Below, in pieces: positions 1-64,000 of a stretch of 64,000 bases of DNA. How positions within the stretch are numbered: position 1 is the first letter of the stretch; the number at the start of each line of letters is the position of its first letter. The notes below the pieces were generated by a model. The model searched no databases and was not told the origin of the DNA. It saw only the letters and a program-made list of their open reading frames with translations. The position numbers were made by a program, and so were the translations under genes. Origin of the DNA: Candidatus Saccharimonadales bacterium (lineage in GTDB: Bacteria > Patescibacteriota > Saccharimonadia > Saccharimonadales > JAGPDM01); contig JBGAVT010000001.1 of the NCBI GenBank assembly GCA_044227985.1, positions 6,216 to 70,215 of the forward strand, in the 5' to 3' direction.

Positions 1-136
1 CAGCGATTACTTTTTGAGCTGCTTTTTTTGCTTGTTCACGACCAAGGCCAGTCAACTCAACATCGGTTCGACCTGCTACCCAGTCTTCCGCGTTAGCGAT
101 GCTTTCACCATGTCTGATAAAGATAACTTGTTTCAT
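1..136 (-). CDS. Histidine phosphatase (phosphoglycerate mutase-like) family protein, N-terminal fragment; gene continues beyond the window
   Basis: Reverse-complement of 1..136 translates to MKQVIFIRHGESIANAEDWVAGRTDVELTGLGREQAKKAAQKVIA. The RHGES catalytic-His motif is typical of GpmB/histidine phosphatases. ATG at 136-134. Confidence 0.5.
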   Translation of the reverse strand, partial: MKQVIFIRHGESIANAEDWVAGRTDVELTGLGREQAKKAAQKVIA

Positions 137-209
137 GTTAGATGACTATTGTAGCACGCGACGTTTCTTGTTAAGCTTATGCTTGAATAACCGTAATAAG
201 GGTGGAACT

Positions 210-1589
210 ATGCCAAAATCAAAAAACATGTTTGACTACGACTTAATTGTGATTGGCAGCGGAAGTGGTGGTGGTATCGCTGCTCATATTGCCGCTAAAA
301 AAGGTAAAAAAGTAGCAATCTTTGAAAAGCACGACGTTCTCGGTGGTGAATGCCCAAATTGGGCGTGCGTTCCAACCAAAGCTCTTCTACATGCAGCCGA
401 AACCTATCACACAGCAAAAACTGCTTCTCAGTACGGAATATCGATTCAAAATATCTCGATCAACTATCCAAAAGTAAAAGCATGGAAAGATTTGGTTGTT
501 AAACGAACCGGCACCGAACACGGCGACGAAAGCTTCGCTGATTCCGGCATCGCTGTTTATCACGAGAATGCGCGTTTTATCGACAAGGACACAATAACGG
601 CAGGTGGTAAGCGGTTCCGCGCTCGTAAATTTCTGATCGCTAGTGGCACGACTAATTTTATCCCGCCAATTACTGGCTTACTCGATACTGGTTTCCTTAC
701 TTTTTTCGATGCAATTGACCTGACTAAAGCTCCAAGGTCTATCTTTATTATCGGCGGCGGAGCAATTGGCGTTGAGTTTGCTCATTTGTTCAATCGCTTT
801 GATGTCAAAGTAACTTTGCTAGAGGTTGCGCCACAGCTACTAGGCCGCGAAGAGCCGGAAGCAGCTGAGCTGACTAAGGCGGTTCTTGAAAATCGTGGAG
901 TTCGCATCATCACTGGCGGAACGATATTCTCAGTTAAGAAGAACGGCAACAAAAAGATCATCAGTTACAGCGATGGGAAAACCGCCAGTACATTATCCGT
1001 TGATGAAATCTTGGTTGCGGCTGGTAAAAAACCAAATGTTGATCTCGGACTCGAAAACGCAGGTGTAAAATATACGCCACGCGGGATTACCACCAACCGG
1101 TTTATGCAGACAAGTAAGAAGCACATCTTTGCCGCTGGAGATGTAGTCGGACCATATCAATTCACTCATACCGCAAGTTACCAAAGCCGTTTAGCTGGGC
1201 ACAATATGTTCAGTCGTGACAAAAATAAAGTGGCTGTTGATTATTCTGCAATCCCCCGCTGTATTTTCTTTAGCCCAGAGATTGCCAGTGTTGGTCTGAC
1301 TGAACTAGAAGTCCAACGAGCTGGCGTTGCAACCCGGGTAGGACGCGCACCAATTTCTGTAATTGGTAGGAGTAACACTGAGAACCAATCAACAGGCTTT
1401 GTTAAAATCGTTGCTAATAAAAAAGGCCAAATCGTTGGTGCTACGATTGTCGCACCGCGAGCTGGTGAAATGATTCACGAGCTCGGTCTAGCTATCCGAA
1501 TGAAGACAACCGTCGAACAAGTCGCTAGCACAATTCATGCCTTCCCAACTTGGAGTGAAGCTATTCGTGTTGCTGCTGTAGGAATGTAG
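210..1589 (+). CDS. Class-I pyridine nucleotide-disulfide oxidoreductase (dihydrolipoyl dehydrogenase-like flavoprotein)
   Basis: GSGSGG FAD-binding fingerprint; redox-active disulfide GGECPNWACVPTK; second NAD(P) Rossmann GGGAIGVEF; C-terminal dimerisation HAFPTWSEA. ATG at 210 preceded by GGTGG. Upstream part of the long ORF (99..) is probably not translated. Confidence 0.8.
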   Translation: MPKSKNMFDYDLIVIGSGSGGGIAAHIAAKKGKKVAIFEKHDVLGGECPNWACVPTKALLHAAETYHTAKTASQYGISIQNISINYPKVKAWKDLVVKRTGTEHGDESFADSGIAVYHENARFIDKDTITAGGKRFRARKFLIASGTTNFIPPITGLLDTGFLTFFDAIDLTKAPRSIFIIGGGAIGVEFAHLFNRFDVKVTLLEVAPQLLGREEPEAAELTKAVLENRGVRIITGGTIFSVKKNGNKKIISYSDGKTASTLSVDEILVAAGKKPNVDLGLENAGVKYTPRGITTNRFMQTSKKHIFAAGDVVGPYQFTHTASYQSRLAGHNMFSRDKNKVAVDYSAIPRCIFFSPEIASVGLTELEVQRAGVATRVGRAPISVIGRSNTENQSTGFVKIVANKKGQIVGATIVAPRAGEMIHELGLAIRMKTTVEQVASTIHAFPTWSEAIRVAAVGM

Positions 1590-1592
1590 ATT

Positions 1593-2042
1593 CTAGCGAT
1601 ACTGCTGTTGTTTTACTTCTCGATTTAACTCACGACTTGTTTGCCTGTCACTAATCGTCTGTCGTTTGTCTGTATTTTTCTTGCTTTTTCCGACACCGAT
1701 TTCAATCTTGATAAACCTTCCATGAGAACCCATTGCTGTCGGCACAAGATGGCGACCATTTTGTTTGGCGGCTTTGAGTTCTTCAAGTTGCTTAGCAGTG
1801 ACGAGTAGCTTTCTTGATCGAGTTTCCTCATGTGGTTGTTCGCTGGCAAACTTATAGGCGCTGATATGGGTATTAACTAGCCACAACTCACCACCAACAA
1901 TCTGCACGTAGCTTCCCTTGAGTTGAACGTGACCATTACGAGCGCTTTTCACCTCTGGCCCAGACAACATCACTCCTGCCAATAAAGTCTCTTCGATTGC
2001 ATAATCGAAGTACGCTCGCTTGTTTTTAGCAATAATCTTCAT
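1593..2042 (-). CDS. smpB: SsrA-binding protein SmpB
   Basis: MKIIAKNKRAYFDYAIEETLLAGVMLSGPEVKS... is a canonical SmpB N-terminus. Length is about 149 aa. Confidence 0.9.
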   Translation of the reverse strand: MKIIAKNKRAYFDYAIEETLLAGVMLSGPEVKSARNGHVQLKGSYVQIVGGELWLVNTHISAYKFASEQPHEETRSRKLLVTAKQLEELKAAKQNGRHLVPTAMGSHGRFIKIEIGVGKSKKNTDKRQTISDRQTSRELNREVKQQQYR

Positions 2043-2108
2043 ATGCTCTAGTATACGTACTTTGACTGAGCTTGCATAACTTGCTATAATTTAAAACTAG
2101 TTAAATAT

Positions 2109-2183
2109 CGCGGGGTGGAGCAGTGGCAGCTCGTGTGGCTCATAACCACAAGGTCGTAGGTTCGAATCCTACCCCCGCTACCA
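2109..2183 (+). tRNA. tRNA-Met (anticodon CAT), initiator-like
   Basis: CGCGGGGTGGAGCAGTGGCAGCTCGTGTGGCTCATAACCACAAGGTCGTAGGTTCGAATCCTACCCCCGCTACCA. Cloverleaf folds, with a C1:U72 mismatch at the top of the acceptor stem and a 5' CGCGGGG start like bacterial tRNA-fMet. Encoded CCA present. Confidence 0.85.
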
Positions 2184-2191
2184 GTAAAAAC

Positions 2192-2218
2192 GCCTCACAT
2201 AATTGTGGGGCTTTTTTA
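2192..2218 (+). terminator. Rho-independent terminator after tRNA-Met
   Basis: GCCTCACA-TAAT-TGTGGGGC hairpin (8 bp, one G-U) followed by TTTTTT. Confidence 0.6.
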
Positions 2219-2522
2219 CTGCTGGTAAGATGCTAACCGTCATAGTGAATAAAAGGAACGAAGGTCCGCAAGGAGCGGAACGAAGGGGTGGCGAGTACCG
2301 TGAGCATCATCCTACCTAGCTAACTAGAAATCTAAGTATGCGAAAAGGGATGTTTTTATTACATAACTGATAATTGTTTATGTTTTGTGCAGTTATAGTA
2401 TTTAATTTTACGAAATTTTTTGTAAATACATGAATAATATTTATGTATAATAAGATTGATTATTAAGGTAATTAATGTTATTATAAATCCATTACTAGAA
2501 ATATTAAAAAATCGAGACGACA

Positions 2523-3269
2523 ATGAGTAGAAAAATGATTAAGTTCGATGCCCCACCTATTATCGAAGAACGGCCTGCTCCTGGATTAGTCGCACCTCTT
2601 GAGTCTGTTGGCTCAGCGCTCCATGACTCTGAAGCGACTAATCCTGATAGAATTTTTACTACTGTGAATATATCCGATTTAACAAGATTTGAAGCGGAAA
2701 GGTACCATCCGGCGATAAGGACATCATTGACTGGTTTAGTAAGAGCTGTCTTAGAGTATGATGGATCATCTACTAGCATAGAAGTTCGCCACCAGTTTAG
2801 CGAAGGAGAAACACCCGCGCGTGCGCCCCACGTAGATCCTATAATCGACGCGCCTTACAGGACCCTGCGAACTTGGAATCGATGGACAGTTGACTTAATG
2901 CCAGATAGTGAAGCAGCGAGTCGTATGAGTGTAGGAAGATCGCCCACGTTGCAATACGTAGGAACGCTGGAGGAAGATCCTGATATGATTTCTGGTGACG
3001 GGAAAATCACTTTTAACGGAAAAGATGAACCTCTTGAAAGTGACATGTCGGATGTATTTGATGCTTACTTCAATGAAGGCATTAACACTACCCTAATCAC
3101 TGCTAACGGTGGATTATTACGTTATAGAAGATTGCCTGGAGACGCAGAACCTCCAGGAAACTATGATCTCGTTTCTGGTAGAGATGGCTACATGACCATA
3201 TCACCAGGTAACGCAATCCATCGTGAACCATATGTGCAACCTGGTGGCACTTTACTGAGTATTCGATAG
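2523..3269 (+). CDS. Hypothetical protein (ORFan) with composition unlike its flanks
   Basis: 248-aa ORF with no recognisable motifs. GC is clearly higher than the very AT-rich 2300-2520 and 3270-3470 flanks. Lies next to the tRNA. Confidence 0.45.
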   Translation: MSRKMIKFDAPPIIEERPAPGLVAPLESVGSALHDSEATNPDRIFTTVNISDLTRFEAERYHPAIRTSLTGLVRAVLEYDGSSTSIEVRHQFSEGETPARAPHVDPIIDAPYRTLRTWNRWTVDLMPDSEAASRMSVGRSPTLQYVGTLEEDPDMISGDGKITFNGKDEPLESDMSDVFDAYFNEGINTTLITANGGLLRYRRLPGDAEPPGNYDLVSGRDGYMTISPGNAIHREPYVQPGGTLLSIR

Positions 3270-3473
3270 TTATATAGTTGAATAATCCAACAATAAACAA
3301 TAATTATGGTACTACTACATTCTATTGAGTGACAAAGAATTTACTTGCATGAAGTACCATTCATATATTACAAATCATTACATTTATACAAGTTATTAAA
3401 TAAATTAATTAATACAAAAAGATACCAATCTACAACAATAATTTTAGAAAAAATTTCTCAAACAAGAACAGTT

Positions 3474-4238
3474 TTAAACCTCAAATATATCTCCAACACC
3501 AAACTTAACCGCACCAATCTCTGAGTAGAATTTCGAAAAAGTAGGTGGATCAATACAATGCATCGGGTAAATATTATCAACTTTTTCGGTCTTAAAATAA
3601 TCAAGCGCACCTCCTACAGCGATTGGCTCATCTTCAAATAGATGAAAACCACCCGCAACCGTTTTTATTGATTGACCAGTAACCTGCTTCGCATGCTCAC
3701 AAATATTAACCACTCCGGCGTGAGAACAACCAGTTAGCACAAATAAACCATCCTCAGTCTTAACTGCTATCGCGGAATCGTCTAGCATAGGATCGCCCTT
3801 ATGTGCACCTGTTTCAAATACAGTAGTTCGTGGAATTTCGCCAAGAAAAAGAATTCCGGGGCTAAATTCTAGTGACTCTCGACTTGTTATAATTTCAAAA
3901 TCTCTTCGGTGTAGCTCGGAATCCTCTTTCGGTACTTTTTCCAAAACATCAGGATGCATGATCAATTTTTTCTTATTATTAAATTCATGATAAAGCAGAC
4001 CTTTGGTGTGATCCCAGTGGTGATGAGAAAGAACTATAAAATCTGCTGTGTCGACATCAACCCCGATGTTCTTAGCGTTATTTTTCCAATTCTCAGAATG
4101 ACCTGAATCAAAAAGAATATTAATCTTACCAGTTTCTAAAAAAGCTGAAAATCCCCACTCTGCAAAGCAGGTTGTGTTACTGCGAGTCTTAGGTCCATTT
4201 GGACTCATCATATTTTCTGAAAGTATTGTCAGCTTCAT
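3474..4238 (-). CDS. MBL-fold metallo-hydrolase
   Basis: HHHWDH zinc-binding motif plus later conserved His/Asp. Start preferred at MKLTILSEN (4238) rather than the upstream in-frame M at 4283. Confidence 0.7.
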   Translation of the reverse strand: MKLTILSENMMSPNGPKTRSNTTCFAEWGFSAFLETGKINILFDSGHSENWKNNAKNIGVDVDTADFIVLSHHHWDHTKGLLYHEFNNKKKLIMHPDVLEKVPKEDSELHRRDFEIITSRESLEFSPGILFLGEIPRTTVFETGAHKGDPMLDDSAIAVKTEDGLFVLTGCSHAGVVNICEHAKQVTGQSIKTVAGGFHLFEDEPIAVGGALDYFKTEKVDNIYPMHCIDPPTFSKFYSEIGAVKFGVGDIFEV

Positions 4239-4313
4239 TATGTTTATTCTACATGAAGACCAATGTCTAGATAAACTAAGCAATCTAAGTACGTTATCTA
4301 TATAATTAAGTTC

Positions 4314-5186
4314 ATGCTTAAAAAAATCTTAATAGTTTTAATTATTACGCTTATTTCAGTTGGGATAGGATTTTTTCTTTATAATGCCCAGCAACCACCA
4401 AAACAGAAGACGAAAAATAAAGAAGAAACAAAGCTTACATACACTGCGCTTGGTGATTCAGTCGCTGCTGGTATCGGACTAAATGACCCAAGCGATTCAA
4501 GTGCTTGCGACAGAACTGAGCAATCATATCCAAATCAACTAGCGAAACTACAAAACTACGAAATGACCAATCTTGCTTGTAGCGGTGCAAAACTTACTAA
4601 TGGAATACTGCAATCACAAGAAATTAATAAACTATCGCTCACACCACAACTAGATAAGATGTTTGAAAAAGTAAAACCAGATATCATCACTATCACAATT
4701 GGTGCCAATGATGCACGTTGGACTGAAATCATTACCAAGTGTTACCTTTCGACATGCGGGGATACTCAAGATCTTGTATCTATCAAACAATCACTTGCTA
4801 CAATTTCTGACAATCTTCATAGTACTCTGCAAAAAATTGAGCAGCAATATCCCAAGAATCCCCCAAAAGTTTTTGTAACTGGTTACTACCAAGTCTTTCC
4901 CGAAACTGTGCCGGCTAAATGTAGTGATTTACAAAATATCTCTGAGAATGAGATAAAACAAGGTCGTACTTTGTTGGCATCTCTCAGCCAAACAATCCAA
5001 GCAACAACAAACAATTTTGACAACGTAGAATTTATAGCAATTGACTTTTCAGGACATGAGCTTTGTAGCCAAGATCCATGGGTTCAAGGGCTAAATGCCA
5101 AAGCACCATATCACCCAAATGCTATGGGACAGAAAGCTATCGCTGAACAAATAAGTAGTGCAATTGAAAATGATAATAACAGATGA
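4314..5186 (+). CDS. Membrane-anchored SGNH/GDSL-family hydrolase (lipase/esterase or acyl-esterase)
   Basis: N-terminal TM helix, then the GDS block ALGDSVAAG, a GANDAR block, and a C-terminal HPN (catalytic His) block. Confidence 0.75.
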   Translation: MLKKILIVLIITLISVGIGFFLYNAQQPPKQKTKNKEETKLTYTALGDSVAAGIGLNDPSDSSACDRTEQSYPNQLAKLQNYEMTNLACSGAKLTNGILQSQEINKLSLTPQLDKMFEKVKPDIITITIGANDARWTEIITKCYLSTCGDTQDLVSIKQSLATISDNLHSTLQKIEQQYPKNPPKVFVTGYYQVFPETVPAKCSDLQNISENEIKQGRTLLASLSQTIQATTNNFDNVEFIAIDFSGHELCSQDPWVQGLNAKAPYHPNAMGQKAIAEQISSAIENDNNR

Positions 5187-5869
5187 TAAAGATACATAAC
5201 CTAACTAAAACATATGGGAAAAATGAAAATACGTTTACTGCTCTTTCAGACATTAATCTAGAGATTAAAGATAATCAAACTGTTTCAATTATTGGTAAGA
5301 GTGGTTCAGGAAAATCAACCTTGATGCATATTATGAGTGGGCTCGATAGACCAAGTGAAGGTACCGTCTTGTTCGAAGATATAGACATTTTTAAAATGAA
5401 AGCTCGTAAGATTGATACGTTTCGAAGCTCAACAATTAGCTTTATCTTTCAGTCATTTTTTATAGAACCAAATCAAACATGCTTCCAGAATGTTATGCTA
5501 CCACTGGAAATAGCGAATACACCACTTACTTCTCGTAGGAAGCTTGTACTTGAAGCATTAAAATCAGTTGAGCTCGATGATAAGGCCAACAGTCAAGCAG
5601 CTAATCTATCCGGCGGACAGAAACAGCGACTAGCAATTGCCCGGGCAATAGTTAATAAACCAAAAGTTTTGTTTGCAGACGAACCAACTGGAAATCTCGA
5701 TTCTGCAACAGGAGATAAAATTATAAATCTACTTTTTGAACTTAACAAAAAACTAGAAGGTATCTTGATCATCGTGACTCACGACTCTGAACTAGCAGCA
5801 CGCTGCGATCAGCACATCAAACTTAAAGACGGCAGAATACAAAGTATTGTCAGTAAGGTTGAGGAATAA
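5183..5869 (+). CDS. ABC transporter ATP-binding protein (LolD/MacB/FtsE-like)
   Basis: Walker A GKSGSGKST, signature LSGGQKQRLAIARA, Walker B LFADEPTGNLD, H-loop VTHD. Overlaps the upstream gene by 4 nt. Confidence 0.9.
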   Translation: MIKIHNLTKTYGKNENTFTALSDINLEIKDNQTVSIIGKSGSGKSTLMHIMSGLDRPSEGTVLFEDIDIFKMKARKIDTFRSSTISFIFQSFFIEPNQTCFQNVMLPLEIANTPLTSRRKLVLEALKSVELDDKANSQAANLSGGQKQRLAIARAIVNKPKVLFADEPTGNLDSATGDKIINLLFELNKKLEGILIIVTHDSELAARCDQHIKLKDGRIQSIVSKVEE

Positions 5870-5870
5870 G

Positions 5871-7241
5871 ATGAAAACAATTGATATCGTTAGACGATCA
5901 ACTCGTAGTTTATTTAGCGCTAAAGCCCGTACAGTATTGACGACTCTTGCAATTGCAGTAGGTGCTTTTACGCTTACGCTGACTCTGGGTGCCAGCAACG
6001 GTGCTCAGAAGTATGCCGATGAGATTGTTTCTGTTAACTTTGACCCAAGTGAGCTAATCGTTACAAAAGATAAGAACATTTTTCGAGCTGCTGATGACTC
6101 CAAACCTAAAGAATTCGAAGAAGGTTTTGGTACGATTGCTACACCGAGCGGGATAGACCAACAGATAAAATTACTCGATGAAAATGACATTTCGGGTTTA
6201 GAGGAAATAAAAGGAATTAGTTCTGCTCGACCAGCTATTAATCTTAGTCTGAAATATATCACTCGTGATGGTCAAAAAAAATACGTTGGTACCGCCCAAG
6301 AATACAGTAACTACCGACAACCGGAACTACTAGCTGGTTCGATTCCTGATAGGCTAGAAAATCACACTATCATCTTGCCCGAAGGTTTTGTCGAGCCACT
6401 CGGCTTTGATTCTGCCAAAAAGGCAGTTGGTAAGAAAGTTCGTCTAGCCGTTGAGAATAAAGCCAAACAAGCAGATAATCTTAGTTCACTTTTGCGACAG
6501 AATAGTCCTTCGGATTTTAATAAAATAAATAATGTTGATAATGTACTCGAGGAAGAATATAAAGTAATTGCCGTAACAAAGACACCAGGAAATCTAGTCC
6601 AACCCGGCACGGCACTAAATCTTAATATTAATGGCGATGACCTACAACGATTGAACAATTTTAAGACCAAAAACAGCGATAGTTTTGGGCGCTATATCAG
6701 TGCCTATGTTAAAGTAGAAAACTGGCAAGATACTAATGATCTACAGCAGGCAAAAAAAATGGTTGAAAGCAAGGGTTACAACGCACAAAGTGTCATGGAC
6801 ACACAGAAAATAATCACCCAAGTTATCGGGGTTCTTCAGGGGATTGTGACAGTGTTTGGAGTGATAGCTGTCATTGCATCAATATTTGGTGTTATCAACA
6901 CAATGTATATAAGCGTACTGCAGCGAACTCGTGAAATCGGACTGATGAAAGCGCTCGGTATGCATAAACGAAACATCAATTTACTGTTTTTAGTTGAAGC
7001 CGGACTACTTGGGTTATTTGGAGGTGTACTGGGCTCAATTATTGCGGTGATTGCAGGCACACTTCTTAACCCTGTTATCTCAGATACACTAGAGCTCGGC
7101 GATCAAAATCTACTGATATTTAACGCCATACAGATTATTGGTTTGATCAGTGCCCTAGTCACTGTGGCTGTTCTCGCTGGCCTATTCCCTGCTCGAAAAG
7201 CATCAAAACTTGATCCTATAGAAGCACTCCGAACAGAATAA
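5871..7241 (+). CDS. ABC transporter permease, FtsX/MacB-type with large extracytoplasmic domain
   Basis: N-terminal TM, about 270-aa periplasmic segment, C-terminal FtsX-like 3-TM bundle (GVINTMYISVLQRTREIGLMKALG). ATG at 5871, 1 nt after the ATPase stop. Confidence 0.85.
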   Translation: MKTIDIVRRSTRSLFSAKARTVLTTLAIAVGAFTLTLTLGASNGAQKYADEIVSVNFDPSELIVTKDKNIFRAADDSKPKEFEEGFGTIATPSGIDQQIKLLDENDISGLEEIKGISSARPAINLSLKYITRDGQKKYVGTAQEYSNYRQPELLAGSIPDRLENHTIILPEGFVEPLGFDSAKKAVGKKVRLAVENKAKQADNLSSLLRQNSPSDFNKINNVDNVLEEEYKVIAVTKTPGNLVQPGTALNLNINGDDLQRLNNFKTKNSDSFGRYISAYVKVENWQDTNDLQQAKKMVESKGYNAQSVMDTQKIITQVIGVLQGIVTVFGVIAVIASIFGVINTMYISVLQRTREIGLMKALGMHKRNINLLFLVEAGLLGLFGGVLGSIIAVIAGTLLNPVISDTLELGDQNLLIFNAIQIIGLISALVTVAVLAGLFPARKASKLDPIEALRTE

Positions 7242-7392
7242 TCGTAAAGATTTTTTCATAATTTTAACTTCTCTCAAACTTTTTATGTTTTAAAAACTAT
7301 AATGCTCATGCTTGCAAATTTTATAGCCAAAGGACTAATCTGCTACTTAGGACGGGCTGGGGGTCTCACAAACTAATTAATTGGAGGTCTTT

Positions 7393-8112
7393 ATGACTGA
7401 ACAAACTAGTGCGATAAATATAACCCCTAAACAGCTCATGGCATTCACAGGAGTGATTTTAGCTTTCACTCTTGCCGTAGTTTATCTGACGACTAGTCTT
7501 GTTGTTAACAGCCAGAAAGCTTCGGCAGAACAACAGAATAACAATGGCTCAGCTCCACAATTAGTTGTATCAGAAGGTGCAAACACAGCCAATGGTTGTG
7601 TCGATGTCGATGCCGCTAAAAACACCGACAATGACGACGCAAGTTACAAAGCTGGTGACGTTGTACATTTTGGTGGAAAAAGATACACCGTAATGGGCGT
7701 AGTTCCATCAAGCACCACTCAAATTAATGAAGATAATGATACTCACTACACATCAACCGTTGATAATCGTAATAGTGGAAATACCGACAATCGTAATAGT
7801 CGAAATTCCGATAGTCGATATAGTGGAAATGCACTAACTGATAGTCGTAATAGTGGAAACACCACAACAAATACTGATAATCGAAACCAGGGGAACACCG
7901 ACATCGTAATGCGCAACAACGGCAATACACAAACAGACAACCGTAATAGTGGAAACACCATAACAAATACTGATAATCGAAACCAGGGGAACACTTCAAA
8001 CTCTGGCAACACCGATAGCAGTAATAGTGGAAATACCGATAGTCGATATAGTGGAAATGCACTAAATCTAAACAATGGTAATACTACGAATTCAAATAAC
8101 TTTGAGCTATAA
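7393..8112 (+). CDS. Membrane-anchored or secreted low-complexity repeat protein (N/S/T/D/R-rich)
   Basis: GGAGG RBS then ATG at 7393. N-terminal hydrophobic anchor. C-terminal half is degenerate tandem repeats of about 8 aa (DNRNSGNT / SRYSGNAL). Confidence 0.6.
   Translation: MTEQTSAINITPKQLMAFTGVILAFTLAVVYLTTSLVVNSQKASAEQQNNNGSAPQLVVSEGANTANGCVDVDAAKNTDNDDASYKAGDVVHFGGKRYTVMGVVPSSTTQINEDNDTHYTSTVDNRNSGNTDNRNSRNSDSRYSGNALTDSRNSGNTTTNTDNRNQGNTDIVMRNNGNTQTDNRNSGNTITNTDNRNQGNTSNSGNTDSSNSGNTDSRYSGNALNLNNGNTTNSNNFEL
7750..8090 (+). repeat. Imperfect tandem DNA repeats (about 24-nt units, e.g. gataatcgtaatagtggaaataccgac) inside the repeat-protein gene
   Basis: Directly visible repeated units aatagtggaaa(t/c)acc, gataatcgaaaccaggggaacac (x2) and gatagtcgatatagtggaaatgcactaa (x2). 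Confidence 0.7.
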
Positions 8113-8145
8113 ATCAACATAGTTAAAAATATTTAAAATATATTG

Positions 8146-8188
8146 AGACAAAAGAGCTCGCGCCAAAACTAGCGCGGGTTCTTTTGTC
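8146..8188. terminator. Bidirectional intrinsic terminator between convergent genes
   Basis: AGCTCGCGC / GCGCGGGTT stem (about 9 bp including G-U) with an 8-nt loop, flanked by A-tract (gacaaaag) and T-tract (ttcttttg). Serves the + strand repeat-protein gene and the - strand ndh gene. Confidence 0.55.
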
Positions 8189-8191
8189 GTA

Positions 8192-9376
8192 TTAGTGTTT
8201 ACAGACTGGGCAAATTTCTTCTTTGGTTAAGCCATAGCGCCAGACACTTACGGCCTTTCTGAGTGGTAAGAATTTTAGATAAAGATGTAAATCCGCTGCT
8301 CGCCGCAACACCCAGCCCAAGCGACCAAATATCATAGTCTCGCCCCAAAGAACTGCCGCCCAATGAGCCCCAACTGGTACAGCATAGATTGGTTTTTTGG
8401 CTTGAAAACTTAACAATGGTTTACCTTTTTGCTCGCGTATGATATTGCTGGCTACAAATCCAGCATGGTTCAAGGCAGTTTGAGCCATGCCACTATATTC
8501 AGTATCAGCAGCATCACCAACTACATAAATATGCGGAGCGCCTTCTAAGCGATTGTTTACAGTAACTCGTTTAAGTTTTCCCAAACCAAAAATATCCTTA
8601 TGTTGAATGAGAAAATGATTATTCTGGGCTCCTGCCGTCCATACTACTGTATGCGTTTTGATGTTCTTATTAGGCAATTGAATCTCCTCTGCAGTTTTGG
8701 ACTTAACCGCAGTATTGAGTAGAATTTTAACGCCAATTTCTTTTAATCGTTTTTCGACTTTTTGAGAAAATTTTTCTGGTAAATTCCCCAGAACCCGACT
8801 TCCAGCTTCAACTAAATAAATCGAATAGCTCATGTTTTTTAAACCATGCATTTTACGAATTTTTTCCAAATAGTAGACCATCTCAGCCGATAGCTCAACG
8901 CCAGTTGCGCCAGCGCCAACAACTACATAGGCTGCTTCCTTGTATTGACCAGCTAAGTGATCGTGGAGGTGTCTTTTCAGACGCAAAGCTTCTTGTATCG
9001 TTTTTACACCTAACGCATGCTCTTCGAGCCCCTCAATACCATAGAATGCTGTGCTATTACCGAGCGCAAGTATCAACTCATCATAATGGTAGTTTGCTCC
9101 CGACTCACCTGCTAAACTTTGGCTCTTTTCGTCAATACCCAGTGCTTTATCTTTTACGACTTCGATGTTCTTAGCATAAGAAAAGAACTCTTCCAACGGA
9201 ATTGCAACTTCCAGTGGAGAGCGTCCAGTGGCTGAACGGTATAGAGCTGCATGATATTCGAAATAGCTCGATGGCGATATCAAAACAACTTTTATGCCCT
9301 TAGTATTAGCTAGTTTAAGAGCTGCGTATACGCCGGCGAAACCTGCGCCAGCGATAACTACTTTTTTTTGGTTCAA
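8192..9376 (-). CDS. ndh: Type II NADH dehydrogenase (NDH-2), FAD-dependent
   Basis: Two dinucleotide folds, KKVVIAGAGFAGVYAA and AAYVVVGAGATGVELSAE. Preferred start is TTG at 9376 (AGGAGA RBS 6 nt upstream), giving MNQKKVVIAGAG. It overlaps the TGA of the upstream FAD-oxidase gene (TTGA). The ORF track's longer start at 9412 has no RBS. Confidence 0.8.
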   Translation of the reverse strand: MNQKKVVIAGAGFAGVYAALKLANTKGIKVVLISPSSYFEYHAALYRSATGRSPLEVAIPLEEFFSYAKNIEVVKDKALGIDEKSQSLAGESGANYHYDELILALGNSTAFYGIEGLEEHALGVKTIQEALRLKRHLHDHLAGQYKEAAYVVVGAGATGVELSAEMVYYLEKIRKMHGLKNMSYSIYLVEAGSRVLGNLPEKFSQKVEKRLKEIGVKILLNTAVKSKTAEEIQLPNKNIKTHTVVWTAGAQNNHFLIQHKDIFGLGKLKRVTVNNRLEGAPHIYVVGDAADTEYSGMAQTALNHAGFVASNIIREQKGKPLLSFQAKKPIYAVPVGAHWAAVLWGETMIFGRLGWVLRRAADLHLYLKFLPLRKAVSVWRYGLTKEEICPVCKH

Positions 9377-11031
9377 AATTTTCTCCTGATATGATTCTTT
9401 GAATATTCCCAATTAGCATCAGTTTTTTTATGTGGGTTAAAAATATTATTTGGATCAAAGATATACTTAGTTTGCTCGAATAATTTATAAACTTCCTGAC
9501 CGTACATTTTTTCCAAAAATGGACCACGAATCATACCATCATTGTGCTCACCCGAAATAACTCCATCGTAACTTTTGACAAGTTCAATAACCTCTCTGAG
9601 ACATGGCTCTATCTTTTCTCGTTCAGATTCAAGCGATAAATCCATTAAAGGGATGATATGAAAATTTCCATCACCGAGATGTCCAGCAATCGTATATACG
9701 AATTTGTATTTTTTCATAATTGCTTTAATTTTCGGTAGAAAATCTGGTAGATGCTCAGGGGGTACTAATATATCGTCAATGAACGGTGCGGTGTGAAGGT
9801 TCCCTTTGATATTTTTACGTAGTAGATTAAAGCTTTCACGGCGCATTATCCAGAATCTTTCCGCTCTACTCTCAGTATCCGCTTTCTCCGTTGTGATTTT
9901 CCAGCCTTTCGCATCAATCTCTTGTTTCAGATTTTCAACTTTTTGCTTTATAACATCTGGATCGTCGTCGTCAAAGCTAGCCATAAAAATTAAAATTGGT
10001 TTACCACGAAGAAGTATAAATGCATCAGGGATTAGACTAATTGCGAGCTTAAACAAGCCCAACCAACCTAAACTATGACGAAATTTCAGAAAGAAACGAA
10101 AGGCGAACCTTAAAGTATGTTCATCGAATCCCTCAATTGCAGTTGGATTATGTTTTCGCAAGATCTCAATAATTTCTCCTAGGTTATCAGTACTGCGTGC
10201 GTAACCTGCCAACACGCCAGAATGCTTTTTAGCATTAACTAGCCGAAAGGTTGTTTCAGTTATTAGACCAAGGGTACCTTGTGAGCCAACCAGAAGCTGC
10301 GACAAATCGAAAGTCCCAGCTTCTTTATCCCAAATATCCCATAATGTATGGCCAGTAGAATTTTTAGTTACGTTAGGTTTAGCATCTTGTATAAGTTCGT
10401 AGTTTTGATCAAGTAGTTTGTGCATTGCACGATAAATACTACCTTCAAAATCGTCTTGGCTGAGTTTTTCTTTGAGCTCTTGTTCGTTAAGCGCTCTAAA
10501 ACTGTATTCTTTACCATCATGCAGGACTGCTCTTAGGCTAGTTACAAATTTCTCAACTTTTCCGTAAACCAGTGACTTTTCACCACCAGCATCGTTTGCG
10601 ACCATACCACCAATTGCACAGATATCCTTCGAAGCCGGATATGCTGGCATAATTTTATTCTTCTCGAGTGTTACCTTTTCAAAATCACGATACCATACAC
10701 CTGGCTGCGAAGTAATCATATTTCCTGCGACATCGTCCAAATGATTCATATATTTCTCAAAAACAACTATAATTGAGTCATTGATAGATCCACCAGACAT
10801 ATCAGTTCCACCACTTCTGGCCGTGATAGACAAGCTCTTATCTTCTGATTTGTGTGAGTTTACCCAATCCACTATTGCCTCGACATCTTTAGTGTCTTTT
10901 GGATAAACAACTACCTGTGGCTTGATTTCAAATAAACTAGTATCATGCGAATATTTCTCAAGCGTTGCATCATCATTTTTAACATCGCCACTTATAACCG
11001 AAGTTAGGTGCGTAACATCTGTATTATCCAT
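9373..11031 (-). CDS. FAD-linked oxidase (GlcD / D-lactate dehydrogenase-like FAD-binding oxidoreductase)
   Basis: FAD-binding PCMH-type domain (…VVVYPKDTKDVEAIVDWVN…SITARSGGTDMSGGS…) and C-terminal FAD-oxidase domain. 552 aa. Confidence 0.8.
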   Translation of the reverse strand: MDNTDVTHLTSVISGDVKNDDATLEKYSHDTSLFEIKPQVVVYPKDTKDVEAIVDWVNSHKSEDKSLSITARSGGTDMSGGSINDSIIVVFEKYMNHLDDVAGNMITSQPGVWYRDFEKVTLEKNKIMPAYPASKDICAIGGMVANDAGGEKSLVYGKVEKFVTSLRAVLHDGKEYSFRALNEQELKEKLSQDDFEGSIYRAMHKLLDQNYELIQDAKPNVTKNSTGHTLWDIWDKEAGTFDLSQLLVGSQGTLGLITETTFRLVNAKKHSGVLAGYARSTDNLGEIIEILRKHNPTAIEGFDEHTLRFAFRFFLKFRHSLGWLGLFKLAISLIPDAFILLRGKPILIFMASFDDDDPDVIKQKVENLKQEIDAKGWKITTEKADTESRAERFWIMRRESFNLLRKNIKGNLHTAPFIDDILVPPEHLPDFLPKIKAIMKKYKFVYTIAGHLGDGNFHIIPLMDLSLESEREKIEPCLREVIELVKSYDGVISGEHNDGMIRGPFLEKMYGQEVYKLFEQTKYIFDPNNIFNPHKKTDANWEYSKNHIRRKF

Positions 11032-11059
11032 TAAAAGTCCTTTTCTTGTAGTCGGATTG

Positions 11060-11596
11060 TTATCTCAAAAAAGGATAATTTTTTACAAGTTTAGTTTGTG
11101 ACCACCACTTTCCTATGCCAAGCTGTTGCTGATCGTTCACCAAAAGAAGTCCTACTAATGCGAAGATATAAACAATATGTTCATCTATAATTGGGTTATT
11201 TTCAGGTAGTAACGTCGATGACCACATCATAAGCATCAGTAATACACCACTGATTGTGGCAATTCTCATACCAATTCCAAGCAGCAGGGCAATCCCAAGT
11301 CCAAGTAGTGCAGCCATAAAAAGTAGATCGATAAACCAATTACCTGCCAAAGACTGATAGAATTCAGCCAACGGACCATCAGTAGCAAACTTGAGAAATC
11401 CTTCTGTTGCAGAGCCCCCTGCGATTACTGACTTCTCGCATGCAACTGCCACTACCCCAGCTTCATCTCGGCAGGTCGAAAATCCAAGGCCAAAATACTT
11501 ATCAAGAAATGCCCACATAAATATAAAACCAAGTGACAGTCGAACCAAAGCCCAAGCATAATTTGCTTTTAGATTACCTTTTATCTTTTTTTTCAT
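11060..11596 (-). CDS. DoxX-family integral membrane protein
   Basis: About 4 TM helices with the DoxX-like pattern (…ALVRLSLGFIFMWAFLDK…). 178 aa. Confidence 0.5.
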   Translation of the reverse strand: MKKKIKGNLKANYAWALVRLSLGFIFMWAFLDKYFGLGFSTCRDEAGVVAVACEKSVIAGGSATEGFLKFATDGPLAEFYQSLAGNWFIDLLFMAALLGLGIALLLGIGMRIATISGVLLMLMMWSSTLLPENNPIIDEHIVYIFALVGLLLVNDQQQLGIGKWWSQTKLVKNYPFLR

Positions 11597-11662
11597 ATAA
11601 TTTTTTCCTATTTAACTTGCTAATGCTAATCGTAGCATAATCACACGATGAAAACTGTGACT

Positions 11663-12319
11663 TTAATCACGCTTATTTAATTCGATTTCTAGTTTATCTT
11701 TACTGTAAATATATACGTGATTTTTTTTGATCTCTACCAAGCCTTTATCTTGTAATTCATGAATAATACGACTGGTGGTTTCACGGCTTAGGCCAGCACG
11801 AGCTGCTAATTCTGTTATTGTTAACTCCAAATGCACCCCACCATTGTTTTGGCTGATCCCAAAACGAGCAAGCTGTATTAATAACTCTTGTAGTAGGCGA
11901 GTTTTTCCACTTCCGCCCATAAGTTGGCACATTCTTTCCAGTACCCCATCAGTTCCACGCAATAATCTGCTGATGATGTCTAGTAATACTTCATTATCTG
12001 ATTGTAAGAATTCAAGCACTTCTTCACTATCAGAGATCTTAAGCTGAACGTCACCAACTGCCTGGTAGCAGTATTTATTTGTGGTTTGGTTAAATAGATA
12101 TGATAACGAAAAATAGCTGCCAGGTTTAAAAACATTTGTAACTATTTCACTACCTGACAATGAGATATCGAATTGTCTGACATTGCCAGCTTTAATAAAA
12201 TATATAAATTTAGGCTGTTCGTAGGGCTGTATAATACACTGGCGATTGCTGAAACAAATGGATTTTTTATTGTTAAAAAAAGTACTAATCTTATCCTGCG
12301 CACTCAATAACTGGCTCAT
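11663..12319 (-). CDS. Crp/Fnr-family transcriptional regulator
   Basis: N-terminal cNMP-binding beta-barrel; C-terminal HTH LTITELAARAGLSRETTSRIIHELQDKGLV. Confidence 0.8.
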   Translation of the reverse strand: MSQLLSAQDKISTFFNNKKSICFSNRQCIIQPYEQPKFIYFIKAGNVRQFDISLSGSEIVTNVFKPGSYFSLSYLFNQTTNKYCYQAVGDVQLKISDSEEVLEFLQSDNEVLLDIISRLLRGTDGVLERMCQLMGGSGKTRLLQELLIQLARFGISQNNGGVHLELTITELAARAGLSRETTSRIIHELQDKGLVEIKKNHVYIYSKDKLEIELNKRD

Positions 12320-12360
12320 ACTAACTCAAGTATACTGCTTTCTCCTAGTTAGCAAAAGTT

Positions 12361-13680
12361 CTAACCGAAACGGAATTTTTCGATGTGTATAAGCTGTGAG
12401 CTCACACCAAACTCAATCAATTCTATTTTAAGTTTATCGATCATATCAACTGGACCACAAAGCCAAACCTCTCGCATCTTTAAATCAGCAACATATGTTT
12501 TTAATAAATCACCAGAAATATATTCCCCCTTCTGGACTCCCTTCGGTCGGCTAAGAACTGGTAAGATCTTAGCGTTCGTGTTTTTTAGCTCATCAAGCAG
12601 GACTAAATCTTCATCTGTTTGAGCACCGTAGACTAAGATATCATCGATGGTGCTCCATTCCTGTAGCATGGCATTGATCGGTGTAATACCTATACCTCCT
12701 GCGATGAATAACCTTTTCTTGCTGCTACATGGTTTTTCGAATATACCATATGGACCCTGAATCATTACTCTTGTGCCAGTTTTGACCGATTGAATCCGCA
12801 CTGAACCGTTGCCAATGTTTTTCACAGTGATACGTAGATGTTTATCGCCTGGAGCGCTTGAAATGGTAAATGGATGTGGCTGCCACCATAGTCCTGGTTC
12901 AAAAAAGCGCCACATTGCGAACTGTCCAGCATCATACTTGAAGCTATCTAGATTATCCCCAGCGATATATATAGAACTAACGTTCCCATTCTCTTTTTCT
13001 ATTTTATCGACGCGAAAATTATACTTTCTATATAGAACTGCCGGGATAATATATCGGAACAAAATGATACCCCCAAGAGCAACAATATAAAGACCAATCC
13101 AGGCAAATTTGAAGATCGCGAAACGACCAAGAGCATTACCTGCTTGAACCTGATGAAAAACCGGTAATAGAATTGAAAGGTACGCCAAGAAATGAATCCC
13201 ATGCCACAACTCATACGGCAGTTTTTTTCGGACCATGACGATACTAGTAATTATTACTACCAAAAATGATACCCAAGCCACACCTGCCAATAAGTAATAT
13301 ACCTCGGAAGTGACTAGTGAAAGATACTGTGAAACGAAATTAGTTATTGGACTATCAGCTCGAAGAAGATATCCGAAGACCATCAAAACAATGTGGGCGA
13401 AGATGAAGAAGAATGCAACTTTGCCATTCGCGGCATGAGCACTAGACAATCTGTCCAAACCAAATTTGCTCTCAATGAATTTACCACTACCAATTAAAAA
13501 TAGTTGCGTTAATAGTAGGTAGCTAGCTGTGAATCCACTAAGCGCTGCTAGGGAAATCAATACTTCAGATAGTTGACTTCCACTGAAGCGGAACGAATAT
13601 GTCGCCATCCAGAAGCCAGTAATTACGAGCAAGCTGCAAAGCCACAGCCCATACAGTATGTTTCTTGATATTTTATTCAT
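12361..13680 (-). CDS. Ferric-reductase-domain flavocytochrome (bacterial NOX/FRE-like NAD(P)H oxidoreductase)
   Basis: Six-TM N-terminal domain with paired His in two helices (…FAHIVLMVFGYLL…; …WHGIHFLAYLSILLPVFHQ…). FAD-binding HPFTISS and NAD-binding GGIGITP motifs in the C-terminal dehydrogenase domain. Confidence 0.75.
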   Translation of the reverse strand: MNKISRNILYGLWLCSLLVITGFWMATYSFRFSGSQLSEVLISLAALSGFTASYLLLTQLFLIGSGKFIESKFGLDRLSSAHAANGKVAFFFIFAHIVLMVFGYLLRADSPITNFVSQYLSLVTSEVYYLLAGVAWVSFLVVIITSIVMVRKKLPYELWHGIHFLAYLSILLPVFHQVQAGNALGRFAIFKFAWIGLYIVALGGIILFRYIIPAVLYRKYNFRVDKIEKENGNVSSIYIAGDNLDSFKYDAGQFAMWRFFEPGLWWQPHPFTISSAPGDKHLRITVKNIGNGSVRIQSVKTGTRVMIQGPYGIFEKPCSSKKRLFIAGGIGITPINAMLQEWSTIDDILVYGAQTDEDLVLLDELKNTNAKILPVLSRPKGVQKGEYISGDLLKTYVADLKMREVWLCGPVDMIDKLKIELIEFGVSSQLIHIEKFRFG

Positions 13681-13726
13681 CGAAAGTATCCTCGCTATTA
13701 TTTGTTAATGAATCTATACTTACTAA

Positions 13727-14134
13727 ATGCGAAAAACTTATATCGTTGGATTAGTTTTTGTACTTACAATAGCAGTCAGCGGAACTGCATTCTATCTAGG
13801 AAGCCAAAGCTCACCTAACACTCAGACTACAACCAATCAATCACCGAAACAATCATCGAATAAAACTGGAAATAGTCCAACTGACACTAATAAGACTATA
13901 TCACTTAGTGAAATTAAAAATCATGACAACCAAGATGATTGCTGGATGGCTATAAATGGAATTGTTTATAATCCAACTGATTACATAAACCAACATCCTG
14001 GTGGTAATGACATACTAGAGGGTTGTGGCGTCGATGCAACTAAACTTTTCAAAAATCGCTCAGGCGAAGGTCCACACTCATCATTTGCTAATGACTTACT
14101 CGCTGAGTATAAAATAGGTACTTTACAACAGTAA
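13727..14134 (+). CDS. Membrane-anchored cytochrome b5-like heme-binding protein
   Basis: N-terminal TM, linker, then a cytochrome b5 domain with the HPGG heme-ligand motif (DCWMAINGIVYNPTDYINQHPGGNDIL). Confidence 0.75.
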   Translation: MRKTYIVGLVFVLTIAVSGTAFYLGSQSSPNTQTTTNQSPKQSSNKTGNSPTDTNKTISLSEIKNHDNQDDCWMAINGIVYNPTDYINQHPGGNDILEGCGVDATKLFKNRSGEGPHSSFANDLLAEYKIGTLQQ

Positions 14135-14154
14135 AGAAGTATAAGACTACTATT

Positions 14155-14577
14155 CTAAAAATTATTACTGAATAAAAAATTTCGCCAATCTTCTACGTTC
14201 TGTTTAATTTTGGCACCAGTTTGAGCGACTCTACCTTTAGGCTCTTCTGTTGCTGTTTCCGGTTTCTGTTGGCTTCGTTTAGGAATAATCAATACGTTTT
14301 CTCCAGGTTTTTTAAGATTCAAACTCTCTCTTGCCTCTTGTTCTAGATAGGTGTCAGTATTTAGATATGTAATCTCATAGCTAAGCTGCTCATTCTCGAG
14401 TGCTAATTGATCAATTTCTTGATTGAGCTCATCAACACGCTGCTGGAATGTATAGTTTTTCTGTACAGCTTGTATGGTATTCCAGCCAAGTAAAGCTGAA
14501 ACGATAAATAGTAAAATAAAGCCGATACCTTGAGCCTGAAATCCCCGTGCAAATATATTTTTTAGTTTATCAATCAC
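14155..14577 (-). CDS. Septum-formation initiator family protein (FtsB/DivIC/FtsL-like)
   Basis: Single N-terminal TM followed by a coiled-coil/leucine-zipper (VDELNQEIDQLALENEQLSYEITYL). Confidence 0.5.
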   Translation of the reverse strand: MIDKLKNIFARGFQAQGIGFILLFIVSALLGWNTIQAVQKNYTFQQRVDELNQEIDQLALENEQLSYEITYLNTDTYLEQEARESLNLKKPGENVLIIPKRSQQKPETATEEPKGRVAQTGAKIKQNVEDWRNFLFSNNF

Positions 14578-14702
14578 GACCCTATCATACCTTTTTTTAG
14601 ACTCAGAAAGAATTGATGAATGAATATTTTACGAAATAAACACTAGATAATTCACTTCTGGTATCGACACATTAGAATAAGTATCTATACTAAACATCAC
14701 TG

Positions 14703-15998
14703 ATGACAAATCACAAAATATCACAGATACATGCACGACAAATATTTGACTCTCGAGGTAACCCAACCGTCGAGGCAGAGTTAGTTACTGAGACTGGTTT
14801 TGGTGGACGTGCTGCTGTTCCAAGTGGCGCCAGCACCGGTAGCTTCGAAGCAATTGAGCGACGCGATGGCGGTAAATTATTTGGTGGTAAGTCAGTTCAA
14901 AGCGTAATTACAAGCATAAATGGCGAAATAACTGATGCTTTGATTGGAATAGAAGTTACGGACCAAAGGGCAATCGATAATGCCCTGATTAAACTCGATG
15001 GCACAAAAAACAAGTCAAGACTTGGCGCTAATGCTACACTCGCTGTTTCACTGGCAGCAGCCCATGCAGGTGCTGCCACAGACGGAAGAGCACTATTTGC
15101 ATACCTCGCAGAAGTATCGGGCAACAAGACCGTTCGGATGCCCTTACCGATGGTTAATGTTCTTAATGGCGGAGTACATACAGTTAAGAGCAGCGATATC
15201 CAAGAATTTATGATTGTGCCGATTGGAGCCACAAGCTTTTCGGAAGCGCTTAGGATGTGTGCTGAAGTATTTCAAAGCTTGCGTAAAATCATCATCAAAA
15301 AGGGTAATAGCCCAACTGTTGGTGATGAAGGTGGGTTTGCTCTACCGAATGCTACGACTAAGCAGAATATTGAAATGATTGAACAAGCGTGCGCTAAAGC
15401 TGGCTATAACTTTGGTCTAGAGATTGCGCTGGCATTAGACGTCGCTGCTAGCGAATTATATGATCCAACTTCTAAAAAATATATTTTAGATTCGGAAAAT
15501 AAACGATTCACTAGTGAAGAAATGATTGATTGGTTACAAGAGCTCGTTCGTACGTATCCAATTATCTCGATTGAGGACGGGCTAAATGAGTCAGATTGGC
15601 AAGGGTGGAAGGAACTTCAATTGCAACTTGGTGATGTTTGCCAAATAGTTGGTGATGATATATTCGTTACTAATCCAGAGCTTTTACAGCGAGGAATTGA
15701 CAGTGGTTGCGCTAACTCAATCCTGATTAAACCAAACCAAATCGGTACGCTAACCGAAACAATTGACGCCGTAAAATTAGCTCAAGCCAATGACTGGAGG
15801 GCAATTATCTCTCATAGGAGCGGGGAGACAGAAGACACTACTATTGCTCACCTAGCGGTTGGTTTAAATACTGGACAGATCAAGGCTGGTTCAATGTCGA
15901 GAACTGATCGAACCGCAAAATATAATGAGTTACTTAGAATTGAAGAAATGCTTTCGCCGTATGCAGAATTTGCTGGAGCAAAGGCCATTGTTCGTTAA
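14703..15998 (+). CDS. eno: Enolase (phosphopyruvate hydratase)
   Basis: Canonical N-terminus IHARQIFDSRGNPTVEAEL…; conserved SHRSGETED and IKxNQIGTLTET motifs. Confidence 0.95.
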   Translation: MTNHKISQIHARQIFDSRGNPTVEAELVTETGFGGRAAVPSGASTGSFEAIERRDGGKLFGGKSVQSVITSINGEITDALIGIEVTDQRAIDNALIKLDGTKNKSRLGANATLAVSLAAAHAGAATDGRALFAYLAEVSGNKTVRMPLPMVNVLNGGVHTVKSSDIQEFMIVPIGATSFSEALRMCAEVFQSLRKIIIKKGNSPTVGDEGGFALPNATTKQNIEMIEQACAKAGYNFGLEIALALDVAASELYDPTSKKYILDSENKRFTSEEMIDWLQELVRTYPIISIEDGLNESDWQGWKELQLQLGDVCQIVGDDIFVTNPELLQRGIDSGCANSILIKPNQIGTLTETIDAVKLAQANDWRAIISHRSGETEDTTIAHLAVGLNTGQIKAGSMSRTDRTAKYNELLRIEEMLSPYAEFAGAKAIVR

Positions 15999-16001
15999 TC
16001 G

Positions 16002-17516
16002 TTATCCGAGAGATTTTCTAATACCTGCAGCCCGCAGGATGTCACCATTGGTATCAGTATTTTCTTCAGAAGTAATTCCATAGTAAATATTAGAGCTAAG
16101 ATTCTTATGAATCATATGGCTTGTTTTATCCGGACCAACTTCAATACCAAGGATTTTTTCAGCTAAAGCAATGTCGTTTTTAATCAGCTTCCAGTCAGAG
16201 TTCTGAGAAATTAAAAGTTCTAAATTATCACGATTTAAATAATGTCCGGCATGGATAATATCACGACGAAGGTTCTTGTAAATATCATCTATCAGCTCAA
16301 GCATTCCATCCTTTTCTGCCTGTTGTAGGGCTCGGCCAAGTCCAATAAATTCGGGTGGCATCCCAATGCTGTATAACGAACCTGTGAACTTTATTGCTCG
16401 GGGCAACGTAACTTTACCCATGCCACGGAAATAACCGCTGAGACCAACGTGCTGGACGCGCTCGCGATGGCTTGGAATCTTGGAAGCAATTTTGTTGATC
16501 AATGGTGCAATTGATTCGACACTGGCTTGATAGAATTTTTTGGCTTTAGCATTAAAAGCTTTTATTCGTTTAGCCTCCTCAAGAGTTATTCTGCGATAAT
16601 CATCTTGTATTTTAGGAATCTCCTCGTTGAGTCGTTTGATGGCTGCAACTACTTGATCTTTGTGGTAATCATAACGGAAAGCACTCTGCACCGTCACCGA
16701 GCTCAAACCTTTATATTCCTCAAGCACGGCATCAATATTCTCAGGATTTATACCACCACGAAATGGCAGACTACCACCGCCAATCCATGGGTGAATGGCA
16801 ATATCATGCTTTTCACCGAAGGCGTGATATGAAGAAATTGCTGACTTTACCGCTAGCATACACGGTAGCAAACCCGCATCCATAGCAGGGTCAGAGCGCG
16901 CAAGAAAAACACGCAGATACTCTGGCTTATGCTTAAACTCTTTTTGTAAGAAAGCTACATATTCTTCAAGAATACTATCAGCTTCCGCCATCGTACCAAC
17001 CTCTTCGAATAATGGAATGATATTCAAGACATTAAAACTCGACTCAGCATCAAACATGTCGTTACTAGCTTTGATTATTTTACTGAATTTCTTCTGAAGA
17101 TAGATTAATTGATCAGCTCGTTTTGTCATCGGTAGTATAACTTCGAAAAGTGGCTTTTCTGACATCTTCATTTGACGAGCTGCATGCTCTGCAGAAATAA
17201 GGTTAATAAATGCACGTGGCAAACGATGCGATGGTTCTTCCCATATATTAGGGATTCGAAAGGTTAGAAATAATTCTTTTCCAAGAGGATGCTTTTTAAA
17301 ATAATCATGATGTTCCTGAAACATACGATCTATGACTGCCTCATCAACGAACTTGCCTTCCCAATCCCACATATATTCGTGAACACCAAGCTCAGAGAAA
17401 CAACGATAACATTCTTCGATTTCTTCACTGGCTGATACAAACGGTGAATTACCAAAATATGGTGCCCGTGAATTGTCCGGATGCTGGGTTGCCATTGTTA
17501 CAGGAATTTTTCGCAT
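16002..17516 (-). CDS. ppcA: Archaeal-type phosphoenolpyruvate carboxylase (PpcA-type)
   Basis: About 504 aa with the archaeal-type signature N-terminus IPVTMATQHPDN, unlike the roughly 900-aa bacterial Ppc. Confidence 0.8.
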   Translation of the reverse strand: MRKIPVTMATQHPDNSRAPYFGNSPFVSASEEIEECYRCFSELGVHEYMWDWEGKFVDEAVIDRMFQEHHDYFKKHPLGKELFLTFRIPNIWEEPSHRLPRAFINLISAEHAARQMKMSEKPLFEVILPMTKRADQLIYLQKKFSKIIKASNDMFDAESSFNVLNIIPLFEEVGTMAEADSILEEYVAFLQKEFKHKPEYLRVFLARSDPAMDAGLLPCMLAVKSAISSYHAFGEKHDIAIHPWIGGGSLPFRGGINPENIDAVLEEYKGLSSVTVQSAFRYDYHKDQVVAAIKRLNEEIPKIQDDYRRITLEEAKRIKAFNAKAKKFYQASVESIAPLINKIASKIPSHRERVQHVGLSGYFRGMGKVTLPRAIKFTGSLYSIGMPPEFIGLGRALQQAEKDGMLELIDDIYKNLRRDIIHAGHYLNRDNLELLISQNSDWKLIKNDIALAEKILGIEVGPDKTSHMIHKNLSSNIYYGITSEENTDTNGDILRAAGIRKSLG

Positions 17517-17642
17517 TACTTCATTATAATCGATTTTTGGAATATAACACTAAATACTAAAATTTCATCCACACAAGCTAATGCAAAAAAAATATTCGGA
17601 CAAACGAGAACCAAATGGTAGGAAAATATACAATTCTAAAGC

Positions 17643-17718
17643 TGGTGGGGGTGGCTGGGTTCGAACCAGCGACCAATCAGTTATGAGCCGACTGCTCTAA
17701 CCACTGAGCTACACCCCC
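17643..17718 (-). tRNA. tRNA with CAT anticodon (elongator tRNA-Met or lysidine-modified tRNA-Ile2)
   Basis: Minus-strand sequence GGGGGTGTAGCTCAGTGGTTAGAGCAGTCGGCTCATAACTGATTGGTCGCTGGTTCGAACCCAGCCACCCCCACCA. Fully paired 7-bp acceptor stem, TTCGAAC T-loop, CCA encoded. Met vs Ile2 cannot be distinguished by eye. Confidence 0.85.
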
Positions 17719-17787
17719 GGAAATTAGCTTTTACAGTGAAAAACTTCTAATATTGTAACTGATTTCAGCAATCACTGCCAGATTGCA

Positions 17788-19365
17788 TTAAAGTAAATCG
17801 TCTTGTTTCTCACGGAGATACTTGGCCCAATCGTCAAACAAAGCTAAAATCGATTTAAATGGTAGTTCGACCAGAACATCGAGTAGAATAGTGAAAACGT
17901 TAAACCGGGCATACGAATCACTTAGCCACTGCCCTATTCTGACAAAAGGTGTATAGAAAATATCAAACAAAACATTAAGTACGCCAACTTTCTCTCGGAC
18001 TACGGTATATTCTCTTGTCATGGCTGTAATGCGCATTCCAAAAAAACTGACTGTGCTAAAGAATAAAAAGAATAAAAGACCGCTAACAATATTAAAGCCA
18101 AGTAGGAATAACCACATCGCTAACAAAAATATTGAGACAACAAACATGAACCCATACAAACTAGCGAATAGATAGTTACTTTTGTTCTCACGTGGCTTAA
18201 TCTGTTTTTGAGATTCTGGAGCTACTTGAAGTGCTTGAGAGATTTGCTGAATTAATTCCGTCGTATTGCCTTTTTTCGGTTTTTTAATACCTGCTGAAAT
18301 TAAAACCATAAATAGAGGCGGAAATAGAATATTGAGGATTAATGGCAGCCAGCCAATCTGGCCGTGAACAATCAGATCGTATGGAAGCTCTATGAGTAGC
18401 GCCAAGCTAAGTTTAGTTATAACGATGAAGATAATGGCCCGAACGATGGTACGGCGTGTGCGCGCTGAGATTCGACGGTATGCCAGACTTGCAGCATGAA
18501 TTAACTGACTTTCCAAAATATTCCAATTGGTCAACGTGGCTGATGGTGAGACATCTTCTTGCATAACATCGAGCAGGAGACGATATGGAGCCATTTTACG
18601 GCGTATAACTCTTGAGAGTGAGCGCTCAGTATTTCCACGAATTGACTGCTTAGCTGTGTCAGAAAAATCCAAATATCCTATAGAAGTTTTTTCGATAGTA
18701 GTCCGCCAATCTGGAAATACACTGTAGAACATATAATAACGGATACGTGCTGCATCAGATCGAAGCAACAACCTGTGAACTGAGCTAAATAACGCAAACT
18801 GAACTTGTTGCTTTGGTTGATCTTCATAGAATAAAGGATCAAGTCGCGGTAAGAATTGATGAAAGACATAATGAACGTAAGCCTCTTCGCGCGAACGATC
18901 AACCAACAGACGGTCTATCTCACTACTAGCAATCTCAATAATTTCATCTTCTACGCCCGATGAAAGCGACGATTGCGCATGGATTCCGTCAAGCAGTTTT
19001 TGGTAATCGAAAAGAAGCGAGTCAATAATCTGTAAAGTTTCTTGGCTAACATGATCGTTGTCTATATAGCGAGTCTTGACTAGCTCTGAAATTAGGCTTT
19101 GTCCGATATCTTTGGTATTACCAAGCAAACGCCAATTGCGAACTAAAAATCGTTCGATAGCGTTTCGCAAGAATAAATGCTGCTCACGGTATTGCACGGC
19201 ATTACGGAATCGCTCATAAAATTCATAAGCACGTTGGTTGTTTTCGGTAATATGTACGAGTTCGCCACGATTAATCGCTGTGGAAGGTTTATCTTCGAGG
19301 TCATGAATCAATCTACGTGACGGCTCGTTTAGCTGGATTAGACCAACACTCACTTCTTCTGACAT
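17788..19365 (-). CDS. Hypothetical protein: about 300-aa soluble N-domain plus C-terminal polytopic membrane domain
   Basis: 525-aa ORF with several predicted TM helices in the C-terminal 220 aa. No motif I can assign. Confidence 0.45.
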   Translation of the reverse strand: MSEEVSVGLIQLNEPSRRLIHDLEDKPSTAINRGELVHITENNQRAYEFYERFRNAVQYREQHLFLRNAIERFLVRNWRLLGNTKDIGQSLISELVKTRYIDNDHVSQETLQIIDSLLFDYQKLLDGIHAQSSLSSGVEDEIIEIASSEIDRLLVDRSREEAYVHYVFHQFLPRLDPLFYEDQPKQQVQFALFSSVHRLLLRSDAARIRYYMFYSVFPDWRTTIEKTSIGYLDFSDTAKQSIRGNTERSLSRVIRRKMAPYRLLLDVMQEDVSPSATLTNWNILESQLIHAASLAYRRISARTRRTIVRAIIFIVITKLSLALLIELPYDLIVHGQIGWLPLILNILFPPLFMVLISAGIKKPKKGNTTELIQQISQALQVAPESQKQIKPRENKSNYLFASLYGFMFVVSIFLLAMWLFLLGFNIVSGLLFFLFFSTVSFFGMRITAMTREYTVVREKVGVLNVLFDIFYTPFVRIGQWLSDSYARFNVFTILLDVLVELPFKSILALFDDWAKYLREKQDDLL

Positions 19366-19370
19366 GTAAC

Positions 19371-20312
19371 CTATAATAACGCAATATGTTGCGAAATAAT
19401 AGTTTCGAGTTCTTGTAAAGTGCTTGTGTTCATCAGCTCTTGCCTAATTTCGCTGGCGCCATCGCTATCACGCACATACATTTTGGCAAACTTTTTTAAT
19501 CCGGCTGGATTTTTTGTTTCACCGAAATATTCAGAAAAATACTGAACGTGAGTACGGTACATAACAAGTTTCTCTTTTTGCGAGAGAATTTTAAGTTCTT
19601 GCGCAAAACAGGCTGGGTTTGTAAAAATACCGCGACCAATCATTATTCCATCAAGCCTATATTTATCCTGTACAATCTCAGCTTCAGCACGATCAGCAAT
19701 ATCACCATTTCCAATAATTTTAGTTTCTGGTGCATAATGGTCGCGAAGTTTGGCAACTTTCCCTATCTCATCCCAATGGGTTGGAACTTTACTCATTTCT
19801 TTTCGGGTTCGTCCGTGGATTATCAAGCGGCTAAGACCTTGTTTAAGTAGAAATCCACACCACTCCTCGGTTTCAATTTGATTCCAACCAAGACGAGTTT
19901 TGACACTAACTGGTACTTTACCCGCTCCAGCTTTGGTTGCAGCAATTATCTCTGCGGCTTTTTCAGGGGTTTTGATTAATGCGCTGCACGCTCCTTTCCG
20001 AGTGACGACATTTGTCGGACAACCCATGTTGATATCTATCCCGGCATAATCACCACTCTCGGCCAACTCGGCAGCGGTTTTCTCGTAATTCTCTGGGTCA
20101 AGTCCCCAAACTTGGGCTATCAACGGAACGTCTCCTGGCTGTGGTAGTAATTTATGCTTGGTATTTTCTCGTCCTGCGCTCTGGAGACCATCAACGCTTA
20201 CAAACTCAGTGAACATCTCATCGGATGGATAGGTTTCGGAAATTAGTCGACGAAAAGATACATCCGTTACATCGTCCATCGGCGCCAAGATACAATAAGC
20301 TTTCATAGCCAT
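19371..20312 (-). CDS. dus: tRNA-dihydrouridine synthase
   Basis: ILAPMDDVTDVSFRRL…, DINMGCPTNVVTRKGACSALI (catalytic Cys), TIM-barrel FMN enzyme pattern. Confidence 0.85.
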   Translation of the reverse strand: MAMKAYCILAPMDDVTDVSFRRLISETYPSDEMFTEFVSVDGLQSAGRENTKHKLLPQPGDVPLIAQVWGLDPENYEKTAAELAESGDYAGIDINMGCPTNVVTRKGACSALIKTPEKAAEIIAATKAGAGKVPVSVKTRLGWNQIETEEWCGFLLKQGLSRLIIHGRTRKEMSKVPTHWDEIGKVAKLRDHYAPETKIIGNGDIADRAEAEIVQDKYRLDGIMIGRGIFTNPACFAQELKILSQKEKLVMYRTHVQYFSEYFGETKNPAGLKKFAKMYVRDSDGASEIRQELMNTSTLQELETIISQHIALL

Positions 20313-20331
20313 TTATTGTATCAGACAACGT

Positions 20332-20856
20332 CTAGTCGCCAATATTATAGATCAGACACAGAATATTAATATCACCGGAATCAAGTAGTTCTTCAGTAGA
20401 TTTTTCTCCTAAAAACCACCACGTTTTACGTTTCTGCGCATCTAGAGTATGTCCTTCTCTTAGCTCAAGTTTTCTCATAGCTTCTACTAGCAGATGTGGA
20501 ACATTGCCTTCTGATGCTAACCTTTCATATGGATCGCTTTGTTTGCCTTCTTCAGTCTGGTAGTATTCCCTTTCAGATGATTCTTGGTCACGTGTTTTAG
20601 TCGTTCTATCACTAAAGCTGAAAATATTCGGCTTACTACCCCTACTCTTTCCTATTTCTTCTTCAGCTATAATTATTCGCTCGAAGATGGAGTCAGTTTG
20701 AGATTGACTAATCGTTGCTGGTGAATTTGATAGTTCAGGCTGAGGTCGCTTCTCAGCAGTCTCAATCTTGTTAATTGCTTTATCTACATCTCGATCTGTA
20801 TAAGATATAGCTGGATTGACTGGTCGTTGCGTTTCAATATTCATAATGTAATACAA
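20332..20856 (-). CDS. Hypothetical acidic low-complexity protein
   Basis: ORF only; E/S/Q-rich, no motifs. Confidence 0.35.
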   Translation of the reverse strand: MYYIMNIETQRPVNPAISYTDRDVDKAINKIETAEKRPQPELSNSPATISQSQTDSIFERIIIAEEEIGKSRGSKPNIFSFSDRTTKTRDQESSEREYYQTEEGKQSDPYERLASEGNVPHLLVEAMRKLELREGHTLDAQKRKTWWFLGEKSTEELLDSGDINILCLIYNIGD

Positions 20857-21190
20857 TACTCATAATGTTTAAGTGAACACTTAAACTATAACAACACTCA
20901 AAACTAAATCAAGAGGTAAATAAAACAATAATTATATAAATGCAAAATTGCAGGTGTGGAACTCTAATTTACTCAAGATAAATTATACTTGGCGATGCTA
21001 GCTGTTAAATAGTTTTTTAATTATAATAAATTTCATAGAAGATTAGGTTAATTCTTGTGCTTGCTTAAAATAAGGGAAAGCAAATAATACAAAAAAAATT
21101 TAATTAATACCGATAGTATGCTATAGAAAGCTGAAATACTGCTTCTTTCTAATCTTTAAGAAGGATGGTTAGCCACTCTGCTGAATTCGA

Positions 21191-22723
21191 TTACTCCCAC
21201 TCAATAGTACCGGGAGGCTTACTTGTTACATCGTAAACTACACGATTAATGCCACGGACTTCGTTCACAACTTTGGTTGATATATCTTGCAAAACTTTGT
21301 GCGGGAATTGGTACCAATCGGCGGTCATAACATCATCACTAGTAACACAACGAATAGCAAGGACTGATTCGTACGTCCGTTCATCGCCCATAACACCGAC
21401 TGTTTTGATAGGAAGTAGCACGCTAAAAGCTTGCCAAATTTCATCGTATAAACCAGCCTGTTTGATCTGATCAATTACGATTGCATCAGCATTCTGTAGT
21501 AGTTGAACTCTATCTTTAGTGATCTCGCCGAGAATTCTAACAGCTAAACCAGGACCTGGGAACGGATGTCTGTTAACTAAATCAGCTTTAATGCCTAGCT
21601 CACGGCCAACTTTCCTAACTTCATCCTTAAATAATTCACGCAGAGGTTCAATTAAGCTAAGATCCATCTTTTCTGGCAGACCACCAACATTGTGATGGCT
21701 CTTAATTACCGAGCTCGGTCCGTGCACCGAAACGCTCTCAATTACATCAGGATACAAAGTACCTTGGACAAGAAAATCTACTTCGCCGAGCTTATTAGCC
21801 TCTTCCTGGAAAACTTCAATAAATTCATTGCCAATAATCTTACGCTTCTTTTCTGGGTCAGTTACGCCGTCTAGCAATTTCAAGAATCGATCAGATGCAT
21901 CAACATGTATTACATTCAATCCTTCGACATCCTCGTACGCTTCCATGACTTGCTCGGCTTCGTCTTTACGAAGCAAACCGGTGTCGACAAAAATACAGGT
22001 TTGCTGATCGCCAATCGCTTTAGCAACCAGGCTGGATGCAACTGAGCTATCAACTCCACCACTCAATCCAGAAATCACTTTCTTATCACCAACTTTGGCT
22101 TTAATTTGTGCGACGGTGTCATCGATAAAGCTACTCATGCTCCAATCACCAGCGAAATCTGATATCTCAAACAAGAAGTTTTTAATCAGTTGTGTGCCAT
22201 CAGCTGTATGAGTTACCTCAGGGTGGAACTGGACGCCATAGCGTTTTAAAGCTTCATTAGATGCGGCTGCAATTGTGTTTTTTGTCTGGGCAATTTGTTC
22301 AAAGTTCTCTGGCAAAGCTGTAACTTTATCGAAGTGGCTCATCCAGACAGTTTTGTCATTAAAGTCCTTAAACAGATCAGAGTCTTTGGTTGTGATATCG
22401 GCCCGCCCATATTCACGTTTATCTCCCCGACCGACGGTTCCACCGTAGTGCTTAGCCATTATTTGTAGACCGTAGCAGATTCCGAGCATCGGAATCTCTA
22501 GATCAAATACTTTCGGATCTGGGGCAAATGGGACTTCGTCGGCGTGGACACTGCCAGGACCGCCACTCAAGATTATCGCTTTTGGATTTTTGGCTTTTAT
22601 CTCTTCTAAGCTGGTCGAAAACGGCACAATCTCGGCGTAAACTCCCTGTTCCCTGACTCGTCTAGCGATTAGCTGTGTGTACTGAGCTCCGAAATCTAGT
22701 ATCAATAAAAGTTCATGTTTCAT
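21191..22723 (-). CDS. guaA: GMP synthase (glutamine-hydrolysing)
   Basis: Class-I GATase N-domain ([18 protein letters not shown]…, catalytic GICYG) and PP-loop ATP-PPase SGGVDSSV; C-terminal …PPGTIEWE. Confidence 0.95.
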
Positions 22724-22744
22724 TAACTAATTTTACCAGATTTT

Positions 22745-23275
22745 CTATCTGTTATCGAGGCCAGTTTGCAATAAATCGAATGCAATTAGTTCAAACCCCT
22801 TATTTGTCCAATTTGTGTCCTTAGCTTTATAAACCTTCTCTAGCTGCTCGATACTAACCCACTTAGTCTCTTCTACTTCCTGTTCTTCAAGTTTTAGCTC
22901 TAAGTTATCAGACTCAACCACTACACTGAATATCCATTTGATTTTGTTTAAGTAATGATACGAATAGGCTAAGACTAATCCCAACTGTTGTGGCTCCGCG
23001 ACTATGCCGACCTCTTCTCTCAGCTCCTTGATTGCAGTTTGAACTGGAGTCTCGCCAGGCGCCGCGTGACCACCAAAAGTTACTGTCCATTTTGATGGGT
23101 TTGTATCTACGCCAGCTGCCCGCTTATGGCATAAGATTCTGCCACCACTTACCACCAAGACGCTACTTGTTCTTGTCCAGCTGTCACTAGCCAGAACTTC
23201 AGACCTTTTACCAGATCCAATTGGCTGGTCTAGTTTGTCGACAATTAATATTTCTTCGTTGCTATTAATACTCAT
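22745..23275 (-). CDS. NUDIX hydrolase
   Basis: Nudix box GGHAAPGETPVQTAIKELREEVGI (Gx5Ex7REuxEExGu). Confidence 0.8.
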   Translation of the reverse strand: MSINSNEEILIVDKLDQPIGSGKRSEVLASDSWTRTSSVLVVSGGRILCHKRAAGVDTNPSKWTVTFGGHAAPGETPVQTAIKELREEVGIVAEPQQLGLVLAYSYHYLNKIKWIFSVVVESDNLELKLEEQEVEETKWVSIEQLEKVYKAKDTNWTNKGFELIAFDLLQTGLDNR

Positions 23276-23290
23276 ACAAGTTTATTGTAA

Positions 23291-23318
23291 CAAAAAAAAC
23301 ACCTCCTACTGGAGGTGT
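23291..23318 (-). terminator. Intrinsic terminator for the 67-aa gene
   Basis: Perfect 8-bp stem ACACCTCC-TACT-GGAGGTGT, followed on the minus strand by TTTTTTTT. Confidence 0.65.
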
Positions 23319-23339
23319 CTAGAAAAAGTTAGTTTGAAA

Positions 23340-23543
23340 CTAAGCTTTTTTCTTAAGAGTTAAGAAACCGTTTCGCGGATTCTCAGCAACTTGTCGATCG
23401 CTTGGAAGTTCATTGACTTCATCATCAGGACGAACGTCCTTCGCGAAAAAATAGATTGTTTGTTGTTTGCCACCACGAAGTGTTACATCTTTACTGTGCA
23501 AGTAATATGTTACACCTTTTGAATTTGTATGTGAGTAAGCCAT
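23340..23543 (-). CDS. Small hypothetical protein (67 aa), monocistronic
   Basis: MAYSHTNSKGVTYYLHSKDVTLRGGKQQTIYFFAKDVRPDD…. Own terminator and upstream AT-rich promoter region. No assignable family. Confidence 0.4.
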   Translation of the reverse strand: MAYSHTNSKGVTYYLHSKDVTLRGGKQQTIYFFAKDVRPDDEVNELPSDRQVAENPRNGFLTLKKKA

Positions 23544-23718
23544 TTAACTCCCCTCGTTATCTGTTAGTGTCTTTACACTACTCGGTGCACTATTTCTTGT
23601 CAACAGGTGTGGTACAGATTACACCAGATTGAATGTAGGTAATTAAAAGCAATTCTAGACGAAAGCAATGTAAATTGCTACACTAAAAACCATAAGTACT
23701 AACAAGTGGGAGAACAAG

Positions 23719-24492
23719 ATGGAATTTCAAAAGAAGACGAATAGTTCTGATAATAATTCTGGTGGACTTGGGGGATTGACACCGTCACGTAGCGACGAAC
23801 AACCAAATGAACAGCCGAGAGTATCGAGTCCGCCACCGATTAACGTACCTGACAGCAAACCAGTAAAGGCAGTTGCAGCACCACGATTCGGTGAGCCAAG
23901 TGGAGCTAGTAAAATATTAGTCATCCTTTTGATCATATCAAGCTTAATTTTTATCACTGCTATGAGCTTACAATTAGCAGATAGTTTAAGTAACAAAGAC
24001 AGCGGTCTGCAATACGACGTCGATAAGATTTACCTAGTAACACTCGGAAATGACCAAACTTATGCTGGTAAATTATCGAGGATCAATGATGAGTTCTTTC
24101 TGCTCAACGAGACATACCAAGTATCTCTAGAAGACAATCAACCTGTAGTAGTGAGACCTTCTGATGGCAAATTTGGCGTAGAAAATACTCTCTACCTAGA
24201 CATTACAGATGTTGTCTACTGGCAGGCAATCCCAGATGACAGCACACTTGGCCAGTTGATCAGCAACTACAAAAATACAAGTAAGTCTAACCTTCAAGAA
24301 AAGACCACTGAATCTGAAGTCCCAGCCACAGAGCAACCAACAAAAACCGAAGGCAAAGTCGAATCACCTGAGACTAGCAAGCCTGCTCCAACTAACGGAC
24401 AAAAGACTAACCCAATAGATATGGGAACAGGCGCTACTCAAAGCCCAAATCCTAATGATGCACAAAAACTTAATGACGGCCTCAGCCAATAG
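23719..24492 (+). CDS. Hypothetical membrane-anchored protein with Pro/Ser-rich N-terminus
   Basis: Disordered N-terminus, single TM (ILVILLIISSLIFITAMSL), extracytoplasmic domain, T/P/E-rich tail. Confidence 0.45.
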   Translation: MEFQKKTNSSDNNSGGLGGLTPSRSDEQPNEQPRVSSPPPINVPDSKPVKAVAAPRFGEPSGASKILVILLIISSLIFITAMSLQLADSLSNKDSGLQYDVDKIYLVTLGNDQTYAGKLSRINDEFFLLNETYQVSLEDNQPVVVRPSDGKFGVENTLYLDITDVVYWQAIPDDSTLGQLISNYKNTSKSNLQEKTTESEVPATEQPTKTEGKVESPETSKPAPTNGQKTNPIDMGTGATQSPNPNDAQKLNDGLSQ

Positions 24493-24516
24493 TTAGTTAT
24501 TATTATTTAGTACATT

Positions 24517-25104
24517 CTACAGACCATCGATATCGCCTTTGTAGTAGGCTAACTCCGCTCGGAAAAATCTCCAGATAACAAGACAAAGTCCATAAATTCC
24601 ACTCAACGCAGCTACGACTAAGCTCATACCGGCCAAGTCATAGCTAATTATTGGGGCACTAAATGAATAATTAAACAGTTTTTTATCTGGAACTTGGGTG
24701 AGAGCCACTTGTTTCGTCCCAAGCTGTGCTAGTTTTTGGTTTATATGATCTTTTACGCAGGGCTTAGTCGAATCAATGAAACCACCGCTGGCACACGAGG
24801 CGGGTAAATCCGCAAAAATATCTGATGGTTTACCATTAACATCGGTAGTAGTTTCAAGCACTTTTTTAGTAGCCCTTTCATAACTGTATTTTAGAGGGAC
24901 ATCAGTACTTGTCCCCATGTGTTTAGCGATGTAATCGCGAAGCACATTTAACGGTTCATCAATTGGCTCGTTCTGCTTGTCTGCTATAAAGACGTCTTCA
25001 CGCAACAATGCCATCTTTATGTTGTTCTGTCGGACAGCATGTATACCAATAGCTGCGGTTACTATACAAATTATAAATAAATGCCATGGTTTTATATGTT
25101 TCAT
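24517..25104 (-). CDS. Hypothetical membrane protein (N- and C-terminal TM helices)
   Basis: ORF with two terminal hydrophobic helices. No motifs. Confidence 0.45.
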   Translation of the reverse strand: MKHIKPWHLFIICIVTAAIGIHAVRQNNIKMALLREDVFIADKQNEPIDEPLNVLRDYIAKHMGTSTDVPLKYSYERATKKVLETTTDVNGKPSDIFADLPASCASGGFIDSTKPCVKDHINQKLAQLGTKQVALTQVPDKKLFNYSFSAPIISYDLAGMSLVVAALSGIYGLCLVIWRFFRAELAYYKGDIDGL

Positions 25105-25145
25105 GCGAATTCCAAACTTCTTATGTCTATCATATCATTATTACG

Positions 25146-25173
25146 CTTGATACTTGATACTTGATACTTGATA
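25146..25173 (+). repeat. Four perfect tandem copies of heptamer CTTGATA immediately upstream of murC
   Basis: gCTTGATAcTTGATAcTTGATAcTTGATActaaaag. Each unit contains the -35-like hexamer TTGATA. Confidence 0.9.
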
Positions 25174-25182
25174 CTAAAAGCT

Positions 25183-26433
25183 ATGCATGTATATTTTTCT
25201 GGGATCGGAGGGGCTGGGATCGGTCCTCTCGCGCTATTGGCTCTCGATAGTGGCTATCAAGTAAGCGGTAGCGACATTACACACAGTTGGTTCATTGATG
25301 AACTAATAGCTCGAGGCGCACAAATAAATATCAGCCTGCCGGACAGTATATTTCTTAGTGAGAAAATAAAAGCAGTTAATCCCCCAACCTGGCTAGTGCA
25401 AACTTCTGCGCTACCAAATAACCATCCAGAATTAGTACTAGCAAGAGAAGCTGGATTACAAACTAGTAAGCGTGCCGAATTTTTATTACATATTCTGAAA
25501 AAACACAACCAAAAGCTTATCGCCGTCAGCGGTACCCACGGAAAAACTACTACAACCGGAATGCTGATTTGGTTGGCGAGACAATTAAATATATCTGTAA
25601 GCTACTTAATTGGTACTAATATTTCTTGGGGTCCAAACGCGATGCTAGCAGCAAGATCTCGTTGGTTTATATATGAGGCAGATGAATACGATCGAAACAT
25701 GCTACAATTTCACCCAGAAATTGCAGTCGTTCCAAGCCTTGATTATGATCACCCAGACATTTATCCGACAGTCGGAGATTACCGCCAGGCGTTCATACAG
25801 TTTGCTCAACAGAGTCAAGTAATCATCACTAGTCCAGAGATTGAACACCTGCAAGAAACTGAAGCCTTATATCCCGACAGTGCGTTACTTGATGATATAA
25901 CTTTACCGGGGATTCACAGTCGGAATAACGCTTCGCTTGCTATCACTGCTTTTAAGCAGGCGGGGTTATCTAATGATACTAATGCATTAATAACAGCTAT
26001 CAACAATTTTCCAGGTACAGCTAGACGATTTGAAAAACTAGCCGATAACTTGTACACCGATTATGCTCATCATCCGGTTGAAATAGCTGCCACACTGCAA
26101 CTTGCTCGAGAGATTTCTGATAATGTTGTGGTGGTGTATCAACCACATCAGGACAGAAGACAACGTGAAATCCGAGACCAATATGCTGATGCTTTCAAGC
26201 ATGCCAGTAAAATCTACTGGCTTCCCACCTATGAGCCAATAGGTCGCTCTAGTCAGGCCCCCTTAACTCAAGCTGAGTTGATGACATCACTCAACAACAG
26301 CGAAATTGCCAAGTCTGCAAGCTTGGATGAAAGCCTCGTCGATATTATCAACAAAGAACGTACAGAAGGTAAGCTTGTGCTGTGTTTTTCAGCTGGAACG
26401 CTTGATGCTTTTTTACGCGATAATCTAGTCTAA
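25183..26433 (+). CDS. murC: UDP-N-acetylmuramate--L-alanine ligase (MurC-type Mur ligase)
   Basis: N-terminal HVYFSGIGGAGIGPLA, P-loop GTHGKTTTTGM, EADEYDRNMLQF, DYDHPDIY – Mur ligase motifs in MurC order. ATG at 25183 preferred over the TTG at 25168 that lies inside the repeat. Confidence 0.7.
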   Translation: MHVYFSGIGGAGIGPLALLALDSGYQVSGSDITHSWFIDELIARGAQINISLPDSIFLSEKIKAVNPPTWLVQTSALPNNHPELVLAREAGLQTSKRAEFLLHILKKHNQKLIAVSGTHGKTTTTGMLIWLARQLNISVSYLIGTNISWGPNAMLAARSRWFIYEADEYDRNMLQFHPEIAVVPSLDYDHPDIYPTVGDYRQAFIQFAQQSQVIITSPEIEHLQETEALYPDSALLDDITLPGIHSRNNASLAITAFKQAGLSNDTNALITAINNFPGTARRFEKLADNLYTDYAHHPVEIAATLQLAREISDNVVVVYQPHQDRRQREIRDQYADAFKHASKIYWLPTYEPIGRSSQAPLTQAELMTSLNNSEIAKSASLDESLVDIINKERTEGKLVLCFSAGTLDAFLRDNLV

Positions 26434-26439
26434 ATCTAA

Positions 26440-27240
26440 TTATTTCTTAGGAAACCACGGGAAGAAAATAGGTGTTTTCTTTGCATAGTCTTGAAAATCT
26501 TTACGGTCTTTGTATTTCTTTTCGAGAATCGGGACACCTGATATATAGCGAAGCAGTAGCGTAATTGTTATTGGACCGACTAATACCCATAGACCACAAC
26601 CCGGGAAATTCCAACCTAGTTTCTCCATTGAAGCCAGCGAGATCAGGCCAACTCCCCACCACTGCATGGCCTCTCCGAAATAGTTCGGATGACGAGAGAA
26701 TGCCCATACTCCTTGGGTTAATATACCTTTTTTTCCATACTTAAGATGCATTTTAAGATGATAATCCGCCGTAGCTTCCATAAAAAAGCCAAATATCCAA
26801 ATGAGAACTCCTGGCAGAATCAACCAGCCCCAGCTGTTGTAAACAGGTTGGAGCGTCGTTACAGCATGTATTACAGGCAGGCTGATGATGAACATCATTG
26901 CAGCTTGTAGCATAAAAATTTGGAAATAAGCACGAAGGTAGACCCACTTGCCCCATTCTTTGCGCCACTGGGCATAGCGCCAATCTTCACCAGCCTTACT
27001 GTTGCGACTATAAATGTGCGACAACAGGCGTACTCCCCATGCGGTAACCAGTCCTACGACTAGTAATGAACGGGTTTGCCAATTATTTGATAACAGTAAC
27101 ATTGACCAGGCTACTAGGACAAAGCCAAAGCCCCAACCAATGTCTACAATAGAGTTATCTTTCTTTATTTGAGCAAAAATAAAAAGTGCATTAAAATATA
27201 TAAAAATAACAAGTGCAGCCGCCATTAATGATTCAATCAT
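26440..27240 (-). CDS. DUF1295 / steroid-5alpha-reductase-like integral membrane protein
   Basis: Polytopic membrane protein with the C-terminal SRHPNYFGE motif typical of the DUF1295/ICMT-like family. Confidence 0.65.
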
Positions 27241-27255
27241 AAGTTTATAGTACCA

Positions 27256-27891
27256 TTACGTTCGTTCAGCCGCCAGGATGCCAATAGGTAAACCTGCATC
27301 GCGCCAGAACCGCTCGTACTTAGTCTGGTAAAAGATTGGACCGTCACCTAACTCTGGAAGATCAGTCTCAAGTCCGACAATTTCAAAATCAGGATGATTC
27401 TCGACCGACTCAGCACCACTAGCAAGCAACATTGAATTATCAGTTTTTAAAAAGAATTGAGATTTTGGTGCTAAGACTGCTTTGTAGCCATCAAGGAAAT
27501 TCTTATTTGTCATGCGGCGTTTCACCTGGCTCTTTTTAAAATACGGATCAGGAAACGTCATCCAAAATTGTGAAATGCTCTGGCTTGGAAAATGTGCGCT
27601 GATTGATTCAGCATCGGCATTCAAGAAACAAATATTTTCTAGCTTTTCCTCACTAGCTTGTCGAGCTCCCTGCCAAAGCCGGTCGCGTTTCTTGTCAATT
27701 GCCACAATCTGGTAATTTGGGAAATTTCTGGCATATTCTAGGGAAAACTCAGCACTACCGGCGCCCATCTCGACCACCAATGGTTTGTCTGGTAGCTTAA
27801 AGTCACACCAACTATTACTATCGAAGCAATTGTTTGACTGGTGAAATTTTGCATACTTATATAACTTGCGTCGTCGATGTCCCATTTGCAT
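27256..27891 (-). CDS. trmB: tRNA (guanine46-N7)-methyltransferase
   Basis: SAM-binding VVEMGAGSAEF and FPDPYFKK (FPDPW-type) motif. Confidence 0.85.
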   Translation of the reverse strand: MQMGHRRRKLYKYAKFHQSNNCFDSNSWCDFKLPDKPLVVEMGAGSAEFSLEYARNFPNYQIVAIDKKRDRLWQGARQASEEKLENICFLNADAESISAHFPSQSISQFWMTFPDPYFKKSQVKRRMTNKNFLDGYKAVLAPKSQFFLKTDNSMLLASGAESVENHPDFEIVGLETDLPELGDGPIFYQTKYERFWRDAGLPIGILAAERT

Positions 27892-27921
27892 ATTTTACAT
27901 TTATTTTATATAACTAAGCAA

Positions 27922-28497
27922 ATGAATTCAGCTATTGAAGAAATTCGAAGACTGGCAAAGCCAAATCTAGACGCACAACAAATACCGCGTGAGAGTTTTG
28001 AGCTGCGAAAACTTGAATTCGGCAGACACGCTATCGCATTTGCAACGAGATCCGATCTATCGATGCTTGATCACGCAGAAATAACTAAACAAATGACCAC
28101 TCCGCAAGCAGATGACTATTGGCTGGAATATTTTACTAGCTTACACGAACTTGATGATGAGCGACTTGGACAGTTGCGTAATCTTGCAGAATACATACCC
28201 GATAAAACAATAGATACTTTTGAGATTAACGGCGAGGTAATTACATCTGGAGAACGAAGAAGAACGAGGGCGTTAGCTATCACTATATCAATTAGAGATA
28301 GTTGCCAAGTAGACTCGAGAATACATTCTCTTGCCGTAGGAATTATTGAATTTGATTACACGGAAAACGAGATCACCACTGCTGCGCGATATGAGATAGG
28401 TAAGTTAAGAGACATCAGAAGAAAGCCGAACGAGAGTATCGCCGAGCTGATTCCCGAAGGAGTAAGCTTGAGGACCGTGTACACTGATCTACTTTAA
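27922..28497 (+). CDS. Hypothetical protein
   Basis: ORF; ATG at 27922 (MNSAIEEIRRLAK…). No motifs. Confidence 0.4.
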   Translation: MNSAIEEIRRLAKPNLDAQQIPRESFELRKLEFGRHAIAFATRSDLSMLDHAEITKQMTTPQADDYWLEYFTSLHELDDERLGQLRNLAEYIPDKTIDTFEINGEVITSGERRRTRALAITISIRDSCQVDSRIHSLAVGIIEFDYTENEITTAARYEIGKLRDIRRKPNESIAELIPEGVSLRTVYTDLL

Positions 28498-28826
28498 CGG
28501 TTGTCTCCTGATCCAGAAATCCTATTGCGCTTTTGACGTGAACTTAGCTTATCTAAGTTCTCTCTCGCTACAGAATCGAGACTAACATCAGTTAGATCTG
28601 CAAGTCGAGCGAGGTACCACAATACGTCCCCAAGTTCAGCAGCTATAGCTGATTTCGTTTTATTGGTGAGTTGGCCGCTATCATCGCGTAGAATTTTCTT
28701 TACTTTCTCGGCAACTTCTCCTGATTCACCAACCAATCCAAGCGCCATTCGAGCTAAAAAAAGAGCACTATCATCACTTTCGACGATAGTGCTAGCGCTC
28801 GCTTTTTGGTATTCATCAAGCGTCAT
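28494..28826 (-). CDS. MazG-like nucleotide pyrophosphohydrolase (small all-alpha NTP-PPase)
   Basis: MTLDEYQKAS…LVGESGEVAEKVKK…ELGDVLWYLARLA: the E-x-x-E metal-binding pattern of MazG/dimeric dUTPase-like NTP pyrophosphatases. Confidence 0.7.
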   Translation of the reverse strand: MTLDEYQKASASTIVESDDSALFLARMALGLVGESGEVAEKVKKILRDDSGQLTNKTKSAIAAELGDVLWYLARLADLTDVSLDSVARENLDKLSSRQKRNRISGSGDNR

Positions 28827-28842
28827 CTTTTTTACTCAAAAA

Positions 28843-29283
28843 CTATTTCTTGGTAGTCTTTTTGGCTGAAGCTTTTTTAGCAGCTGGTTTTTTAGCAGCT
28901 GGTTTTTTGGTTGCAGTTTTCTTAACTTCAGTTTTTTTCGCAGTTACAGCAGTAACTGGGGCTGTTGTAGTTGTTTTCGTATTTACTTTTGGTGACGTAG
29001 CATTCTTACGATTAATAATAACCAAAATAAGAAGGCCGATGAGGACAGCTACCAACGCAGAAGTTAGTAAGTAATATAACTTAGACTGTTGTAGAATTTC
29101 TTGTACTTCTGGCTTAGTGGCTTCTTTACCGAGCTGTTCTTTTAGTTGATCGTACTGTTCAAACTGAGATTGAACAGTTAGAAATGCCTGGTATGCAAAT
29201 TTTAGGATTTCGAAAAACCCGAGTGCGATTGTTGAGCTAGCAATTATTTGCCAAACTTGTGCTTTTGAAAATTGTTGATTCAT
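28843..29283 (-). CDS. Membrane protein with Lys/Ala/Thr-rich histone-H1-like C-terminal tail
   Basis: Two hydrophobic helices then …KKTEVKKTATKKPAAKKPAAKKASAKKTTKK. The underlying DNA has a direct repeat ttttttagcagctggt x2. Confidence 0.5.
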   Translation of the reverse strand: MNQQFSKAQVWQIIASSTIALGFFEILKFAYQAFLTVQSQFEQYDQLKEQLGKEATKPEVQEILQQSKLYYLLTSALVAVLIGLLILVIINRKNATSPKVNTKTTTTAPVTAVTAKKTEVKKTATKKPAAKKPAAKKASAKKTTKK

Positions 29284-29288
29284 GTTAT

Positions 29289-29603
29289 TTATTCCTTTTC
29301 TTTATCTAATTTATCAAGACCAATGCCCTTGACGATGAAGTATATCACTGCAGCGACTATCAGTAAATCAAGTAGTGGACTTGCGAACTTTCCCCAAACA
29401 AAATCTGATTTACCAATTGTAAAACTTGCTTTTGCAAGATTGTCGGCATTTGGTAAAACTAAACCAATTAGAGGATTAATCAAACCATCAACTAGACCGC
29501 TGACTACATCCTTAACGGCAATACCTAAAATCAACCCAATTGCTAAACCGACAACACCTTGTTCTCTGATAAAATCAAGGAAACCAGTCATCTGTTTTTT
29601 CAT
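29289..29603 (-). CDS. mscL: Large-conductance mechanosensitive channel
   Basis: MKKQMTGFLDFIREQGVVGLAIGLILGIA… is a canonical MscL TM1. Length 104 aa. Confidence 0.85.
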   Translation of the reverse strand: MKKQMTGFLDFIREQGVVGLAIGLILGIAVKDVVSGLVDGLINPLIGLVLPNADNLAKASFTIGKSDFVWGKFASPLLDLLIVAAVIYFIVKGIGLDKLDKEKE

Positions 29604-29625
29604 ACTTCAACCCCTCACATTATAT

Positions 29626-30459
29626 TTAATGGTTAGAGTATGACAGAACAGAGATTGCCTGTCGAGTAGCAGCGACATCGTGGACACGCACAAATGAGGC
29701 ACCTTTTTCTATCGACTGGGCAGCAATTATTGCTGAGGCAGTGTCACGGTATTTTGTCGGTTGATTTGTCAGCTCGCCGATAAAGCGTTTGCGACTAGCG
29801 CCAATTAAAACTGGTAGTTTGGTCTGCTGCGATGACTCCATGCATAGTTGCATATTCGTATCAATGTCAGCTCCTGGAAGTAAGCTATAATCTTCTTGTT
29901 CGACATCACCAAAGCCGAGTCCAGGGTCGAGAATCAACCTATGCTCGTCAATCCCTGCTTTGATTGCGTGGTTAGTAATCCGCTGAAATTCCTCATGCAA
30001 ACTATCAAGCAATCTACTTTTCTGCAACGGTTTTTGGCGCATCAAAATAATCGAACAACCGTATTTATTTACTACATCAGCCATATCAGAATCGCCTAAA
30101 CTAGAAATATCATTAATAAAATCTGCACCAGCGTCTAGGGCATTTTGTGCAACCAGAGCCTTCTTTGTATCTACGCTTATGGGGATACGTGGCGCTAATT
30201 TTTTAAGCATCCTTATAACCGGCACTATGCGCTTTGACTCCTCAATAGTTGAGACTTCATCATGCCCTCCTGGTCGTGTTGACTCACCGCCTACATCAAA
30301 GCTGTCTGCACCCTGATCAATAATCTGTCCAATATAATCTTCTGTTAATTCTACCTCGGCATCGCTGAACGAATCAGGCGTAGCATTAATAATAGCCATG
30401 ACTTGAGGTTTTGTAATCGTCCACACATCACCGTGGGCGCCAAATAATTGAAAATTCAA
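29626..30459 (-). CDS. folP: Dihydropteroate synthase
   Basis: Pterin-binding TIM barrel: IINATPDSFSD, DVGGESTRPG, …GASRKRFIG. Confidence 0.9.
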   Translation of the reverse strand: MNFQLFGAHGDVWTITKPQVMAIINATPDSFSDAEVELTEDYIGQIIDQGADSFDVGGESTRPGGHDEVSTIEESKRIVPVIRMLKKLAPRIPISVDTKKALVAQNALDAGADFINDISSLGDSDMADVVNKYGCSIILMRQKPLQKSRLLDSLHEEFQRITNHAIKAGIDEHRLILDPGLGFGDVEQEDYSLLPGADIDTNMQLCMESSQQTKLPVLIGASRKRFIGELTNQPTKYRDTASAIIAAQSIEKGASFVRVHDVAATRQAISVLSYSNH

Positions 30460-31691
30460 AGCACAACCCCTTCTGCTGCTTCGAGTTGTCGTTCAAGCTC
30501 TGCCATACCATTGGCCACATCAACCGAAATACGCACCTGCTGAGCAGCCATACCGAGCGCATACAACGTACGGAAAAGGCAATGCGCTCGACACTGCTCA
30601 CCCATTTGCCCAACTCTTAGAACCGGCAGGCCAAACGATCCAGAAATCTCAACACCGTAGTGCTCGACCATATAACGCTGCCAAAAAACCGCATCAACAC
30701 CATCAGGAACTTTGATTGAAATAACACTCGCCAGTCTCTGTCTCTCAGGTACGTATAGCTCTAGCCCCATGGCCACAATCCCAGCCTGCATTGCTAGTGA
30801 GCTAGCTAGGTGACGCTTCATACGGGCCTCAAGTGTCTCTTTGCTCACTAAGCGCAGTGCTTCATACATTGCCAAAACTCCTGGGACTGGTGCGGTGTAA
30901 TGATATTTTTGATGGCCCCAAAACTGCCAAGCTAGCTTCGCATCTAGTGTCCACTGCGCTAATGGATGTTTGCGCTTTTCGATAGTCTCCCATGCTTTAT
31001 CGCTGAGAGCGAGCAAACTTACGCCTGGAATACTTGAGAGACCTTTCTGTCCGCCTGTGATGACTGCATCAATCCCCCATTCATCCATTAGAAAGGGCAT
31101 AGTCGTCAGAGTACAGACTGCATCAACGATAAACAATGCACCATGATCTTTAACAAGCTTCGCTATTTCGGGTAAGAAAATATTATGAACACCACTACTA
31201 GTCTCACCTTGTACTATCGTTACGACGTCGTACTTATTCGTCTGTAATTTTTTCTCAACCATCTTCGGTGAAATTGTTTCTATATCTTCAGTTGATAATA
31301 CGTCAACATCGGCACCTGTCCGCCGAGCCATTTCTTCCAGTCGAGGACCGAAGACACCATGCTTATTAACAAGACTTAAAACCCTACGGCCCGGCCAAGC
31401 GAGATTAGAAACAGCCATTTCCATAGCAGCGCTACTCGGACCACCAACACCAATTATATATTGACTCCTAGTCTGGAATGAGTAGCGCGCCATCTCTTGT
31501 AGGCCAGCAATTACCTTATTCATATCTTTACCAAGGTGATTAATGACAACGCTATTTGCGCGAGAAACTTCATTAGGTAGTGGTACGGGACCAGCGCCCA
31601 TCAATAACAATGGTTCATCAGGCAAAATATCATCAAGACGTGTTAGCTTGGGCGGAGAACATCTATCAACGTAATCGGCGTGGTTGCTCAT
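30456..31691 (-). CDS. Class-V pyridoxal-phosphate aminotransferase (AGXT/SerC-like)
   Basis: LLLMGAGPVPLPNEV N-terminal signature of class-V aminotransferases. About 411 aa. 4-nt overlap with folP. Confidence 0.7.
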   Translation of the reverse strand: MSNHADYVDRCSPPKLTRLDDILPDEPLLLMGAGPVPLPNEVSRANSVVINHLGKDMNKVIAGLQEMARYSFQTRSQYIIGVGGPSSAAMEMAVSNLAWPGRRVLSLVNKHGVFGPRLEEMARRTGADVDVLSTEDIETISPKMVEKKLQTNKYDVVTIVQGETSSGVHNIFLPEIAKLVKDHGALFIVDAVCTLTTMPFLMDEWGIDAVITGGQKGLSSIPGVSLLALSDKAWETIEKRKHPLAQWTLDAKLAWQFWGHQKYHYTAPVPGVLAMYEALRLVSKETLEARMKRHLASSLAMQAGIVAMGLELYVPERQRLASVISIKVPDGVDAVFWQRYMVEHYGVEISGSFGLPVLRVGQMGEQCRAHCLFRTLYALGMAAQQVRISVDVANGMAELERQLEAAEGVVL

Positions 31692-32208
31692 GCTCTAATG
31701 ATAGCAAACGTGATGCTTCACCACGTATGATTCCTCCATCAACATATAAATTAATTAAATCTCCAAAAATCTGTTTTGCTTCGTCAATTGTTTCAACAGG
31801 AGGCTCACCAGCGATATTTGCACTTGGTGCAATAAGCGGGCCGGTTTGCTCAATAATTTTTTGTAAAAATTTATAATCAGGCAAACGAAAAGCTAAACTA
31901 GCTTTTCCTCTAGTTAGGTAATTATCTACACTCTCTACCGGTAATATCAAGCTCACTGGTCCAGGCCAATAGGTGCTCGCCTGCATCAACTTATCTTCTT
32001 TCACGCCAAATGCTTTGAGCTGCAAAACGTCAGATACCAGAATAATACATGGCTTATTACTTTGTCTTTTACGGACTTTGTAAACCTCCTCAACAGCGCT
32101 TTCCGAAGAGGCTCGTGCCAATATTCCATAAATAGTATCAGTCGGTGTGACCACCAACTTATTGTCTTTCAAGGCATTGATTGCTTCAGTTAGATCATCA
32201 TGACTCAT
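31666..32208 (-). CDS. tsaC: L-threonylcarbamoyladenylate synthase (TsaC/YrdC family)
   Basis: YrdC fold motifs VVTPTDTIYGILA, …PGPVSLILP, …APSANIAGEPP. Confidence 0.8.
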   Translation of the reverse strand: MSHDDLTEAINALKDNKLVVTPTDTIYGILARASSESAVEEVYKVRKRQSNKPCIILVSDVLQLKAFGVKEDKLMQASTYWPGPVSLILPVESVDNYLTRGKASLAFRLPDYKFLQKIIEQTGPLIAPSANIAGEPPVETIDEAKQIFGDLINLYVDGGIIRGEASRLLSLEHEQPRRLR

Positions 32209-32261
32209 GGCTTTAGTATAGCAACTGACGAAAGATTCGATTTATTGCTATACTAAAACCA

Positions 32262-33122
32262 ATGTATAAAACATTAACACAATGGCTACTAAATGAAGGA
32301 TTTCACATCCTAATTATATCTTTTGTGGCGGTATTTGTTAGGCGAAATAGTAAACTACCCATCAAGCGTTTCATTAAAAGTTTGATGAAAGCTGAAAAAT
32401 TTAGTAACGATGGTGAAAGAATGCGCCGTGAAGAAACATTAAGAGATATCGTCTACGCATCACTAGGCGTTGTTATCTACGCAATTGCATTCACCATGAT
32501 TCTGTCTATTCTTGAAATCAATATCCAGCCGCTACTCGCTAGTGCAGGTGTGCTTGGTGTTGCACTCGGCTTTGGTGGTCAGTGGTTAATCAGAGATGTT
32601 ATATCAGGTATTTTTATTATTACTGAAAATCAATATCGAGTTGGAGATGTAGTTACACTCAACACGGGTAGTGTTCAGATTTCAGGTACAGTCGAAGACA
32701 TTAGCCTCCGTTTAACAGAGCTTCGTGATCTTGATGGTCAACTATTTCATGTGCCTAACGGAATAATTCAAGTTGCAGGTAATAAAAGCAAAGACTTTGC
32801 TGGCATTAACCTCGATATCGATGTAGCCTATGATTCAGACTTGAAACTTGTACAAAAGGTTGTCAACGAGGTTGGAGCACAGTTAGCGGAGGACAAAGAG
32901 TGGAAAAAACACATTATCGAAACGCCTCGATTCTTGCGAGTTGATCGTTTCTCTGAACGATCTGTTGTTATAAAGATCGTTGGCAAAACCGAGCCCCTCA
33001 AACAATGGTCAGTAAGCGGCGAATTGAGGTTAAGGCTTAACGATGCCTTTAGAGAGCACAAGATAAAAATGCCCTACTTTAGTGTTGCCAGTGTTGGATC
33101 AATACCCAATACAAAAAAATAG
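32262..33122 (+). CDS. Small-conductance mechanosensitive channel (MscS family)
   Basis: N-terminal TM helices then conserved MscS beta-domain (RVGDVVTLNTGSVQISGTVEDISLRLTELRDLDGQLFHVPNG). Confidence 0.8.
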   Translation: MYKTLTQWLLNEGFHILIISFVAVFVRRNSKLPIKRFIKSLMKAEKFSNDGERMRREETLRDIVYASLGVVIYAIAFTMILSILEINIQPLLASAGVLGVALGFGGQWLIRDVISGIFIITENQYRVGDVVTLNTGSVQISGTVEDISLRLTELRDLDGQLFHVPNGIIQVAGNKSKDFAGINLDIDVAYDSDLKLVQKVVNEVGAQLAEDKEWKKHIIETPRFLRVDRFSERSVVIKIVGKTEPLKQWSVSGELRLRLNDAFREHKIKMPYFSVASVGSIPNTKK

Positions 33123-33130
33123 CGTAGTTT

Positions 33131-33769
33131 TTAAATATTTATTTCAATCGGTTGAGAGTCGCCAATCGGGAAGAATTGGATACCTGCTTGAGACAGAGTT
33201 TTTTCAGCTAATTCATAGTACCAAACCTTTCCTTCGTCAGATAAATGCCAATCATGGATTGGAATGACAGCTTGTGGTTGCATTTGTAGCAGTAGTTCCA
33301 TGGCGCCAGCAAACGAGCCCCAAGGTGATACAATCGGCATCGCCACTATCGGCGCAGGTCTAATCATCTGGAAGCTATCTCCGACATGAGTTAGTTTGTT
33401 CCAAAGAGTAAACAGACTGTTCTCTGGTGGTGCTGGTTGCCCGGTCCACATAGGTGCATGAGCAGTTGTTACCATGTTGATCTCGCTTGGCGTGGAAACC
33501 GATGCATGCAATCCACGCGCATCTAGTTTATCTGTCACCGTCTTGTTAGAAATAATCAAACAATCCGGATTGTAATCACGAATTGCATCAATAAAATTTA
33601 TATCCATGTGGTCGGGGTGCTCATGCGTAACCAAAACATAATCAATACGTGGCCAGTTTGCTAAATCAGCTATAGCTGATTCCATACTCCACTTACCTGG
33701 GTCGATAAATACAGCTTTGCCTTCATCTTCAACTAGCAGACACGAATGTACGTATTTTGTTATCTTCAT
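33131..33769 (-). CDS. MBL-fold metallo-hydrolase
   Basis: VLVTHEHPDHMD (HxHxDH) motif. 212 aa. Confidence 0.7.
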   Translation of the reverse strand: MKITKYVHSCLLVEDEGKAVFIDPGKWSMESAIADLANWPRIDYVLVTHEHPDHMDINFIDAIRDYNPDCLIISNKTVTDKLDARGLHASVSTPSEINMVTTAHAPMWTGQPAPPENSLFTLWNKLTHVGDSFQMIRPAPIVAMPIVSPWGSFAGAMELLLQMQPQAVIPIHDWHLSDEGKVWYYELAEKTLSQAGIQFFPIGDSQPIEINI

Positions 33770-35004
33770 TATTTACTATCTACTTTCATCGTTTTTTCTG
33801 TAGTTTTAGCAGTGGTTCGTCTGGCTCTTCTGTGTGGGTAAATCATAGCAAAGACACCAAGTCCAAGTATACTAATTATAGTCGTAATTACACCTCCTGC
33901 GAACGGAATGAGACCGATTAAGTAATATAGACCAAGACCAACCACTAAAGCACTTAGGGGCGTCGCAAGCTTAGTCTCGTTACGGCTAGCTGATTGTTTT
34001 TGTAGGAGGTATCGCCCGACTAGGTATGAACCAGGAATCTTCGCCGAGAATATTGCCATCAACCAAAATACTAACGTGATAATACCAAGTGGAAATCCGA
34101 TCAAGCTTAACATCAGAAGAAAACTGATTGGACCACCGATCAACGCAATGATAATTCCCCAGATGAATGTCTGGCCATAGTCTTTCGAGCTGATACGGGT
34201 CACTCGCTCAGTACTCTGACGGAAAACATACATTGCTGCGAGACCAATAATCAAACTAGCAGCGAAGAAAAATATAGCGGCTACTACTTTAGCAATAAAA
34301 CCAGCGAGATACGGTACATCATTCTTTAGCTCTGGCTGCTTAAGATTAATATTACCAATTACTTGGCTACCTGTTTGCCGCTTGGCTTTATTTTCAGAAA
34401 ATAAGTCGATATTTCCGCTAATCTTTGCCTTTTCCCCAATCGTGAGAGAGTTAGCACTTATAACGCTATTTCGACCAACTCGAGCGTTTAACAATAGGCT
34501 GTCACTACCAGCCATAATACCGCGACCGATATCACCAGACAAAGTCAGTACACTGCTACCAGCAATAACACCCCCACCGATTACCGTGTCGTCAGTCGTT
34601 TTGACGTTAGCACCAAATCCGATGAAACTATCACCAATCTCAGCTTTATTCAGAGAGATTGTTTGTCCAGCGGCATAAAGATCGTCACGAATAGTACCAG
34701 TAACTTCAACGCTGCTCCCGGCCGCAAAAACGTCACCATTTACGACGCCTCGAATACTAACATCACTACCGACTGCATAGACATCACCGTTAACAACACC
34801 TTCAATAACAACTCGGTTTGAGCTTACAAAAAGATCATCATTAATCGTCTGCGTCTCGCTAACTCGGTATTCCTCATCATTCTCACGAACAGTTACAGCT
34901 GATGCTTTCATGCTAGACCCAAAACCAAACAAAACAACTCCTAGTAGAACAAAGAGCGCTACTTTCTTTTTACTGTGCTTAGTTAACATGACTTCCTCCA
35001 TCAA
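33769..35004 (-). CDS. Membrane protein with bactofilin-like (polymer-forming cytoskeletal) beta-helix repeats
   Basis: Signal/TM, then repeated VVNGDVYAVGSDVSIRG / VVNGDVFAAGSSVEVTG units characteristic of bactofilin beta-helices, then a C-terminal 4-5 TM domain. Stop overlaps the start of the downstream MBL gene by 1 nt. Confidence 0.5.
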   Translation of the reverse strand: MMEEVMLTKHSKKKVALFVLLGVVLFGFGSSMKASAVTVRENDEEYRVSETQTINDDLFVSSNRVVIEGVVNGDVYAVGSDVSIRGVVNGDVFAAGSSVEVTGTIRDDLYAAGQTISLNKAEIGDSFIGFGANVKTTDDTVIGGGVIAGSSVLTLSGDIGRGIMAGSDSLLLNARVGRNSVISANSLTIGEKAKISGNIDLFSENKAKRQTGSQVIGNINLKQPELKNDVPYLAGFIAKVVAAIFFFAASLIIGLAAMYVFRQSTERVTRISSKDYGQTFIWGIIIALIGGPISFLLMLSLIGFPLGIITLVFWLMAIFSAKIPGSYLVGRYLLQKQSASRNETKLATPLSALVVGLGLYYLIGLIPFAGGVITTIISILGLGVFAMIYPHRRARRTTAKTTEKTMKVDSK

Positions 35005-35144
35005 TTATTCTATCTATCAATATACATCATATCGTCAGCACATAACAAAGTGGTACAGTTATATATCTTCAAATTCTTAGACGATTTTTGTTCATCGATG
35101 CTTATGATTTTGACTTTTAACTGATTCCTCTATAAAATCTATCT

Positions 35145-36614
35145 ATGGTACACGAAACAATCTCTTTAGGAATAACATTTGATGACGTCTTGCTCTTACC
35201 CGGGGCGAGTAACGTTTTACCTAGTGAAGTAAACGTAGCTGGACGTTTCAGTCAGCATATAAACCTACCAACGCCAATTATAAGCGCTGCTATGGACACA
35301 GTGACCGAGGCTGATACGGCCATTACTATGGCACGAGCTGGTGGCATTGGTGTGCTCCATCGCTCACTTATCCCAACCGAACAGGCTGCTGAGGTAGTAA
35401 AAGTAAAACGAGCACAATCAACTATTATCCGTGATCCTATCACTGCGCGATCAGACCAAAGTATTTCCTATGCTCGACGCATCACTAGTGAAAATAATAT
35501 CACTGGCATACCGATCGTTGATAAAGATGGAAAGCTTGAAGGTATAGTCACCAACCGGGACATGCGTTTTGTGAAAAATATGCAGACTAAACTCGGTGAA
35601 ATCATGACGACAAAGCTGTTTACTATTAGCGAACCTGTTAATAACCACGAAGCACTCAAACAGATGCATGAGCACCGTATAGAGAAATTACCTGTTGTTG
35701 ATAATTCCGGCAAACTAACCGGTTTGATTACTTTCAAAGACATTCAGAAACGACAACAATTTCCGAATGCTAATCAAGACGATGAAGGTCGCCTACGTGT
35801 TGCCGCAGCAGTTGGAACTGGTAGTGATACTTTTGAACGAATTACGGCGCTAGTCGAGGCTGACATTGATGCAATCATCGTTGACACAGCACATGGTCAT
35901 AGTCAGAAAGTTATCGATATCGTAGCTGATGTTCGTAAAAAATATCCTAAACTAGAATTAATTGCCGGCAACATTGCTACCGCGGAAGCTGCTGAAGCTT
36001 TAATAGCAGCCGGTGTTAACGGACTCAAGGTAGGCATCGGACCAGGTAGTATTTGTACTACGCGAATTATTGCCGGGATAGGCGTACCTCAGTTGACGGC
36101 TATTGCAAATGTTGTAAAAGTTGCGCGACCGAAAAATATTCCTGTTATTGCTGATGGTGGTATCAAGTACAGTGGTGATATCGTCAAAGCTCTGGCAGCT
36201 GGTGCATCGAGTGTTATGCTCGGTGGATTACTAGCTGGAACTGATGAAGCACCAGGTGAACGCACAATCTACCAAGGGCGCGCCTACAAATCATATCGTG
36301 GCATGGGCAGTCTTGGCGCTATGAAGCGCGGCAGTCGCGATAGATACTTCCAAGATAATGTCGAGGAATTTGATTTAGAACAAAAGCTAGTCCCCGAAGG
36401 TATTGAAGGCCGAATTCCGTACCGTGGGCCGCTTGTCAGTACAGTCTTTCAACTAGTTGGTGGTTTACGCGCAGGTATGGGCTATGTTGGAGCTGCGACC
36501 GTCGAAGAACTCTATGACAAAGGCGTATTTATCCGAGTTTCCCAATCTGGCATCAAAGAAAACCACCCCCATGACGTCGAAATAACTAGCGAAGCCCCGA
36601 ACTACCGCCCGTAA
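35145..36614 (+). CDS. guaB: Inosine-5'-monophosphate dehydrogenase
   Basis: [12 protein letters not shown]…, tandem CBS pair, catalytic loop [11 protein letters not shown], …GGLRAGMGY. Confidence 0.95.
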
Positions 36615-37118
36615 GCTCTTCACTTTGTAGGACCGTAATCAACCAGACTCATACCTATGAGGATTCTCTACAAAGACTAGGTCTGTAAGCCCTAATAACT
36701 CTATGCGTTTAGTCAGGAAATAACTAATTATCTCTACTTATTCATTTGTTATGCATTCTCTAGAAGTAATCCTATTGGTAATTGATCCAAACCTAAAGTC
36801 TTTGAGCTTTTAAGGTAGTTACGAAATAGCTGTCGCTACTTGACCAATCACTGTGGAGTTATCAGTTATTCTTATCCTTTCATATCTGGAACACCAATTT
36901 TGTCGAGAATACCATAGTATACATTTACAAAGATTATTGGACTTGGACCTAATACAAGGCGGTCAGTAATTACATTTAGTGAGCGAATTGGCCTACTGAT
37001 TTTGCTTAGCTACTAGTTATATGATTTAGGCCTCTCTATAGGTTTGCATAGTATAGTATTTTATGTTTACTATCGAAAAAATATCACAAATAAACAAAAA
37101 ACTACATTAATACTAATT

Positions 37119-38165
37119 TTATAAACGAACAAACAACAATTTGAATTGGTGTGATAATCGTTCACGCCACGAACGATAGTGAACAGGCTTCCTGGCCTGG
37201 TTTTCAGCAAAATAAACTCCTGAGGCTATTATCGCAGCACCTAACACTTGGTGTATTGTGATCATTTCTCGCAAGAAAATCTGCGCTGATAAAACTGCAA
37301 ATACTGGTTGTAAATATCCATACGGACTAGCCTCTTCACCTGTCATATTATCGATAGCGAAATACAATAGTTTTATTGCAATCACAACATTTAATAGTGT
37401 CATTAAGATAATCAGCCCTATAAATACAACTGGGTTGGCTCCACCGAAGCTCCAATTATCAAACTGCACAAACATAATCGGTATGAAGACTATTCCAGCA
37501 AAAAAGATTCTGGCTGATAGAAGCTCAGATAAATCATAGTGTTTTGAATACTTTTTTGTTAATATCGTCCCAAGATTATCAGTAATTAATGCTGCGATTA
37601 ATAATGTACTGCCCAAGATAACATCACCCGTTAGACCACCGGGAGACCCAAAGAATGCAACATACGTAGCGCCAAGAGCTGCCACAGCTAAGCCAACCAT
37701 TACTCTCTTTCGCATTTGTTCTTTTAGGATAAATAGAGATAACATGAACATTATAATAGGTCCGAGGCTACTAACAATTCCATATTCAGTCGCTGATATA
37801 TGGTCTAGTGAAATAAATATAAGCGCTACCGGCAAAGCATTACAAAAAATTCCGATTGTGGCGACAACAAAATAATCTCTTAACTTATTATTTTTAAAAA
37901 ATCGATACAGTCCAGGTAAAAGAAATAGAGTTGCGAGCAAAAAACGAATCCCGACTAAAGATAATGCTGGTAATCCTTCAAGCAAGACTTTGGCAACAAC
38001 AACAGTTCCACCCCAGATAGCTGTAGCAGCGATTAGAGCCATTGAGGCTCGACGAGTAGTCTTTTGAGAACGAAAGCTCCGTATCAAACCACGGATTGGT
38101 CTAAAGCGGTTATTCCGCGCGTGTTGTTCGGCATCAAAAGCGATGCTGGATGGATTATTTATCAT
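37119..38165 (-). CDS. EamA/DMT-family transporter
   Basis: About 10 TM helices in two EamA repeats. N-terminal 40 aa may be untranslated, with a possible start at M42. Confidence 0.7.
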   Translation of the reverse strand: MINNPSSIAFDAEQHARNNRFRPIRGLIRSFRSQKTTRRASMALIAATAIWGGTVVVAKVLLEGLPALSLVGIRFLLATLFLLPGLYRFFKNNKLRDYFVVATIGIFCNALPVALIFISLDHISATEYGIVSSLGPIIMFMLSLFILKEQMRKRVMVGLAVAALGATYVAFFGSPGGLTGDVILGSTLLIAALITDNLGTILTKKYSKHYDLSELLSARIFFAGIVFIPIMFVQFDNWSFGGANPVVFIGLIILMTLLNVVIAIKLLYFAIDNMTGEEASPYGYLQPVFAVLSAQIFLREMITIHQVLGAAIIASGVYFAENQARKPVHYRSWRERLSHQFKLLFVRL

Positions 38166-38242
38166 TTATGTCTTTTTTTGTTTTAATTGTTAATAATATT
38201 ACTATAGCAGTAATTTATATTAAAAGCAAGTATAAAGTGTGG

Positions 38243-38548
38243 TTATTCAGTAATTTTGACGACTGGATAGAAAGAAACAAAATTCGTGAAATCTTTTCCA
38301 ACCTTATCGATTGATCCATCTTTTGGTTCGGCGTAATACCAAGCTGCTGCTGCTGTAGTTTCACCATCAGCACTAATGTCGTAGTAGCTAGCTTTTCCCT
38401 TCCAGAAACATACTGTTTCTCGATCATCATTATGGCTAAAGAATTCTTTTTTTATCGAACTTGGAGGAAAATATACTCCACCTTCAATCAATATAGTATC
38501 CTTCTTGTCTGCCTCAGCTATTACTAACCCGTTATATGTAGCTTTCAT
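38243..38548 (-). CDS. DUF427-domain protein
   Basis: MKATYNGLVIAEADKKDTILIEGGVYFPP…VCFWKGKASYYDI matches the DUF427 pattern. Confidence 0.6.
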   Translation of the reverse strand: MKATYNGLVIAEADKKDTILIEGGVYFPPSSIKKEFFSHNDDRETVCFWKGKASYYDISADGETTAAAAWYYAEPKDGSIDKVGKDFTNFVSFYPVVKITE

Positions 38549-38922
38549 TATCTGGTTTCTCTTTCTGCTTTATCTTTTTTTAACTGATCAATTCCGAGCG
38601 AATCATTACTTAACAAATTAGCATCATAATCGCTACTTGGTTGGGCAACCTCGTCGAGCTGACTTGTTATCTTTTTTAGATCTAACTGAATAGAGGCTGA
38701 AGTTACAGGTTCAGTTACTTTCGGCAGAACATTCTCGTCAGGATTATCGATTTGCTTAACTACTTCATCAGAGTTTGGCTTCGTGCCTGAATCAAGTACG
38801 AGTTGCTCTTCACCGTTATACGTAAGTGTTCCGATAAAAACTAAGACTAGTGCAATCGTTACGGCTGAAGCAACCGCTAGAAAACTTGATGAACTAGTGA
38901 TTTGTTTAAGCTTTCTACTCAT
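38548..38922 (-). CDS. Hypothetical membrane-anchored protein
   Basis: N-terminal TM (FLAVASAVTIALVLVFIG) then an acidic extracytoplasmic tail. 1-nt overlap with DUF427 and 4-nt overlap with the upstream gene. Confidence 0.4.
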   Translation of the reverse strand: MSRKLKQITSSSSFLAVASAVTIALVLVFIGTLTYNGEEQLVLDSGTKPNSDEVVKQIDNPDENVLPKVTEPVTSASIQLDLKKITSQLDEVAQPSSDYDANLLSNDSLGIDQLKKDKAERETR

Positions 38923-39551
38923 TTGTTTTTTCCTGTTTTTGCTTGGTTGGTATCTACTGTATCACCGATATTGATTATGGTAAAAGTTTCCAAACTTTTG
39001 ATGACTTGATTATTGATTGCGGAATCAACATTACTAGCAGCGATGATTAAGTTCTTTTGATCATCTCTAGCCGTCTCAACCATAGTCTCTAGTTGCTCTA
39101 TTTCTACCGTACAAGCTGAGCTAGCAGCAGTTCTCAAACTTGATTCATATGTTGTACTAGCAGTTTGGAAGCTATTGATACGAACACGTAACGTGGTGAT
39201 AGATTGAGGTAAATCTCCAGATTGCATCTTGCTGACTTGGAGTCGTTCGACAAGATTTTCTAATCGTGAACTAATTTTTTCATAACGGTCAACTCTATCA
39301 ATCCGTATTAAGCTAGCTCGATCAGATTGAGACTGCAGACGAATTCGAACAATTTGACATGGTAACTCAGCTCTACTCTCTAGCTTTTGTTGTTGTTTAT
39401 TCGATGCATCGAGCTTGCTAAGTGTTTGGTCGCTCAGTGCTAAACGGGTAGGCGCACTAGCGCCGGCCGTAGTGACAGCAAAACTAGATACTAAAAGAAG
39501 GCTCATTATAAGCAGACCAATGGAAATCCGATTACTCTTTATTCGTTTCAT
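38919..39551 (-). CDS. Hypothetical secreted protein (signal peptide)
   Basis: ATG at 39551 gives MKRIKSNRISIGLLIMSLLLVSSFAVTTAGASA. Coiled-coil-like remainder. Confidence 0.4.
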   Translation of the reverse strand: MKRIKSNRISIGLLIMSLLLVSSFAVTTAGASAPTRLALSDQTLSKLDASNKQQQKLESRAELPCQIVRIRLQSQSDRASLIRIDRVDRYEKISSRLENLVERLQVSKMQSGDLPQSITTLRVRINSFQTASTTYESSLRTAASSACTVEIEQLETMVETARDDQKNLIIAASNVDSAINNQVIKSLETFTIINIGDTVDTNQAKTGKNK

Positions 39552-39601
39552 AGTCTCATTATAGCAAACCACAGATTAAATGCCTGTTGTCACTAGAAAA
39601 G

Positions 39602-40399
39602 CTAATACAGGAAGTATATGTTAGCTTTTGTTTGAATCAACTTATCCCGAATTAGCCCTTCCAGGGCCTCTTCCAACCGTTGATCAAAAAACTCGTGTTC
39701 AAGTTGTGTCAGGCTTTGCGGACCTCTGGAAACAAAACGAAGAATGCCTGCTCTAAGCTGTCGAGTACTTCCCACAAATGTTGATTGCTTGGTATATACA
39801 CTAGCCTTCCTATGTGTTGTAAGGCCTTGTTTTTTAAGCGATGTGCCATAGTCCATCAAAGCCCAGTACCATTCGCGCGGGTTATCATGATTAAGCACTT
39901 CGATGACTTTAGATAATATCTCTTTTTCACTAGTCTTATCTTTATCAGCAAAAAAATGATGAATTATGACTGTCCGAATATTTGTTTCCACAAAGCCAAT
40001 AGGTAGATTCTTTGAATATACAAGAATTGCAGCGGCAGTATTGTAGCCTATGCCTGGAAGCTCACTAAGCAATTTCGGATCCGTAGGCGTTTCTACATCC
40101 CAGTTACGCCTGCAGATTTCTTTGGCTGATTGATGGATAAAACGAGCACGACGATAGTAACCAAGCCCCTGCCATGCGCTAACGACATCCGCTTGGGTGG
40201 CCCGTGCAAGCGTAACTACACTAGGAAACTTTTGCAAAAAACTTCGGTAATGATCAACAACCCGTGGTGCCTGTGTTTGCTGTAACATAATTTCGCTCAC
40301 AAGGATTTTGTAAAAATCTGTTGTACTACGCCAAGGAAAGTCTCGTTTACTATGTCTATAAAATGCCCATACGAGATTATGGAAGCTAGAGACGGTCAT
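39602..40399 (-). CDS. HhH-GPD DNA glycosylase, MutY/adenine-glycosylase-like, lacking the 4Fe-4S cysteine loop
   Basis: SEIMLQQTQ motif, helix-hairpin-helix LPGIGYNTAAAIL, catalytic D. No C-x6-C-x2-C-x5-C cluster in the C-terminus. Overlaps tyrA by 14 nt. Confidence 0.65.
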   Translation of the reverse strand: MTVSSFHNLVWAFYRHSKRDFPWRSTTDFYKILVSEIMLQQTQAPRVVDHYRSFLQKFPSVVTLARATQADVVSAWQGLGYYRRARFIHQSAKEICRRNWDVETPTDPKLLSELPGIGYNTAAAILVYSKNLPIGFVETNIRTVIIHHFFADKDKTSEKEILSKVIEVLNHDNPREWYWALMDYGTSLKKQGLTTHRKASVYTKQSTFVGSTRQLRAGILRFVSRGPQSLTQLEHEFFDQRLEEALEGLIRDKLIQTKANIYFLY

Positions 40400-41135
40400 G
40401 AATTTGCTGTGCTTGATCCAAAAAACGCTTTCGGACTTCTGAGGCGTACGGATTGGCAGATTCCACCGTCAGGAACAAAGCGTCAGAATGTTGTTTTTCC
40501 TGTTCAGCTAGCGCAAGAAGTTTTTTATAGTAACCGGTAGTCAGAGAGGCTTCAGAAACACCGAGTTCAAGTAGACTTCGTCCAATAAAAAATGTAAGGC
40601 CTTGAATGGTAGCCATCTGTCTATCATGCTCCATTGGAGAAATTTCGACTACTTCACCTCCTTTTTCATCGATAATCGAAGTTAGCGTCTTTGTCCAAGG
40701 CGTTTGACGAAGTTCGTGGAAGACCCATTGGCGACTCTTCAGATCACCGCCTGTACTTTGGGGTCCGAACAATGGGTGGCTAGCAATCAGTCCGACATCT
40801 TCGGAGAAAGTTCGTAACATAATCTCACTCGGTCGCTCCTTAACCGAAAGTACGTCGATTATTGTAGCTCCAGGTTGAACGATTGGCGCAAGTTGTTGGC
40901 ATACAATTTCGAAATCAGAAAATGGGACTGCAATCCAGATCAAGTCTGCCTTGCCTGCCATCTCAAGATTAACTCTCGTTGTTTTTGCGCCCTCGAATTG
41001 GCTATCATTAGGATCAACCGCAACAACTGATTGGAACCCAAAGCTTTCAAGAACATGCGCTAATAATTGTCCAAATGGCCCAAAACCAACTATCGAAGTA
41101 GTCGATTGTTTTAGGTTAGGAAGTTGGCTGCTCAT
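40386..41135 (-). CDS. tyrA: Prephenate (or arogenate) dehydrogenase
   Basis: NAD Rossmann IVGFGPFGQLLAHVL, TyrA core (…IASHPLFGPQS…). Confidence 0.8.
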   Translation of the reverse strand: MSSQLPNLKQSTTSIVGFGPFGQLLAHVLESFGFQSVVAVDPNDSQFEGAKTTRVNLEMAGKADLIWIAVPFSDFEIVCQQLAPIVQPGATIIDVLSVKERPSEIMLRTFSEDVGLIASHPLFGPQSTGGDLKSRQWVFHELRQTPWTKTLTSIIDEKGGEVVEISPMEHDRQMATIQGLTFFIGRSLLELGVSEASLTTGYYKKLLALAEQEKQHSDALFLTVESANPYASEVRKRFLDQAQQIHDRL

Positions 41136-41140
41136 ACGTT

Positions 41141-42055
41141 TTAAATTTTTGTTAGCCAGTTGTCGCTTAATTCGTGTTCACCACGAACAATGGCTTCAAA
41201 ACTATCACTAATCTGCTTAGTTATTTTTCCGGGAGTTTGGCTAATTTCACGTCGATCAATTCCTGCTACCCATGAAACCTTAGCAGCGGTACCTGTCACA
41301 AAGGCTTCTTCAGCAGTATATAGTTGACTACGACGGATAGGGCTTTCTTCGATCGGTATGTTATGCAGCGCTGCCAGCTCAACCACACAGCGGCGAGTTA
41401 TGCCTTCGAGTAAATCTCCGCCTAGACCTGGTGTCAGTAACACACCATGACGAACAATAAATAAATTCATGACTGCGCCTTCGCCGACATCACCCTTATG
41501 ATCAAGCATAATAGCGCTGTCAAAGCCGTTTGCCTGAGCCTCTTCAATCGCCATTGCTGCATTGATGTAAGCACCTGAAGCTTTGGCTTTAGCAGGGATA
41601 GCGTTGTCCGGCACCCGAATCCAACTACTGGTAGCAAGCTGCAATCCTTTACTACTATCGAGGTAATCCTCAAGATTCATAACATATACCGCTAACTGAT
41701 ATTCACCTGAGATCTTAGGTCCAAGTGCTATATCAGATCGATAGATAAATGGTCGTATATAGATATCCTGGTTTGGGTTATTAGCCTTCACAGTATCACT
41801 GATAATATGAGCTAATTTATCGGCAGTCAGTTTGTATGGAAAACCAAGAATCTTAACACTTTCGATCATACGCTTGGCATGATCAGCTAATCGCAGGATT
41901 GCCACAGAGCCATCAGCTTGTTTGTAGCCACGGAGTCCAGCAAATGTAGCTATAGCATACTGCAACCCTGCTGTAGCAATTGGTACATTTGCATTCTTGA
42001 AGTCGATAATCTCACCTTCAAAATATGCTTTTTCTAAATAATCATTATGCGTCAT
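41141..42055 (-). CDS. Class-IV (fold type IV) aminotransferase, BCAT-like; probable aromatic/branched-chain aminotransferase
   Basis: GLQYAIATFAGLRGY (BCAT Y-x-x-x-x-F-E-G-x-R pattern), …EAFVTGTAAKV… (class-IV PLP lysine region). Confidence 0.75.
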   Translation of the reverse strand: MTHNDYLEKAYFEGEIIDFKNANVPIATAGLQYAIATFAGLRGYKQADGSVAILRLADHAKRMIESVKILGFPYKLTADKLAHIISDTVKANNPNQDIYIRPFIYRSDIALGPKISGEYQLAVYVMNLEDYLDSSKGLQLATSSWIRVPDNAIPAKAKASGAYINAAMAIEEAQANGFDSAIMLDHKGDVGEGAVMNLFIVRHGVLLTPGLGGDLLEGITRRCVVELAALHNIPIEESPIRRSQLYTAEEAFVTGTAAKVSWVAGIDRREISQTPGKITKQISDSFEAIVRGEHELSDNWLTKI

Positions 42056-42345
42056 TTCCGTAACTCCTCAATTTCTGCTTCAATTGCCATCTCATGAAGC
42101 GTATCCCAAATCGTATCAATCCGTCGAATTGAAAGTTTATGTTTTGCAGCTAATTGCCGCTGTTTTTGCATGACCTTTTTCCATCGAGCAAGATTCTTAA
42201 TGGGAAGTTTATGTTTATGTTTAATAATCGCTACTTGCTTTACCGCTTTTTGTCGCTTCACCAAAAGACTCATCAGAGTCGTGTCAATTTGGTCAATCTC
42301 ATGACGTAAATCTGCTAATTCTTTCGGTTCTCTCATGCTACCCAT
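42052..42345 (-). CDS. Chorismate mutase (AroQ class, monofunctional)
   Basis: LRHEIDQIDTTLMSLLVKRQKAVKQVAIIK… is the AroQ helical signature. 97 aa. Confidence 0.8.
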   Translation of the reverse strand: MGSMREPKELADLRHEIDQIDTTLMSLLVKRQKAVKQVAIIKHKHKLPIKNLARWKKVMQKQRQLAAKHKLSIRRIDTIWDTLHEMAIEAEIEELRK

Positions 42346-42381
42346 GATAGCACAAATCCTTTCAATTTTATGATGTAGTAA

Positions 42382-43464
42382 CTAAAGTTTACGTGCATTT
42401 TGTTGCAAAAGTGCATCAAGCAATACAATAGCCATCATAGCCTCAACAATTGGCACCGCTCGTGGCAACACTGCAGGGTCATGACGACCTTTAAGATTCT
42501 CTAACGTAACCTCGTTACCGTCACTATCGACAGTATTTTGAGTTTTTAAAACTGTTGAGGTTGGCTTAAAGGCTACATTGCACACAATCGGCTCACCATT
42601 GCTGATACCGCCCTGCACACCACCTGAATTATTTGTTTTTGTGCCGATTTTACCTTTTTTAGCAACAAACTCATCATTGTGCTCAAGCCCTGTCATACGA
42701 GTTCCGCCAAAACCGCTACCAATTTCAAAACCCTTAGTAGCGTTGATTGAAAGCATCGCCTTTGCTAGCTCAGCTTCAAGTCGGTCATAAACTGGTTCAC
42801 CTAGACCAACAGGAACATTTCGAGCGACAACCGTGATCACACCACCGACAGAGTTTCCATCCTGTTTCATCCGTTTAACTAGCTCAATCATCTTTTCAGC
42901 CGCAACAGGATCAGCACAACGGACAATATTAGCTTCTACGTTATCTCGAGTAAATGAATCAACATCAAGCTCAGCGGTAATTTCGTGGATTTGTTTAACA
43001 CTGGCAACAATCTCAATACCATTTTGAATCAAAATTTTGCGAGCTATCGCACCAGCCATAATTCTGGCTACAGTTTCACGAGCACTGCTACGTCCACCAC
43101 CCGCAACCGCACGTCGACCGTACTTCTGCTCATAAGTAAAATCTGCATGACTGGGTCGATAGACTTTTGCGAGATTGCCATAATCCTGAGAACGTTGATC
43201 TTTATTACGAATGAGCATGGCAATCGGCGAGCCGAGTGTGATTCCTTCGGAAATTCCAGATAGAATTTCTACCTGATCTGGTTCATCTCTGTCTGTTGTA
43301 ACAACACTTTGGCCAGGTCGACGGCGATCAAGTTCAACTTGAATATCTTCTAGAGATATCTCAATCCCGGCAGGGCAACCGTCAATAACAACACCGACTC
43401 CAGCCCCGTGACTCTCACCAAAACTAGTAATTTGATACAAATTTCCAAAACTATTTCCGGGCAT
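42382..43464 (-). CDS. aroC: Chorismate synthase
   Basis: [18 protein letters not shown]…; AGAGG core. ATG at 43464 with AGAGGAG RBS 7 nt upstream. Confidence 0.9.
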
Positions 43465-43465
43465 A

Positions 43466-44134
43466 TTATTCTCCTCTTTCAATTACTTCTAGCATAGCAT
43501 CAACGCTCATTTGACCCGGAGCAACACTTGAACCAGTTGCGACAAACATTAATGCACTACCTCTTTTCAATGCCTCAACTCGCAGACCATCATCATCACC
43601 GCTCATAGGGATCAATGCAAAATTTTGTTTTGGATAATCTGTAAATAAACTAAATAATCGAGCAGACTCAGCGCTGGAGCTCACCCGACAAGCAATTTTA
43701 ATGATCGATGGACTATGCTGTTTAGCAATTTCTATAAGATCATTCAGCTTTTGCATAGTCGGCGTTCGTTCAAAATTATGATACGACAATAGTCTTTTTT
43801 CTTGAACTATTTTTTCTACTAGCATTTTATTTGAGATATCAATATCGATGTAAATAGTATTTTTGAGCCCAGATAATTCCTGTAATAATCGAGTGCGTTT
43901 GTCTTCATCCCCATCGAACCTCCCGCCTTCATTTACGCTTCGGAGTGTTACTATAACTTTCTGTCGAACTAGTTTAATTGCTTCAACAATGGCTTGCTCA
44001 TTAAGCTTATTCAAATAATCAAGACGCCATTCAACTAACAAAATTTCTTCGGGTAGCTGGCGAAACTGCTCAAGGCTTACAACAATTGTTGACTCTGCGA
44101 CCACACCGACAATTCGATCTACTAGTTGGCTCAT
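43466..44134 (-). CDS. aroD: 3-dehydroquinate dehydratase, type I
   Basis: Type-I TIM-barrel pattern (…VVSLEQ…VEWRLDYL…TLRSVNEGG…YIDIDIS…). Confidence 0.8.
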
Positions 44135-44922
44135 TGTCCGATCGCCTCACGCATAACTTGTTGTGGGGCATCTCTTCCAGTAAAAATTCGAAACTGCTCA
44201 TAAGCTTGTGCGAGTAGCAATTCATAACCAGAAATTGTTGAGGCTCCAATATGTTTCGCCTGTTGTACCAATACGGTCTCAGGTGGCTTATAAATCGATT
44301 CGAATACAAGCTGGTCGGGATTTAAAAATTTTACATCAATCGGTGTTTCATTGACAAGCTCCGCCATTCCAACACTTGTAGTATTAATTATCGTGTCTAT
44401 ATCTTCGGTGTCATCAATCTCAGTAATAACATTTATCCCCGGGAAATCTTGTCGTAATTTTTGAAGTCGGCTGACTGTTCGATTATAAACAAGCACCTCA
44501 AGCGGCTCGGAGTGAAGCGCTGCGTAAACAGCAGCACGAGCGGCACCGCCAGCACCAAGAATCAAAACCCGCTTTGCTCGCAATCCATCGACAGCATTTA
44601 ACGGTCGGCTATACCCAAGCCAATCCGTATTACTGCCAATCCAGCGATTATTTCTTTTTACCATTGTGTTAGCAACACCAATATTTCTAGCAGCATGATC
44701 AAGTTCGTCGGCTACTTCGTATGCTAGCGCTTTCAATGGCATTGTAACGCTAAAACCATCGAAATTAGTAGCCTCAGAGCTCCACCACTTACGGAAATCA
44801 TCCTCCGTGACCTGAACTGCTGTATAGTTGGCAGAGATGCCGAGCGCGGCAAATCCTGCACTGTGAATTATTGGTGACAAGCTATGTTCAACTGGATTTC
44901 CAATGACTGCAAACCGTCTCAT
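44131..44922 (-). CDS. aroE: Shikimate dehydrogenase
   Basis: FAVIGNPVEHSLSPIIHSAGF…, NADP Rossmann ILGAGGAARA. Confidence 0.85.
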   Translation of the reverse strand: MRRFAVIGNPVEHSLSPIIHSAGFAALGISANYTAVQVTEDDFRKWWSSEATNFDGFSVTMPLKALAYEVADELDHAARNIGVANTMVKRNNRWIGSNTDWLGYSRPLNAVDGLRAKRVLILGAGGAARAAVYAALHSEPLEVLVYNRTVSRLQKLRQDFPGINVITEIDDTEDIDTIINTTSVGMAELVNETPIDVKFLNPDQLVFESIYKPPETVLVQQAKHIGASTISGYELLLAQAYEQFRIFTGRDAPQQVMREAIGQ

Positions 44923-45416
44923 GACTCAACTCCAATTTGTTGATATATTTCAATAGCGAGCTGCTCAGGAGTTTTAATTCTGGCGTCAATCGTTATCGTT
45001 GCATACTTTTGATATAATTTTTGTCGAGTATTAAAAAGAACTAATGCAGCATCTTTGTCCTTCATTAAGGGACGATCAGTATCACCAACACGCCCAACTG
45101 ACGTCTGAAAATCAATATAAAGATAAATCACCGAAGCATTTTCACATAAAGGTTGCATCGCTTCGGAACTTTCAACCACACCACCACCCGTAGCGATGAC
45201 TGCATTACTCTCAACTGCCAGCTGTTTAGCAAGTCCAGTTTCATAGCGACGAAAATTCTCTTCACCTTCTTCCTTGAAAAAATCTGCTGTTGTCATTTTC
45301 AAGTCTTCTTCAAGTACGGCGTCCATATCAAGCACCCCTACTTCTAAAAGACTGGCCAACTCACGTGCTACAGTCGATTTTCCCGACCCCATAAAACCAA
45401 TTAGAACTACCTTCAT
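44919..45416 (-). CDS. aroK: Shikimate kinase
   Basis: P-loop VLIGFMGSGKSTVAREL; ATGGG; …RPL…. Confidence 0.85.
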   Translation of the reverse strand: MKVVLIGFMGSGKSTVARELASLLEVGVLDMDAVLEEDLKMTTADFFKEEGEENFRRYETGLAKQLAVESNAVIATGGGVVESSEAMQPLCENASVIYLYIDFQTSVGRVGDTDRPLMKDKDAALVLFNTRQKLYQKYATITIDARIKTPEQLAIEIYQQIGVES

Positions 45417-46669
45417 ACAACGTCCTCAAAAATAATACCGAAATGCTTAAGTTTGCTCCAAAAATCTGGAAACGATTTCTCGACCACATCAGGATCTTCG
45501 ATAATAATCCCCTCCACTACTGCTGAAAGTGGACTAATCGACATAGCCATACGATGATCGTGATAGGTTTTTATCCTAGCTGACGAAATTACACTTGGAA
45601 AAATTCGGATACTAGCAGTATCAATCTCTGTTCTTATTCCTAGCTTTTCCAGCTCAGTCTTCATAGCAACCAATCTATCAGTTTCTTTTCCTGGGAGTGT
45701 TGATAATCCGCTTATGTAACTTTCTTCAATGGCTTGCGTTGCTAAAACGGCTGCGGTTTGAGCAGTGTCTGAGCAATTTATCATATTGTAGTTGATCGAC
45801 TTGATCTTTTTAGCAGGAGAAACAACTAGTCCATCAGCTGTTTCTGAAACTTGCGCTCCCATATTTTCTAAAACTTTAACAAACTCAATATCACCCTGTG
45901 CCGAGTTGAGGCTAATGTATGGAATCTGGACTATTTGCTGACGAAGCATTCCAAATGACCACATATAGCCAGCCGCCGCAGCATCCGCTTCAACAATTAT
46001 CTCATTAGACGTTCTTAATTGATTTTGTATCGTGCGAGTCAAATCGCTATATGCAACAGACACCGGCTTATTCTTTTGAAGAATCTCAAGTCCCGATTCG
46101 AACAATGGTGAAATAAGCTGTAAGGCAGTAATAAATTGGCTACTAATTGATGCGTCAACTTCAATGATTTTTTTCTCTTTTGGCACAATTGCACCAGAAA
46201 CTAGTATTGGCAATCTTCCTGATTCGCCTTGTTCAGATATTTGTGCGCCAAGTGATTTCAGCGCATTGATTAATATTCCCATTGGGCGTTTTTTCAATCG
46301 TTCACTGCCGGTGATAATAACTTCAAATCCCGGTAAGAATGCTACAAAAGCTAATAAAAATCGTGAAGTTGTCCCAGCTGGGCCACAATCAATCGTTAGT
46401 TGCTTTGGAGTGATCGTATCAACTGAATTCTCTATAATCCAATCACCACTTTGGCTAATAGAAATATCAATTCCCAGATCGATTAATGAATCACGCAGCG
46501 TTAAACTATCTACACTGAGACTGGGATTAATGACAGTAATCGGACGCGGGTCAATACTCGCAGCGATTAAAGCACGATTAGTAATGCTTTTACTTCCCGG
46601 CACATCCAAAATTATCGGATCACTTGATGGTTTCCAGTTGGCGTCTCGTGTCAGCTTTATAGCATTCAT
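45413..46669 (-). CDS. aroA: 3-phosphoshikimate 1-carboxyvinyltransferase (EPSP synthase)
   Basis: VPGSKSITNRALIAAS, …YHDHRMAMS…. Confidence 0.9.
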   Translation of the reverse strand: MNAIKLTRDANWKPSSDPIILDVPGSKSITNRALIAASIDPRPITVINPSLSVDSLTLRDSLIDLGIDISISQSGDWIIENSVDTITPKQLTIDCGPAGTTSRFLLAFVAFLPGFEVIITGSERLKKRPMGILINALKSLGAQISEQGESGRLPILVSGAIVPKEKKIIEVDASISSQFITALQLISPLFESGLEILQKNKPVSVAYSDLTRTIQNQLRTSNEIIVEADAAAAGYMWSFGMLRQQIVQIPYISLNSAQGDIEFVKVLENMGAQVSETADGLVVSPAKKIKSINYNMINCSDTAQTAAVLATQAIEESYISGLSTLPGKETDRLVAMKTELEKLGIRTEIDTASIRIFPSVISSARIKTYHDHRMAMSISPLSAVVEGIIIEDPDVVEKSFPDFWSKLKHFGIIFEDVV

Positions 46670-47737
46670 TTATGAACGATCCAACCACTTAAGTGCACCT
46701 AGTACGCTCTCTTCGTCAATTTTATAGTCAGTAATTACCTGCCCTATTTCACGCGGTATGGCCCATTGGATTTCCCCCGAGTGATTCTTTTTATCTCCGC
46801 GAATGGCCACTAAAAATTCTTCGGGTTCGATGCCAACATCAAGCCTAGTTGGTAGATTATATTGCACCAATAGCTCAGATACAACATCGACGAGTTCTGA
46901 CAGACCTGCCGCATACAACTCGCCGAGCATACCAAGTCCAACCGCTTCACCGTGCAGCAATGGTTTAAATGTATGATGGGACAGACTTTCGAGTGCATGA
47001 CCAAAAGTATGACCAAAATTAAGAACCTTGCGTTGGTTGGCTTCGCGTTCATCCAGAGCAACAACATCGACTTTCACCTGAACAGATTTAGCTACTAGTT
47101 TCGTCAATTTTTCTGCACCATTTTTATCAAAAACATTTTCTTTCAGATCATGAAGTATCGTATTTTTAGTAATAACTGCATGCTTAATAATCTCGCCAAA
47201 GCCTTCCACGAAAACCCGATCACTCAATGTCGAAAGACACGAGGTATTACAATATACGCCGGTTGGCTGTGTAAATGTACCAATATTATTTTTTAAACCA
47301 GCAAAATTAATGCCTGTCTTTCCACCAACTGCAGCATCGACTTGTGCCAATAGTGTTGTCGGAATATTAATAAAACGAATTCCACGTTTATAGGTTGCGG
47401 CAGCAAATCCACCTAGATCAGTTATGACCCCACCACCAACGTTGATTATCAACGCATTACGGTCGGCGCTGGCGGCATTTAATTGCTGCCAAATTGATTC
47501 AACTGTTCGAATATTCTTATACTGTTCGCCAGGTTCAATTTCGATTAATTGAGGACTATTTATGCGCTTACTGCTAATAGCGTCAAAATATAGTGGTGCT
47601 ACATTGCTATCACTCACAACAAAAATTTGGGACACATCAGTTGGGATCATCTGGGTCAGACGATCAAAATCTTGTTCAACCAAGATTTGGTAGCTAGATC
47701 TTGTCGCACTAGTCGTGAGATCAATTTGATTACTCAT
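46670..47737 (-). CDS. aroB: 3-dehydroquinate synthase
   Basis: GGGVITDLGGFAAATYKRGIRFINIPTTLLAQVDAAVGGKTGIN; metal-binding HxxxH region. Confidence 0.9.
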   Translation of the reverse strand: MSNQIDLTTSATRSSYQILVEQDFDRLTQMIPTDVSQIFVVSDSNVAPLYFDAISSKRINSPQLIEIEPGEQYKNIRTVESIWQQLNAASADRNALIINVGGGVITDLGGFAAATYKRGIRFINIPTTLLAQVDAAVGGKTGINFAGLKNNIGTFTQPTGVYCNTSCLSTLSDRVFVEGFGEIIKHAVITKNTILHDLKENVFDKNGAEKLTKLVAKSVQVKVDVVALDEREANQRKVLNFGHTFGHALESLSHHTFKPLLHGEAVGLGMLGELYAAGLSELVDVVSELLVQYNLPTRLDVGIEPEEFLVAIRGDKKNHSGEIQWAIPREIGQVITDYKIDEESVLGALKWLDRS

Positions 47738-47739
47738 GG

Positions 47740-48783
47740 CTACGCTACCGCCGAGTCGGCCAACCTTCTCAGCAAGGTTTCGGTTTCAGCAACATTCACC
47801 GTAGGATCAGTTTTGCTGTAGCCATATGTAGAGTCTTTAGCATCCTTGATCGTACCTTTTTCAAGGTAGCTTTCAAGCATGATTCCACGTATATGATGTT
47901 TTATATCTGAGTCTTGAATAAGATTAATCGCGGCTTCAGCTGCTCGATATTGTCCATCAGCCGACTTCGATCCATTACTGTACCCAGCACCGTTACCATG
48001 GCTAGCATCAATTATCACACCGAGGTTATCGATTCCAACTTCATTCAGCGCTATCACTGCCTGTTCTACAGACTCGACATCGATATTACTTCGAAGACCG
48101 CCACGAGCATCCTGTACGCCTCGCAATATAATTCCACCGGCTATGCCACCTGGTGTGTCAATCATAGAAAACTGTCCATCTTCGTCAAGTAATGGGACAT
48201 TATCATGCTGTGATTTTACAGCCAACATTGCTTGAGCCGCAGTCAACATATCACCAAAAATACCATTTTTTGAAAGTGTTGGAATCTCGGGCATGCTACT
48301 AGCTTGTAAGCGCACATTCTGATCAGTCACATTACGCGCTCCAATCCATTGTGCCGCCAAGATATCTCCGTAATACTGACCCTGGCTTGGAGCTAGTAAT
48401 TCTATTGCAATTGGAAAACCAGCATTTACGAGTTGCGCCAATGCCGATCGAGCCTGTGGAACTGATTCACTTTCAAGTCCTCTCCAGCCAGTGGTTGTTC
48501 GTGGTTTCAGCGGATTAGCACGAATTACAACTTTAACTTGCTTCGAGACTTCGCCAATCAATCCCTCGATCTTAGTAGCAAACTCAAAGATTGCTCCAGA
48601 ATCATCAAGACTACAAGGACCAACAAAAGCTAAAAACCTTTTATCGCGGCCTTCTAAAATTTCGATAATTTCTCTGCGATGCTGTGTCAATTGTATAGCT
48701 GCTGCCGAGGTAATCGGGTGCCGTGCCCGAAGATCACTCGGGATAATCATTTTTTTACTATTTGTCTTCATTGTTAGTTCCAT
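47740..48783 (-). CDS. aroG: 3-deoxy-7-phosphoheptulonate (DAHP) synthase, class I-alpha
   Basis: …KRFLAFVGPCSLDD… (metal-binding Cys) and about 347 aa typical of AroG/F/H-type. Confidence 0.9.
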   Translation of the reverse strand: MELTMKTNSKKMIIPSDLRARHPITSAAAIQLTQHRREIIEILEGRDKRFLAFVGPCSLDDSGAIFEFATKIEGLIGEVSKQVKVVIRANPLKPRTTTGWRGLESESVPQARSALAQLVNAGFPIAIELLAPSQGQYYGDILAAQWIGARNVTDQNVRLQASSMPEIPTLSKNGIFGDMLTAAQAMLAVKSQHDNVPLLDEDGQFSMIDTPGGIAGGIILRGVQDARGGLRSNIDVESVEQAVIALNEVGIDNLGVIIDASHGNGAGYSNGSKSADGQYRAAEAAINLIQDSDIKHHIRGIMLESYLEKGTIKDAKDSTYGYSKTDPTVNVAETETLLRRLADSAVA

Positions 48784-48801
48784 TGTAGTCCTTTTTCGGT
48801 T

Positions 48802-48832
48802 AAATAAAAAACCGCTCTATGTTTGTGAGCGG
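48802..48832 (-). terminator. Intrinsic terminator in the aro-operon leader (candidate attenuator)
   Basis: Minus strand: CCGCTC-ACAAACATA-GAGCGG followed by TTTTTTATTT. The T-tract ends 18 nt upstream of the aroG ATG (RBS AAAGGA). Confidence 0.6.
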
Positions 48833-48862
48833 CTATTTTGGCAATTTTTAATAAAACGTCAA

Positions 48863-48919
48863 TTAGTCCGCTGTTGCGTACCAATAAAAGCTAAAAAAGT
48901 TTGCACTGTTGTTAATCAT
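48863..48919 (-). CDS. Candidate aro-operon leader peptide (18 aa, Phe/Tyr/Trp-rich)
   Basis: Minus strand: ATG ATT AAC AAC AGT GCA AAC TTT TTT AGC TTT TAT TGG TAC GCA ACA GCG GAC TAA = MINNSANFFSFYWYATAD. Six aromatic codons fall within 7 consecutive positions. The stop lies about 30 nt upstream of the terminator hairpin. Confidence 0.55.
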   Translation of the reverse strand: MINNSANFFSFYWYATAD

Positions 48920-48926
48920 AAAATTA

Positions 48927-48955
48927 AATTTATCATAGATTAATGTATATGTCAA
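48927..48955 (-). promoter_or_regulatory. Candidate sigma70-type promoter for the aro leader
   Basis: Minus strand: TTGACA - 17 nt - TAAATT. The predicted TSS falls about at the leader-peptide ATG, so the leader may be leaderless. Weak -10; other candidate promoters lie within 60 nt. Confidence 0.3.
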
Positions 48956-49133
48956 AATATAATGATTTAATATAGTCAAAAATGGTGTTTAGTTTAATAT
49001 AGATCTACACCGTAGTACAAGGCAAATTTTTATAGACTGCTGAATCGATCTTACAATTTTTCTGAACAGCACCTTCAAAAAGACTACGGTGAAATATATT
49101 TTTCACATTGGATAAATCGCTAGCAACTCCTAA

Positions 49134-50795
49134 TTAGTTGAATAATTGCGGTCTGGTGACATCAGAAATTTTATGGGACTCACCGCCCTCGGTCGATATT
49201 ACAAAATCAGATGACTGTCCTGGGCTATTGTCGTAGTACACAATCGTATCATTTCCAATCCAGTTTATATCGCTACTAATTGAATCTGCCGTAGCGATTA
49301 TTTTACTCTCAGAAGCGCCAGAAAGACTACGTACAACTATTACGTTCTTACCATCGCGTTCTTCAACCCACGCTGCTTTCGATAAATCTCTAGAATAGCG
49401 AATTACTAAATCTTGTAATCCTGCTGGCTCACCCTCAAGCTGTGTTTGGTTGCTACTGTCTGTATTAAGCTGCCACCAATCAAGCGCCTGTTCATCTTTC
49501 TTCTGAGAGCTAAAGACTAGTTGGTTGACGGAAGTAAGATTAAGATTATAGATAGTCGCAGCTAGATGGTTTTTGGGATCTACCCCAGCAGTAGACATGC
49601 TTCGCAGTCCCGTAAAACTAGCACCACTGGTCTCAAATAGCGTGAAGAAAATTCTATCTTTTACTAGTTGTATAGAACCATATTGCGGGCTGCTAGAAAG
49701 CTCATCTTTAGATGACGTTTTTGTGTTAACAGTCGAGATGTAGCTATCTCCATCATTATCTTTTTTATCAACTCGTGACGAATAGACAAATGTATCACCA
49801 GACCATCCAATGGGGCTAATATAGCTAGCCTGATCGATCTTCTTATTGGAACCATCATTTGTAACCAAATAAATACTTGTTAAAAGATTACCACCTTTAT
49901 CGCGCTCCCCATTGCGTGTCGAAATTACGACCGTATCCTTTCCATTCGGTGCCGTGCTCGACATAGTACCGCTGCCCTCTTTGCCTGTTGCAGCCAAAAC
50001 GACCGACTGCTCACTGCCATCAAATCTTGAACGGTAGGTATTGTACTTGCCTTCACGTTGACTGATAAAAAAGTGCCAGCTATCAGGAACCAGAGTGACG
50101 ATTTGAGTTTTTTCACTACTTTGGTTGATGCTAAATTTATTAGCAATATAACCATTCTTTTTAACTACTATATCCACTAATGGTTGCTCGGAGTTACGTT
50201 CGACTGTAACAATAGCTCGCCCAGCCTCATCGGTTGTGATCCCTTGTTGATTGTAGCCAACATCTGCGGCTGCAATTGGTTTTTGACTAAGCCAGTCTAC
50301 CACTGTCAATTCGAGTTGCTTACCTGTCGGCACAAGATAGATTTCTCCAAAATTATTATCATTGTAGCCAAGCACAACATCTTTGCCTTGGTTTTGATAA
50401 CCTTCAATTTCAATTTTAAGTTCGGTATCACCGAACTGCATCGCTCTAAACTTAGCTCGTCCTCTACGGTCACTTTCTTCCTTCTTTCCCGCTATCGATA
50501 CTATGGCCCCTTTAATTGGCTGCTTAGTTCTATCATCGCGTATAACAACTTCAGCTTTTGTCTTCATCCCGATTATATTAAAGGCTTGAAAGCGCCATTT
50601 TGGCATGGCATAAATGGTTCCAACAGCTGCTGTTAAAAGTAAAAGTACTATAAATAATTTACCAAAAGGACTTTTCCAAAGCTTGATACATCGACGCCTA
50701 AGCCAGTGTGCCAAACCCGGCCGGCCGACGTGAATTTTCTTTTGATCAGATATTTTATGGCCTTCTGGTATTTCTCTTTTACTGTCTTCTGGCAT
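49134..50795 (-). CDS. Hypothetical membrane-anchored extracytoplasmic protein (carboxypeptidase-regulatory-like and beta-propeller-like regions)
   Basis: N-terminal TM (LFIVLLLLTAAVGTIYA); CarboxypepD_reg-like segment (KGAIVSIAGKKEESDRRGRAKF…); repetitive beta-strand-rich remainder. Confidence 0.45.
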   Translation of the reverse strand: MPEDSKREIPEGHKISDQKKIHVGRPGLAHWLRRRCIKLWKSPFGKLFIVLLLLTAAVGTIYAMPKWRFQAFNIIGMKTKAEVVIRDDRTKQPIKGAIVSIAGKKEESDRRGRAKFRAMQFGDTELKIEIEGYQNQGKDVVLGYNDNNFGEIYLVPTGKQLELTVVDWLSQKPIAAADVGYNQQGITTDEAGRAIVTVERNSEQPLVDIVVKKNGYIANKFSINQSSEKTQIVTLVPDSWHFFISQREGKYNTYRSRFDGSEQSVVLAATGKEGSGTMSSTAPNGKDTVVISTRNGERDKGGNLLTSIYLVTNDGSNKKIDQASYISPIGWSGDTFVYSSRVDKKDNDGDSYISTVNTKTSSKDELSSSPQYGSIQLVKDRIFFTLFETSGASFTGLRSMSTAGVDPKNHLAATIYNLNLTSVNQLVFSSQKKDEQALDWWQLNTDSSNQTQLEGEPAGLQDLVIRYSRDLSKAAWVEERDGKNVIVVRSLSGASESKIIATADSISSDINWIGNDTIVYYDNSPGQSSDFVISTEGGESHKISDVTRPQLFN

Positions 50796-50829
50796 TCTTA
50801 AATTCTAGCATAAGCGGATTGAATAGCGA

Positions 50830-51306
50830 TTAGTATTTTGCAAATAGCTGCACGCTTGAATTGTCTAATTTTATAGCAAGGGTGGATATGGGGAGTTTGG
50901 TATTTGGGTCTAATAAATCACCAACAATTTGCGCGAGTGGAACTAATACAAATGCTCGGTCTGTAAGCTGAGGATGTGGAATAGTCAATCGTTGAGAACT
51001 AATCTGTTTATCATCAAAAAGCAATATATCGATATCTATTTCGCGTGGACCCCATCGATAAGTTTCGGTTCGGCCTAAGTCAGCTTCAATTTTTTTAATA
51101 ATACTCAACACTTCTTCTGGTGTTTTATCAGTTTCAGCGGTTAAGCAGGCGTTGAGAAAATCAGGCTGGTTTTCTTCCCCCCAGGCTTTAGTTTCATAAA
51201 TACTTGATACTTTATCAATAGAAAAGTAATGTGATAATTTATCAACAGTTCTACGAATATAATCCTCTCTATCGCCAACATTGCTACCGAGCCCGAGCGC
51301 AATCAT
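50830..51306 (-). CDS. folK: 2-amino-4-hydroxy-6-hydroxymethyldihydropteridine pyrophosphokinase (HPPK)
   Basis: ALGLGSNVGD…, …GPREIDIDILLFDD…. Length 158 aa. Confidence 0.85.
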   Translation of the reverse strand: MIALGLGSNVGDREDYIRRTVDKLSHYFSIDKVSSIYETKAWGEENQPDFLNACLTAETDKTPEEVLSIIKKIEADLGRTETYRWGPREIDIDILLFDDKQISSQRLTIPHPQLTDRAFVLVPLAQIVGDLLDPNTKLPISTLAIKLDNSSVQLFAKY

Positions 51307-51902
51307 ACTTTTTTTCGGTTCAAATGCAGAACCTTCCTTCTTAGTATTATTACAGAAACTAAAAGCACATTAAAAATAAAGATGTAAAGAGGAAATGCGT
51401 AGGTAGCAAAACTCCATGTATCTATCGTTAGTAAAACTAGCAGTGAGTTAACGATGCCGAAAAGAAAGACCACATATGCTTCTGAGAGCGGGTGTGTGAA
51501 GGCTTTTTTAAAGATCGGCAACCCAGCGCTTAAGTCGGCGATGATAGAAAAAATAATAGCCAAAATACCACTACCGCTTAGTGCCCAAACAACAATTGCA
51601 AGAATTGCGAAAAAACCGCAGTAATAATCAAATTTATCCAGCTTCCAGTAAGCTTTTTTGTTCACGAAAGAGGCTAAGAATATCATCAGTGGATTGAACC
51701 CGACTATAAACGAAAGGAGCGCTTGTTTACCTACTCCTTCACTTAATGCCGCGAAGAAAGCAATCATTGGTACGATACTAAGTAGCAGCCAGCTCAGACG
51801 GTTAGGCTGCACTTTGCCAAGTAAGGTCAAACGAACATAGCTCAAACCACCCAGAAATGATATTAACGTTCCAACATAAATGAACCATTCTGGTAGCATC
51901 AA
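51303..51902 (-). CDS. Small polytopic membrane protein (about 6 TM), paralog B; possible substrate-capture/transporter component
   Basis: MMLPEWFIYVGTLISFLGGLSYVRLTLLGKVQPNRLSWLL…. Clear paralog of the upstream gene (shared KxxPNRxxW motif and helix pattern). 4-nt overlap with folK. Confidence 0.45.
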   Translation of the reverse strand: MMLPEWFIYVGTLISFLGGLSYVRLTLLGKVQPNRLSWLLLSIVPMIAFFAALSEGVGKQALLSFIVGFNPLMIFLASFVNKKAYWKLDKFDYYCGFFAILAIVVWALSGSGILAIIFSIIADLSAGLPIFKKAFTHPLSEAYVVFLFGIVNSLLVLLTIDTWSFATYAFPLYIFIFNVLLVSVIILRRKVLHLNRKKV

Positions 51903-52489
51903 TTAAATGCTTTCTGTTGTTTAAGACTGCCAAATTTAATTAATAACGCCATTATTCCCGTTATCACTGTTAAGTAGAGAGGAAACGAAAGCTCTGCAAA
52001 ACTCCATTCCTGAATTGTAAATAATGTAGTTATGCCAGATAAAAAAGTTAGCCCATAAGCGAGAACGTTCTCGGTCTCAGGATGAGTAAAGCATTTCTTC
52101 ATTGTGGGGAAACTCGCCAGACCATCAGCTGTAATCGAAAGTATAATTGCTAAACTAGCATTCTTGGTCAGCTGCCATAACATTATAGCTAAAACTACAA
52201 AAACCGCTAAGATATAATCTTGTTTTTTTGTTTGCCAATATGCATTCTTGTTAAATAGACTAGCAAGTAACACCGTCAATGGAAGTAACGATGAAGAGAG
52301 CGTCAGCAAAACCTGAATGCCAACTCCTTGATTTAGTTGCGCGAATGCTGTGATCAACGGAATTAAAAACCAAAAGAACCACGTTACCCTATTTGGTTTA
52401 CTCTTTCCTTGAAAAGTCGTGACTATATATCCGAGAGTCCCAATTGTATTGATAACAACTGCTACATAAACAAAATAGCTAGGTAACAT
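51899..52489 (-). CDS. Small polytopic membrane protein (about 6 TM), paralog A
   Basis: MLPSYFVYVAVVINTIGTLGYIVTTFQGKSKPNRVTWFFW…. Paralog of 51303..51902, with a 4-nt overlap. Confidence 0.45.
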   Translation of the reverse strand: MLPSYFVYVAVVINTIGTLGYIVTTFQGKSKPNRVTWFFWFLIPLITAFAQLNQGVGIQVLLTLSSSLLPLTVLLASLFNKNAYWQTKKQDYILAVFVVLAIMLWQLTKNASLAIILSITADGLASFPTMKKCFTHPETENVLAYGLTFLSGITTLFTIQEWSFAELSFPLYLTVITGIMALLIKFGSLKQQKAFN

Positions 52490-52551
52490 AATTTACTATG
52501 GATTCAATTGGTTAAAGAATTGCGAGCATACTACTGATATTTTAAAATAGA

Positions 52552-54336
52552 TCATTTTTCAGTTTGTTCAACAACTTCAATAGACAAGTCAGACAACTGC
52601 TCTGGGCTGACGCTACTTGGGCTTTGCATCATCAAATCAACGCCGCTACCGTTCTTCGGAAATGCCACTACCTCACGAATATTGTCTTCGTCCATTAGCA
52701 CCATAAATATCCTATCTAGACCCGGCGCATTCCCCGCATGAGGTGGAGCGCCGTACTTGAATGCACTTATCATCGCCCCAAATCGCTCATCAACTGTTTC
52801 GCGGCTGATTCCTACTACTTCAAATGCAGCATACATAACTTCAGGTTTGTAGTTACGAACCGCACCCGAGCTAGCCTCATAACCATTCATCACAAGATCA
52901 TACTGGTCGGCAATGAGAGCCAATTTTTCTTCGTCAGTTTTTGCAGCTTCAATCGCCGCCAATCCGCCTTTTGGCATACTAAAGGGATTGTGACCAAAAT
53001 CAATTTTCTTTTGTTTTTCATCCCATTCATAAAATGGAAAATCAATGACCCAAAGTAAACTCACCTCATTAGAATCTTTAAGCTTAAAGTGATCCACAAA
53101 AGCAACCCGCACCGCACCCAAAACTTTGTTAACTTCATTTCGCACGCCAGCACCAAAGAAAACTCCGTCGCCATCCTGGACATTGAATTTTGCTTTTATC
53201 ATCTCAATCTCTTGTTCGCTCATAAACTTTGCAATTGGCGACTTCACTTCTCCGTCTGTGAACAATATATAGGCCAGTCCTTTCGCACCGTTTTGCTTGG
53301 CTATTTCTGTGAATCCATCAATTTCTTTACGACTTAAAGATGCGGCGCCTTTAACATCAATTGCTTTAACCACTCCACCGTCCTGTATCGCGTTACCGAA
53401 AACAGAAAACTCTGTATCTGTAAAATCTTCGCTCAAATCTACCAACTTCATATCGTATCGTAAATCAGGTTTATCACTTCCATAGGTATTCATCGCTTCG
53501 TCATAGGTAATACGTGGGACATCTTCAAAGGTTAGTTTCTTACCAGCAAAATCTGTCACGAGTGATGTCATCAACGGATCCATCATCTTTCGAACTTCAT
53601 CACCGTCTTCGACAAACGCCATTTCCATATCAAGCTGATAGAACTCTCCATAAAGTCGATCGTCACGAGGATCTTCATCACGAAAACAAGCTGCAAGCTG
53701 GTAATAGCGTGGAATGCCACCAACCATAAGTAGTTGCTTGAACTGCTGCGGTGCTTGAGGCAGGGCATAAAATCTACCTTGCTGAAAGCGTGATGGAATT
53801 ACAAAGTCTCGCGCTCCTTCTGGACTGGAATTTGCCAAAATTGGAGTTGTAATCTCTGTAAAATCGTTTTTTTCCATGTACTGTCGAATGTAGCTATACA
53901 TTTCTGATCGCCGTTTTAGCATTGTCTGCATTTTCTCACGACGTAAATCAAGATACCGATACTTTAGGCGAGTTTCTTCGTTCGCAACCTGATTGTCTTT
54001 CGTAACACTAAAAGGTAGCGGGTCGGACTTGTTAAGAATCTCTAACATTTCCACAACTACTTCAACTTCACCGGTAGCAATATCTTTATTAATCAATCCA
54101 GATTCTCGGTTGATCACTTTACCAGTGGCTTTCAATACGTATTCGTCGCGAACAGTTTCGGCGACCCTGAAAGCTGCTTCATGATCTGGATGAATCGTTA
54201 GCTGGACGATGCCTGACTCATCCCGAATATCGATAAAAATCACACCGCCGTGGTCACGGCGACTATTCACCCAACCCATCAACATGACTTGTTGGTCGAT
54301 TGATTTATTACTTTCTAATGCTAAACTTCGCTTCAT
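52552..54336 (-). CDS. aspS: Aspartate--tRNA ligase
   Basis: N-terminal OB fold (…GGVIFIDIRDESGIVQL…); class-II motifs including …FRDEDPR… and …GGIPRYYQLA…; GAD insertion domain. 594 aa. Confidence 0.95.
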   Translation of the reverse strand: MKRSLALESNKSIDQQVMLMGWVNSRRDHGGVIFIDIRDESGIVQLTIHPDHEAAFRVAETVRDEYVLKATGKVINRESGLINKDIATGEVEVVVEMLEILNKSDPLPFSVTKDNQVANEETRLKYRYLDLRREKMQTMLKRRSEMYSYIRQYMEKNDFTEITTPILANSSPEGARDFVIPSRFQQGRFYALPQAPQQFKQLLMVGGIPRYYQLAACFRDEDPRDDRLYGEFYQLDMEMAFVEDGDEVRKMMDPLMTSLVTDFAGKKLTFEDVPRITYDEAMNTYGSDKPDLRYDMKLVDLSEDFTDTEFSVFGNAIQDGGVVKAIDVKGAASLSRKEIDGFTEIAKQNGAKGLAYILFTDGEVKSPIAKFMSEQEIEMIKAKFNVQDGDGVFFGAGVRNEVNKVLGAVRVAFVDHFKLKDSNEVSLLWVIDFPFYEWDEKQKKIDFGHNPFSMPKGGLAAIEAAKTDEEKLALIADQYDLVMNGYEASSGAVRNYKPEVMYAAFEVVGISRETVDERFGAMISAFKYGAPPHAGNAPGLDRIFMVLMDEDNIREVVAFPKNGSGVDLMMQSPSSVSPEQLSDLSIEVVEQTEK

Positions 54337-54393
54337 ATCAGGTTATTATAACAGATTATCAAGAGCTTTTAATCTGTTTAATCCAAAAAAACA

Positions 54394-55458
54394 CTACTTA
54401 CCAACTTGAGAAGCGAGATAGCTTTGGACGAAATCTGAGATTTCACCATCGAGCACGGCGCTTGTATCAGAAGTTTCGTGGGATGTACGGGTGTCTTTGA
54501 CCATATTGTACGGGTGAAGCACATAATTTCTGATCTGGTTTCCCCATGCCGCTTTTGTATCTGGACCTTTGATATCAGCAATTTTTTCAGCGTGTTGTTC
54601 TTCGGCGAGCTGAGCTAATTTACTCTTTAATATCTTCATTGCGGTTTCCTTATTCTGAATCTGTGAACGCTCGTTCTGAATCGAAATAACAATATTTGTT
54701 GGAATGTGGGTCACGCGGACCGCACTGTCGGTCGTGTTAACGCTCTGGCCACCATGCCCACCAGCCCGATAAACATCAATCCGTAGGTCTTTATCGTCAA
54801 TCTCAATATCACCAGGCTCGTCAATCAGTGGGGTTATTTCAACCAGCGCAAAGCTAGTCTGTCTGAGATTGTCTGAATTAAACGGACTGAGTCGAACTAA
54901 ACGGTGAACACCGTGCTCGCTTTTCAGTAGACCAAACGCATTCGTACCTTTAATTTCTAGTGTAACTGATTTAATACCGGCTTCATCACCGGCTGATTCG
55001 GTAATCTGCTCGACTTTCCATTTTTGGCCTTGAGCGTAGCGAACATACATCCGCCTGAGCATCCCTGCCCAATCCATAGCATCAGTACCTCCAGTGCCAG
55101 CGTGGATGCTCAGAACAGCATCTTCGCTGTCGTATTGACCGCCAAGCAGTAGTTGGCCGTGTAGCGCCTGATACCTCGCTATGGCTGCTTGCTTCTCATT
55201 GCTGAGCTGGCTGTCATCACCTCCACTAAGCTCTATAATGTCGGCAACTTCTTGTTCGAGTAGTCGCCACGGTTCAACCGTCTCATGCATTCGCGCCAAT
55301 CGCTTCGTCTTAGCTTGCGCCTTGGATTGATCGTTCCAGAAATCAGGACTTGCTTGCTCAAGCTCAATCTCAGCAATCTCTTTTTCTTTGACAGCAATAT
55401 CTAGCTTATTGATCGCATCATTAACCGCATCCGCCAATTGTTTAAACTCAATTTCCAT
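54394..55458 (-). CDS. prfB: Peptide chain release factor 2
   Basis: SPF tripeptide (RLSPFNS) and GGQ (GGHGGQSVNTTDSAVR). Uninterrupted ORF; no +1 frameshift site. Confidence 0.9.
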   Translation of the reverse strand: MEIEFKQLADAVNDAINKLDIAVKEKEIAEIELEQASPDFWNDQSKAQAKTKRLARMHETVEPWRLLEQEVADIIELSGGDDSQLSNEKQAAIARYQALHGQLLLGGQYDSEDAVLSIHAGTGGTDAMDWAGMLRRMYVRYAQGQKWKVEQITESAGDEAGIKSVTLEIKGTNAFGLLKSEHGVHRLVRLSPFNSDNLRQTSFALVEITPLIDEPGDIEIDDKDLRIDVYRAGGHGGQSVNTTDSAVRVTHIPTNIVISIQNERSQIQNKETAMKILKSKLAQLAEEQHAEKIADIKGPDTKAAWGNQIRNYVLHPYNMVKDTRTSHETSDTSAVLDGEISDFVQSYLASQVGK

Positions 55459-55501
55459 ACTCTAACATTAACAAATTCTGCGGTGAGCTGCTTTAACAGA
55501 T

Positions 55502-56038
55502 TTAATTAGAGTCCAGTGTCTCCTGCTCATTATCTCCATACTTGCTTATGATTTCCAAGAATCGTCGTGAGGTCCGCTTAATGCGAAGCTTATCTCTAAA
55601 TCTAGGACGCTCTCCATTAACAACTCTAGGCAATGCAACAGCGTTTGTTGCGGCGGCCTGGAGTGCTTCGCTGCTTGGAGTCTCACCGTTGTGATATTTA
55701 GCAATTGAATAGAGGTCTCGATTGTTGTGTCGACGATCTAACAATCTAGTAAATGAACCAGTCGTGACCTTAAACCCAAGATATATAGTCGCAGCGAGAC
55801 CCAATGATACTACATCCACAGGCAACCCGCCGCCTTGGTACTCAGTATTCTCAACTCCAACGCTCGCTTCAGCTTCCATAAGATCGGTTGTTCTAGCAGC
55901 TAGAGCCACCGCTGCAACCGTGGCTATAAGCGTACCTGGCAACACGGCTTCAACTGTAGCGGGACTAGAGCGTTCGGTCATACTAAAATCAAAAAGTTCG
56001 ACGTCAATCCCCCCTTGTCTACCATCTATTAATTGCAT
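55502..56038 (-). CDS. Hypothetical protein
   Basis: 178-aa Ala/Val/Gly-rich ORF with no motif I can assign. Confidence 0.35.
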   Translation of the reverse strand: MQLIDGRQGGIDVELFDFSMTERSSPATVEAVLPGTLIATVAAVALAARTTDLMEAEASVGVENTEYQGGGLPVDVVSLGLAATIYLGFKVTTGSFTRLLDRRHNNRDLYSIAKYHNGETPSSEALQAAATNAVALPRVVNGERPRFRDKLRIKRTSRRFLEIISKYGDNEQETLDSN

Positions 56039-56280
56039 GATATTTCTCTCCTCTTAATTTGATAATAAACTTTCGTAAATAAATTTGCAAGCATGAGTAC
56101 TTTATTTCATGGATATAACAATATCAGACAGGGATAGGCGCAAAAGAGCCAAAGCCTGAGAGTGAATGTTATTTTAACAATAACGACACAGACAGTGTTT
56201 GAGTAGCGATAAGCTACGAGTTCTGTATGTGATTGTTTCAATAACAATGAACGCATCAAGCGACGTTAGAGCCCAGCGCT

Positions 56281-56310
56281 TTACTCAACTTTGGCGACAA
56301 AGTTGAGTAA
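56281..56310. repeat. Perfect 13-bp inverted repeat with 4-nt loop
   Basis: TTACTCAACTTTG-GCGA-CAAAGTTGAGTAA in the 420-bp intergenic region upstream of the 55502..56038 gene. Confidence 0.85.
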
Positions 56311-56383
56311 ATGGAATCATAGAATTAAAAACTGGAGCCCAGCCTACGCTGGAATGACGTAGCAAAGTTAGTTGACGTAAATC

Positions 56384-56412
56384 AAAAACCCCTCACTATT
56401 TCTAGTAAGGGG
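56384..56412 (-). terminator. Intrinsic terminator downstream of the LPXTG surface-protein gene
   Basis: Minus strand: CCCCTTACT-AGAAAT-AGTGAGGGG followed by TTTTTGATTT. About 45 nt after the stop at 56456. Confidence 0.6.
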
Positions 56413-56455
56413 TTTGAGAGCGGTCAAGCTTGCGAGTCATTCGCTAAAGGATTTA

Positions 56456-59400
56456 TTATCCGTTTAGCAATGCGCTCTGCAATCGTCGTCGGCTGATAAC
56501 CCAGCGTCGGATACTTGCACCGACGGCTGCGATCACGCTACCGAGTCCGAGCATTCCAGCACCTGTTTTTGGCAGAATGCTTGGGCCAACGATTCCTGGT
56601 GTTGAACCTGGAGTCTCTGGACCTGGAGTTACTGGAGCTTTGACAATCTTGACTTGAGCTTCGTCGCAGTCGTAACGATCAGCATTCATTGCGCCGCCTT
56701 TACAGACTTTGGCACACTCTTCGCGACTTGACTCAGGTACGTAACCTTCGTCATTGTCAGCTGCACAGACATAGTTAGTAACAACTTTGCCTTCGCCGTC
56801 AGCAGTAGCTTTCGCGTTAAACTCGATGTAAACGCTCTGACCTTTACCAATTGACTTGATAACATTCTTAAGGTTTGAACCTTGAGCAGCTACTAGTTCA
56901 GCTGGTAGGTAGTCACGAACTGATACGTTTTCAAGTGTCATGTTTCCAGTGTTAGTAAATCGGATGATAAATCGTACGTTACTTCCACTTTGAACTTCGA
57001 CAAGCTCTAGAGCTTTATTGAAACCGTTGGCACCAGTCGCGTTCAAGTCAGTTGTAACTTTCTTTTCAACGTCGAGCATTGGTTTTTTGTTAACTTCTAC
57101 TTCTGCAGTGTCGCAGTCTTCGAGGTCAATTTTACCATCGTCGTTGGTGTCGTCAGTTACACAGACTTTGTTAATACCTGAGTTCATTGCTTTCGCATTG
57201 ATCTCGAAGTAAACGCTCATGCCTGGCTTAAGTTCTTTGATGACCGCTTCAGTTGGATCACCTGAGACATACTCGATGCCTTTAGGTAGGTAATCTTTAA
57301 CCTTGACGTTTGTTAAGGTAACGTCACCAGTGTTAGTGACTTTGTAGATGTAGCGAACGGTGTCGTTCGGGCTGACTACTGCTTTTTCAGAAGCTTTGTC
57401 GTAACCATCTTTACCGATAGCTTTCAGGTCAGTTGTAACCCGCTTCTCAACATTGAGTTTTGGATTAGCTGTAACCGTTACGGTTGCAGTATCACAATCA
57501 TCAGCATTGGTAGGCTCGTTTGGATTAACTTCCTTAGCGTTTACACAAGCTGTATTAACGAGGTTACCAGCTTGGTAAGCAACTACTTTAGCTTTGAGGT
57601 TGATGCTGATACTCTGACCAACTTTAAGCTCAGGGATGATGTAGCTAAGGTTTCGCTTAGCGGCATCGATTGAGCCTTTGTCAGTGCTGATGAGTGTTAC
57701 TCCAGCTGGAGCTGCATCTCGTACGGATACGTTCTTAAGATCGACTTCGCCAGTATTCTTAACGACAAGTTGGTATGTAAACTCAGCGCCTACTTTAACT
57801 TCCTTGTTTTCTACGCCATCGACTTTTTTGTCGATTGAGACGTTAGGTTTCTTGATGTCTATAACAACATCATCACACTCGTCTTCAGGTGTTTCCACTG
57901 CGTCAACACAAGCTGTGTTCTTAACGCTGCCAGTTGCACCGGCAACTTTTGCCTTGATCGAAATTTCTACGGTCTGGCCAACTTTGATGTTAGCGATAGT
58001 AGCGTTGTAGCTCTTGCCATCGGCAGATACGCTACCTTTATCAGCTGAGAGGAACTTTATGCCTGTTGGGGCCTTGTCAGTTACCTTCGCATTTGTCAGG
58101 TCAACATCACCAGTATTTTTGACTTTGAGCTTGTAAACAAACTCTTGGCCTTCAACACCATCAGTGATGCTTGAGGTTTTCTCAATATCAATCTTTGGAT
58201 TTTGCTTAGTAACGGTAACGATTGCATCGTCGCAGTCATCAGCTTCGTTAGGCTTAGTTGGGTTGACTTCAGGAGCATTGACACAAGCAATGTTCTTAAG
58301 CTCACCAGCCACGTAGGTTTTAACGATACCAGTTAGTTTGAATGTCTTGCTCTCACCAATTTTTAGTGACGGAATCGTGTATTCCCAGTCAGCGCCTTCA
58401 ATTGTTGCAGGGTTACGGATTGTGCCGAAGTCAGCTTTAGTAAGTGTTACACCTGCAGGTGCAGAGTCAGCAACCTTTACATTCTTGAGATCTACATCAC
58501 CAGTGTTTTTGACAACTAACTGGTAAGTGAACTCTTGCCCAACTTTGACTTCTTTCTTTTCTACGTTGTCGACTTTTTTATCGATTTTAACGTTTGGAGT
58601 CTGTACTTTGACAGTTACAACTGCATCGTCGCAAGCGTCAACTGCGTCAGGCTTGGTTGGGTTAACTTCTTTTGCATTTACGCAAGCGATGTTAACAAGG
58701 TTACCTGCTTTATAGGCTTTAACCACACCGACTAAGTTGAAAGTCATGCTTTGACCTTTTTTCAGTTCAGGAATTGTGTAGTTCCAAGTAGTTGGAGTTT
58801 TGATAGTACCTTTGTCGGCACTCTTCAATGTAACACCAGCTGGAGCCGTATCACCGACAACAACGTTCTTTAGATCGATGTCGCCTGTGTTCGTTACTTT
58901 AACTTGGTAGGTAAAGTTCTGACCGACTTTGACTTCTTTCTTTTCTACGTTGTCGACTTTTTTGTCGATAGTAACGGCTGGAGTAGGAATTTTAACTTCC
59001 GCACCGACGTAACATACTTTGTTACCAGCAGTTGTCTGAACGGTTACTTTGACTGCATATTTGAATGACTTAGCATATGTGTGTTCAACAGTGTTAGTTA
59101 AAGAACTTGTGTTAACGGTTTGACCTTTGTCGTCACCGAAGTCATAGACGTAACCTGTAACTTTGGCGCCGTTTTCAACAGCAGCCTTTGTAGTGAACTT
59201 AAACTTGTTGTAGCTTAGCTTTGTTGCGGTTAAGCTTTCGCAAGTAGCGCTAGGTGTTGGGATAGAAACATCAACTCCTACATTACAGACCTTGTCTCCA
59301 ACAGTTGTCTTGACTATTACGCTAACCGCATATTTAAATGATTTTGCGTAGTTGTGATCAACTGTGTTTGTCAAAGAATTTGTGTTTACTGTCTTAGTTT

Positions 59401-60481
59401 GGTTGTCTCCAAAGTTATATACATAACCTGTGACCTTGGCACCGTTAGCAACAGAAGCTTTGGTATTAAATCGGAAACTAGTTGTTGAGAGTTTAGTTGC
59501 GGTGAGGCTTTCGCACTTAGCACTAGGCGTTTGTACTGGCGGAGGAGTAACTGGTGTCACAGTAGCTGTGTCACATTTGTAGCCTGGAATTTCTTTGGCT
59601 ACAGTACAAGCGGTGTTAATAACCTTTGTCTTAGCGCTAAATCTTGCTCTAACGTCGATCTTTAGTTCATCACCAGGTTTAAGAGAGTACCATGCTGCAC
59701 CAGTATTATCTGTGCTGCCCCTGGTTACTACTCCACCACTTTTCTTCTGCCAGCTTCCGCTAACATAGGTTAGACCATTTGGTAGCTTGTCAGAAAGTGC
59801 ACCGTTCAATGTAACCTGACCATTATTAGTAGTCATAGATACGAATCGAACCACTTCACCTGACTTAGCTGAAACGTTTTCTTGTCCATTCCAAAAAGCA
59901 GCATCTGTTGTTGGACCAAGATCTTTTACTACCTTCTTTGAAATCGTGTAGCTTGGTACCTTTGGTGTCTCAGGACTAGTTGGGTGTGCCTTAATTGGAT
60001 TACCGCAAGATTTTACGATTGCCCATTTAAATTGACCATTAACAACCTTAACAAATGCAGGTAGTCTATCAGCTGCAAATGAATCATTGGTTGTACGGAC
60101 AAAAAAGGTTGTACCGTCAATCGTCTTTTGGGTAGAATTACCAATTGACTGTCGACCCATGCTCCATGCACCGGTCGCTACAACTTTATTGTCGACAACA
60201 ACAGTACCGTCTTTGTAGACCATGCCGTTGACAACGCCAGCGCTATCATTTGGATTGATACCGTAGTAATTAAACATGGTTTTAACACCACCACTATTAT
60301 TATTGTAAGCACCTTGAGCTTCGCCCAAACTACTTATACCACACGTGATTACTGAGTTTTCACTACAGTCACCAGCCTTAGCATTACTGATTGGGACCAG
60401 TATTGCCAGGAAAAGCATTAAAAGCCCTGAAGCCATCAGAACTTGCTTGTTTCCTAAAAAATGTTTGATGTAGGTTAACAT
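56456..60481 (-). CDS. Very large cell-wall-anchored surface protein (signal peptide, tandem Ig-like/DUF11-type repeat domains, C-terminal LPXTG sortase signal)
   Basis: ATG at 60481 with GGAGGTG RBS gives signal peptide MLTYIKHFLGNKQVLMASGLLMLFLAILVPISNAKA. Two roughly 100-aa repeats (…CESLTATKLS…VTGYVY(N/D)FGD…). At least five repeats of (I)DKKVDNVEKKEVKVGQxFTYQ…KNTGDVDLKN (DUF11-like). C-terminus LPKTG + hydrophobic helix + RRWVISRRRL. Confidence 0.8.
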   Translation of the reverse strand: MLTYIKHFLGNKQVLMASGLLMLFLAILVPISNAKAGDCSENSVITCGISSLGEAQGAYNNNSGGVKTMFNYYGINPNDSAGVVNGMVYKDGTVVVDNKVVATGAWSMGRQSIGNSTQKTIDGTTFFVRTTNDSFAADRLPAFVKVVNGQFKWAIVKSCGNPIKAHPTSPETPKVPSYTISKKVVKDLGPTTDAAFWNGQENVSAKSGEVVRFVSMTTNNGQVTLNGALSDKLPNGLTYVSGSWQKKSGGVVTRGSTDNTGAAWYSLKPGDELKIDVRARFSAKTKVINTACTVAKEIPGYKCDTATVTPVTPPPVQTPSAKCESLTATKLSTTSFRFNTKASVANGAKVTGYVYNFGDNQTKTVNTNSLTNTVDHNYAKSFKYAVSVIVKTTVGDKVCNVGVDVSIPTPSATCESLTATKLSYNKFKFTTKAAVENGAKVTGYVYDFGDDKGQTVNTSSLTNTVEHTYAKSFKYAVKVTVQTTAGNKVCYVGAEVKIPTPAVTIDKKVDNVEKKEVKVGQNFTYQVKVTNTGDIDLKNVVVGDTAPAGVTLKSADKGTIKTPTTWNYTIPELKKGQSMTFNLVGVVKAYKAGNLVNIACVNAKEVNPTKPDAVDACDDAVVTVKVQTPNVKIDKKVDNVEKKEVKVGQEFTYQLVVKNTGDVDLKNVKVADSAPAGVTLTKADFGTIRNPATIEGADWEYTIPSLKIGESKTFKLTGIVKTYVAGELKNIACVNAPEVNPTKPNEADDCDDAIVTVTKQNPKIDIEKTSSITDGVEGQEFVYKLKVKNTGDVDLTNAKVTDKAPTGIKFLSADKGSVSADGKSYNATIANIKVGQTVEISIKAKVAGATGSVKNTACVDAVETPEDECDDVVIDIKKPNVSIDKKVDGVENKEVKVGAEFTYQLVVKNTGEVDLKNVSVRDAAPAGVTLISTDKGSIDAAKRNLSYIIPELKVGQSISINLKAKVVAYQAGNLVNTACVNAKEVNPNEPTNADDCDTATVTVTANPKLNVEKRVTTDLKAIGKDGYDKASEKAVVSPNDTVRYIYKVTNTGDVTLTNVKVKDYLPKGIEYVSGDPTEAVIKELKPGMSVYFEINAKAMNSGINKVCVTDDTNDDGKIDLEDCDTAEVEVNKKPMLDVEKKVTTDLNATGANGFNKALELVEVQSGSNVRFIIRFTNTGNMTLENVSVRDYLPAELVAAQGSNLKNVIKSIGKGQSVYIEFNAKATADGEGKVVTNYVCAADNDEGYVPESSREECAKVCKGGAMNADRYDCDEAQVKIVKAPVTPGPETPGSTPGIVGPSILPKTGAGMLGLGSVIAAVGASIRRWVISRRRLQSALLNG

Positions 60482-60700
60482 ACCTAGCACCTCCTCTTAA
60501 TTAAATGTTACTCCACCCGCACGCAGCCTCACGCTGTTATGTACGAATTCGCTAGCTATGATATAACGGTCTTGTAAAATTGTCAAGCATTATTTCATTA
60601 AAGTGCGTTTTATACAAAATACTGTTTGTTTTTATAATTACCATTAAAGGCTTGTCAGGACACCTTTGCAAGCATAAACGTCATTAATCTGTTGTTATAT

Positions 60701-62020
60701 TTAATAACAACATTTTTTAATCAGCGAGAACAAGGACTGATTGTGTGACATTGGCATGTTAAGATCGAAGTCGTCGGCTTTCGGAACATCGAACGGTAAA
60801 TGATATTCTGCATCCGGGAATTGGTCTTGTGCTTGATTATATGCCCAACGTAACTCTTCAACCTCACCTACACACTCTAGAGGCTTTGCGATATCATCTA
60901 CGCCAAGTAAGCCTTTATACGTATCTAGTAATTCTGGTTTTTGGAATAGATTACCACCTAGCATATGTTCTAATTGTTCTGGTTTGAGGAATGGAGCAAA
61001 TAGTAAAAATGCATTGGCACATTTCGGGCATTCGCCGCACCATCGGAGTTTTTTATTATCAACTCCCTGCTTGTAGTTAGCGACATTGCACGAAGAGAAC
61101 TTTTGGCCATATTCCACGAAAGCGTGATTGACGAATAACTCGGCAATCTTCACTTCATGAAACGGTCGCAATGGCGAACCGTATTCTATGCCTGCTGAAA
61201 CATAATTAGAAATATAATGCTGCATCAACTGTTCAGCTGGAAGTGTCTTTGACCACTGATGTTGGACTGCAATATTACCAATATACCCGCTCGGTTCAAC
61301 ACCCTCGTTGCCAATCGCCAACAAAACACGATTTAAATTACTAGCTACCATTTGCAAGAGCGCATGAGAACTAACTATGTATGTCACTGGAACGTGGCCA
61401 TTCAAACCACCGAGTTTAATGGCTTGCTTAAGATTTACAATATCCAATGTTCTTTTAGAGTGGACTATGGGTTTATCAAAACTGTCTAGGACTTTTGGAT
61501 GTGTATTCGTTGTAGATTCATACCAGGGCTGAAATTCCTGTTGACAGTCTTTTAATAATGTAGCTAGCAATAAAGAATCTTTACCGCCGCTTTGAAGTAC
61601 AAGGTTTCCAGCACCCTGATATTTAATTGTCGAGTCGTTTATTAATCCACCAAATTCAAACGAGATTCTTCCTTCAGGATTTAGTTGGTTCTCGAACCAA
61701 AACTGACTCATTCCATCAGTAAAAACTGTCGTTAAAAATTCAGATTGCCATTTATCAGGAATAGCTTTACTAAATTCAAAATTACTCGTTGGGAAAGCTT
61801 TGTAATAAGACGTTGCCGTTACGTAAAATGCTAAAATCAGAGCCTTTTGGAAAATGGGATTTGTTAGAAGCTCTTCTGGGTTTTCAGTTTCTATAGAAAC
61901 TGTCTCGCGAAAGCTAAGCGCAGGATTCGTATGTTTGTAGTTGAACCACGCTAGCTTCGCATTTGGATCGAAGCCATAGTCATCGAAAATGAAGGTATTA
62001 TCCTGATTAAAGGCATTCAT
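60701..62020 (-). CDS. PP-loop ATP-pyrophosphatase superfamily protein (QueC / N-acetyl-sugar-amidotransferase-like) with C-terminal Cys4 zinc motif; function unknown, translationally coupled to murD
   Basis: SGGKDS PP-loop at about residue 145 (NLVLQSGGKDSLLLATLL); C-terminal C-x16-CGECPKC resembles the QueC-type CGxCxxC zinc site. 4-nt ATGA overlap with murD. Confidence 0.55.
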   Translation of the reverse strand: MNAFNQDNTFIFDDYGFDPNAKLAWFNYKHTNPALSFRETVSIETENPEELLTNPIFQKALILAFYVTATSYYKAFPTSNFEFSKAIPDKWQSEFLTTVFTDGMSQFWFENQLNPEGRISFEFGGLINDSTIKYQGAGNLVLQSGGKDSLLLATLLKDCQQEFQPWYESTTNTHPKVLDSFDKPIVHSKRTLDIVNLKQAIKLGGLNGHVPVTYIVSSHALLQMVASNLNRVLLAIGNEGVEPSGYIGNIAVQHQWSKTLPAEQLMQHYISNYVSAGIEYGSPLRPFHEVKIAELFVNHAFVEYGQKFSSCNVANYKQGVDNKKLRWCGECPKCANAFLLFAPFLKPEQLEHMLGGNLFQKPELLDTYKGLLGVDDIAKPLECVGEVEELRWAYNQAQDQFPDAEYHLPFDVPKADDFDLNMPMSHNQSLFSLIKKCCY

Positions 62021-63318
62021 AATTCTGCTACCAGTCGCTTAAATTCATTTCCTCGGTCAGTGAAATCAGAAAACATATCAGTACTGGGACTACCAGGACT
62101 AAATAACACCACATCGCCAGCTTCTGCTAGTTCTTTAGCTAACTTAAAAATGTCGTTAAATGAATCAGTTTTAGCTATGTAAGCTTCAACATTTAATCGA
62201 TTAAGCGAACTGCCCCATTTCTTAGCATTTGCGCCGTACGTGATTACCGTCTTTAGCTGTGTCATAGCAGACAATTGTGCGGATACTTCTTTGTAATCCT
62301 GACTACGTTCAGCACCACCAAGCAGTAGAACAACTGGAGATTTTAGGCTCGAAACTGCTGCAATGGTCGCACTCGGGTTTGATGAATAGCTATCATTAAC
62401 ATATGATATTCCATTTTTATTCGGCAATAACTCCATCCGATGTTCGAGTGGACTAAAATGTTCAAGAGTCGTTTCGATGATACTTTTGTCTTGGATTATT
62501 GGCCAGACAACTGAAAGAGCGGCACAAATATTCTCAGCATTATGATCACCAAGAAGCTGAACTTTATTCCGTTCAATAATCTTTTTCTGTCGGTAATATA
62601 TTGCCGTAGTATTGTAGTGACTGGTTTTTGGCTGGTTGTATGATTCAACACATCCGGCATTGGAATCTATTGTGAGTTGCTTGCTGACTTCACTTTGAGC
62701 ATTAAAAACTAACCGATCATCCAAAGTTTGAAACTTAGTAACCCTTGCTTTTGCTTGATGATAGTCCTCTAGTGAGTGATGAATATCGAGGTGATCTTGG
62801 CTGATCATTCCGATAACTGCAGTTTGCGGACTCATGGTCACGTCCCAGAGCTGAAAACTGCTCATTTCATAGACAACAATTTTTTTATTTGCATCTGAGC
62901 TATTAATTTCATCAAGCACATTCAGTGCTGGTTGACCTATATTTCCCACCAACCAAACCTGATATCCATCTGCTCGTAATATTGCAGTTATAAGGCTACA
63001 GATAGTACCTTTTCCTTTAGTGGCCGTTACACCAATAATAGGAACTTTACATTCTTCTAAGAAAAATTGCGTTTGGCTGGTTGTCCTATCTGCCGGCAGA
63101 AGATTGGGGTCAACGGATGGCGAACGCCACGCTAGATCAAAAGAATCAATTTCTTCTAGCCAATCATCACCTATATGGCTATCTAGTTCTCGATTATTAA
63201 CAGATTTTCTATCTAGAATTACCGGCTTGATACCATGTTGCAGTAGATATTGTGCTGTAGATTTACCCTCAACTCCATAACCAACTACGGCGTGCCTCTG
63301 GTGTTCGTGTAACGTCAT
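62017..63318 (-). CDS. murD: UDP-N-acetylmuramoyl-L-alanine--glutamate ligase (MurD-type; could be a MurD2-like L-Glu ligase)
   Basis: Mur-ligase motifs in MurD arrangement: GVTATKGKGT, LLGDHNAENICAA, VNDSYSSNPSAT, LLLGGAERSQDY, VLFSPGSPSTDMFSDFTDRGNEFKRLV. Confidence 0.8.
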   Translation of the reverse strand: MTLHEHQRHAVVGYGVEGKSTAQYLLQHGIKPVILDRKSVNNRELDSHIGDDWLEEIDSFDLAWRSPSVDPNLLPADRTTSQTQFFLEECKVPIIGVTATKGKGTICSLITAILRADGYQVWLVGNIGQPALNVLDEINSSDANKKIVVYEMSSFQLWDVTMSPQTAVIGMISQDHLDIHHSLEDYHQAKARVTKFQTLDDRLVFNAQSEVSKQLTIDSNAGCVESYNQPKTSHYNTTAIYYRQKKIIERNKVQLLGDHNAENICAALSVVWPIIQDKSIIETTLEHFSPLEHRMELLPNKNGISYVNDSYSSNPSATIAAVSSLKSPVVLLLGGAERSQDYKEVSAQLSAMTQLKTVITYGANAKKWGSSLNRLNVEAYIAKTDSFNDIFKLAKELAEAGDVVLFSPGSPSTDMFSDFTDRGNEFKRLVAEL

Positions 63319-63508
63319 AAAACTAGTATAGCAAAGCTAAAGGGGTCAATAGTTTCAAGTTTCAGTATGCCTTGGGTTGGTAAATTCGAGTCTTAATATT
63401 TTCCTTACTATGACAAATTACAATCTTTTAAGTGTTGGATTCAAAGGGTAAATATTGCTGTTTATATTAAGTTAATGGTTAGATTGATTTATGAAAATTT
63501 AAGAAACA

Positions 63509-64000
63509 TTATTTGTTGTTTCGAGAATGCCTATCTGAACTATTCATCGGTGTAGTGATACCCTTTGCACGCTTTAAAGCCACCTCACGCATATCATTGT
63601 AACGGTCGAACTCATCGACGATCTCCCTGCCTAAAATCTCTTCAACCACATCCTCCATGGTAATAACACCGACCATTTCCTTGAATTCATTAACCACAAT
63701 GTACATATGATTTTTAGTTTTCATAAACGCGTTCAAGACATGATCGAGTTTTTCGAGTTCATTCACAAAATAAACGTCGCCCTCAGCTGCTTCGCCAGCA
63801 CGGATTTTGTCACGAACATTATGCATATCACGCCAGAATAAGATGCCAACGACATGATCAAAATCTACAGAGTAAACCGGAAAACGACTGTGGCCACTAT
63901 CGTGTAGTTCATTTAATAACTCAGGACTAAGGACTGCACCTTCTTCAACTGCAACGACGACACTACGCGGGGTCATAACTTCTTCGATAGTACGATCACC
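63509..64000 (-). CDS. CorC/TlyC-type (CNNM family) CBS-pair plus transporter-associated domain protein, C-terminal part; gene continues past the window end
   Basis: …IEEVMTPRSVVVAVEEGA… (CBS pair) and C-terminal CorC_HlyC-like domain (…MVGVITMEDVVEEILGREIVDEFD…). The ORF is open to the window edge. Confidence 0.65.
   Translation of the reverse strand, partial: GDRTIEEVMTPRSVVVAVEEGAVLSPELLNELHDSGHSRFPVYSVDFDHVVGILFWRDMHNVRDKIRAGEAAEGDVYFVNELEKLDHVLNAFMKTKNHMYIVVNEFKEMVGVITMEDVVEEILGREIVDEFDRYNDMREVALKRAKGITTPMNSSDRHSRNNK

Follow-up and report, generated by a model that had tools for sequence, protein, structure and literature searches.

A SpNOX-type flavocytochrome and a neighbouring cytochrome b5 as a putative electron-export pair in a composite redox locus of a Saccharimonadales bacterium

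The stretch of DNA analysed here (hereafter the window) comprises 64,000 nucleotides of a Candidatus Saccharimonadales genome and contains a gene for an SpNOX-type flavocytochrome b next to a gene for a cytochrome b5. We lean towards reading these two genes as an electron-export pair, in which the NOX protein would take electrons from NAD(P)H to an outward-facing b5 and thence to an external acceptor. They belong to a run of six adjacent genes that a preliminary description interpreted as one dedicated redox module, an interpretation that is supported only in part. The locus is a composite of separate modules and not one six-gene machine: b5 and NOX form one module, an FAD dehydrogenase gene followed by an NDH-2 gene forms another, and the genes for a Crp-type regulator and a DoxX-like protein are both mobile. 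The four genes other than NOX and b5 are tied to this pair only locally, in this species.

All six ORFs are present between positions 8192 and 14134. Five of them are encoded on the minus strand as NOX-Crp-DoxX-FAD dehydrogenase-NDH-2, with short gaps of 28-66 bp, and b5 lies on the plus strand, where a spacer of 46 bp (13681..13726, as read from the sequence) separates its start codon from that of NOX. The NOX gene had been described as divergent from the other four; it is co-directional with them, and b5 alone is divergent. This orientation and the DoxX call were the points on which the initial observation fell short. The domain assignments of the remaining five products (NDH-2, GlcD-type FAD dehydrogenase, Crp, NOX, and b5) hold, and five of the six genes, instead of all six, encode electron-transfer proteins. 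The Crp, DoxX, FAD dehydrogenase, and NDH-2 genes are located downstream of NOX on the same strand and may be co-transcribed. A terminator-like GC-rich hairpin with a T-run (8159..8176, minus strand; stem CGCGCTAGTTTTGGCGCG, tail AGCTCTTTTG), located 16 nt past the NDH-2 stop codon, probably marks the end of the transcription unit, but the evidence is weak because such sites are no commoner than in shuffled sequences.

The NOX gene (12361..13680, minus strand) encodes a protein of 439 aa containing the Pfam domains Ferric_reduct (PF01794), FAD_binding_8 (PF08022), and NAD_binding_1 (PF00175). Two bis-His haem sites, an inner one (H82/H163) and an outer one (H96/H176), are held by six transmembrane (TM) helices, which are followed by a C-terminal cytoplasmic domain with an FAD motif (HPFTI) and an NAD(P)H motif (GIGITP); the longer motifs HPFTISS and GGIGITP noted earlier, as well as HPGG in b5, are present in the sequences. 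The haem-ligand histidines were invariant in an alignment of 40 sequences and are spaced as in NOX proteins (X13 in H82/H96 and X12 in H163/H176). The AF2 model (pLDDT 91.6, pTM 0.86) has short outer loops and aligns with SpNOX (8qt6) at TM-scores of 0.69/0.75, and a Foldseek search with this model returned SpNOX first, followed by NOX2, DUOX1, and NOX5. SpNOX (8qt6/8qq7) is also the best PDB sequence match (E 1e-25), and the protein carries the motifs of Hajjar 2017 (PMC5676040). Judged by sequence motifs and modelled fold, it is an SpNOX-type bacterial NOX homologue, sharing with this family (PMC5676040) the six TM helices, the two bis-His haems on TM3 and TM5, the C-terminal FAD/NAD(P)H domain, and the short outer loops, although its identity to SpNOX is only ~24%. 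Highest similarity (~35% identity) was found to NOX genes of Actinomycetes, Dormibacteraceae, and Chloroflexia, most of which have ApbE downstream. SpNOX has a solvent-exposed outer haem, lacks a canonical O2 centre, and reduces cytochrome c directly under anoxia; the authors of that study question whether O2 is the acceptor in vivo (PMC11564096). The window NOX sequence likewise revealed no canonical O2 centre, as its TM domain contains no His in the outer half apart from the haem ligands. SpNOX has no known partner, and its homologues in S. pseudopneumoniae and S. mitis (loci L078 and L084) have no adjacent b5, whereas the window NOX is genetically linked to an exported cytochrome b5.

The b5 gene (13727..14134, plus strand) encodes a 135-aa protein (Pfam Cyt-b5, E 1.6e-19) composed of a membrane anchor or signal segment at the N-terminus (residues ~3-24), a linker of ~34 residues rich in Ser, Thr, Asn, Gln, and Pro, and a bis-His b5 domain with HPGG...PHSS and a conserved Cys pair (C72 and C100). 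The closest PDB match and closest structural relative is cytochrome b558 of Ectothiorhodospira vacuolata (1CXY, E 1.1e-16), with which the bis-His ligands and both Cys residues align. 1CXY is a soluble protein; the window b5 differs from it in keeping a long hydrophobic N-terminus and the linker, and is therefore probably membrane-tethered. Each of the 15 intact b5 proteins linked to NOX has a hydrophobic N-terminus and a low-complexity linker; in the sixteenth (L089), a frameshift has truncated the N-terminus. Both His and both Cys residues are conserved in the alignment of these proteins, except that the first His ligand of L073 is unaligned, and the N-termini of the Gammaproteobacteria members resemble cleavable signal peptides. 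The window b5 is predicted to face outward, on the extracytoplasmic side.

A survey of 80 species-representative NOX loci, chosen via a single peptide pattern and counted without regard to phylogeny, identified b5 next to NOX in 12. These loci are labelled as CPR, DPANN archaea, and Gammaproteobacteria in the titles of MAG records, the latter two labels having been compared only loosely with GC content and gene neighbourhood. Most are co-directional, with several b5 starts overlapping or directly abutting the NOX stop; b5 is upstream in L023, and the divergent arrangement occurs in the window, L086-88, L089 (79% NOX identity), L090 (49%), and L001/2 (48%). In a rough tree of NOX proteins, the b5-NOX loci fall on several distinct branches, and all confident b5 genes in the flanks of NOX loci abut the NOX gene. 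The anticipated co-conservation was thus found for NOX and b5, which stay paired in relatives at 48-79% NOX identity, but not for all six genes, whose arrangement recurs only in the same species (L086).

A stand-alone b5 beside a bacterial NOX, initially regarded as unusual, is not so: it recurs in our sample, and a preprint from 2021 had already noted the co-localisation of b5 and ferric reductase in CPR, reporting that 185 of 1427 PF01794-bearing CPR genomes have PF00173 no more than 10 kb away from it and proposing a pFre/b5 membrane complex to which no function was assigned (bioRxiv 10.1101/2021.11.17.468889). That system shares with the window a similar gene pairing and the superphylum. 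It centres on a Tyr-ligated MAPR-like cytb5MY and two-component regulators, whereas the window b5 is a classical bis-His protein resembling bacterial b558 and has Crp as a neighbour. The pairing was described there as absent outside CPR, whereas our sample includes loci carrying DPANN and Gammaproteobacteria labels. As 68 of the 80 loci have no b5, which is also absent from the NOX loci of the close Saccharibacteria relatives L003, L005, and L097, NOX can work without b5. In relatives at 41-49% NOX identity, NOX lies among glutaredoxin, thioredoxin-reductase-like, MarR, and pyrophosphatase genes, and in L069 a rubrerythrin gene follows the NOX-b5 pair, and both contexts suit a role in oxidative stress no less than one in electron disposal.

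Locus L077 (Porticoccaceae; one MAG contig) lends support to the extracellular electron transfer suggested earlier: here NOX, b5, a decahaem MtrA-like protein (10 CXXCH), and an MtrB/PioB porin form an operon with translational coupling, NOX/b5 and b5/MtrA being joined by ATGA overlaps. In L070, a seven-haem MtrC/F-like cytochrome gene abuts NOX. L077 thereby resembles the MtrCAB and PioAB conduits, but in classical Mtr systems the electrons come from quinol dehydrogenases such as CymA, and the window has no Mtr genes; an outer-membrane conduit is not expected in Saccharibacteria because they have been imaged as Gram-positive-like (PMC6031116). ApbE follows NOX in 19 of the 80 loci; all 19 lack b5, and ApbE is missing from every b5 locus. 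The ApbE loci represent the flavinylation-associated ‘MsrQ-like’ systems described by Meheust et al. 2021 (PMC8238504), which share with the window NOX the combination of PF01794 with a C-terminal PF00175 and a proposed electron path that starts at NAD(P)H and ends at an extracytosolic redox protein, in their case a flavoprotein, specified by an adjacent gene. The partner in that system is an ApbE-flavinylated FMN-binding protein, whereas that in the window, where no ApbE was found over the 64 kb, is the haem protein b5. MsrQ-MsrP (YedZ-YedY of E. coli) is also comparable in that a dihaem membrane protein with the FRD fold uses its exposed outer haem to reduce one particular partner protein in the periplasm; however, MsrQ lacks a fused dehydrogenase domain, takes its electrons from quinol, and serves a molybdoenzyme instead of a cytochrome.

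The second module begins with a 552-aa FAD-linked D-2-hydroxyacid dehydrogenase of the VAO/GlcD family (9373..11031, minus strand; Pfam FAD_binding_4 and FAD-oxidase_C), for which D-lactate, glycolate, or D-2-hydroxyglutarate-type substrates are candidates. Its NCBIfam scores (275 bits for the N-terminal half of YdiJ and 196 bits for GlcD) are both under the equivalog cut-offs, and in the PDB it is related to glycolate oxidase, LctD, and D-LDH. Orthologues sharing 53-67% identity are widespread and are labelled Saccharimonadales wherever a source is named; the gene often stands alone. The NDH-2-like flavoprotein (8192..9376, minus strand; Pyr_redox_2, E 3.5e-41) best matches YjlD (3.6e-33) and C. 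thermarum 4nwz (9e-29) in PDB, with S. aureus NDH-2 also matching. The reported TTGA overlap is real: the stop codon TGA of the dehydrogenase (9375-9373) overlaps the TTG at 9376-9374 that opens the NDH-2 frame. This TTG, preceded at a distance of 6 nt by AGGAG (9387-9383), is the likely start, although the mechanical ORF list (8192-9412) opens the frame 12 codons earlier, at a TTG at 9412. The same gene order occurs without NOX or b5 in L093, with the TTGA overlap, and in L091, with a 2-nt gap, so the overlap is kept in one of the two relatives carrying the pair. The two genes are a tightly, translationally coupled pair conserved independently of NOX-b5.

The regulator (11663..12319, minus strand; 218 aa) belongs to the Crp/Fnr family (HTH_Crp_2, E 1.4e-12; cNMP_binding, E 7e-9) and has a CRP-like recognition helix (SRETTSR). 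Sensing of O2 or redox state by this protein is unsupported because no FNR-type Cys cluster was conserved in an alignment with the Crp homologue that neighbours the FAD dehydrogenase-NDH-2 pair in L093. No match to TGTGA-N6-TCACA with up to two mismatches was found in the two intergenic regions proposed as sites (12320-12360 and 13681-13726), and the 46-bp spacer revealed no shared regulatory site, promoter-like matches being no commoner than in shuffles. The sole match in 64 kb with at most one mismatch, TGTGACTTTAATCACG (11656..11671), overlaps the Crp stop codon, has its centre ~67 nt ahead of the DoxX start codon (ATG), and is identical in L086. As ~2.35 such matches are expected by chance in 64 kb (at least one in 92 of 100 shuffles), it is not significant alone; it may be a candidate operator for DoxX-FAD dehydrogenase-NDH-2. 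The DoxX/DoxD-like polytopic membrane protein (11060..11596, minus strand; 178 aa) has no Pfam match at E<=0.01 (DoxX, E 0.011; 16.8 bits versus a cut-off of 23.6), but the assignment is backed indirectly, by its JGI name, ‘thiosulfate dehydrogenase [quinone] large subunit’, and by homology (phmmer E 3e-6) to a protein in L028 that passes the DoxX model (32.1 bits) and is encoded directly upstream of a Patescibacteria NOX.

In the proposed export route (NAD(P)H to FAD, two haems, extracytoplasmic b5, and an external acceptor), the FAD of NOX (12361-13680) would accept a hydride from NAD(P)H in the cytoplasm, and single electrons would cross the membrane via the inner and then the outer b-haem of NOX. 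We infer that NOX reduces the neighbouring b5 (13727-14134), which, tethered to the outer face of the membrane by its anchor and flexible ~34-residue linker, would pass electrons on; candidate acceptors are Fe(III), O2, reactive oxygen species, and redox proteins of the cell surface or the host. The NOX identity, the conservation of the pair, the outward b5, the L077 operon, the L070 cytochrome, the ApbE alternative, SpNOX biochemistry, the lack of a canonical O2 centre, and the separate conservation of the second module all point to this route. Against it count the many NOX loci without b5, the divergent, non-operonic arrangement in the window's clade with no shared regulatory site in the spacer, the restriction of the MtrAB link to one contig, and the neighbouring genes that suit oxidative stress equally well; adjacency is in itself no proof of electron transfer. 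Furthermore, synthesis of haem and quinone is reportedly absent from Saccharibacteria (PMC6031116), so three b-haems would have to be scavenged and that of b5 loaded outside the cell.

A genuine NAD(P)H oxidase, producing superoxide or H2O2 to consume O2 or act on the host, with b5 incidental or modulating, seems unlikely. SpNOX, which meets the same family motifs, does oxidise NADPH with O2 in vitro (PMC11564096), and the glutaredoxin, thioredoxin-reductase-like, MarR, and rubrerythrin neighbours and the majority of loci without b5 agree with such an activity; however, neither SpNOX nor the window NOX has the canonical O2 centre, O2 is doubted as the physiological acceptor of SpNOX, and the repeated coupling to an exported b5 and the MtrAB operon would be left unexplained. 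It is improbable, too, that all six genes form one Crp-controlled, quinone-linked module, in which the dehydrogenases would reduce scavenged quinone, DoxX and the NOX TM domain would handle quinol, and NOX-b5 would be terminal. The five closely spaced co-directional genes ending in one hairpin, the palindrome upstream of DoxX, the Crp and DoxX neighbourhoods in L093 and L028, the use of quinol by MsrQ, a relative of the NOX TM domain, and the quinone scavenging proposed for Saccharibacteria (PMC6031116) favour it. Nevertheless, in all relatives examined outside the species NOX-b5 and FAD dehydrogenase-NDH-2 are apart, the palindrome is not significant window-wide, and NOX has its own NAD(P)H domain, so quinol is not needed.

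An assimilatory ferric reductase, whose outward b5 would reduce Fe(III) chelates for uptake as eukaryotic FRE does, is no less improbable. The family name and the FRE precedent, 153 MsrQ-like clusters associated with VIT1 iron transporters (PMC8238504), and the metal-facing MtrAB conduit of L077 speak for iron, but no iron transporter or Fur-type element lies beside the pair in the window or close relatives, and SpNOX is a very poor direct ferric reductase (PMC11564096); this explanation is moreover a special case of electron export, differing in the terminal acceptor alone. That the adjacency has no functional meaning and reflects inherited synteny or chance in small genomes is very improbable: the sample is small, drawn by one peptide pattern, and uncorrected for phylogeny, but the pair occurs in three gene orders (divergent, b5 upstream, and b5 downstream) and in separate NOX lineages and unrelated phyla, with stop/start overlaps in several loci and every confident flanking b5 abutting NOX, and was reported independently from 185 CPR genomes. 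If export through NOX and b5 does operate, it would allow a quinone-poor fermentative episymbiont to regenerate NAD(P)+ without a respiratory chain.

The six ORFs that the preliminary description placed at 8192–14134 of the window are all present there. The organism is assigned to Candidatus Saccharibacteria on the names of proteins that cluster at 90% identity with those of the window. Five of them lie on the minus strand, in the order of the genes for an SpNOX-type flavocytochrome (NOX; 12361–13680; Ferric_reduct, FAD_binding_8, and NAD_binding_1 domains), a Crp-family regulator (11663–12319; Pfam), a DoxX-like protein, a VAO/GlcD-family FAD-linked dehydrogenase (FADdh; 9373–11031; FAD_binding_4 and FAD-oxidase_C domains), and an NDH-2-like protein (8192–9412; Pyr_redox_2, E = 3.5e-41). 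NOX had been described as divergent from the other genes, but the sole divergent gene of the six is that for cytochrome b5 (b5; 13727–14134, plus strand; Cyt-b5, E = 1.6e-19), which is separated from NOX by 46 bp. The reported TTGA overlap between FADdh and NDH-2 is real: at the junction (AGGAGAAAATTTTGAAC), the FADdh stop codon TGA is located at 9375–9373 and a TTG at 9376–9374 opens the NDH-2 frame, with AGGAG 6 nt upstream. The minus-strand genes are separated by short gaps, and a single terminator-like hairpin was found, after NDH-2, which makes co-transcription of the five genes possible in this species. The earlier observation was thus largely right, the exceptions being how NOX is oriented and how strong the DoxX call is.

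The NDH-2-like protein contains two dinucleotide-binding folds (Pyr_redox_2 and Pyr_redox) with the motifs GAGFAG and GAGATG, and its top PDB matches and nearest solved relatives are the NDH-2 proteins YjlD and those of C. thermarum (4nwz) and S. aureus; on these sequence features, it is assigned to the NDH-2 (type II NADH:quinone oxidoreductase) family. FADdh scored 196 bits against NCBIfam GlcD (equivalog cut-off, 568) and 275 bits against YdiJ (equivalog cut-off, 1350; N-terminal half only), and has glycolate oxidase, LctD, and D-LDH as relatives in the PDB; it is therefore classified as a GlcD/YdiJ family member, not as an equivalog. A metagenome scan using FADdh returned two short contigs only. 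FADdh orthologues are widespread at 53–67% identity, and those named carry the Saccharimonadales label. NDH-2 directly follows FADdh in two loci of other genomes, L093 (with the identical TTGA overlap) and L091 (2-nt gap), and FADdh occurs without an NDH-2 partner in L094–L096. The DoxX call is weak, the protein scoring 16.8 bits (E = 0.011) on Pfam PF07681 against a gathering cut-off of 23.6; it draws further support from the JGI annotation and from homology (E = 3e-6) to a protein of locus L028, which itself scores 32.1 bits on DoxX and is encoded immediately 5′ of a Patescibacteria NOX. NDH-2 and FNR-family regulators have already been described in Saccharibacteria.

FNR-type O2 sensors carry an N-terminal C-X2-C-X5-C motif and a fourth Cys for [4Fe-4S]. 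The Crp protein of the window contains four cysteines (C22, C28, C83, and C131) and no C-X2-C, and none of the four is kept, in the alignment, in the homologue (29% identity) encoded after the FADdh–NDH-2 pair in L093. FNR-like O2 sensing by this Crp, as raised earlier, was rejected because the cysteines are not conserved. The two intergenic regions proposed to hold a Crp/Fnr palindrome (12320–12360 and 13681–13726) contain none with up to two mismatches to TGTGA-N6-TCACA; the inverted repeats present there are short and unrelated. Across the window, the best CRP-type palindrome is TGTGACTTTAATCACG (11656–11671), located at the Crp stop codon, ~67 nt upstream of DoxX. Such sites are expected by chance ~2.35 times per 64 kb, and because 92 of 100 shuffled sequences contained at least one, this palindrome cannot be taken as strong evidence; its position alone is suggestive of a candidate CRP-type site. 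The orthologous promoter in L093 has a two-mismatch site at best. In another Saccharimonadales genome, which likewise has a gene for a Crp-family protein, a perfect TGTGATCTACATCACA palindrome (L096:11902–11917) precedes a small DUF5670 gene, and CRP-type sites may therefore serve in this order. In a Cellvibrionaceae MAG, a gene for a 286-aa Crp/Fnr-family regulator (L080:3872–4732) lies ~2 kb from a NOX–b5 pair, echoing the position of Crp beside NOX in the window.

The idea of a dedicated six-gene module was not supported, since L086, a contig of the same species, was the only other one to show the full arrangement. In relatives with a NOX identity of 41–49% (L001, L003, L090, and L097), the neighbouring genes encode a glutaredoxin, a thioredoxin-reductase-like protein, a MarR regulator, and a pyrophosphatase, and L005 (NOX identity, 41%) has surroundings of a related kind, with MarR, disulfide reductase, and glutaredoxin. 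The glutaredoxin, thioredoxin-reductase-like, and MarR genes recur as a block around NOX (L001:1395–8326, L003:5222–8341, and L097:4714–7940), which suggests a thiol or oxidative-stress setting in this Saccharibacteria clade. Because its modules occur scattered in relatives, the island is a species-level juxtaposition of the b5/NOX pair, the dehydrogenase/NDH-2 pair, and two mobile neighbours; the notion of a dedicated redox island is thereby corrected to an arrangement local to this species. The divergent b5/NOX pair is retained in L089 (79% NOX identity), L090 (49%), and L001/L002 (48%). Two irregularities were seen in the closest loci: the NDH-2 gene of L086 is split into two ORFs (L086:4438–5659), and in L089 the N-terminal anchor of b5 is encoded in a different frame from the b5 domain (L089:3811–4255). 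They represent either low-coverage assembly errors or real pseudogenization.

Several other genes of the window may be mentioned here. Directly beside NDH-2, a plus-strand gene (7381–8112) encodes a protein of 243 aa that has a TM segment at its N-terminus, repeats rich in Asn, Ser, Thr, and Gly (24-bp unit, 2.8 copies, 7765–7830), and a weak CBM_5_12 match only. A flavoprotein disulfide reductase of 496 aa (Pyr_redox_2 and Pyr_redox_dim) is encoded at 99–1589 (plus strand), some 7 kb away from the island, and a similar gene is found near NOX in L005. A gene for an archaeal-type phosphoenolpyruvate carboxylase (16002–17516, minus strand; PEPcase_2, E = 6e-137) adjoins that for enolase, an arrangement kept in L089. 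At 40386–44922 (minus strand), a run of aromatic amino-acid genes encodes prephenate dehydrogenase, a class IV aminotransferase, chorismate synthase, type I dehydroquinase, and shikimate dehydrogenase, which seems much biosynthesis for a CPR genome; chorismate is a precursor of quinones as well.

To survey NOX, one genome per GTDB species was scanned and the 80 best NOX loci were taken; b5 relatives were recovered by phmmer/jackhmmer on six-frame ORFs of these loci, a protein word-index search with b5 having returned a 99%-identical protein as its sole match. A b5 gene lies immediately beside NOX in 12 of the 80 loci. In most of these it follows NOX on the same strand, and in several its start codon either overlaps the NOX stop codon or lies directly against it. 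Every confident b5 gene found in the flanks of these loci abuts NOX. The 12 loci are labelled Saccharibacteria, Paceibacterota, Buchananbacteria, Collierbacteria, Pacearchaeota, Woesearchaeota, Marinimicrobium, Porticoccaceae, Cellvibrionaceae, and one unclassified bacterium. The non-CPR labels are those of MAG records; outside the two DPANN-labelled loci, they draw indirect support from GC content and from two features typical of Gram-negative bacteria, the MtrB gene of L077 and the type II secretion genes of L072. In a rough neighbour-joining tree, the b5-linked NOX genes are spread over several separate branches, and three gene orders were found. The close relatives L003, L005, and L097 contain NOX without b5, and the NOX protein is therefore not dependent on b5. 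No consistent third gene was found downstream of NOX–b5 in the CPR and DPANN loci, where the genes encode TrmB, rubrerythrin, VTT/DedA, DUF4352, and NYN proteins. VTT/DedA-domain membrane proteins are encoded near NOX–b5 in two unrelated loci, labelled Pacearchaeota (L047:1272–1883) and Buchananbacteria (L052:7557–8159).

The NOX protein of the window agrees with the sequence filters for bacterial NOX of Hajjar et al. 2017 (PMC5676040). Its HPFTI (269–273) matches the FAD motif H[PSA]F[TS][LIMV], H269, P270, and F271 being invariant in 40 sequences, and its GIGITP (329–334) has G329, G331, T333, and P334 likewise invariant. The two His-X12/14-His pairs expected on separate TM helices (TM3 and TM5) are represented by H82-X13-H96 and H163-X12-H176, which sit on helices 75–107 and 157–180 in an AF2 model. 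Loss of the haem-ligand spacing had been named as grounds for abandoning the earlier reading; since all four His are invariant in the 40-sequence alignment with X13 and X12 spacing, this objection fails. Among solved proteins, SpNOX is the nearest in sequence (E = 1e-25). The AF2 model (pLDDT 91.6, pTM 0.86) has six long helices and short outer loops, and Foldseek ranked SpNOX first (TM 0.69/0.75), followed by NOX2, DUOX1, and NOX5, so that six TM helices and a cytoplasmic dehydrogenase domain in a NOX fold are predicted. With this protein, the bacterial NOX/‘MsrQ-like’ family gains a new member.

The b5 protein scored 70.1 bits on Pfam PF00173 (gathering cut-off, 23.7). The His residues of its HPGG and PHSS motifs match the ligand positions of 1CXY, the bacterial cytochrome b5 (E. 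vacuolata b558) to which it is closest (E = 1e-16), and of 15 other NOX-linked b5 proteins, which points to the bis-His class of cytochrome b5. The second His ligand is kept in all aligned proteins and the first in all except that of L073; both Cys align with those of 1CXY and are kept in every aligned b5. A MAPR-like cytb5MY protein with Tyr haem ligation was considered and rejected, because the window b5 retains both His and best matches classical b5 structures. All 15 intact NOX-linked b5 proteins have an N-terminal hydrophobic segment followed by a Ser/Thr/Pro/Asn/Gln-rich linker, and the N-termini of those from Gammaproteobacteria resemble cleavable signal peptides. By analogy with SpNOX, an outward-facing b5 haem domain beside the exposed outer haem of such a protein would be the expected donor/acceptor arrangement.

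Other NOX loci contain further partners. In the Porticoccaceae MAG PABE01000135.1 (L077; GC 0.61), NOX is followed by b5 (with a signal peptide), a decahaem MtrA-like cytochrome (10 CXXCH; Paired_CXXCH_1, E = 2e-34), and an MtrB/PioB porin (E = 5e-83), all within L077:5359–9964; ATGA overlaps link NOX with b5 and b5 with MtrA, and a TauE-family gene follows the operon. This operon is predicted to span the whole path of electrons from cytoplasmic NAD(P)H to the outside of the cell. On the Stieleria magnilauensis chromosome (L070:5071–7269), NOX is immediately preceded by the gene for a cytochrome that has seven CXXCH motifs and an MtrC/MtrF-like domain, another exported cytochrome adjoining NOX. 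An iterative search seeded with the ApbE of locus L098 showed that ApbE directly follows NOX in 19 of the 80 loci (e.g. L010:7409–8371), in addition to L098 itself. These loci (within L007–L039) belong to Actinomycetes, Solirubrobacterales, Chloroflexia, Dormibacteria, and others. None of the 80 loci contains both ApbE and b5, against ~2.9 expected (hypergeometric P ~0.03, not corrected for phylogeny).

On the simplest reading, b5 and a flavinylated protein would serve, on the outer face, as alternative partners for one kind of transmembrane electron exporter driven by NAD(P)H. In the ‘MsrQ-like’ system (Meheust et al., PMC8238504), a PF01794 + PF00175 protein was proposed to pass NAD(P)H electrons to a flavinylated extracytosolic protein, and the 19 loci with ApbE next to NOX represent this same system. 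The window differs in that the same ApbE search gave no match within its 64 kb. Listeria-type flavin-based EET was rejected: of the components compared (NDH-2 and ApbE/FmnB), it shares only NDH-2 with the window, where the ApbE search gave no ApbE/FmnB homologue. In SpNOX, the outer haem is solvent-exposed, as in MsrQ, and under anoxia electrons go directly to cytochrome c, at a higher rate than to O2; according to the authors, the physiological acceptor may be something other than O2, and there may be an acceptor protein (PMC11564096). This work fits the reading of alternative outer partners. We infer electron transfer from NOX to b5, and likewise a terminal acceptor.

The thiol-redox/MarR context in Saccharibacteria relatives and the rubrerythrin gene of L069 are as compatible with an O2 or ROS role as with electron disposal or iron reduction. 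The canonical O2 reaction centre of NOX, at the outer haem, comprises two His, an Arg, and a propionate (PMC11564096). The only His residues within residues 1–220 of the window NOX are H82, H96, H160, H163, and H176; H160 is on the inner side, and by inspection the outer half has no non-ligand His. The membrane-domain His being the four ligands and the inner H160, a canonical O2 centre is not evident in the sequence, as likewise reported for SpNOX (PMC11564096). Pfam searches of ~37 ORFs up to position 44922 found no respiratory oxidase genes in the window. In the export scheme, electrons would pass from NAD(P)H to NOX, to exported b5, and then to a surface or outer-membrane conduit, which would be MtrAB in Gammaproteobacteria, or to an external acceptor. 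Episymbionts auxotrophic for quinones and haem (CPR and, should the MAG labels be right, DPANN) would in this way send fermentative reducing equivalents to O2, Fe(III), or the host surface. Saccharibacteria reportedly make neither haem nor quinones and scavenge both (PMC6031116), and cofactor supply and the haem loading of b5 outside the cell are problems for electron export. That SpNOX-type proteins form a quinone-independent entry to electron export at the cytoplasmic membrane, through which episymbionts dump reducing equivalents via a tethered b5, is put forward as a tentative and rather doubtful proposal.

The b5/NOX pair is real and recurrent and, as judged from sequence, varies on an already known kind of transmembrane electron-export system. 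Genes for b5 domains near putative ferric reductases have been noted in 185 of 1427 CPR genomes with PF01794 in a preprint that left their function unknown and stated that the pairing is absent outside CPR (bioRxiv 10.1101/2021.11.17.468889). To this, the present analysis adds the predicted classical bis-His b558-type nature and outward topology of b5, the DPANN- and Gammaproteobacteria-labelled loci, the MtrAB operon, and the complementary distribution of ApbE. The acceptor and role of bacterial NOX homologues are a standing question, for which exported b5, and the one NOX–b5 operon that runs into MtrAB, name a concrete candidate partner. The recurrent NOX–b5 pair and the MtrAB operon make the question of the NOX acceptor testable with two recombinant proteins. 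If the proposal is true, bacterial NOX homologues would gain the physiological protein acceptor predicted from structural work on SpNOX. In Saccharibacteria and other CPR bacteria, which are regarded as fermentative and as unable to synthesize quinones and haem, b5/NOX would be a minimal means of NAD(P)H re-oxidation outside a respiratory chain.

Follow-up and report, generated by a model that had tools for sequence, protein, structure and literature searches.

In a Candidatus Saccharibacteria bacterium, the shikimate/tyrosine operon headed by aroG is probably controlled by a ribosome-mediated transcription attenuator of the trpL/pheL type. The element lies in the 350-nt intergenic space (48784-49133) upstream of aroG in the 64-kb stretch of DNA analyzed (the window), where the minus strand carries, in this order, a promoter-like TTGACA-17-TAAATT, 7 nt, an ATG opening an 18-codon ORF (MINNSANFFSFYWYATAD), an intrinsic terminator, an SD sequence and aroG. 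At least ten related genomes show the same layout, which makes a ribosome-sensing switch of the classic kind very probable. A first-pass annotation of this DNA had suggested such a trp/pheA-type attenuator, its leader peptide perhaps leaderless, in a Patescibacteria-like genome; the genome is that of a Candidatus Saccharibacteria, and the mechanism is supported mainly by the comparison of 11 leaders.

The putative target is an operon of 10 genes (48783-40386, minus strand), defined by ORFs and NCBIfam matches, in the order aroG, aroB, aroA, aroK, aroE, aroD, aroC, chorismate mutase, an IlvE-type aminotransferase and prephenate dehydrogenase. The aroG product is a type I-alpha 3-deoxy-D-arabino-heptulosonate-7-phosphate (DAHP) synthase, whose best PDB relative is the Tyr-sensitive AroF of E. 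coli. Operon content across the loci is either the full shikimate pathway plus the Tyr branch, as in the window (L001, on a short contig, has at least aroG-aroB-aroA), or aroG-CM-tyrA.

The promoter-like site comprises a -35-like hexamer TTGACA (48955-48950, minus strand) and, after a 17-nt spacer, a -10-like hexamer TAAATT (48932-48927, minus strand), which is preceded by TG and separated from the leader ATG by the 7 nt TAATTTT; it is present base for base as first annotated. A 4-kb scan gave it the top score among 12 promoter-like matches (10/12 consensus positions), a number of matches not above the shuffle expectation (11.2), so that the site in the window is not significant when considered alone. 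The pattern TTGAC[AT]-17-TAnnnT-(6-9 nt, mostly 7)-ATG, without SD, was found in 10/11 loci, with TTGAC[AT] at equal distance. Because the -10 hexamer ends only 7 nt before the leader ATG, the transcription start is predicted at or beside this ATG, and hence a leaderless mRNA. By comparison, aroG has an SD, AAGGA (48793-48789, minus strand), 5 nt upstream of its own ATG, and most orthologous loci likewise have an AAGGAG-like SD before aroG; no leader ATG has one.

The leader ORF (18 codons plus TAA; 48919-48863, minus strand) reads ATG ATT AAC AAC AGT GCA AAC TTT TTT AGC TTT TAT TGG TAC GCA ACA GCG GAC TAA, and has counterparts in 10 further distinct leaders. Its sequence and the cluster Phe Phe Ser Phe Tyr Trp Tyr at codons 8-14 (48898-48878, minus strand), whose aromatic identity is kept in relatives, were correctly described in the first-pass annotation; only the implied ATG position, 48918, needs correction, as the A is at 48919. 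The cluster is exceptional for this DNA: of the 405 ORFs of 12-30 codons that begin with ATG on either strand of the 64-kb window, the leader ORF alone has at least 6 aromatic codons in 7, and F+Y+W make up 8.1 % of the residues in the long ORFs of the window.

The search for orthologous leaders gave 11 distinct aromatic-rich versions (the window plus 10) upstream of aroG orthologues whose proteins share 41-92 % identity, so the mini-ORF expected in related genomes was indeed found; the available MAG and protein labels of these loci are Candidatus Saccharibacteria, and the contigs stem from metagenome assemblies, among them SRR26424591, SRR8204324, JGI 3300056789 and ERZ17861834. The peptides are MINNSANFFSFYWYATAD (window), MINESASLFSFYWYALAG, MTAVYYQFWFFSRFGMRLF, MILQKKTFYQFTHSM, MKTNYVNYTYQVAFSGRVCL, MVKWTYSYFFFAAALRRVVS, MMKRSYNYFFFAAALRRVVS, MVKRSYSYFSFAEALRRAVC, MVKATFNYFYFTFALRRVVF, MVRWIFNYFYFVYAYERVVI and MVKWIYNYFFFAYAYERVAI. 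They are encoded by ORFs of 15-20 codons, rich in Phe and Tyr and sometimes Trp, with 3-8 aromatic codons, and are otherwise divergent: one subgroup has a common C-terminal ALRRVV motif, but across subgroups it is composition and geometry that are conserved and not the peptide sequence. The stop codon varies (TAA, TAG, TGA), and the distance from it to aroG is 67-93 nt with a terminator in between; a terminator directly precedes aroG in 11/11 leaders. Two leaders, L020 (3 aromatic codons of 15) and L015 (4 of 20), show no individually significant aromatic enrichment, and neither mini-ORF nor terminator was found in L029 and L030, where aroG directly follows purB, or in the GC-rich L031 (34 % identity).

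Codon usage within the leaders has the pattern typical of a translated frame, as aromatic positions are preserved through synonymous and Phe/Tyr codon exchanges. Codon 8 is Tyr in 7/7 of the 20-codon leaders, with TAT and TAC alternating; in these same seven leaders codon 10 is represented by four different aromatic codons and codon 6 by three. Phe11 is TTT in the window and TTC in L014, and L001 and L003 have AGA and CGA, respectively, Arg in both. The nucleotides of the ORF outside the antiterminator strand (segment 2, see below) are poorly conserved. From these alignments, selection appears to target the aromatic codons rather than the nucleotides of the leader ORF.

The terminator announced between mini-ORF and aroG is present. 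Its GC-rich stem of 8 bp is formed by AGCCGCUC (48834-48827) and GAGCGGUU (48817-48810) around a 9-nt loop (48826-48818), followed by a T-tract to 48801; 29 nt lie between the leader stop codon and its beginning, and 17 nt between its end and the aroG ATG (48783). The hairpin energy is -10.7 kcal/mol. Four RNA segments, all on the minus strand, can be delimited in the leader from sequence and MFE structures. Segment 1, AUUGGUACGC (codons 12-15, 48885-48876), pairs with segment 2 in ribosome-free RNA; segment 2, AGCGGACUA (48872-48864), the 5' strand of the antiterminator, spans the last leader codons and the stop and is a partial copy of the terminator 3' arm; segment 3, UAGCCGCUC (48835-48827), is common to the antiterminator, as its 3' strand, and to the terminator, as its 5' arm; segment 4 (GAGCGGUU, the terminator 3' arm) and the U-tract UUUUUUAUUU (together 48817-48801) complete the hairpin with segment 3. 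The competing pairing through AGCGG proposed in the first-pass annotation is real, and the helix is longer than described there: AGCGG(A)CUA (48872-48864) pairs with UAGCCGCU (48835-48828), with weaker distal pairs in addition. Taken alone, this duplex is only marginal in the window (-10.5 kcal/mol, matched by 46/500 shuffles). The MFE structure of the window also contains a 1:2 hairpin (48885-48876 with 48871-48862), and comparable but non-homologous pairings occur in some other loci; the 1:2 pairing is possibly an anti-antiterminator and perhaps also a pause hairpin, as judged from the models.

Rfam returned only two tRNAs for the whole window at gathering score, and no relevant match for 48700-49200 at E up to 10, with Trp, Phe, His, Leu and Thr leaders, T-box and riboswitches absent; since the hits amounted to two tRNAs and noise, the leader is no known Rfam leader, T-box or riboswitch. 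The whole element measures about 170 nt including the promoter, and the RNA from its start to the U-tract only about 115 nt. A search of the window for further attenuator-like terminators gave only one other terminator near a gene start (23319-23298), which was rejected, as it ends a 67-aa gene having its own SD.

Support for two alternative helices comes mainly from the comparison of loci. A copy of the terminator 3' arm near the end of the ORF is common to the leaders, and it changes in step with the shared 5' arm and the 3' arm. Every locus that has its GCGG core (10/10) places this core at nt 47-48 counted from the ATG. Relative to the stop codon, segment 2 occupies the interval -16 to +3 nt in 10/11 leaders; in L020 it begins 7 nt past the stop. 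Next to the core, five leaders have an A-U pair and five a G-C pair, the terminator 3' arm following, and at this pair the leader peptide switches from Arg to Glu. MAFFT alignments of the whole leaders shifted the two subgroups against each other by one base in the terminator arm, which made pair counts unusable, and were therefore replaced by a core-anchored alignment. On this gapless alignment, anchored by hand on the invariant cores, a choice that favours the four invariant core pairs, 85.7 % of antiterminator cells are paired, compared with 39-49 % with slid partners. The covariation score of the antiterminator was reached by 0/500 shuffles and likewise that of the terminator helix (91.9 % paired across the 11 leaders) by 0/500, the covariation representing few independent events among related sequences. 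Moreover, the segment 2:3 duplex is better than dinucleotide shuffles (at most 7/500 as good) in 7/11 loci. Over the 45 nt from 48872 to 48828, the nearest relative (L014/L033) departs from the window at just three positions. Two of these substitutions, A to G at 48864 and U to C at 48835, affect bases that pair with each other in the antiterminator and constitute a compensatory change from A-U to G-C.

We also folded the leaders with a modelled ribosome, which in this occlusion model covers the positions A-site -15 to +12, the RNA being folded up to the terminator 3' arm. A ribosome placed on the aromatic codons gives the terminator 5' arm a pairing probability of 0.72-0.84; with the ribosome at the last codons and the stop this pairing falls to 0.00-0.60 in 10/11 loci. 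The corresponding values in the window are 0.81-0.83 at Phe8-Tyr12 versus 0.25-0.41 from Tyr14 to the stop, and in RNA that stops short of the terminator 3' arm, a ribosome on Phe8-Tyr12 makes the antiterminator the MFE structure. The alternative structure sought at the outset thus exists in folding as well as in covariation across loci. Under this model the expected ribosome-dependent switch is seen in most loci; the drop is absent in L018 and partial in L019 and L021. The model predicts Phe8 to Tyr12 as the productive stall sites, narrowing the earlier assignment of codons 8-14, since Trp13 and Tyr14 would be too near the antiterminator strand to sense.

Equilibrium folding of the full leader behaved differently: in most loci the terminator prevails, and a stalled ribosome does not change this. 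This calculation was dropped as non-discriminating and replaced by the folding of the RNA preceding the 3' arm. Because equilibrium favours the terminator despite a stalled ribosome, the attenuation model needs a kinetic, co-transcriptional competition; in the E. coli trp attenuator the terminator is likewise dominant at equilibrium. The modelled ribosome-free RNA forms the antiterminator too in several loci, so that the conserved part would be 2:3 versus 3:4 and not the full 1:2 / 2:3 / 3:4 scheme.

The anatomy of the element, its conservation, the covariation and the in-silico switch are direct results of the analysis; from these we infer the transcription start, the translation of the ORF, termination and read-through and the amino acids sensed. 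The proposed sequence of events is as follows. Transcription would begin on the A of the leader ATG or beside it, and the leader mRNA would therefore be leaderless; a ribosome would load onto the 5'-terminal AUG and trail the RNA polymerase. When Phe-tRNA and Tyr-tRNA, and possibly Trp-tRNA, are plentiful, the ribosome would reach the last codons and the stop and cover segment 2 (AGCGGACUA); segment 3 would then pair with segment 4, and transcription would stop at the U-tract, 17 nt short of aroG. During a shortage of charged aromatic tRNAs, a stall on codons 8-12 would cover segment 1 and free segment 2, which would pair with the newly made segment 3; the terminator 5' arm would be sequestered and the polymerase would read into aroG.

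A different reading makes the hairpin the mere terminator of the upstream gene, which encodes a 553-aa protein (49134-50795), with aroG having its own promoter and the mini-ORF arising by chance in an AT-rich spacer. The hairpin is the sole terminator-like structure between both genes, and promoter-like matches in the region are no commoner than in shuffles; but it lies 300 nt past the upstream stop codon, the conserved promoter-like site sits upstream of it, and with only 17 nt separating the end of the T-tract from the aroG ATG there is no room for a promoter after it. Moreover, 11 distinct versions preserve both the ORF and its aromatic bias, and the module precedes aroG in five upstream contexts (the 553-aa protein, HPPK, a 92-aa ORF, a 409-aa ORF and a divergently transcribed gene), the gene upstream of the leader in L022 being on the opposite strand. 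By these sequence comparisons the leader element travels with aroG regardless of the upstream gene; the promoter-like site between gene and hairpin and the changing neighbours agree with the first-pass annotation that the hairpin is more than that gene's terminator, and the locus comparison largely refutes this reading, which we regard as scarcely credible. Neither do we find it at all likely that the terminator is a constitutive leaky brake giving low, fixed expression of the operon without conditional antitermination. Such a brake would fit the equilibrium folding, which favours the terminator in most loci at any ribosome position, and the weakness of the antiterminator in the window, but it leaves unexplained why the aromatic ORF is conserved and why a copy of the 3' arm keeps a fixed distance from the ATG, as well as the three-way covariation and the compensatory change.

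The remaining alternatives accept a regulated leader and differ on what is sensed. If the mini-ORF were untranslated, a trans factor would decide between the helices, be it an RNA-binding protein, an uncharged tRNA (T-box) or a small molecule (riboswitch). The two alternative helices, the best-supported part of the structure, would be equally at home there, and the mini-ORF has no SD, its leaderless translation being our deduction; on the other hand, Rfam gave no match, T-box and all riboswitches included, either at gathering score or in the spacer at E up to 10, and the RNA has only about 115 nt from start to U-tract. The ATG is fixed 6-9 nt from the -10, and the length of the ORF is held at 15-20 codons despite TAA, TAG and TGA stops; its aromatic positions survive synonymous and Phe/Tyr swaps, a signature of translation and not of an RNA motif, and its sequence outside segment 2 is poorly conserved. 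We consider a trans factor unlikely. Translation without sensing of charged tRNA, as a TnaC-like arrest peptide, a small hydrophobic protein or a loading site raising aroG translation, appears very unlikely. The peptides are hydrophobic and aromatic, and one subgroup ends in ALRRVV; but an arrest peptide or protein is at odds with the conservation of composition and geometry rather than peptide sequence across subgroups, and the conserved C-terminal codons are those of the antiterminator strand, with Arg changing to Glu exactly where RNA pairing demands it. Reinitiation, at 10-16 nt, does not fit a stop-to-aroG distance of 67-93 nt containing a terminator. A ribosome-sensing attenuator remains our preferred reading.

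The closest known case is the aroR-aroF attenuator of Corynebacterium glutamicum (Neshat et al. 2014), in which an aromatic leader peptide precedes a DAHP synthase gene (PMC11802643, PMC7356990). The aroR peptide, like the leader in the window, is short, with clustered aromatics (Phe-Tyr-Phe), and stands directly upstream of an operon-heading DAHP synthase gene; transcription rises there when ribosomes stall at Phe/Tyr codons, the same logic as proposed in the window. C. glutamicum belongs to the Actinobacteria, whereas the present leaders are from Patescibacteria/Saccharibacteria; these have more aromatic codons (3-8, often including Trp) than the F-Y-F of aroR, and they precede a full shikimate plus Tyr branch operon or aroG-CM-tyrA, compared with the aroF-headed operon. 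The C. glutamicum system has experimental support, whereas the Saccharibacteria element is known from computation alone. Attenuators of C. glutamicum reportedly have leaderless transcripts, as predicted for the Saccharibacteria element.

The same logic of a leader ORF with product codons, a terminator and an overlapping antiterminator operates in pheL-pheA and trpL-trpEDCBA of E. coli (Yanofsky 1981; Zurawski 1978), where, as proposed in the window, the antiterminator 5' strand is covered by a ribosome reaching the stop codon. However, an SD and a 5' UTR are features of the leaders in E. coli; the Saccharibacteria leaders lack an SD, and their ATG follows the -10 at 6-9 nt. They also mix three kinds of aromatic codons and would control a DAHP synthase gene, while the DAHP synthase genes of E. 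coli are repressed by TyrR/TrpR. The E. coli amino-acid leaders also have Rfam families, and no Rfam leader family matches the window. Leaderless leader peptides are predicted both in Deinococcus deserti (PMC4007540) and in mycobacteria, there as leaderless uORFs rich in Cys (PMC4633059). In both, as predicted here, the transcription start coincides with the start codon of the small ORF, the relevant residue is enriched, and the ORFs lie upstream of amino-acid biosynthesis or tRNA synthetase genes; they belong to other phyla and involve other amino acids, and leaderless mRNAs are common there, whereas the structural gene here uses a normal SD. The first-pass annotation placed such attenuation essentially in Proteobacteria and Actinobacteria, which falls short of present knowledge, given C. 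glutamicum aroR-aroF and the leaderless predictions in Deinococcus and mycobacteria.

Attenuation is a textbook mechanism, and the value of the present case is its taxonomic and physiological setting, with no new principle involved. A 2024 perspective describes Patescibacteria as lacking amino-acid biosynthesis, with regulation virtually unknown (PMC11665869). Our literature search, incomplete and hence weak evidence of absence, found no paper on attenuation or leader peptides in Saccharibacteria or other Patescibacteria/CPR, nor on the shikimate pathway of Saccharibacteria; we are somewhat inclined to regard the element as the first evidence that Patescibacteria (candidate phyla radiation) have ribosome-mediated transcription attenuation responding to amino acids. 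The conserved putative attenuator before aroG indicates that some Saccharibacteria make aromatic amino acids, and suggests that they tune this synthesis to the level of tRNA charging. If the mechanism holds, transcription and translation would be tightly coupled and translation initiation would be leaderless in Patescibacteria, and a Saccharibacteria lineage would actively regulate, beyond merely carrying, de novo aromatic amino-acid synthesis, in contrast to the usual framing of Saccharibacteria as wholly host-dependent for amino acids. The range of leaderless leader-peptide attenuators, as predicted here, would be widened past Actinobacteria and Deinococcus. It would also provide a concrete, testable cis-regulatory element in a phylum where hardly any regulatory parts are known and, being compact (about 170 nt with its promoter) and needing no protein factor, could double as a regulatory part.

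The 350-nt spacer between a 553-aa gene and aroG, the DAHP synthase gene (49133-48784; this and all window features below are on the minus strand), carries a promoter-like site from which we infer the transcription start, with a -35 TTGACA (48955-48950), a 17-nt spacer and a -10 TAAATT (48932-48927) that is preceded by TG and located 7 nt before the ATG of a leader ORF (48919-48863; ATG ATT AAC AAC AGT GCA AAC TTT TTT AGC TTT TAT TGG TAC GCA ACA GCG GAC TAA). The end of the ORF (48863) is separated by 28 nt from a predicted terminator hairpin, AGCCGCUC-ACAAACAUA-GAGCGGUU (48834-48810), continuing into UUUUUUAUUU up to 48801 and followed by the aroG SD AAGGA (48793-48789) and ATG (48783). The first-pass annotation, which placed a Phe/Tyr/Trp leader-peptide attenuator here, described this arrangement of promoter-like site, mini-ORF, terminator and aroG accurately; its leader ATG is present, the sole correction being that the A lies at 48919 and not at 48918.

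Taken by itself, the promoter-like site does not reach significance (12 matches in 4 kb vs 11.2 in shuffles). Both window strands together have 405 ATG-started ORFs with a length of 12-30 codons; only three of these have at least five aromatic codons per 7-codon run and only the leader ORF has at least six, whereas F+Y+W contribute 8.1 % of the residues encoded by the long ORFs of the window. Moreover, its hairpin is the only terminator-like structure of the window placed directly before a gene without ending another one; the leader matched no Rfam family. A second attenuator considered at 23543-23298 was rejected as an ordinary gene-end terminator: the strong terminator there (23319-23298, -14.3 kcal/mol) comes after an ORF of 67 aa that has a strong SD (GAGGGGAG), and an ORF of 176 aa, the following gene, begins 22 nt further on.

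The decisive evidence for the putative attenuator is the comparison of predicted leaders across aroG relatives. The DNA upstream of every reachable AroG relative gave eleven distinct leaders, most of the others coming from metagenomic contigs without a taxonomic label of their own. The encoded peptides are MINNSANFFSFYWYATAD in the window, MINESASLFSFYWYALAG in L014/L033 (L numbers designate the other loci), MTAVYYQFWFFSRFGMRLF in L001-3, MILQKKTFYQFTHSM in L020, MKTNYVNYTYQVAFSGRVCL in L015, MVKWTYSYFFFAAALRRVVS in L017, MMKRSYNYFFFAAALRRVVS in L022/23, MVKRSYSYFSFAEALRRAVC in L018/32, MVKATFNYFYFTFALRRVVF in L027/28, MVRWIFNYFYFVYAYERVVI in L019/24-26 and MVKWIYNYFFFAYAYERVAI in L021. All eleven ORFs are flanked by a promoter-like site and a terminator ending just before the aroG SD, thus the mini-ORF plus terminator predicted for related genomes is present. 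The layout TTGAC[AT]-17-TAnnnT, 6-9 nt (mostly 7) and an ATG without SD is found in 10 of the 11; unlike these leader ATGs, aroG itself usually has AAGGAG as SD.

The hairpin could also be read as a mere terminator of the upstream gene. Nevertheless, this gene varies among loci (a 553-aa protein, HPPK, a 92-aa ORF, a 409-aa ORF or, in L022, a divergently transcribed gene), and so does the operon: the full pathway is encoded in the window, and at least aroG-aroB-aroA on the short contig L001, while a second subgroup (L015, L017-L019, L021, L022, L024-L027, L032) has aroG-(aminotransferase)-CM-tyrA, CM being chorismate mutase, with the other shikimate genes not adjacent; therefore one leader design would control two operon layouts. 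Because the predicted module travels with aroG regardless of context, the upstream-gene terminator is excluded. The module is absent from three aroG relatives, namely L029 and L030, in which aroG directly follows purB, and the GC-rich L031 (34 % identical). The 220-nt spacer after purB in L029 (about 1285-1470) holds a long inverted repeat, GAACCCATTCCAAAACCC ... GGGTTTTGAAATGGGTTC.

Returning to the attenuator, all leaders but L020 have a GCGG core, a copy of the terminator 3' arm, at nt 47-48 from the ATG, independently of leader ORF length; L020 has instead AUAGGCG, which matches CGCCUAU at its terminator as a complement. The core-adjacent antiterminator pair is A-U in five leaders, G-C in five and a mismatch in one, and the terminator 3'-arm base changes in step, thus all three strands covary; as the core-adjacent change is Arg-to-Glu in the peptide, the constraint lies on the RNA. 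Counted on a gapless alignment with the invariant cores as anchor, paired cells amount to 85.7 % in the antiterminator helix (39-49 % with slid partners) and 91.9 % in the terminator helix (36-47 %), the covariation score of each being reached by 0/500 shuffles. The antiterminator duplex (segments 2:3) is equalled by at most 7 of 500 dinucleotide shuffles in 7 of the 11 loci; that of the window is marginal (-10.5 kcal/mol, 46/500 as good), its terminator having -10.7 kcal/mol. The predicted window antiterminator finds specific support in a compensatory pair of its nearest relative: from 48872 to 48828 the window and L014/L033 show three differences only, at 48867 (a bulged base), 48864 (A to G, also TAA to TGA) and 48835 (U to C), and the last two are partners in a CUA/UAG sub-helix, thus the A-U pair becomes G-C.

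Ten contigs with identical AroG differ in 48784-48960 only by an A to T at 48872 in L012 (its base 1862), synonymous (Thr16, ACA to ACT) but abolishing the outer A-U pair predicted for the antiterminator. The terminator loops are A-rich and of 9-10 nt in 10 of the 11 leaders (window 48826-48818 and equivalents in L001, L014, L015, L017-L019, L021, L022 and L027), conserved in size but not in sequence, and of 4 nt in L020. Such a loop seems large for an intrinsic terminator and may slow hairpin closure, so helping the antiterminator to compete.

The leader ORF also shows signs of translation, as judged from codon patterns. It always has 15-20 codons, although its stop codon varies (TAA, TAG, TGA). 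Codon 8 is Tyr in all seven 20-codon leaders, alternating TAT and TAC; in these, codons 6 (TAT, TAC, TTT) and 10 (TAT, TAC, TTT, TTC) change in nucleotides but keep aromatic identity. Between the window and L014, Phe11 (TTT/TTC), Ser5 (AGT/AGC) and Ser10 (AGC/AGT) change synonymously and the Tyr12-Trp13-Tyr14 codons are the same, whereas Phe8 is Leu in L014; L001 and L003 differ by AGA/CGA, both Arg.

Ribosome occlusion was modelled by masking -15 to +12 nucleotides around the A-site and folding the RNA. On the complete leader at equilibrium this is uninformative, the terminator winning in most loci, therefore the choice between termination and read-through must be kinetic. A second model limited folding to RNA present before the terminator 3' arm is made. 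With the A-site on aromatic codons the pairing probability of the terminator 5' arm is 0.72-0.84, dropping to 0.00-0.60 at the last codons or stop in 10 of the 11 loci; L018 shows no drop, and L019 and L021 a partial one. The window values are 0.81-0.83 at Phe8-Tyr12, 0.57 at Trp13 and 0.25-0.41 at Tyr14 and the codons after it, the stop included. The mutually exclusive folding that had been proposed was recovered, the antiterminator being the window MFE under a stalled ribosome (AGCGG/CCGCU, CUA/UAG, UUG/CAA, CG/UG and UUU/AAA, -9.9 kcal/mol); with the ribosome at the stop codon just -2.7 kcal/mol of unrelated pairing is left. A classical 1:2 super-attenuation hairpin is predicted in the window (48885-48876 paired to 48871-48862), yet it does not seem to be conserved, because ribosome-free RNA also forms the antiterminator in many loci.

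Eleven leaders, covarying helices and an occlusion switch in most loci thus support the attenuator reading, and we consider it quite likely that the aroG leader functions as a ribosome-mediated attenuator. It follows the same logic as trpL and pheL, the closest described case being C. glutamicum aroR, a leader peptide with Phe-Tyr-Phe that precedes aroF, a DAHP synthase gene, and where Phe limitation raises read-through (Neshat et al. 2014, as summarised in PMC11802643 and PMC7356990). Leader peptides starting at the transcript 5' end have been predicted in Deinococcus deserti (14; PMC4007540) and likewise in mycobacteria (PMC4633059); therefore neither the mechanism nor its leaderless variant is new. 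According to a survey, Actinobacteria and Proteobacteria use attenuation frequently; the same survey sets the reach of the ribosome beyond the stop codon at 12 nt (PMC4833913). For Patescibacteria, a 2024 perspective names amino-acid synthesis among the missing pathways and describes regulation as virtually unknown (PMC11665869). We found no literature dealing with attenuation or leader peptides in Saccharibacteria/Patescibacteria, nor with their shikimate pathway; this would be a known kind of element in a phylum from which we know of no described example. The Patescibacteria-like origin had been called correctly: AroG, identical on 23 metagenomic contigs, falls in a 90 % cluster including NCBI MBP6880912.1, labelled Candidatus Saccharibacteria bacterium, and its three genome-collection matches (92, 41 and 43 % identity) all come from MAGs that carry the label Candidatus Saccharibacteria; G+C is ~41 %.

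The operon (40386-48783) comprises ten tightly packed genes, aroG, aroB, aroA, aroK, aroE, aroD, aroC, chorismate mutase, an IlvE-type class IV aminotransferase and prephenate dehydrogenase. Together these cover every step that leads from erythrose 4-phosphate and PEP to tyrosine. AroG belongs to the type I-alpha DAHP synthases, and its best solved relative is the E. coli Tyr-sensitive AroF. Gene content covers the common pathway and Tyr branch only; prephenate dehydratase (pheA) was not seen within the operon, nor pheA or trp genes adjoining it. Judging specificity from the codons, Phe and Tyr are likely sensed; Trp sensing is doubtful, since only 6 of the 11 leaders contain UGG, and its position in the window leader is unfavourable. 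Phe codons are as abundant as Tyr codons in the leader, even though the operon showed no prephenate dehydratase. The aminotransferase (41141-42055) passes branched-chain transaminase cut-offs and is not of the class I aromatic type; as a distant relative (L024-L026, 2511-3428) has this gene too, placed between aroG and chorismate mutase, its probable role is in the last step of Tyr, perhaps also Phe, synthesis. Between AspRS and HPPK (folK) the window encodes two membrane-protein paralogues of 196-199 aa, overlapping and in tandem (51303-52489), and the order AspRS, 198-aa protein, HPPK, leader, aroG is kept in distant relatives (L027, 260-856; L032, 256-852).

Follow-up and report, generated by a model that had tools for sequence, protein, structure and literature searches.

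How does a member of Candidatus Saccharibacteria obtain the D-glutamate of its peptidoglycan stem peptide? The question is raised by a pair of genes from such a genome, lying in the 64-kb stretch of DNA analysed here (the window), in which a MurD-type ligase is encoded next to a PP-loop protein of 439 aa. A route to D-Glu through the ligase MurD2 and the epimerase MurL was described in 2017, with a distribution covering Xanthomonadales, a few Alphaproteobacteria, and rare actinomycetes, and with distant MurL orthologues mentioned in cyanobacteria, a fungus, and an amoeba (PMC8788868, PMC5808125). The chemistry of MurL was demonstrated for the enzymes of X. oryzae, Micromonospora, and Salinispora; one ATP is used, AMP is formed, and the conversion runs from L to D only, while the protein itself was described as being without known conserved domains (PMC8788868, PMC5808125). 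Considering the evidence below, we assign a probability of roughly 0.8 to the reading that the murD-murL unit of the window is the Saccharibacteria form of MurD2/MurL, an alternative route to the D-Glu of the stem peptide. The locus and its neighbours are laid out as follows.

62017..63318, minus strand: MurD-type ligase of 433 aa, candidate MurD2 (L-Glu-adding UDP-MurNAc-L-Ala ligase), matching TIGR01087 and Pfam Mur_ligase_M and Mur_ligase_C
60701..62020, minus strand: PP-loop protein of 439 aa, MurL homologue, matching NF041275
62017..62020, minus strand: ATGA, in which the TGA stop of murD overlaps the ATG start of murL, read directly in the sequence
60558..60586, minus strand: predicted sigma-70-like promoter of the downstream wall-protein gene, TTGACA-17-TATCAT, 11/12 matches
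56456..60490, minus strand: wall-protein gene downstream of murL, 1344 aa, with a C-terminus of LPKTG, a hydrophobic stretch, and RRR
25168..26433, plus strand: MurC-type ligase

Both open reading frames of the pair and their ATGA overlap, as originally predicted, were confirmed, and the overlap is a translational coupling of murD and murL into a two-gene unit. The murL ATG of the window is not preceded by a purine run resembling a Shine-Dalgarno sequence, and a terminator scan detected no intrinsic terminator 3' of murL. The 3' boundary of the unit would be marked by the predicted promoter of the wall-protein gene, whose start is preceded by an AGGAGG ribosome-binding site. This gene had been expected after the pair as that of a giant LPXTG protein, and it was indeed found there with its LPKTG ending. 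The claim that murC lies elsewhere in the window held for the position of the gene and for murC as its best match, but not for its grade, because the score of 255 bits is under the equivalog cut-off of 335 bits.

The assignment of the PP-loop protein rests on several lines of comparison. A profile search gave a match to the NCBIfam MurL model NF041275 over nearly its full length (E 2.9e-58; residues 7-395 aligned to model positions 7-391 of 447). The score of 197 bits is under the equivalog cut-off of 700 bits of this model, which was built for Xanthomonadales. The MurLs of Thermoleophilaceae and Sericytochromatia that adjoin murD2 also fail this cut-off (492-515 bits), and thus the cut-off is lineage-specific; failing it limits automatic naming rather than the MurL family membership of the 439-aa protein. 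The distance between 197 and 700 bits indicates that the Saccharibacteria MurL clade is a distant branch. Moreover, the Pfam domains MurL_N and MurL_epimerase_C (PF26299 and PF26298) were present on a homologue that is 77% identical (P0001) and on 120 of 120 homologues among the matches listed, whereas a Pfam scan of the 439-aa protein with a model set that did not hold these two domains returned DUF7411 as the sole match, below threshold. The protein is 32% identical to a Xanthomonadales MurL (P0312) that passes the equivalog cut-off of NF041275 (730.6 against 700). We found 37 invariant positions common to the window protein, P0312, and 24 other diverse members of the MurL family, including GGKDS, C311/C328/C331/C334, C383, E386, H209, H254, K258, R190, and R285, and the window protein keeps every one of the family-invariant residues. 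Three motifs are located as follows.

61574..61591, minus strand: PP-loop SGGKDS, residues 144-149, predicted binding site of the ATP alpha/beta-phosphates; GGKDS is family-invariant
61019..61090, minus strand: Cys311-x16-Cys328-x2-Cys331-x2-Cys334, predicted structural Zn site of the QueC type; the four Cys are invariant family-wide
60863..60877, minus strand: ECVGE (residues 382-386), of which Cys383 and Glu386 are invariant in the alignment of the MurL family

The first two motifs had been seen in the initial reading of the sequence and were verified as NLVLQSGGKDSLL at residues 138-150 and as SSCNVANYKQGVDNKKLRWCGECPKC, respectively. SGGKDS and the Cys4 motif both occur in 81 of 81 Saccharibacteria homologues, the Xanthomonadales clade having GGGKDS instead; they are therefore more than a chance resemblance, given that GGKDS and the four Cys are invariant in the whole family. 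Around the third motif, K379, P380, C383, V384, G385, E386, and E389 are invariant in members from Saccharibacteria, Proteobacteria, Actinobacteria, and Sericytochromatia, and Cys383 and Glu386 may be the acid/base residues for proton exchange at C-alpha.

A PDB sequence search with the 439-aa protein gave no match at E <= 10, so that MurL is a structure without a solved example. When its structure was modelled and compared, the nearest solved fold was QueC (3bl5) at 12% identity, and the other fold neighbours were NAD synthetase, asparagine synthetase, and N-acetyl-sugar amidotransferase. The modelled fold combines a motif of the SGGxDS type with a Cys4 zinc site, as in the PP-loop ATP pyrophosphatase superfamily; it shows a predicted MurL catalytic core of the QueC type, and it is compatible with the formation of AMP and PPi in the ATP- and Mg-dependent epimerisation that defines MurL. 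The likeness to QueC did not extend to the profile level that the original prediction had put forward for checking, since nothing matched QueC at E <= 1 in Pfam or NCBIfam. QueC and the QueC-like Cap9/QatC are 12-17% identical to the window protein without a sequence-model match. MurL also carries two domains that QueC does not, one of ~130 aa at the N-terminus and a helical one of ~100 aa at the C-terminus, and its outcome is epimerisation instead of amide/nitrile formation.

The linkage of the two genes was then compared across genomes. In each of the 81 testable Saccharibacteria loci, murL follows immediately after murD; the two overlap by 4 nt in 61 and form an in-frame MurD-MurL fusion in 7. 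This answers the check on co-occurrence of the PP-loop gene with murD in related genomes that the original prediction had proposed. One locus (L078) with a 1.36-kb gap was considered as an exception to adjacency and rejected, because a second murD there is fused to murL, giving a protein of 856 aa (4708..7278 of that locus). Another locus (L004; isolate SRP286056_co3_490, contig CAZUNB010000019.1) is 100% identical to the window over MurL residues 1-419. In a scan of the genome collection, murL gave 244 matches and was conserved in at least 80 Saccharibacteria species. Outside Saccharibacteria, MurD/MurL fusions of both orders exist, and murL is paired with murD2 in Xanthomonadales, Thermoleophilaceae, and Sericytochromatia (three other phyla). 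The order of murD followed by murL, in the window with the ATGA overlap, is the Saccharibacteria arrangement; in contrast, murL precedes murD2 in the Xanthomonadales-type loci examined, contrary to the earlier statement that MurL is encoded downstream of MurD2 in Xanthomonas.

The ligase was rightly taken as a MurD-type enzyme, scoring 292 bits with TIGR01087 (murD) against a cut-off of 212. This model cannot separate MurD from MurD2, as the fusion partners of MurL also pass it. Overall identity is likewise no discriminator, the ligase being 31% identical to the MurD2 adjoining an equivalog-grade Xanthomonadales MurL and ~30% identical to canonical MurDs. The following positions were located by alignment.

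62386..62388, minus strand: Tyr311, aligned with E. coli MurD Lys319 (NDSKATN to NDSYSSN)
62794..62796, minus strand: Asp175, at the position of E. coli Asp182 and X. oryzae MurD2 Glu197; a canonical-type residue
62305..62307, minus strand: Arg338, at the position of E. coli Lys348 and MurD2 Arg358; a MurD2-type residue
62080..62088, minus strand: Pro411-Ser412-Thr413, at the position of E. coli Ala414-Ser415-Leu416 and MurD2 Pro433-Ser-Phe435

At the first position, F, Y, or I was found in 78 of 78 MurL-linked Saccharibacteria MurDs, and among five other MurL-linked MurDs compared, four have Ile and one (P0157) has Phe. Lys occupies it in alignments of the canonical MurDs of E. coli, S. agalactiae, and P. 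aeruginosa, and also in S. mutans MurD as Lys330 (PMC8788868). Judging from these alignments, MurL-linked MurDs thus seem to share the loss of Lys319 as a marker; the criterion was derived in the present analysis and is supported by the published finding that the K319T change makes L-Glu acceptable to E. coli MurD (PMC8788868). In X. oryzae MurD2, Glu197 and Arg358 jointly set L-Glu specificity, and E197D shifts the enzyme toward D-Glu (PMC8788868). Glu is present at position 197 in the MurD2s of Xanthomonadales, Thermoleophilaceae, and Sericytochromatia, while of the 78 Saccharibacteria MurDs, 66 have Asp and 12 have Glu. Arg at the 348 position is not exclusive to MurD2 and also occurs in streptococcal MurDs that use D-Glu, as documented for S. 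mutans MurD (PMC8788868). Pro411 is of the MurD2 type, and Thr413 matches neither E. coli Leu416 nor MurD2 Phe435; mutating both Pro433 and Phe435 left the specificity of X. oryzae MurD2 unchanged (PMC8788868). In sum, the window ligase shares with MurD2 (XOO_1320) the MurD fold, a MurL partner, Arg358, Pro433 (X. oryzae numbering), and the loss of the K319 equivalent, but differs in having Asp for Glu197, Thr for Phe435, and Tyr for Ile at the K319 position. Because the window ligase has only part of the published MurD2 signature, with Asp and not Glu at the 182/197 position, its L-Glu specificity is inferred.

This Asp is also a ground for a different explanation, in which the ligase is a canonical or bispecific MurD acting on D-Glu, D-Glu comes from murI or dat outside the window or from the host, and the MurL homologue corrects mis-incorporated L-Glu or serves as a back-up. 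We consider this unlikely, though it survives better than the other alternatives. It agrees with the Asp of the window ligase and of the 66 Saccharibacteria MurDs, with the effect of E197D, and with the use of D-Glu by S. mutans MurD in spite of its Arg (PMC8788868). Against this, Lys319 is lost in every MurL-linked MurD examined, and the obligate linkage to murD and recurrent fusions are more than would be expected of an occasional repair function. Furthermore, the window holds neither MurI nor Dat. With E. coli MurI as the query, phmmer detected no MurI-like ORF among all six-frame ORFs of the window and nothing significant among those of 83 related loci (912 kb of flanks). The only class IV aminotransferase of the window, at 41141..42055, could have been a D-amino-acid transaminase. 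This reading was rejected, since the protein scores above two IlvE equivalog cut-offs but reaches 78 of the 277 bits required by the Dat model, and its gene lies in an aromatic amino-acid gene cluster. Since the window is 64 kb of a genome, murI or dat may lie elsewhere, and an active MurI has reportedly been described for one Saccharibacterium, Ca. Saccharimonas aalborgensis, in work by Penalver et al. from 2024.

Less probable still is the second hypothesis of the original prediction, in which the PP-loop enzyme activates the Glu alpha-carboxylate as an adenylate and ammonia is then transferred to it, yielding iso-glutamine at the nucleotide-precursor stage as an analogue of MurT/GatD. It would suit the nearest solved fold, QueC, in which ammonia attacks the adenylate, the amidating enzymes among the other fold neighbours, and the distance of the Saccharibacteria clade from the assayed MurLs. 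But every residue that is invariant in the assayed clade is retained, giving no sign of a changed function, and epimerisation by the assayed MurLs proceeds without ammonia. Neither a glutaminase domain nor a glutaminase partner was found in the gene pair, its flanks, or relatives, where no GatD/glutaminase gene adjoins the two genes, and the MurT model gave the ligase 14.3 bits against a cut-off of 800. The ligase changes fit the use of L-Glu and are unneeded for amidation, which would also leave the D-configuration unexplained. MurT/GatD resembles MurL in using ATP to activate and modify the alpha-carboxylate of the stem-peptide Glu, and MurT is a Mur-ligase homologue; it differs in acting on lipid II through an acyl-phosphate and in needing the glutaminase GatD. 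With the PP-loop protein placed in the MurL family, the amidation hypothesis gained no supporting evidence and is unneeded. Finally, a QueC-, TilS-, or ThiI-like nucleotide/tRNA modification enzyme standing beside murD by chance, as might be thought from one public source naming a homologue '7-cyano-7-deazaguanine synthase' and from a weak match to the TilS N-domain (E 0.025, 14.5 bits), is effectively refuted by the murD linkage (81/81 loci adjacent, 7 fusions) and the MurL family assignment, the likeness to QueC being one of fold only, at 12% identity, with no QueC model at E <= 1 and no PDB chain by sequence at E <= 10.

We therefore return to the MurD2/MurL-like pathway, the first hypothesis of the original prediction, which is supported by the NF041275 homology, Pfam domains, invariant residues, murD linkage, and fusions. 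The ligase would add L-Glu to the cell-wall precursor UDP-MurNAc-L-Ala, and MurL, judging from its family membership, would convert the terminal L-Glu one way to D-Glu while turning one ATP into AMP. For MurL, a mechanism in three parts is the most likely. The PP-loop (GGKDS) would adenylate the Glu alpha-carboxylate, a step that follows from the PP-loop fold together with the published release of AMP. Adenylation would acidify C-alpha, either directly or via a 5(4H)-oxazolone formed with the Ala-Glu amide, and Cys383, Glu386, His209, and His254 could then take the C-alpha proton and give it back on the opposite face; the identities of these bases and the oxazolone are conjectural. Hydrolysis of the D-acyl-adenylate would make the reaction irreversible. 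MurI and D-amino-acid transaminase likewise lead to D-Glu as the second residue of the stem peptide, but have unrelated folds, take free glutamate as substrate, and need no ATP.

The window pair is the Saccharibacteria version of the known MurD2/MurL pathway and no new kind of system. Its PP-loop protein belongs to the same NCBIfam/Pfam family as the published MurL, with full-length collinear homology, and both have GGKDS, Cys4, ECVGE, two His, and a MurD-type ligase partner; the window protein differs in being under the NCBIfam cut-off, in its 32% identity to the equivalog-grade Xanthomonadales member, and in its SGGKDS in place of GGGKDS. The Saccharibacteria/CPR lineage is absent from the published lists of MurL distribution (PMC8788868, PMC5808125). 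In the searchable literature we found no paper tying MurL or MurD2 to Saccharibacteria/CPR, no report of the Saccharibacteria MurD-MurL fusions, and no paper tying the PP-loop to the MurL enzyme, the lone co-occurrence of the terms being in a 2010 paper that predates the naming of the enzyme. The public-record names of these genes are 'hypothetical protein', 'endonuclease domain-containing protein', or 'QueC', and consequently metabolic reconstructions of CPR genomes will score the supply of D-Glu as missing.

The murD-murL pair probably explains how Saccharibacteria make the D-Glu of their walls. Tightly conserved in this group and sometimes fused into one polypeptide, it offers a concrete answer to the source of D-Glu in epibiont walls. 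The assignment of a PP-loop and Zn-site fold gives MurL a testable mechanism, and the loss of Lys319 could help predict the stereospecificity of ligases from sequence. More tentatively, at somewhat less than even odds, Saccharibacteria as a whole may rely on MurD2/MurL as their standard route to peptidoglycan D-Glu, perhaps even their sole one. If so, glutamate racemase would have been replaced on the scale of a phylum, and the source of D-Glu in these reduced CPR bacteria would be accounted for. The recurrent MurD-MurL fusions would then point to a channelled L-Glu intermediate, and MurL would be the first PP-loop enzyme (QueC-like, with Zn-Cys4) to use its adenylate for stereoinversion instead of the transfer of N or S.

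The two open reading frames of the original prediction were recovered with the same coordinates, strand and lengths, and the stop codon of murD and the start codon of the PP-loop gene overlap in an ATGA at 62017..62020. The wall-protein gene said to follow them is likewise in place.

62017..63318, minus strand: murD-type ligase, 433 aa
60701..62020, minus strand: PP-loop protein, 439 aa
56456..60490, minus strand: wall-anchored protein gene, next 3' of the pair, 1344 aa, ending in LPKTG, a hydrophobic stretch and RRR

The ligase is indeed of the MurD type: it scored 292 bits against TIGR01087, the equivalog model for MurD (cut-off 212), and its middle and C-terminal Mur ligase domains are both present. 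TATACT lies 7 nt 5' of the murD ATG; no Shine-Dalgarno-like sequence was found before this ATG (63319..63345), and a promoter scan of the minus strand upstream of murD gave no full sigma-70 match. The murD transcript may lack a leader or carry only a very short one. Further upstream, a CBS-domain protein (63509..63976, minus strand) seems to be the C-terminal portion of a gene of the CNNM/CBS transporter type running off the window, and this synteny is kept in the closest relatives, such as locus L001 (7455..8495). The wall-protein gene is a separate transcription unit, because it is served by a strong promoter-like site of its own (60586..60558, 11/12 matches) and by an AGGAGG ribosome-binding site. 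Its product has numerous repeats, the L001 homologue carries CLIPPER/CLIPPER_2 repeats (PF01345/PF24346), and its position 3' of murL is kept in L001-L003, the closest relatives.

We found that the PP-loop protein is a member of the MurL family. It contains NLVLQSGGKDSLL, and both the PP-loop SGGKDS (residues 144-149) and the C-terminal Cys motif (C311-x16-C328-x2-C331-x2-C334) are present as described. A scan against a local copy of Pfam gave no significant match. The profile-HMM comparison with MurL that had been proposed gave one strong, collinear, near full-length NCBIfam match, NF041275 'MurL_Xanthmoales' (UDP-N-acetyl-alpha-D-muramoyl-L-alanyl-L-glutamate epimerase; E 2.9e-58, residues 7-395 on model positions 7-391 of 447), whose 197 bits lie below an equivalog cut-off of 700 tuned to Xanthomonadales. 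P0312, a MurL from a Xanthomonadales MAG, was chosen as a bridge to the assayed clade; it scored 730.6 bits, above this cut-off, and shares 32% identity with the window protein over 352 residues. Among the matches listed, precomputed Pfam domains PF26299 (MurL_N) and PF26298 (MurL_epimerase_C) were present in 120/120 homologues, and the closest (77% identity), from a Candidatus Saccharibacteria bacterium, was named 'hypothetical protein'. When 1.84 billion cluster representatives were searched with a profile, 2576 members were found (E <= 1e-3), so the family is large and already catalogued.

The MurL assignment is missed by the public names 'hypothetical protein', 'endonuclease domain-containing protein' and 'QueC'. 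The second is the NCBI name of many members, one JGI record has '7-cyano-7-deazaguanine synthase', and P0312, P0307, P0325, P0348, P0358, P0359, P0363, P0370 and P0100 are family proteins with doubtful names. This looks like systematic misannotation.

When 26 members were aligned, drawn from Saccharibacteria, Xanthomonadales, other Proteobacteria, Thermoleophilaceae, Sericytochromatia and metagenomic lineages without a name, 37 positions were invariant. They include the PP-loop (G145, G146, K147, D148, S149), the four cysteines (C311, C328, C331, C334), R190, N207, H209, H254, Q255, K258, E263, R285, and K379, P380, C383, V384, G385, E386, E389. The PP-loop begins with Ser in Saccharibacteria and with Gly in the Xanthomonadales-type clade. 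The AlphaFold2 model, with 42 homologues in the input, was confident (mean pLDDT 94.2, pTM 0.93), and for this reason the original structural reading, a PP-loop with a QueC-like zinc site, is correct.

MurL uses one ATP, forms AMP and works only from L to D; it was said to lack 'known conserved domains', and its mechanism was called unclear, adenylation of the alpha-carboxylate being hypothesised (PMC8788868, PMC5808125). That hypothesis needs exactly a PP-loop core. Adenylation of the alpha-carboxylate by the PP-loop would follow from the fold together with the reported reaction. The C-alpha proton might then be exchanged by the invariant Cys383/Glu386 and/or His209/His254, possibly via an oxazolone, and the D-adenylate hydrolysed; we infer these later steps.

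Scanning one genome per GTDB species, we found 244 loci encoding MurL relatives. The best 80 of the 244 were all Saccharibacteria/Saccharimonadales MAGs, two labelled Nomurabacteria and several only 'bacterium'; one locus (isolate SRP286056_co3_490) was 100% identical to the window MurL over residues 1-419. Of 83 Saccharibacteria loci examined, 81 had upstream DNA, and a murD homologue stood directly 5' of murL in every one (81/81), with a 4-nt ATGA/GTGA overlap in 61. This conserved linkage favours the original interpretation. In-frame MurD-MurL fusions numbered seven, six on the first count plus that of the Saccharimonadales MAG locus L078. The latter was rejected as an exception to adjacency: it has two tandem MurD genes (3346..7278), one free-standing (DDSIATTP motif, Glu at position 182, Lys at 348), followed by a second fused to MurL (856 aa), both without Lys319. 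Fusions outside these loci occurred in both orders, MurD-MurL in P0157 (878 aa) and MurL-MurD in P0166 (844 aa), with NCBIfam confirming both halves. Xanthomonadales, Thermoleophilaceae and Sericytochromatia have murL first, followed by murD2. On the Thermoleophilaceae contig L086, a class IV aminotransferase gene (6734..7522) overlaps the murD2 end in a murL-murD2-aminotransferase run and could encode a D-amino-acid transaminase alongside MurL.

The substitutions Asp182->Glu197, Lys348->Arg358, Ala414->Pro433 and Leu416->Phe435 set X. oryzae MurD2 apart from E. coli MurD; the E197D/R358K double mutant switched to D-Glu, and E. coli MurD with K319T accepts L-Glu (PMC8788868). The MurD of Xanthomonadales locus L085, beside an equivalog-grade MurL, has exactly E/R/P/F at the four positions, which validates our alignment.

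Specificity residues by E. coli position: E. coli MurD, L085 MurD2, window ligase
182: Asp, Glu, Asp175
319: Lys, Ile, Tyr311
348: Lys, Arg, Arg338
414: Ala, Pro, Pro411
416: Leu, Phe, Thr413

Among the residues compared, position 319 gives the clearest signal. F, Y or I occupies it in 78/78 MurL-linked Saccharibacteria MurDs, and Ile in four of five other MurL-linked ligases (Phe in P0157), while the solved MurDs of E. coli, S. agalactiae and P. aeruginosa have Lys, as does S. mutans MurD (PMC8788868). The window ligase shares the Lys319 loss, Arg and Pro with MurD2, and therefore most likely works like MurD2, a specificity that we infer from sequence. It does not carry the full published signature and has Asp175 in place of the MurD2 Glu. 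Asp175 keeps alive a reading that we consider unlikely, in which the MurD is canonical or bispecific and MurL serves as a corrector or back-up. Amidation of D-Glu to iso-glutamine, the second proposal of the original prediction, fits the fold family but is very improbable, having no support from residue conservation, published MurL chemistry, the ligase changes or the neighbourhood. An unrelated QueC/tRNA enzyme is practically excluded by the murD linkage and the family assignment.

With E. coli MurI as query, phmmer found nothing significant in all six-frame ORFs of the window and 912 kb of related loci. An active MurI is reportedly present in Ca. Saccharimonas aalborgensis, and on that account MurI would not be absent from the whole phylum. 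Other genes of the window were as follows.

25168..26433, plus strand: MurC-type ligase
43466..44134, minus strand: 3-dehydroquinate dehydratase-like ORF (ORF reading only)
42382..43482, minus strand: chorismate synthase-like ORF (ORF reading only)
41141..42055, minus strand: IlvE-type aminotransferase (NCBIfam, above equivalog cut-off)
40386..41135, minus strand: prephenate dehydrogenase (NCBIfam, below cut-off)
39602..40399, minus strand: MutY-like glycosylase (below equivalog cut-off)
27256..27891, minus strand: TrmB, tRNA m7G46 methyltransferase
21191..22723, minus strand: GMP synthase (798 bits)

The claimed separate murC stands alone between unrelated genes and matches murC best (TIGR01082, in two separate stretches), but its 255 bits fall short of the cut-off of 335; such a divergent MurC may bear on the choice of the first stem-peptide residue. 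The class IV aminotransferase, between the prephenate dehydrogenase gene and the chorismate synthase-like ORF, was rejected as a D-amino-acid transaminase: it scores above the equivalog cut-offs of two IlvE models, and the Dat model fails. The run of aromatic amino-acid biosynthesis genes (40386..44134, minus strand) would be unusual for Saccharibacteria, which are usually regarded as auxotrophic for amino acids. The glycosylase, GMP synthase and TrmB are ordinary housekeeping genes.

The pathway, family models and chemistry are already known. In the searchable literature we did not find the near-universal murD-murL unit of Saccharibacteria, natural MurD-MurL fusions, Lys319 loss as a feature common to the MurL-linked ligases, or an explicit PP-loop/QueC-like fold of MurL. 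The result is of use to research on the CPR cell wall and on MurL enzymology, without amounting to a new type of system.
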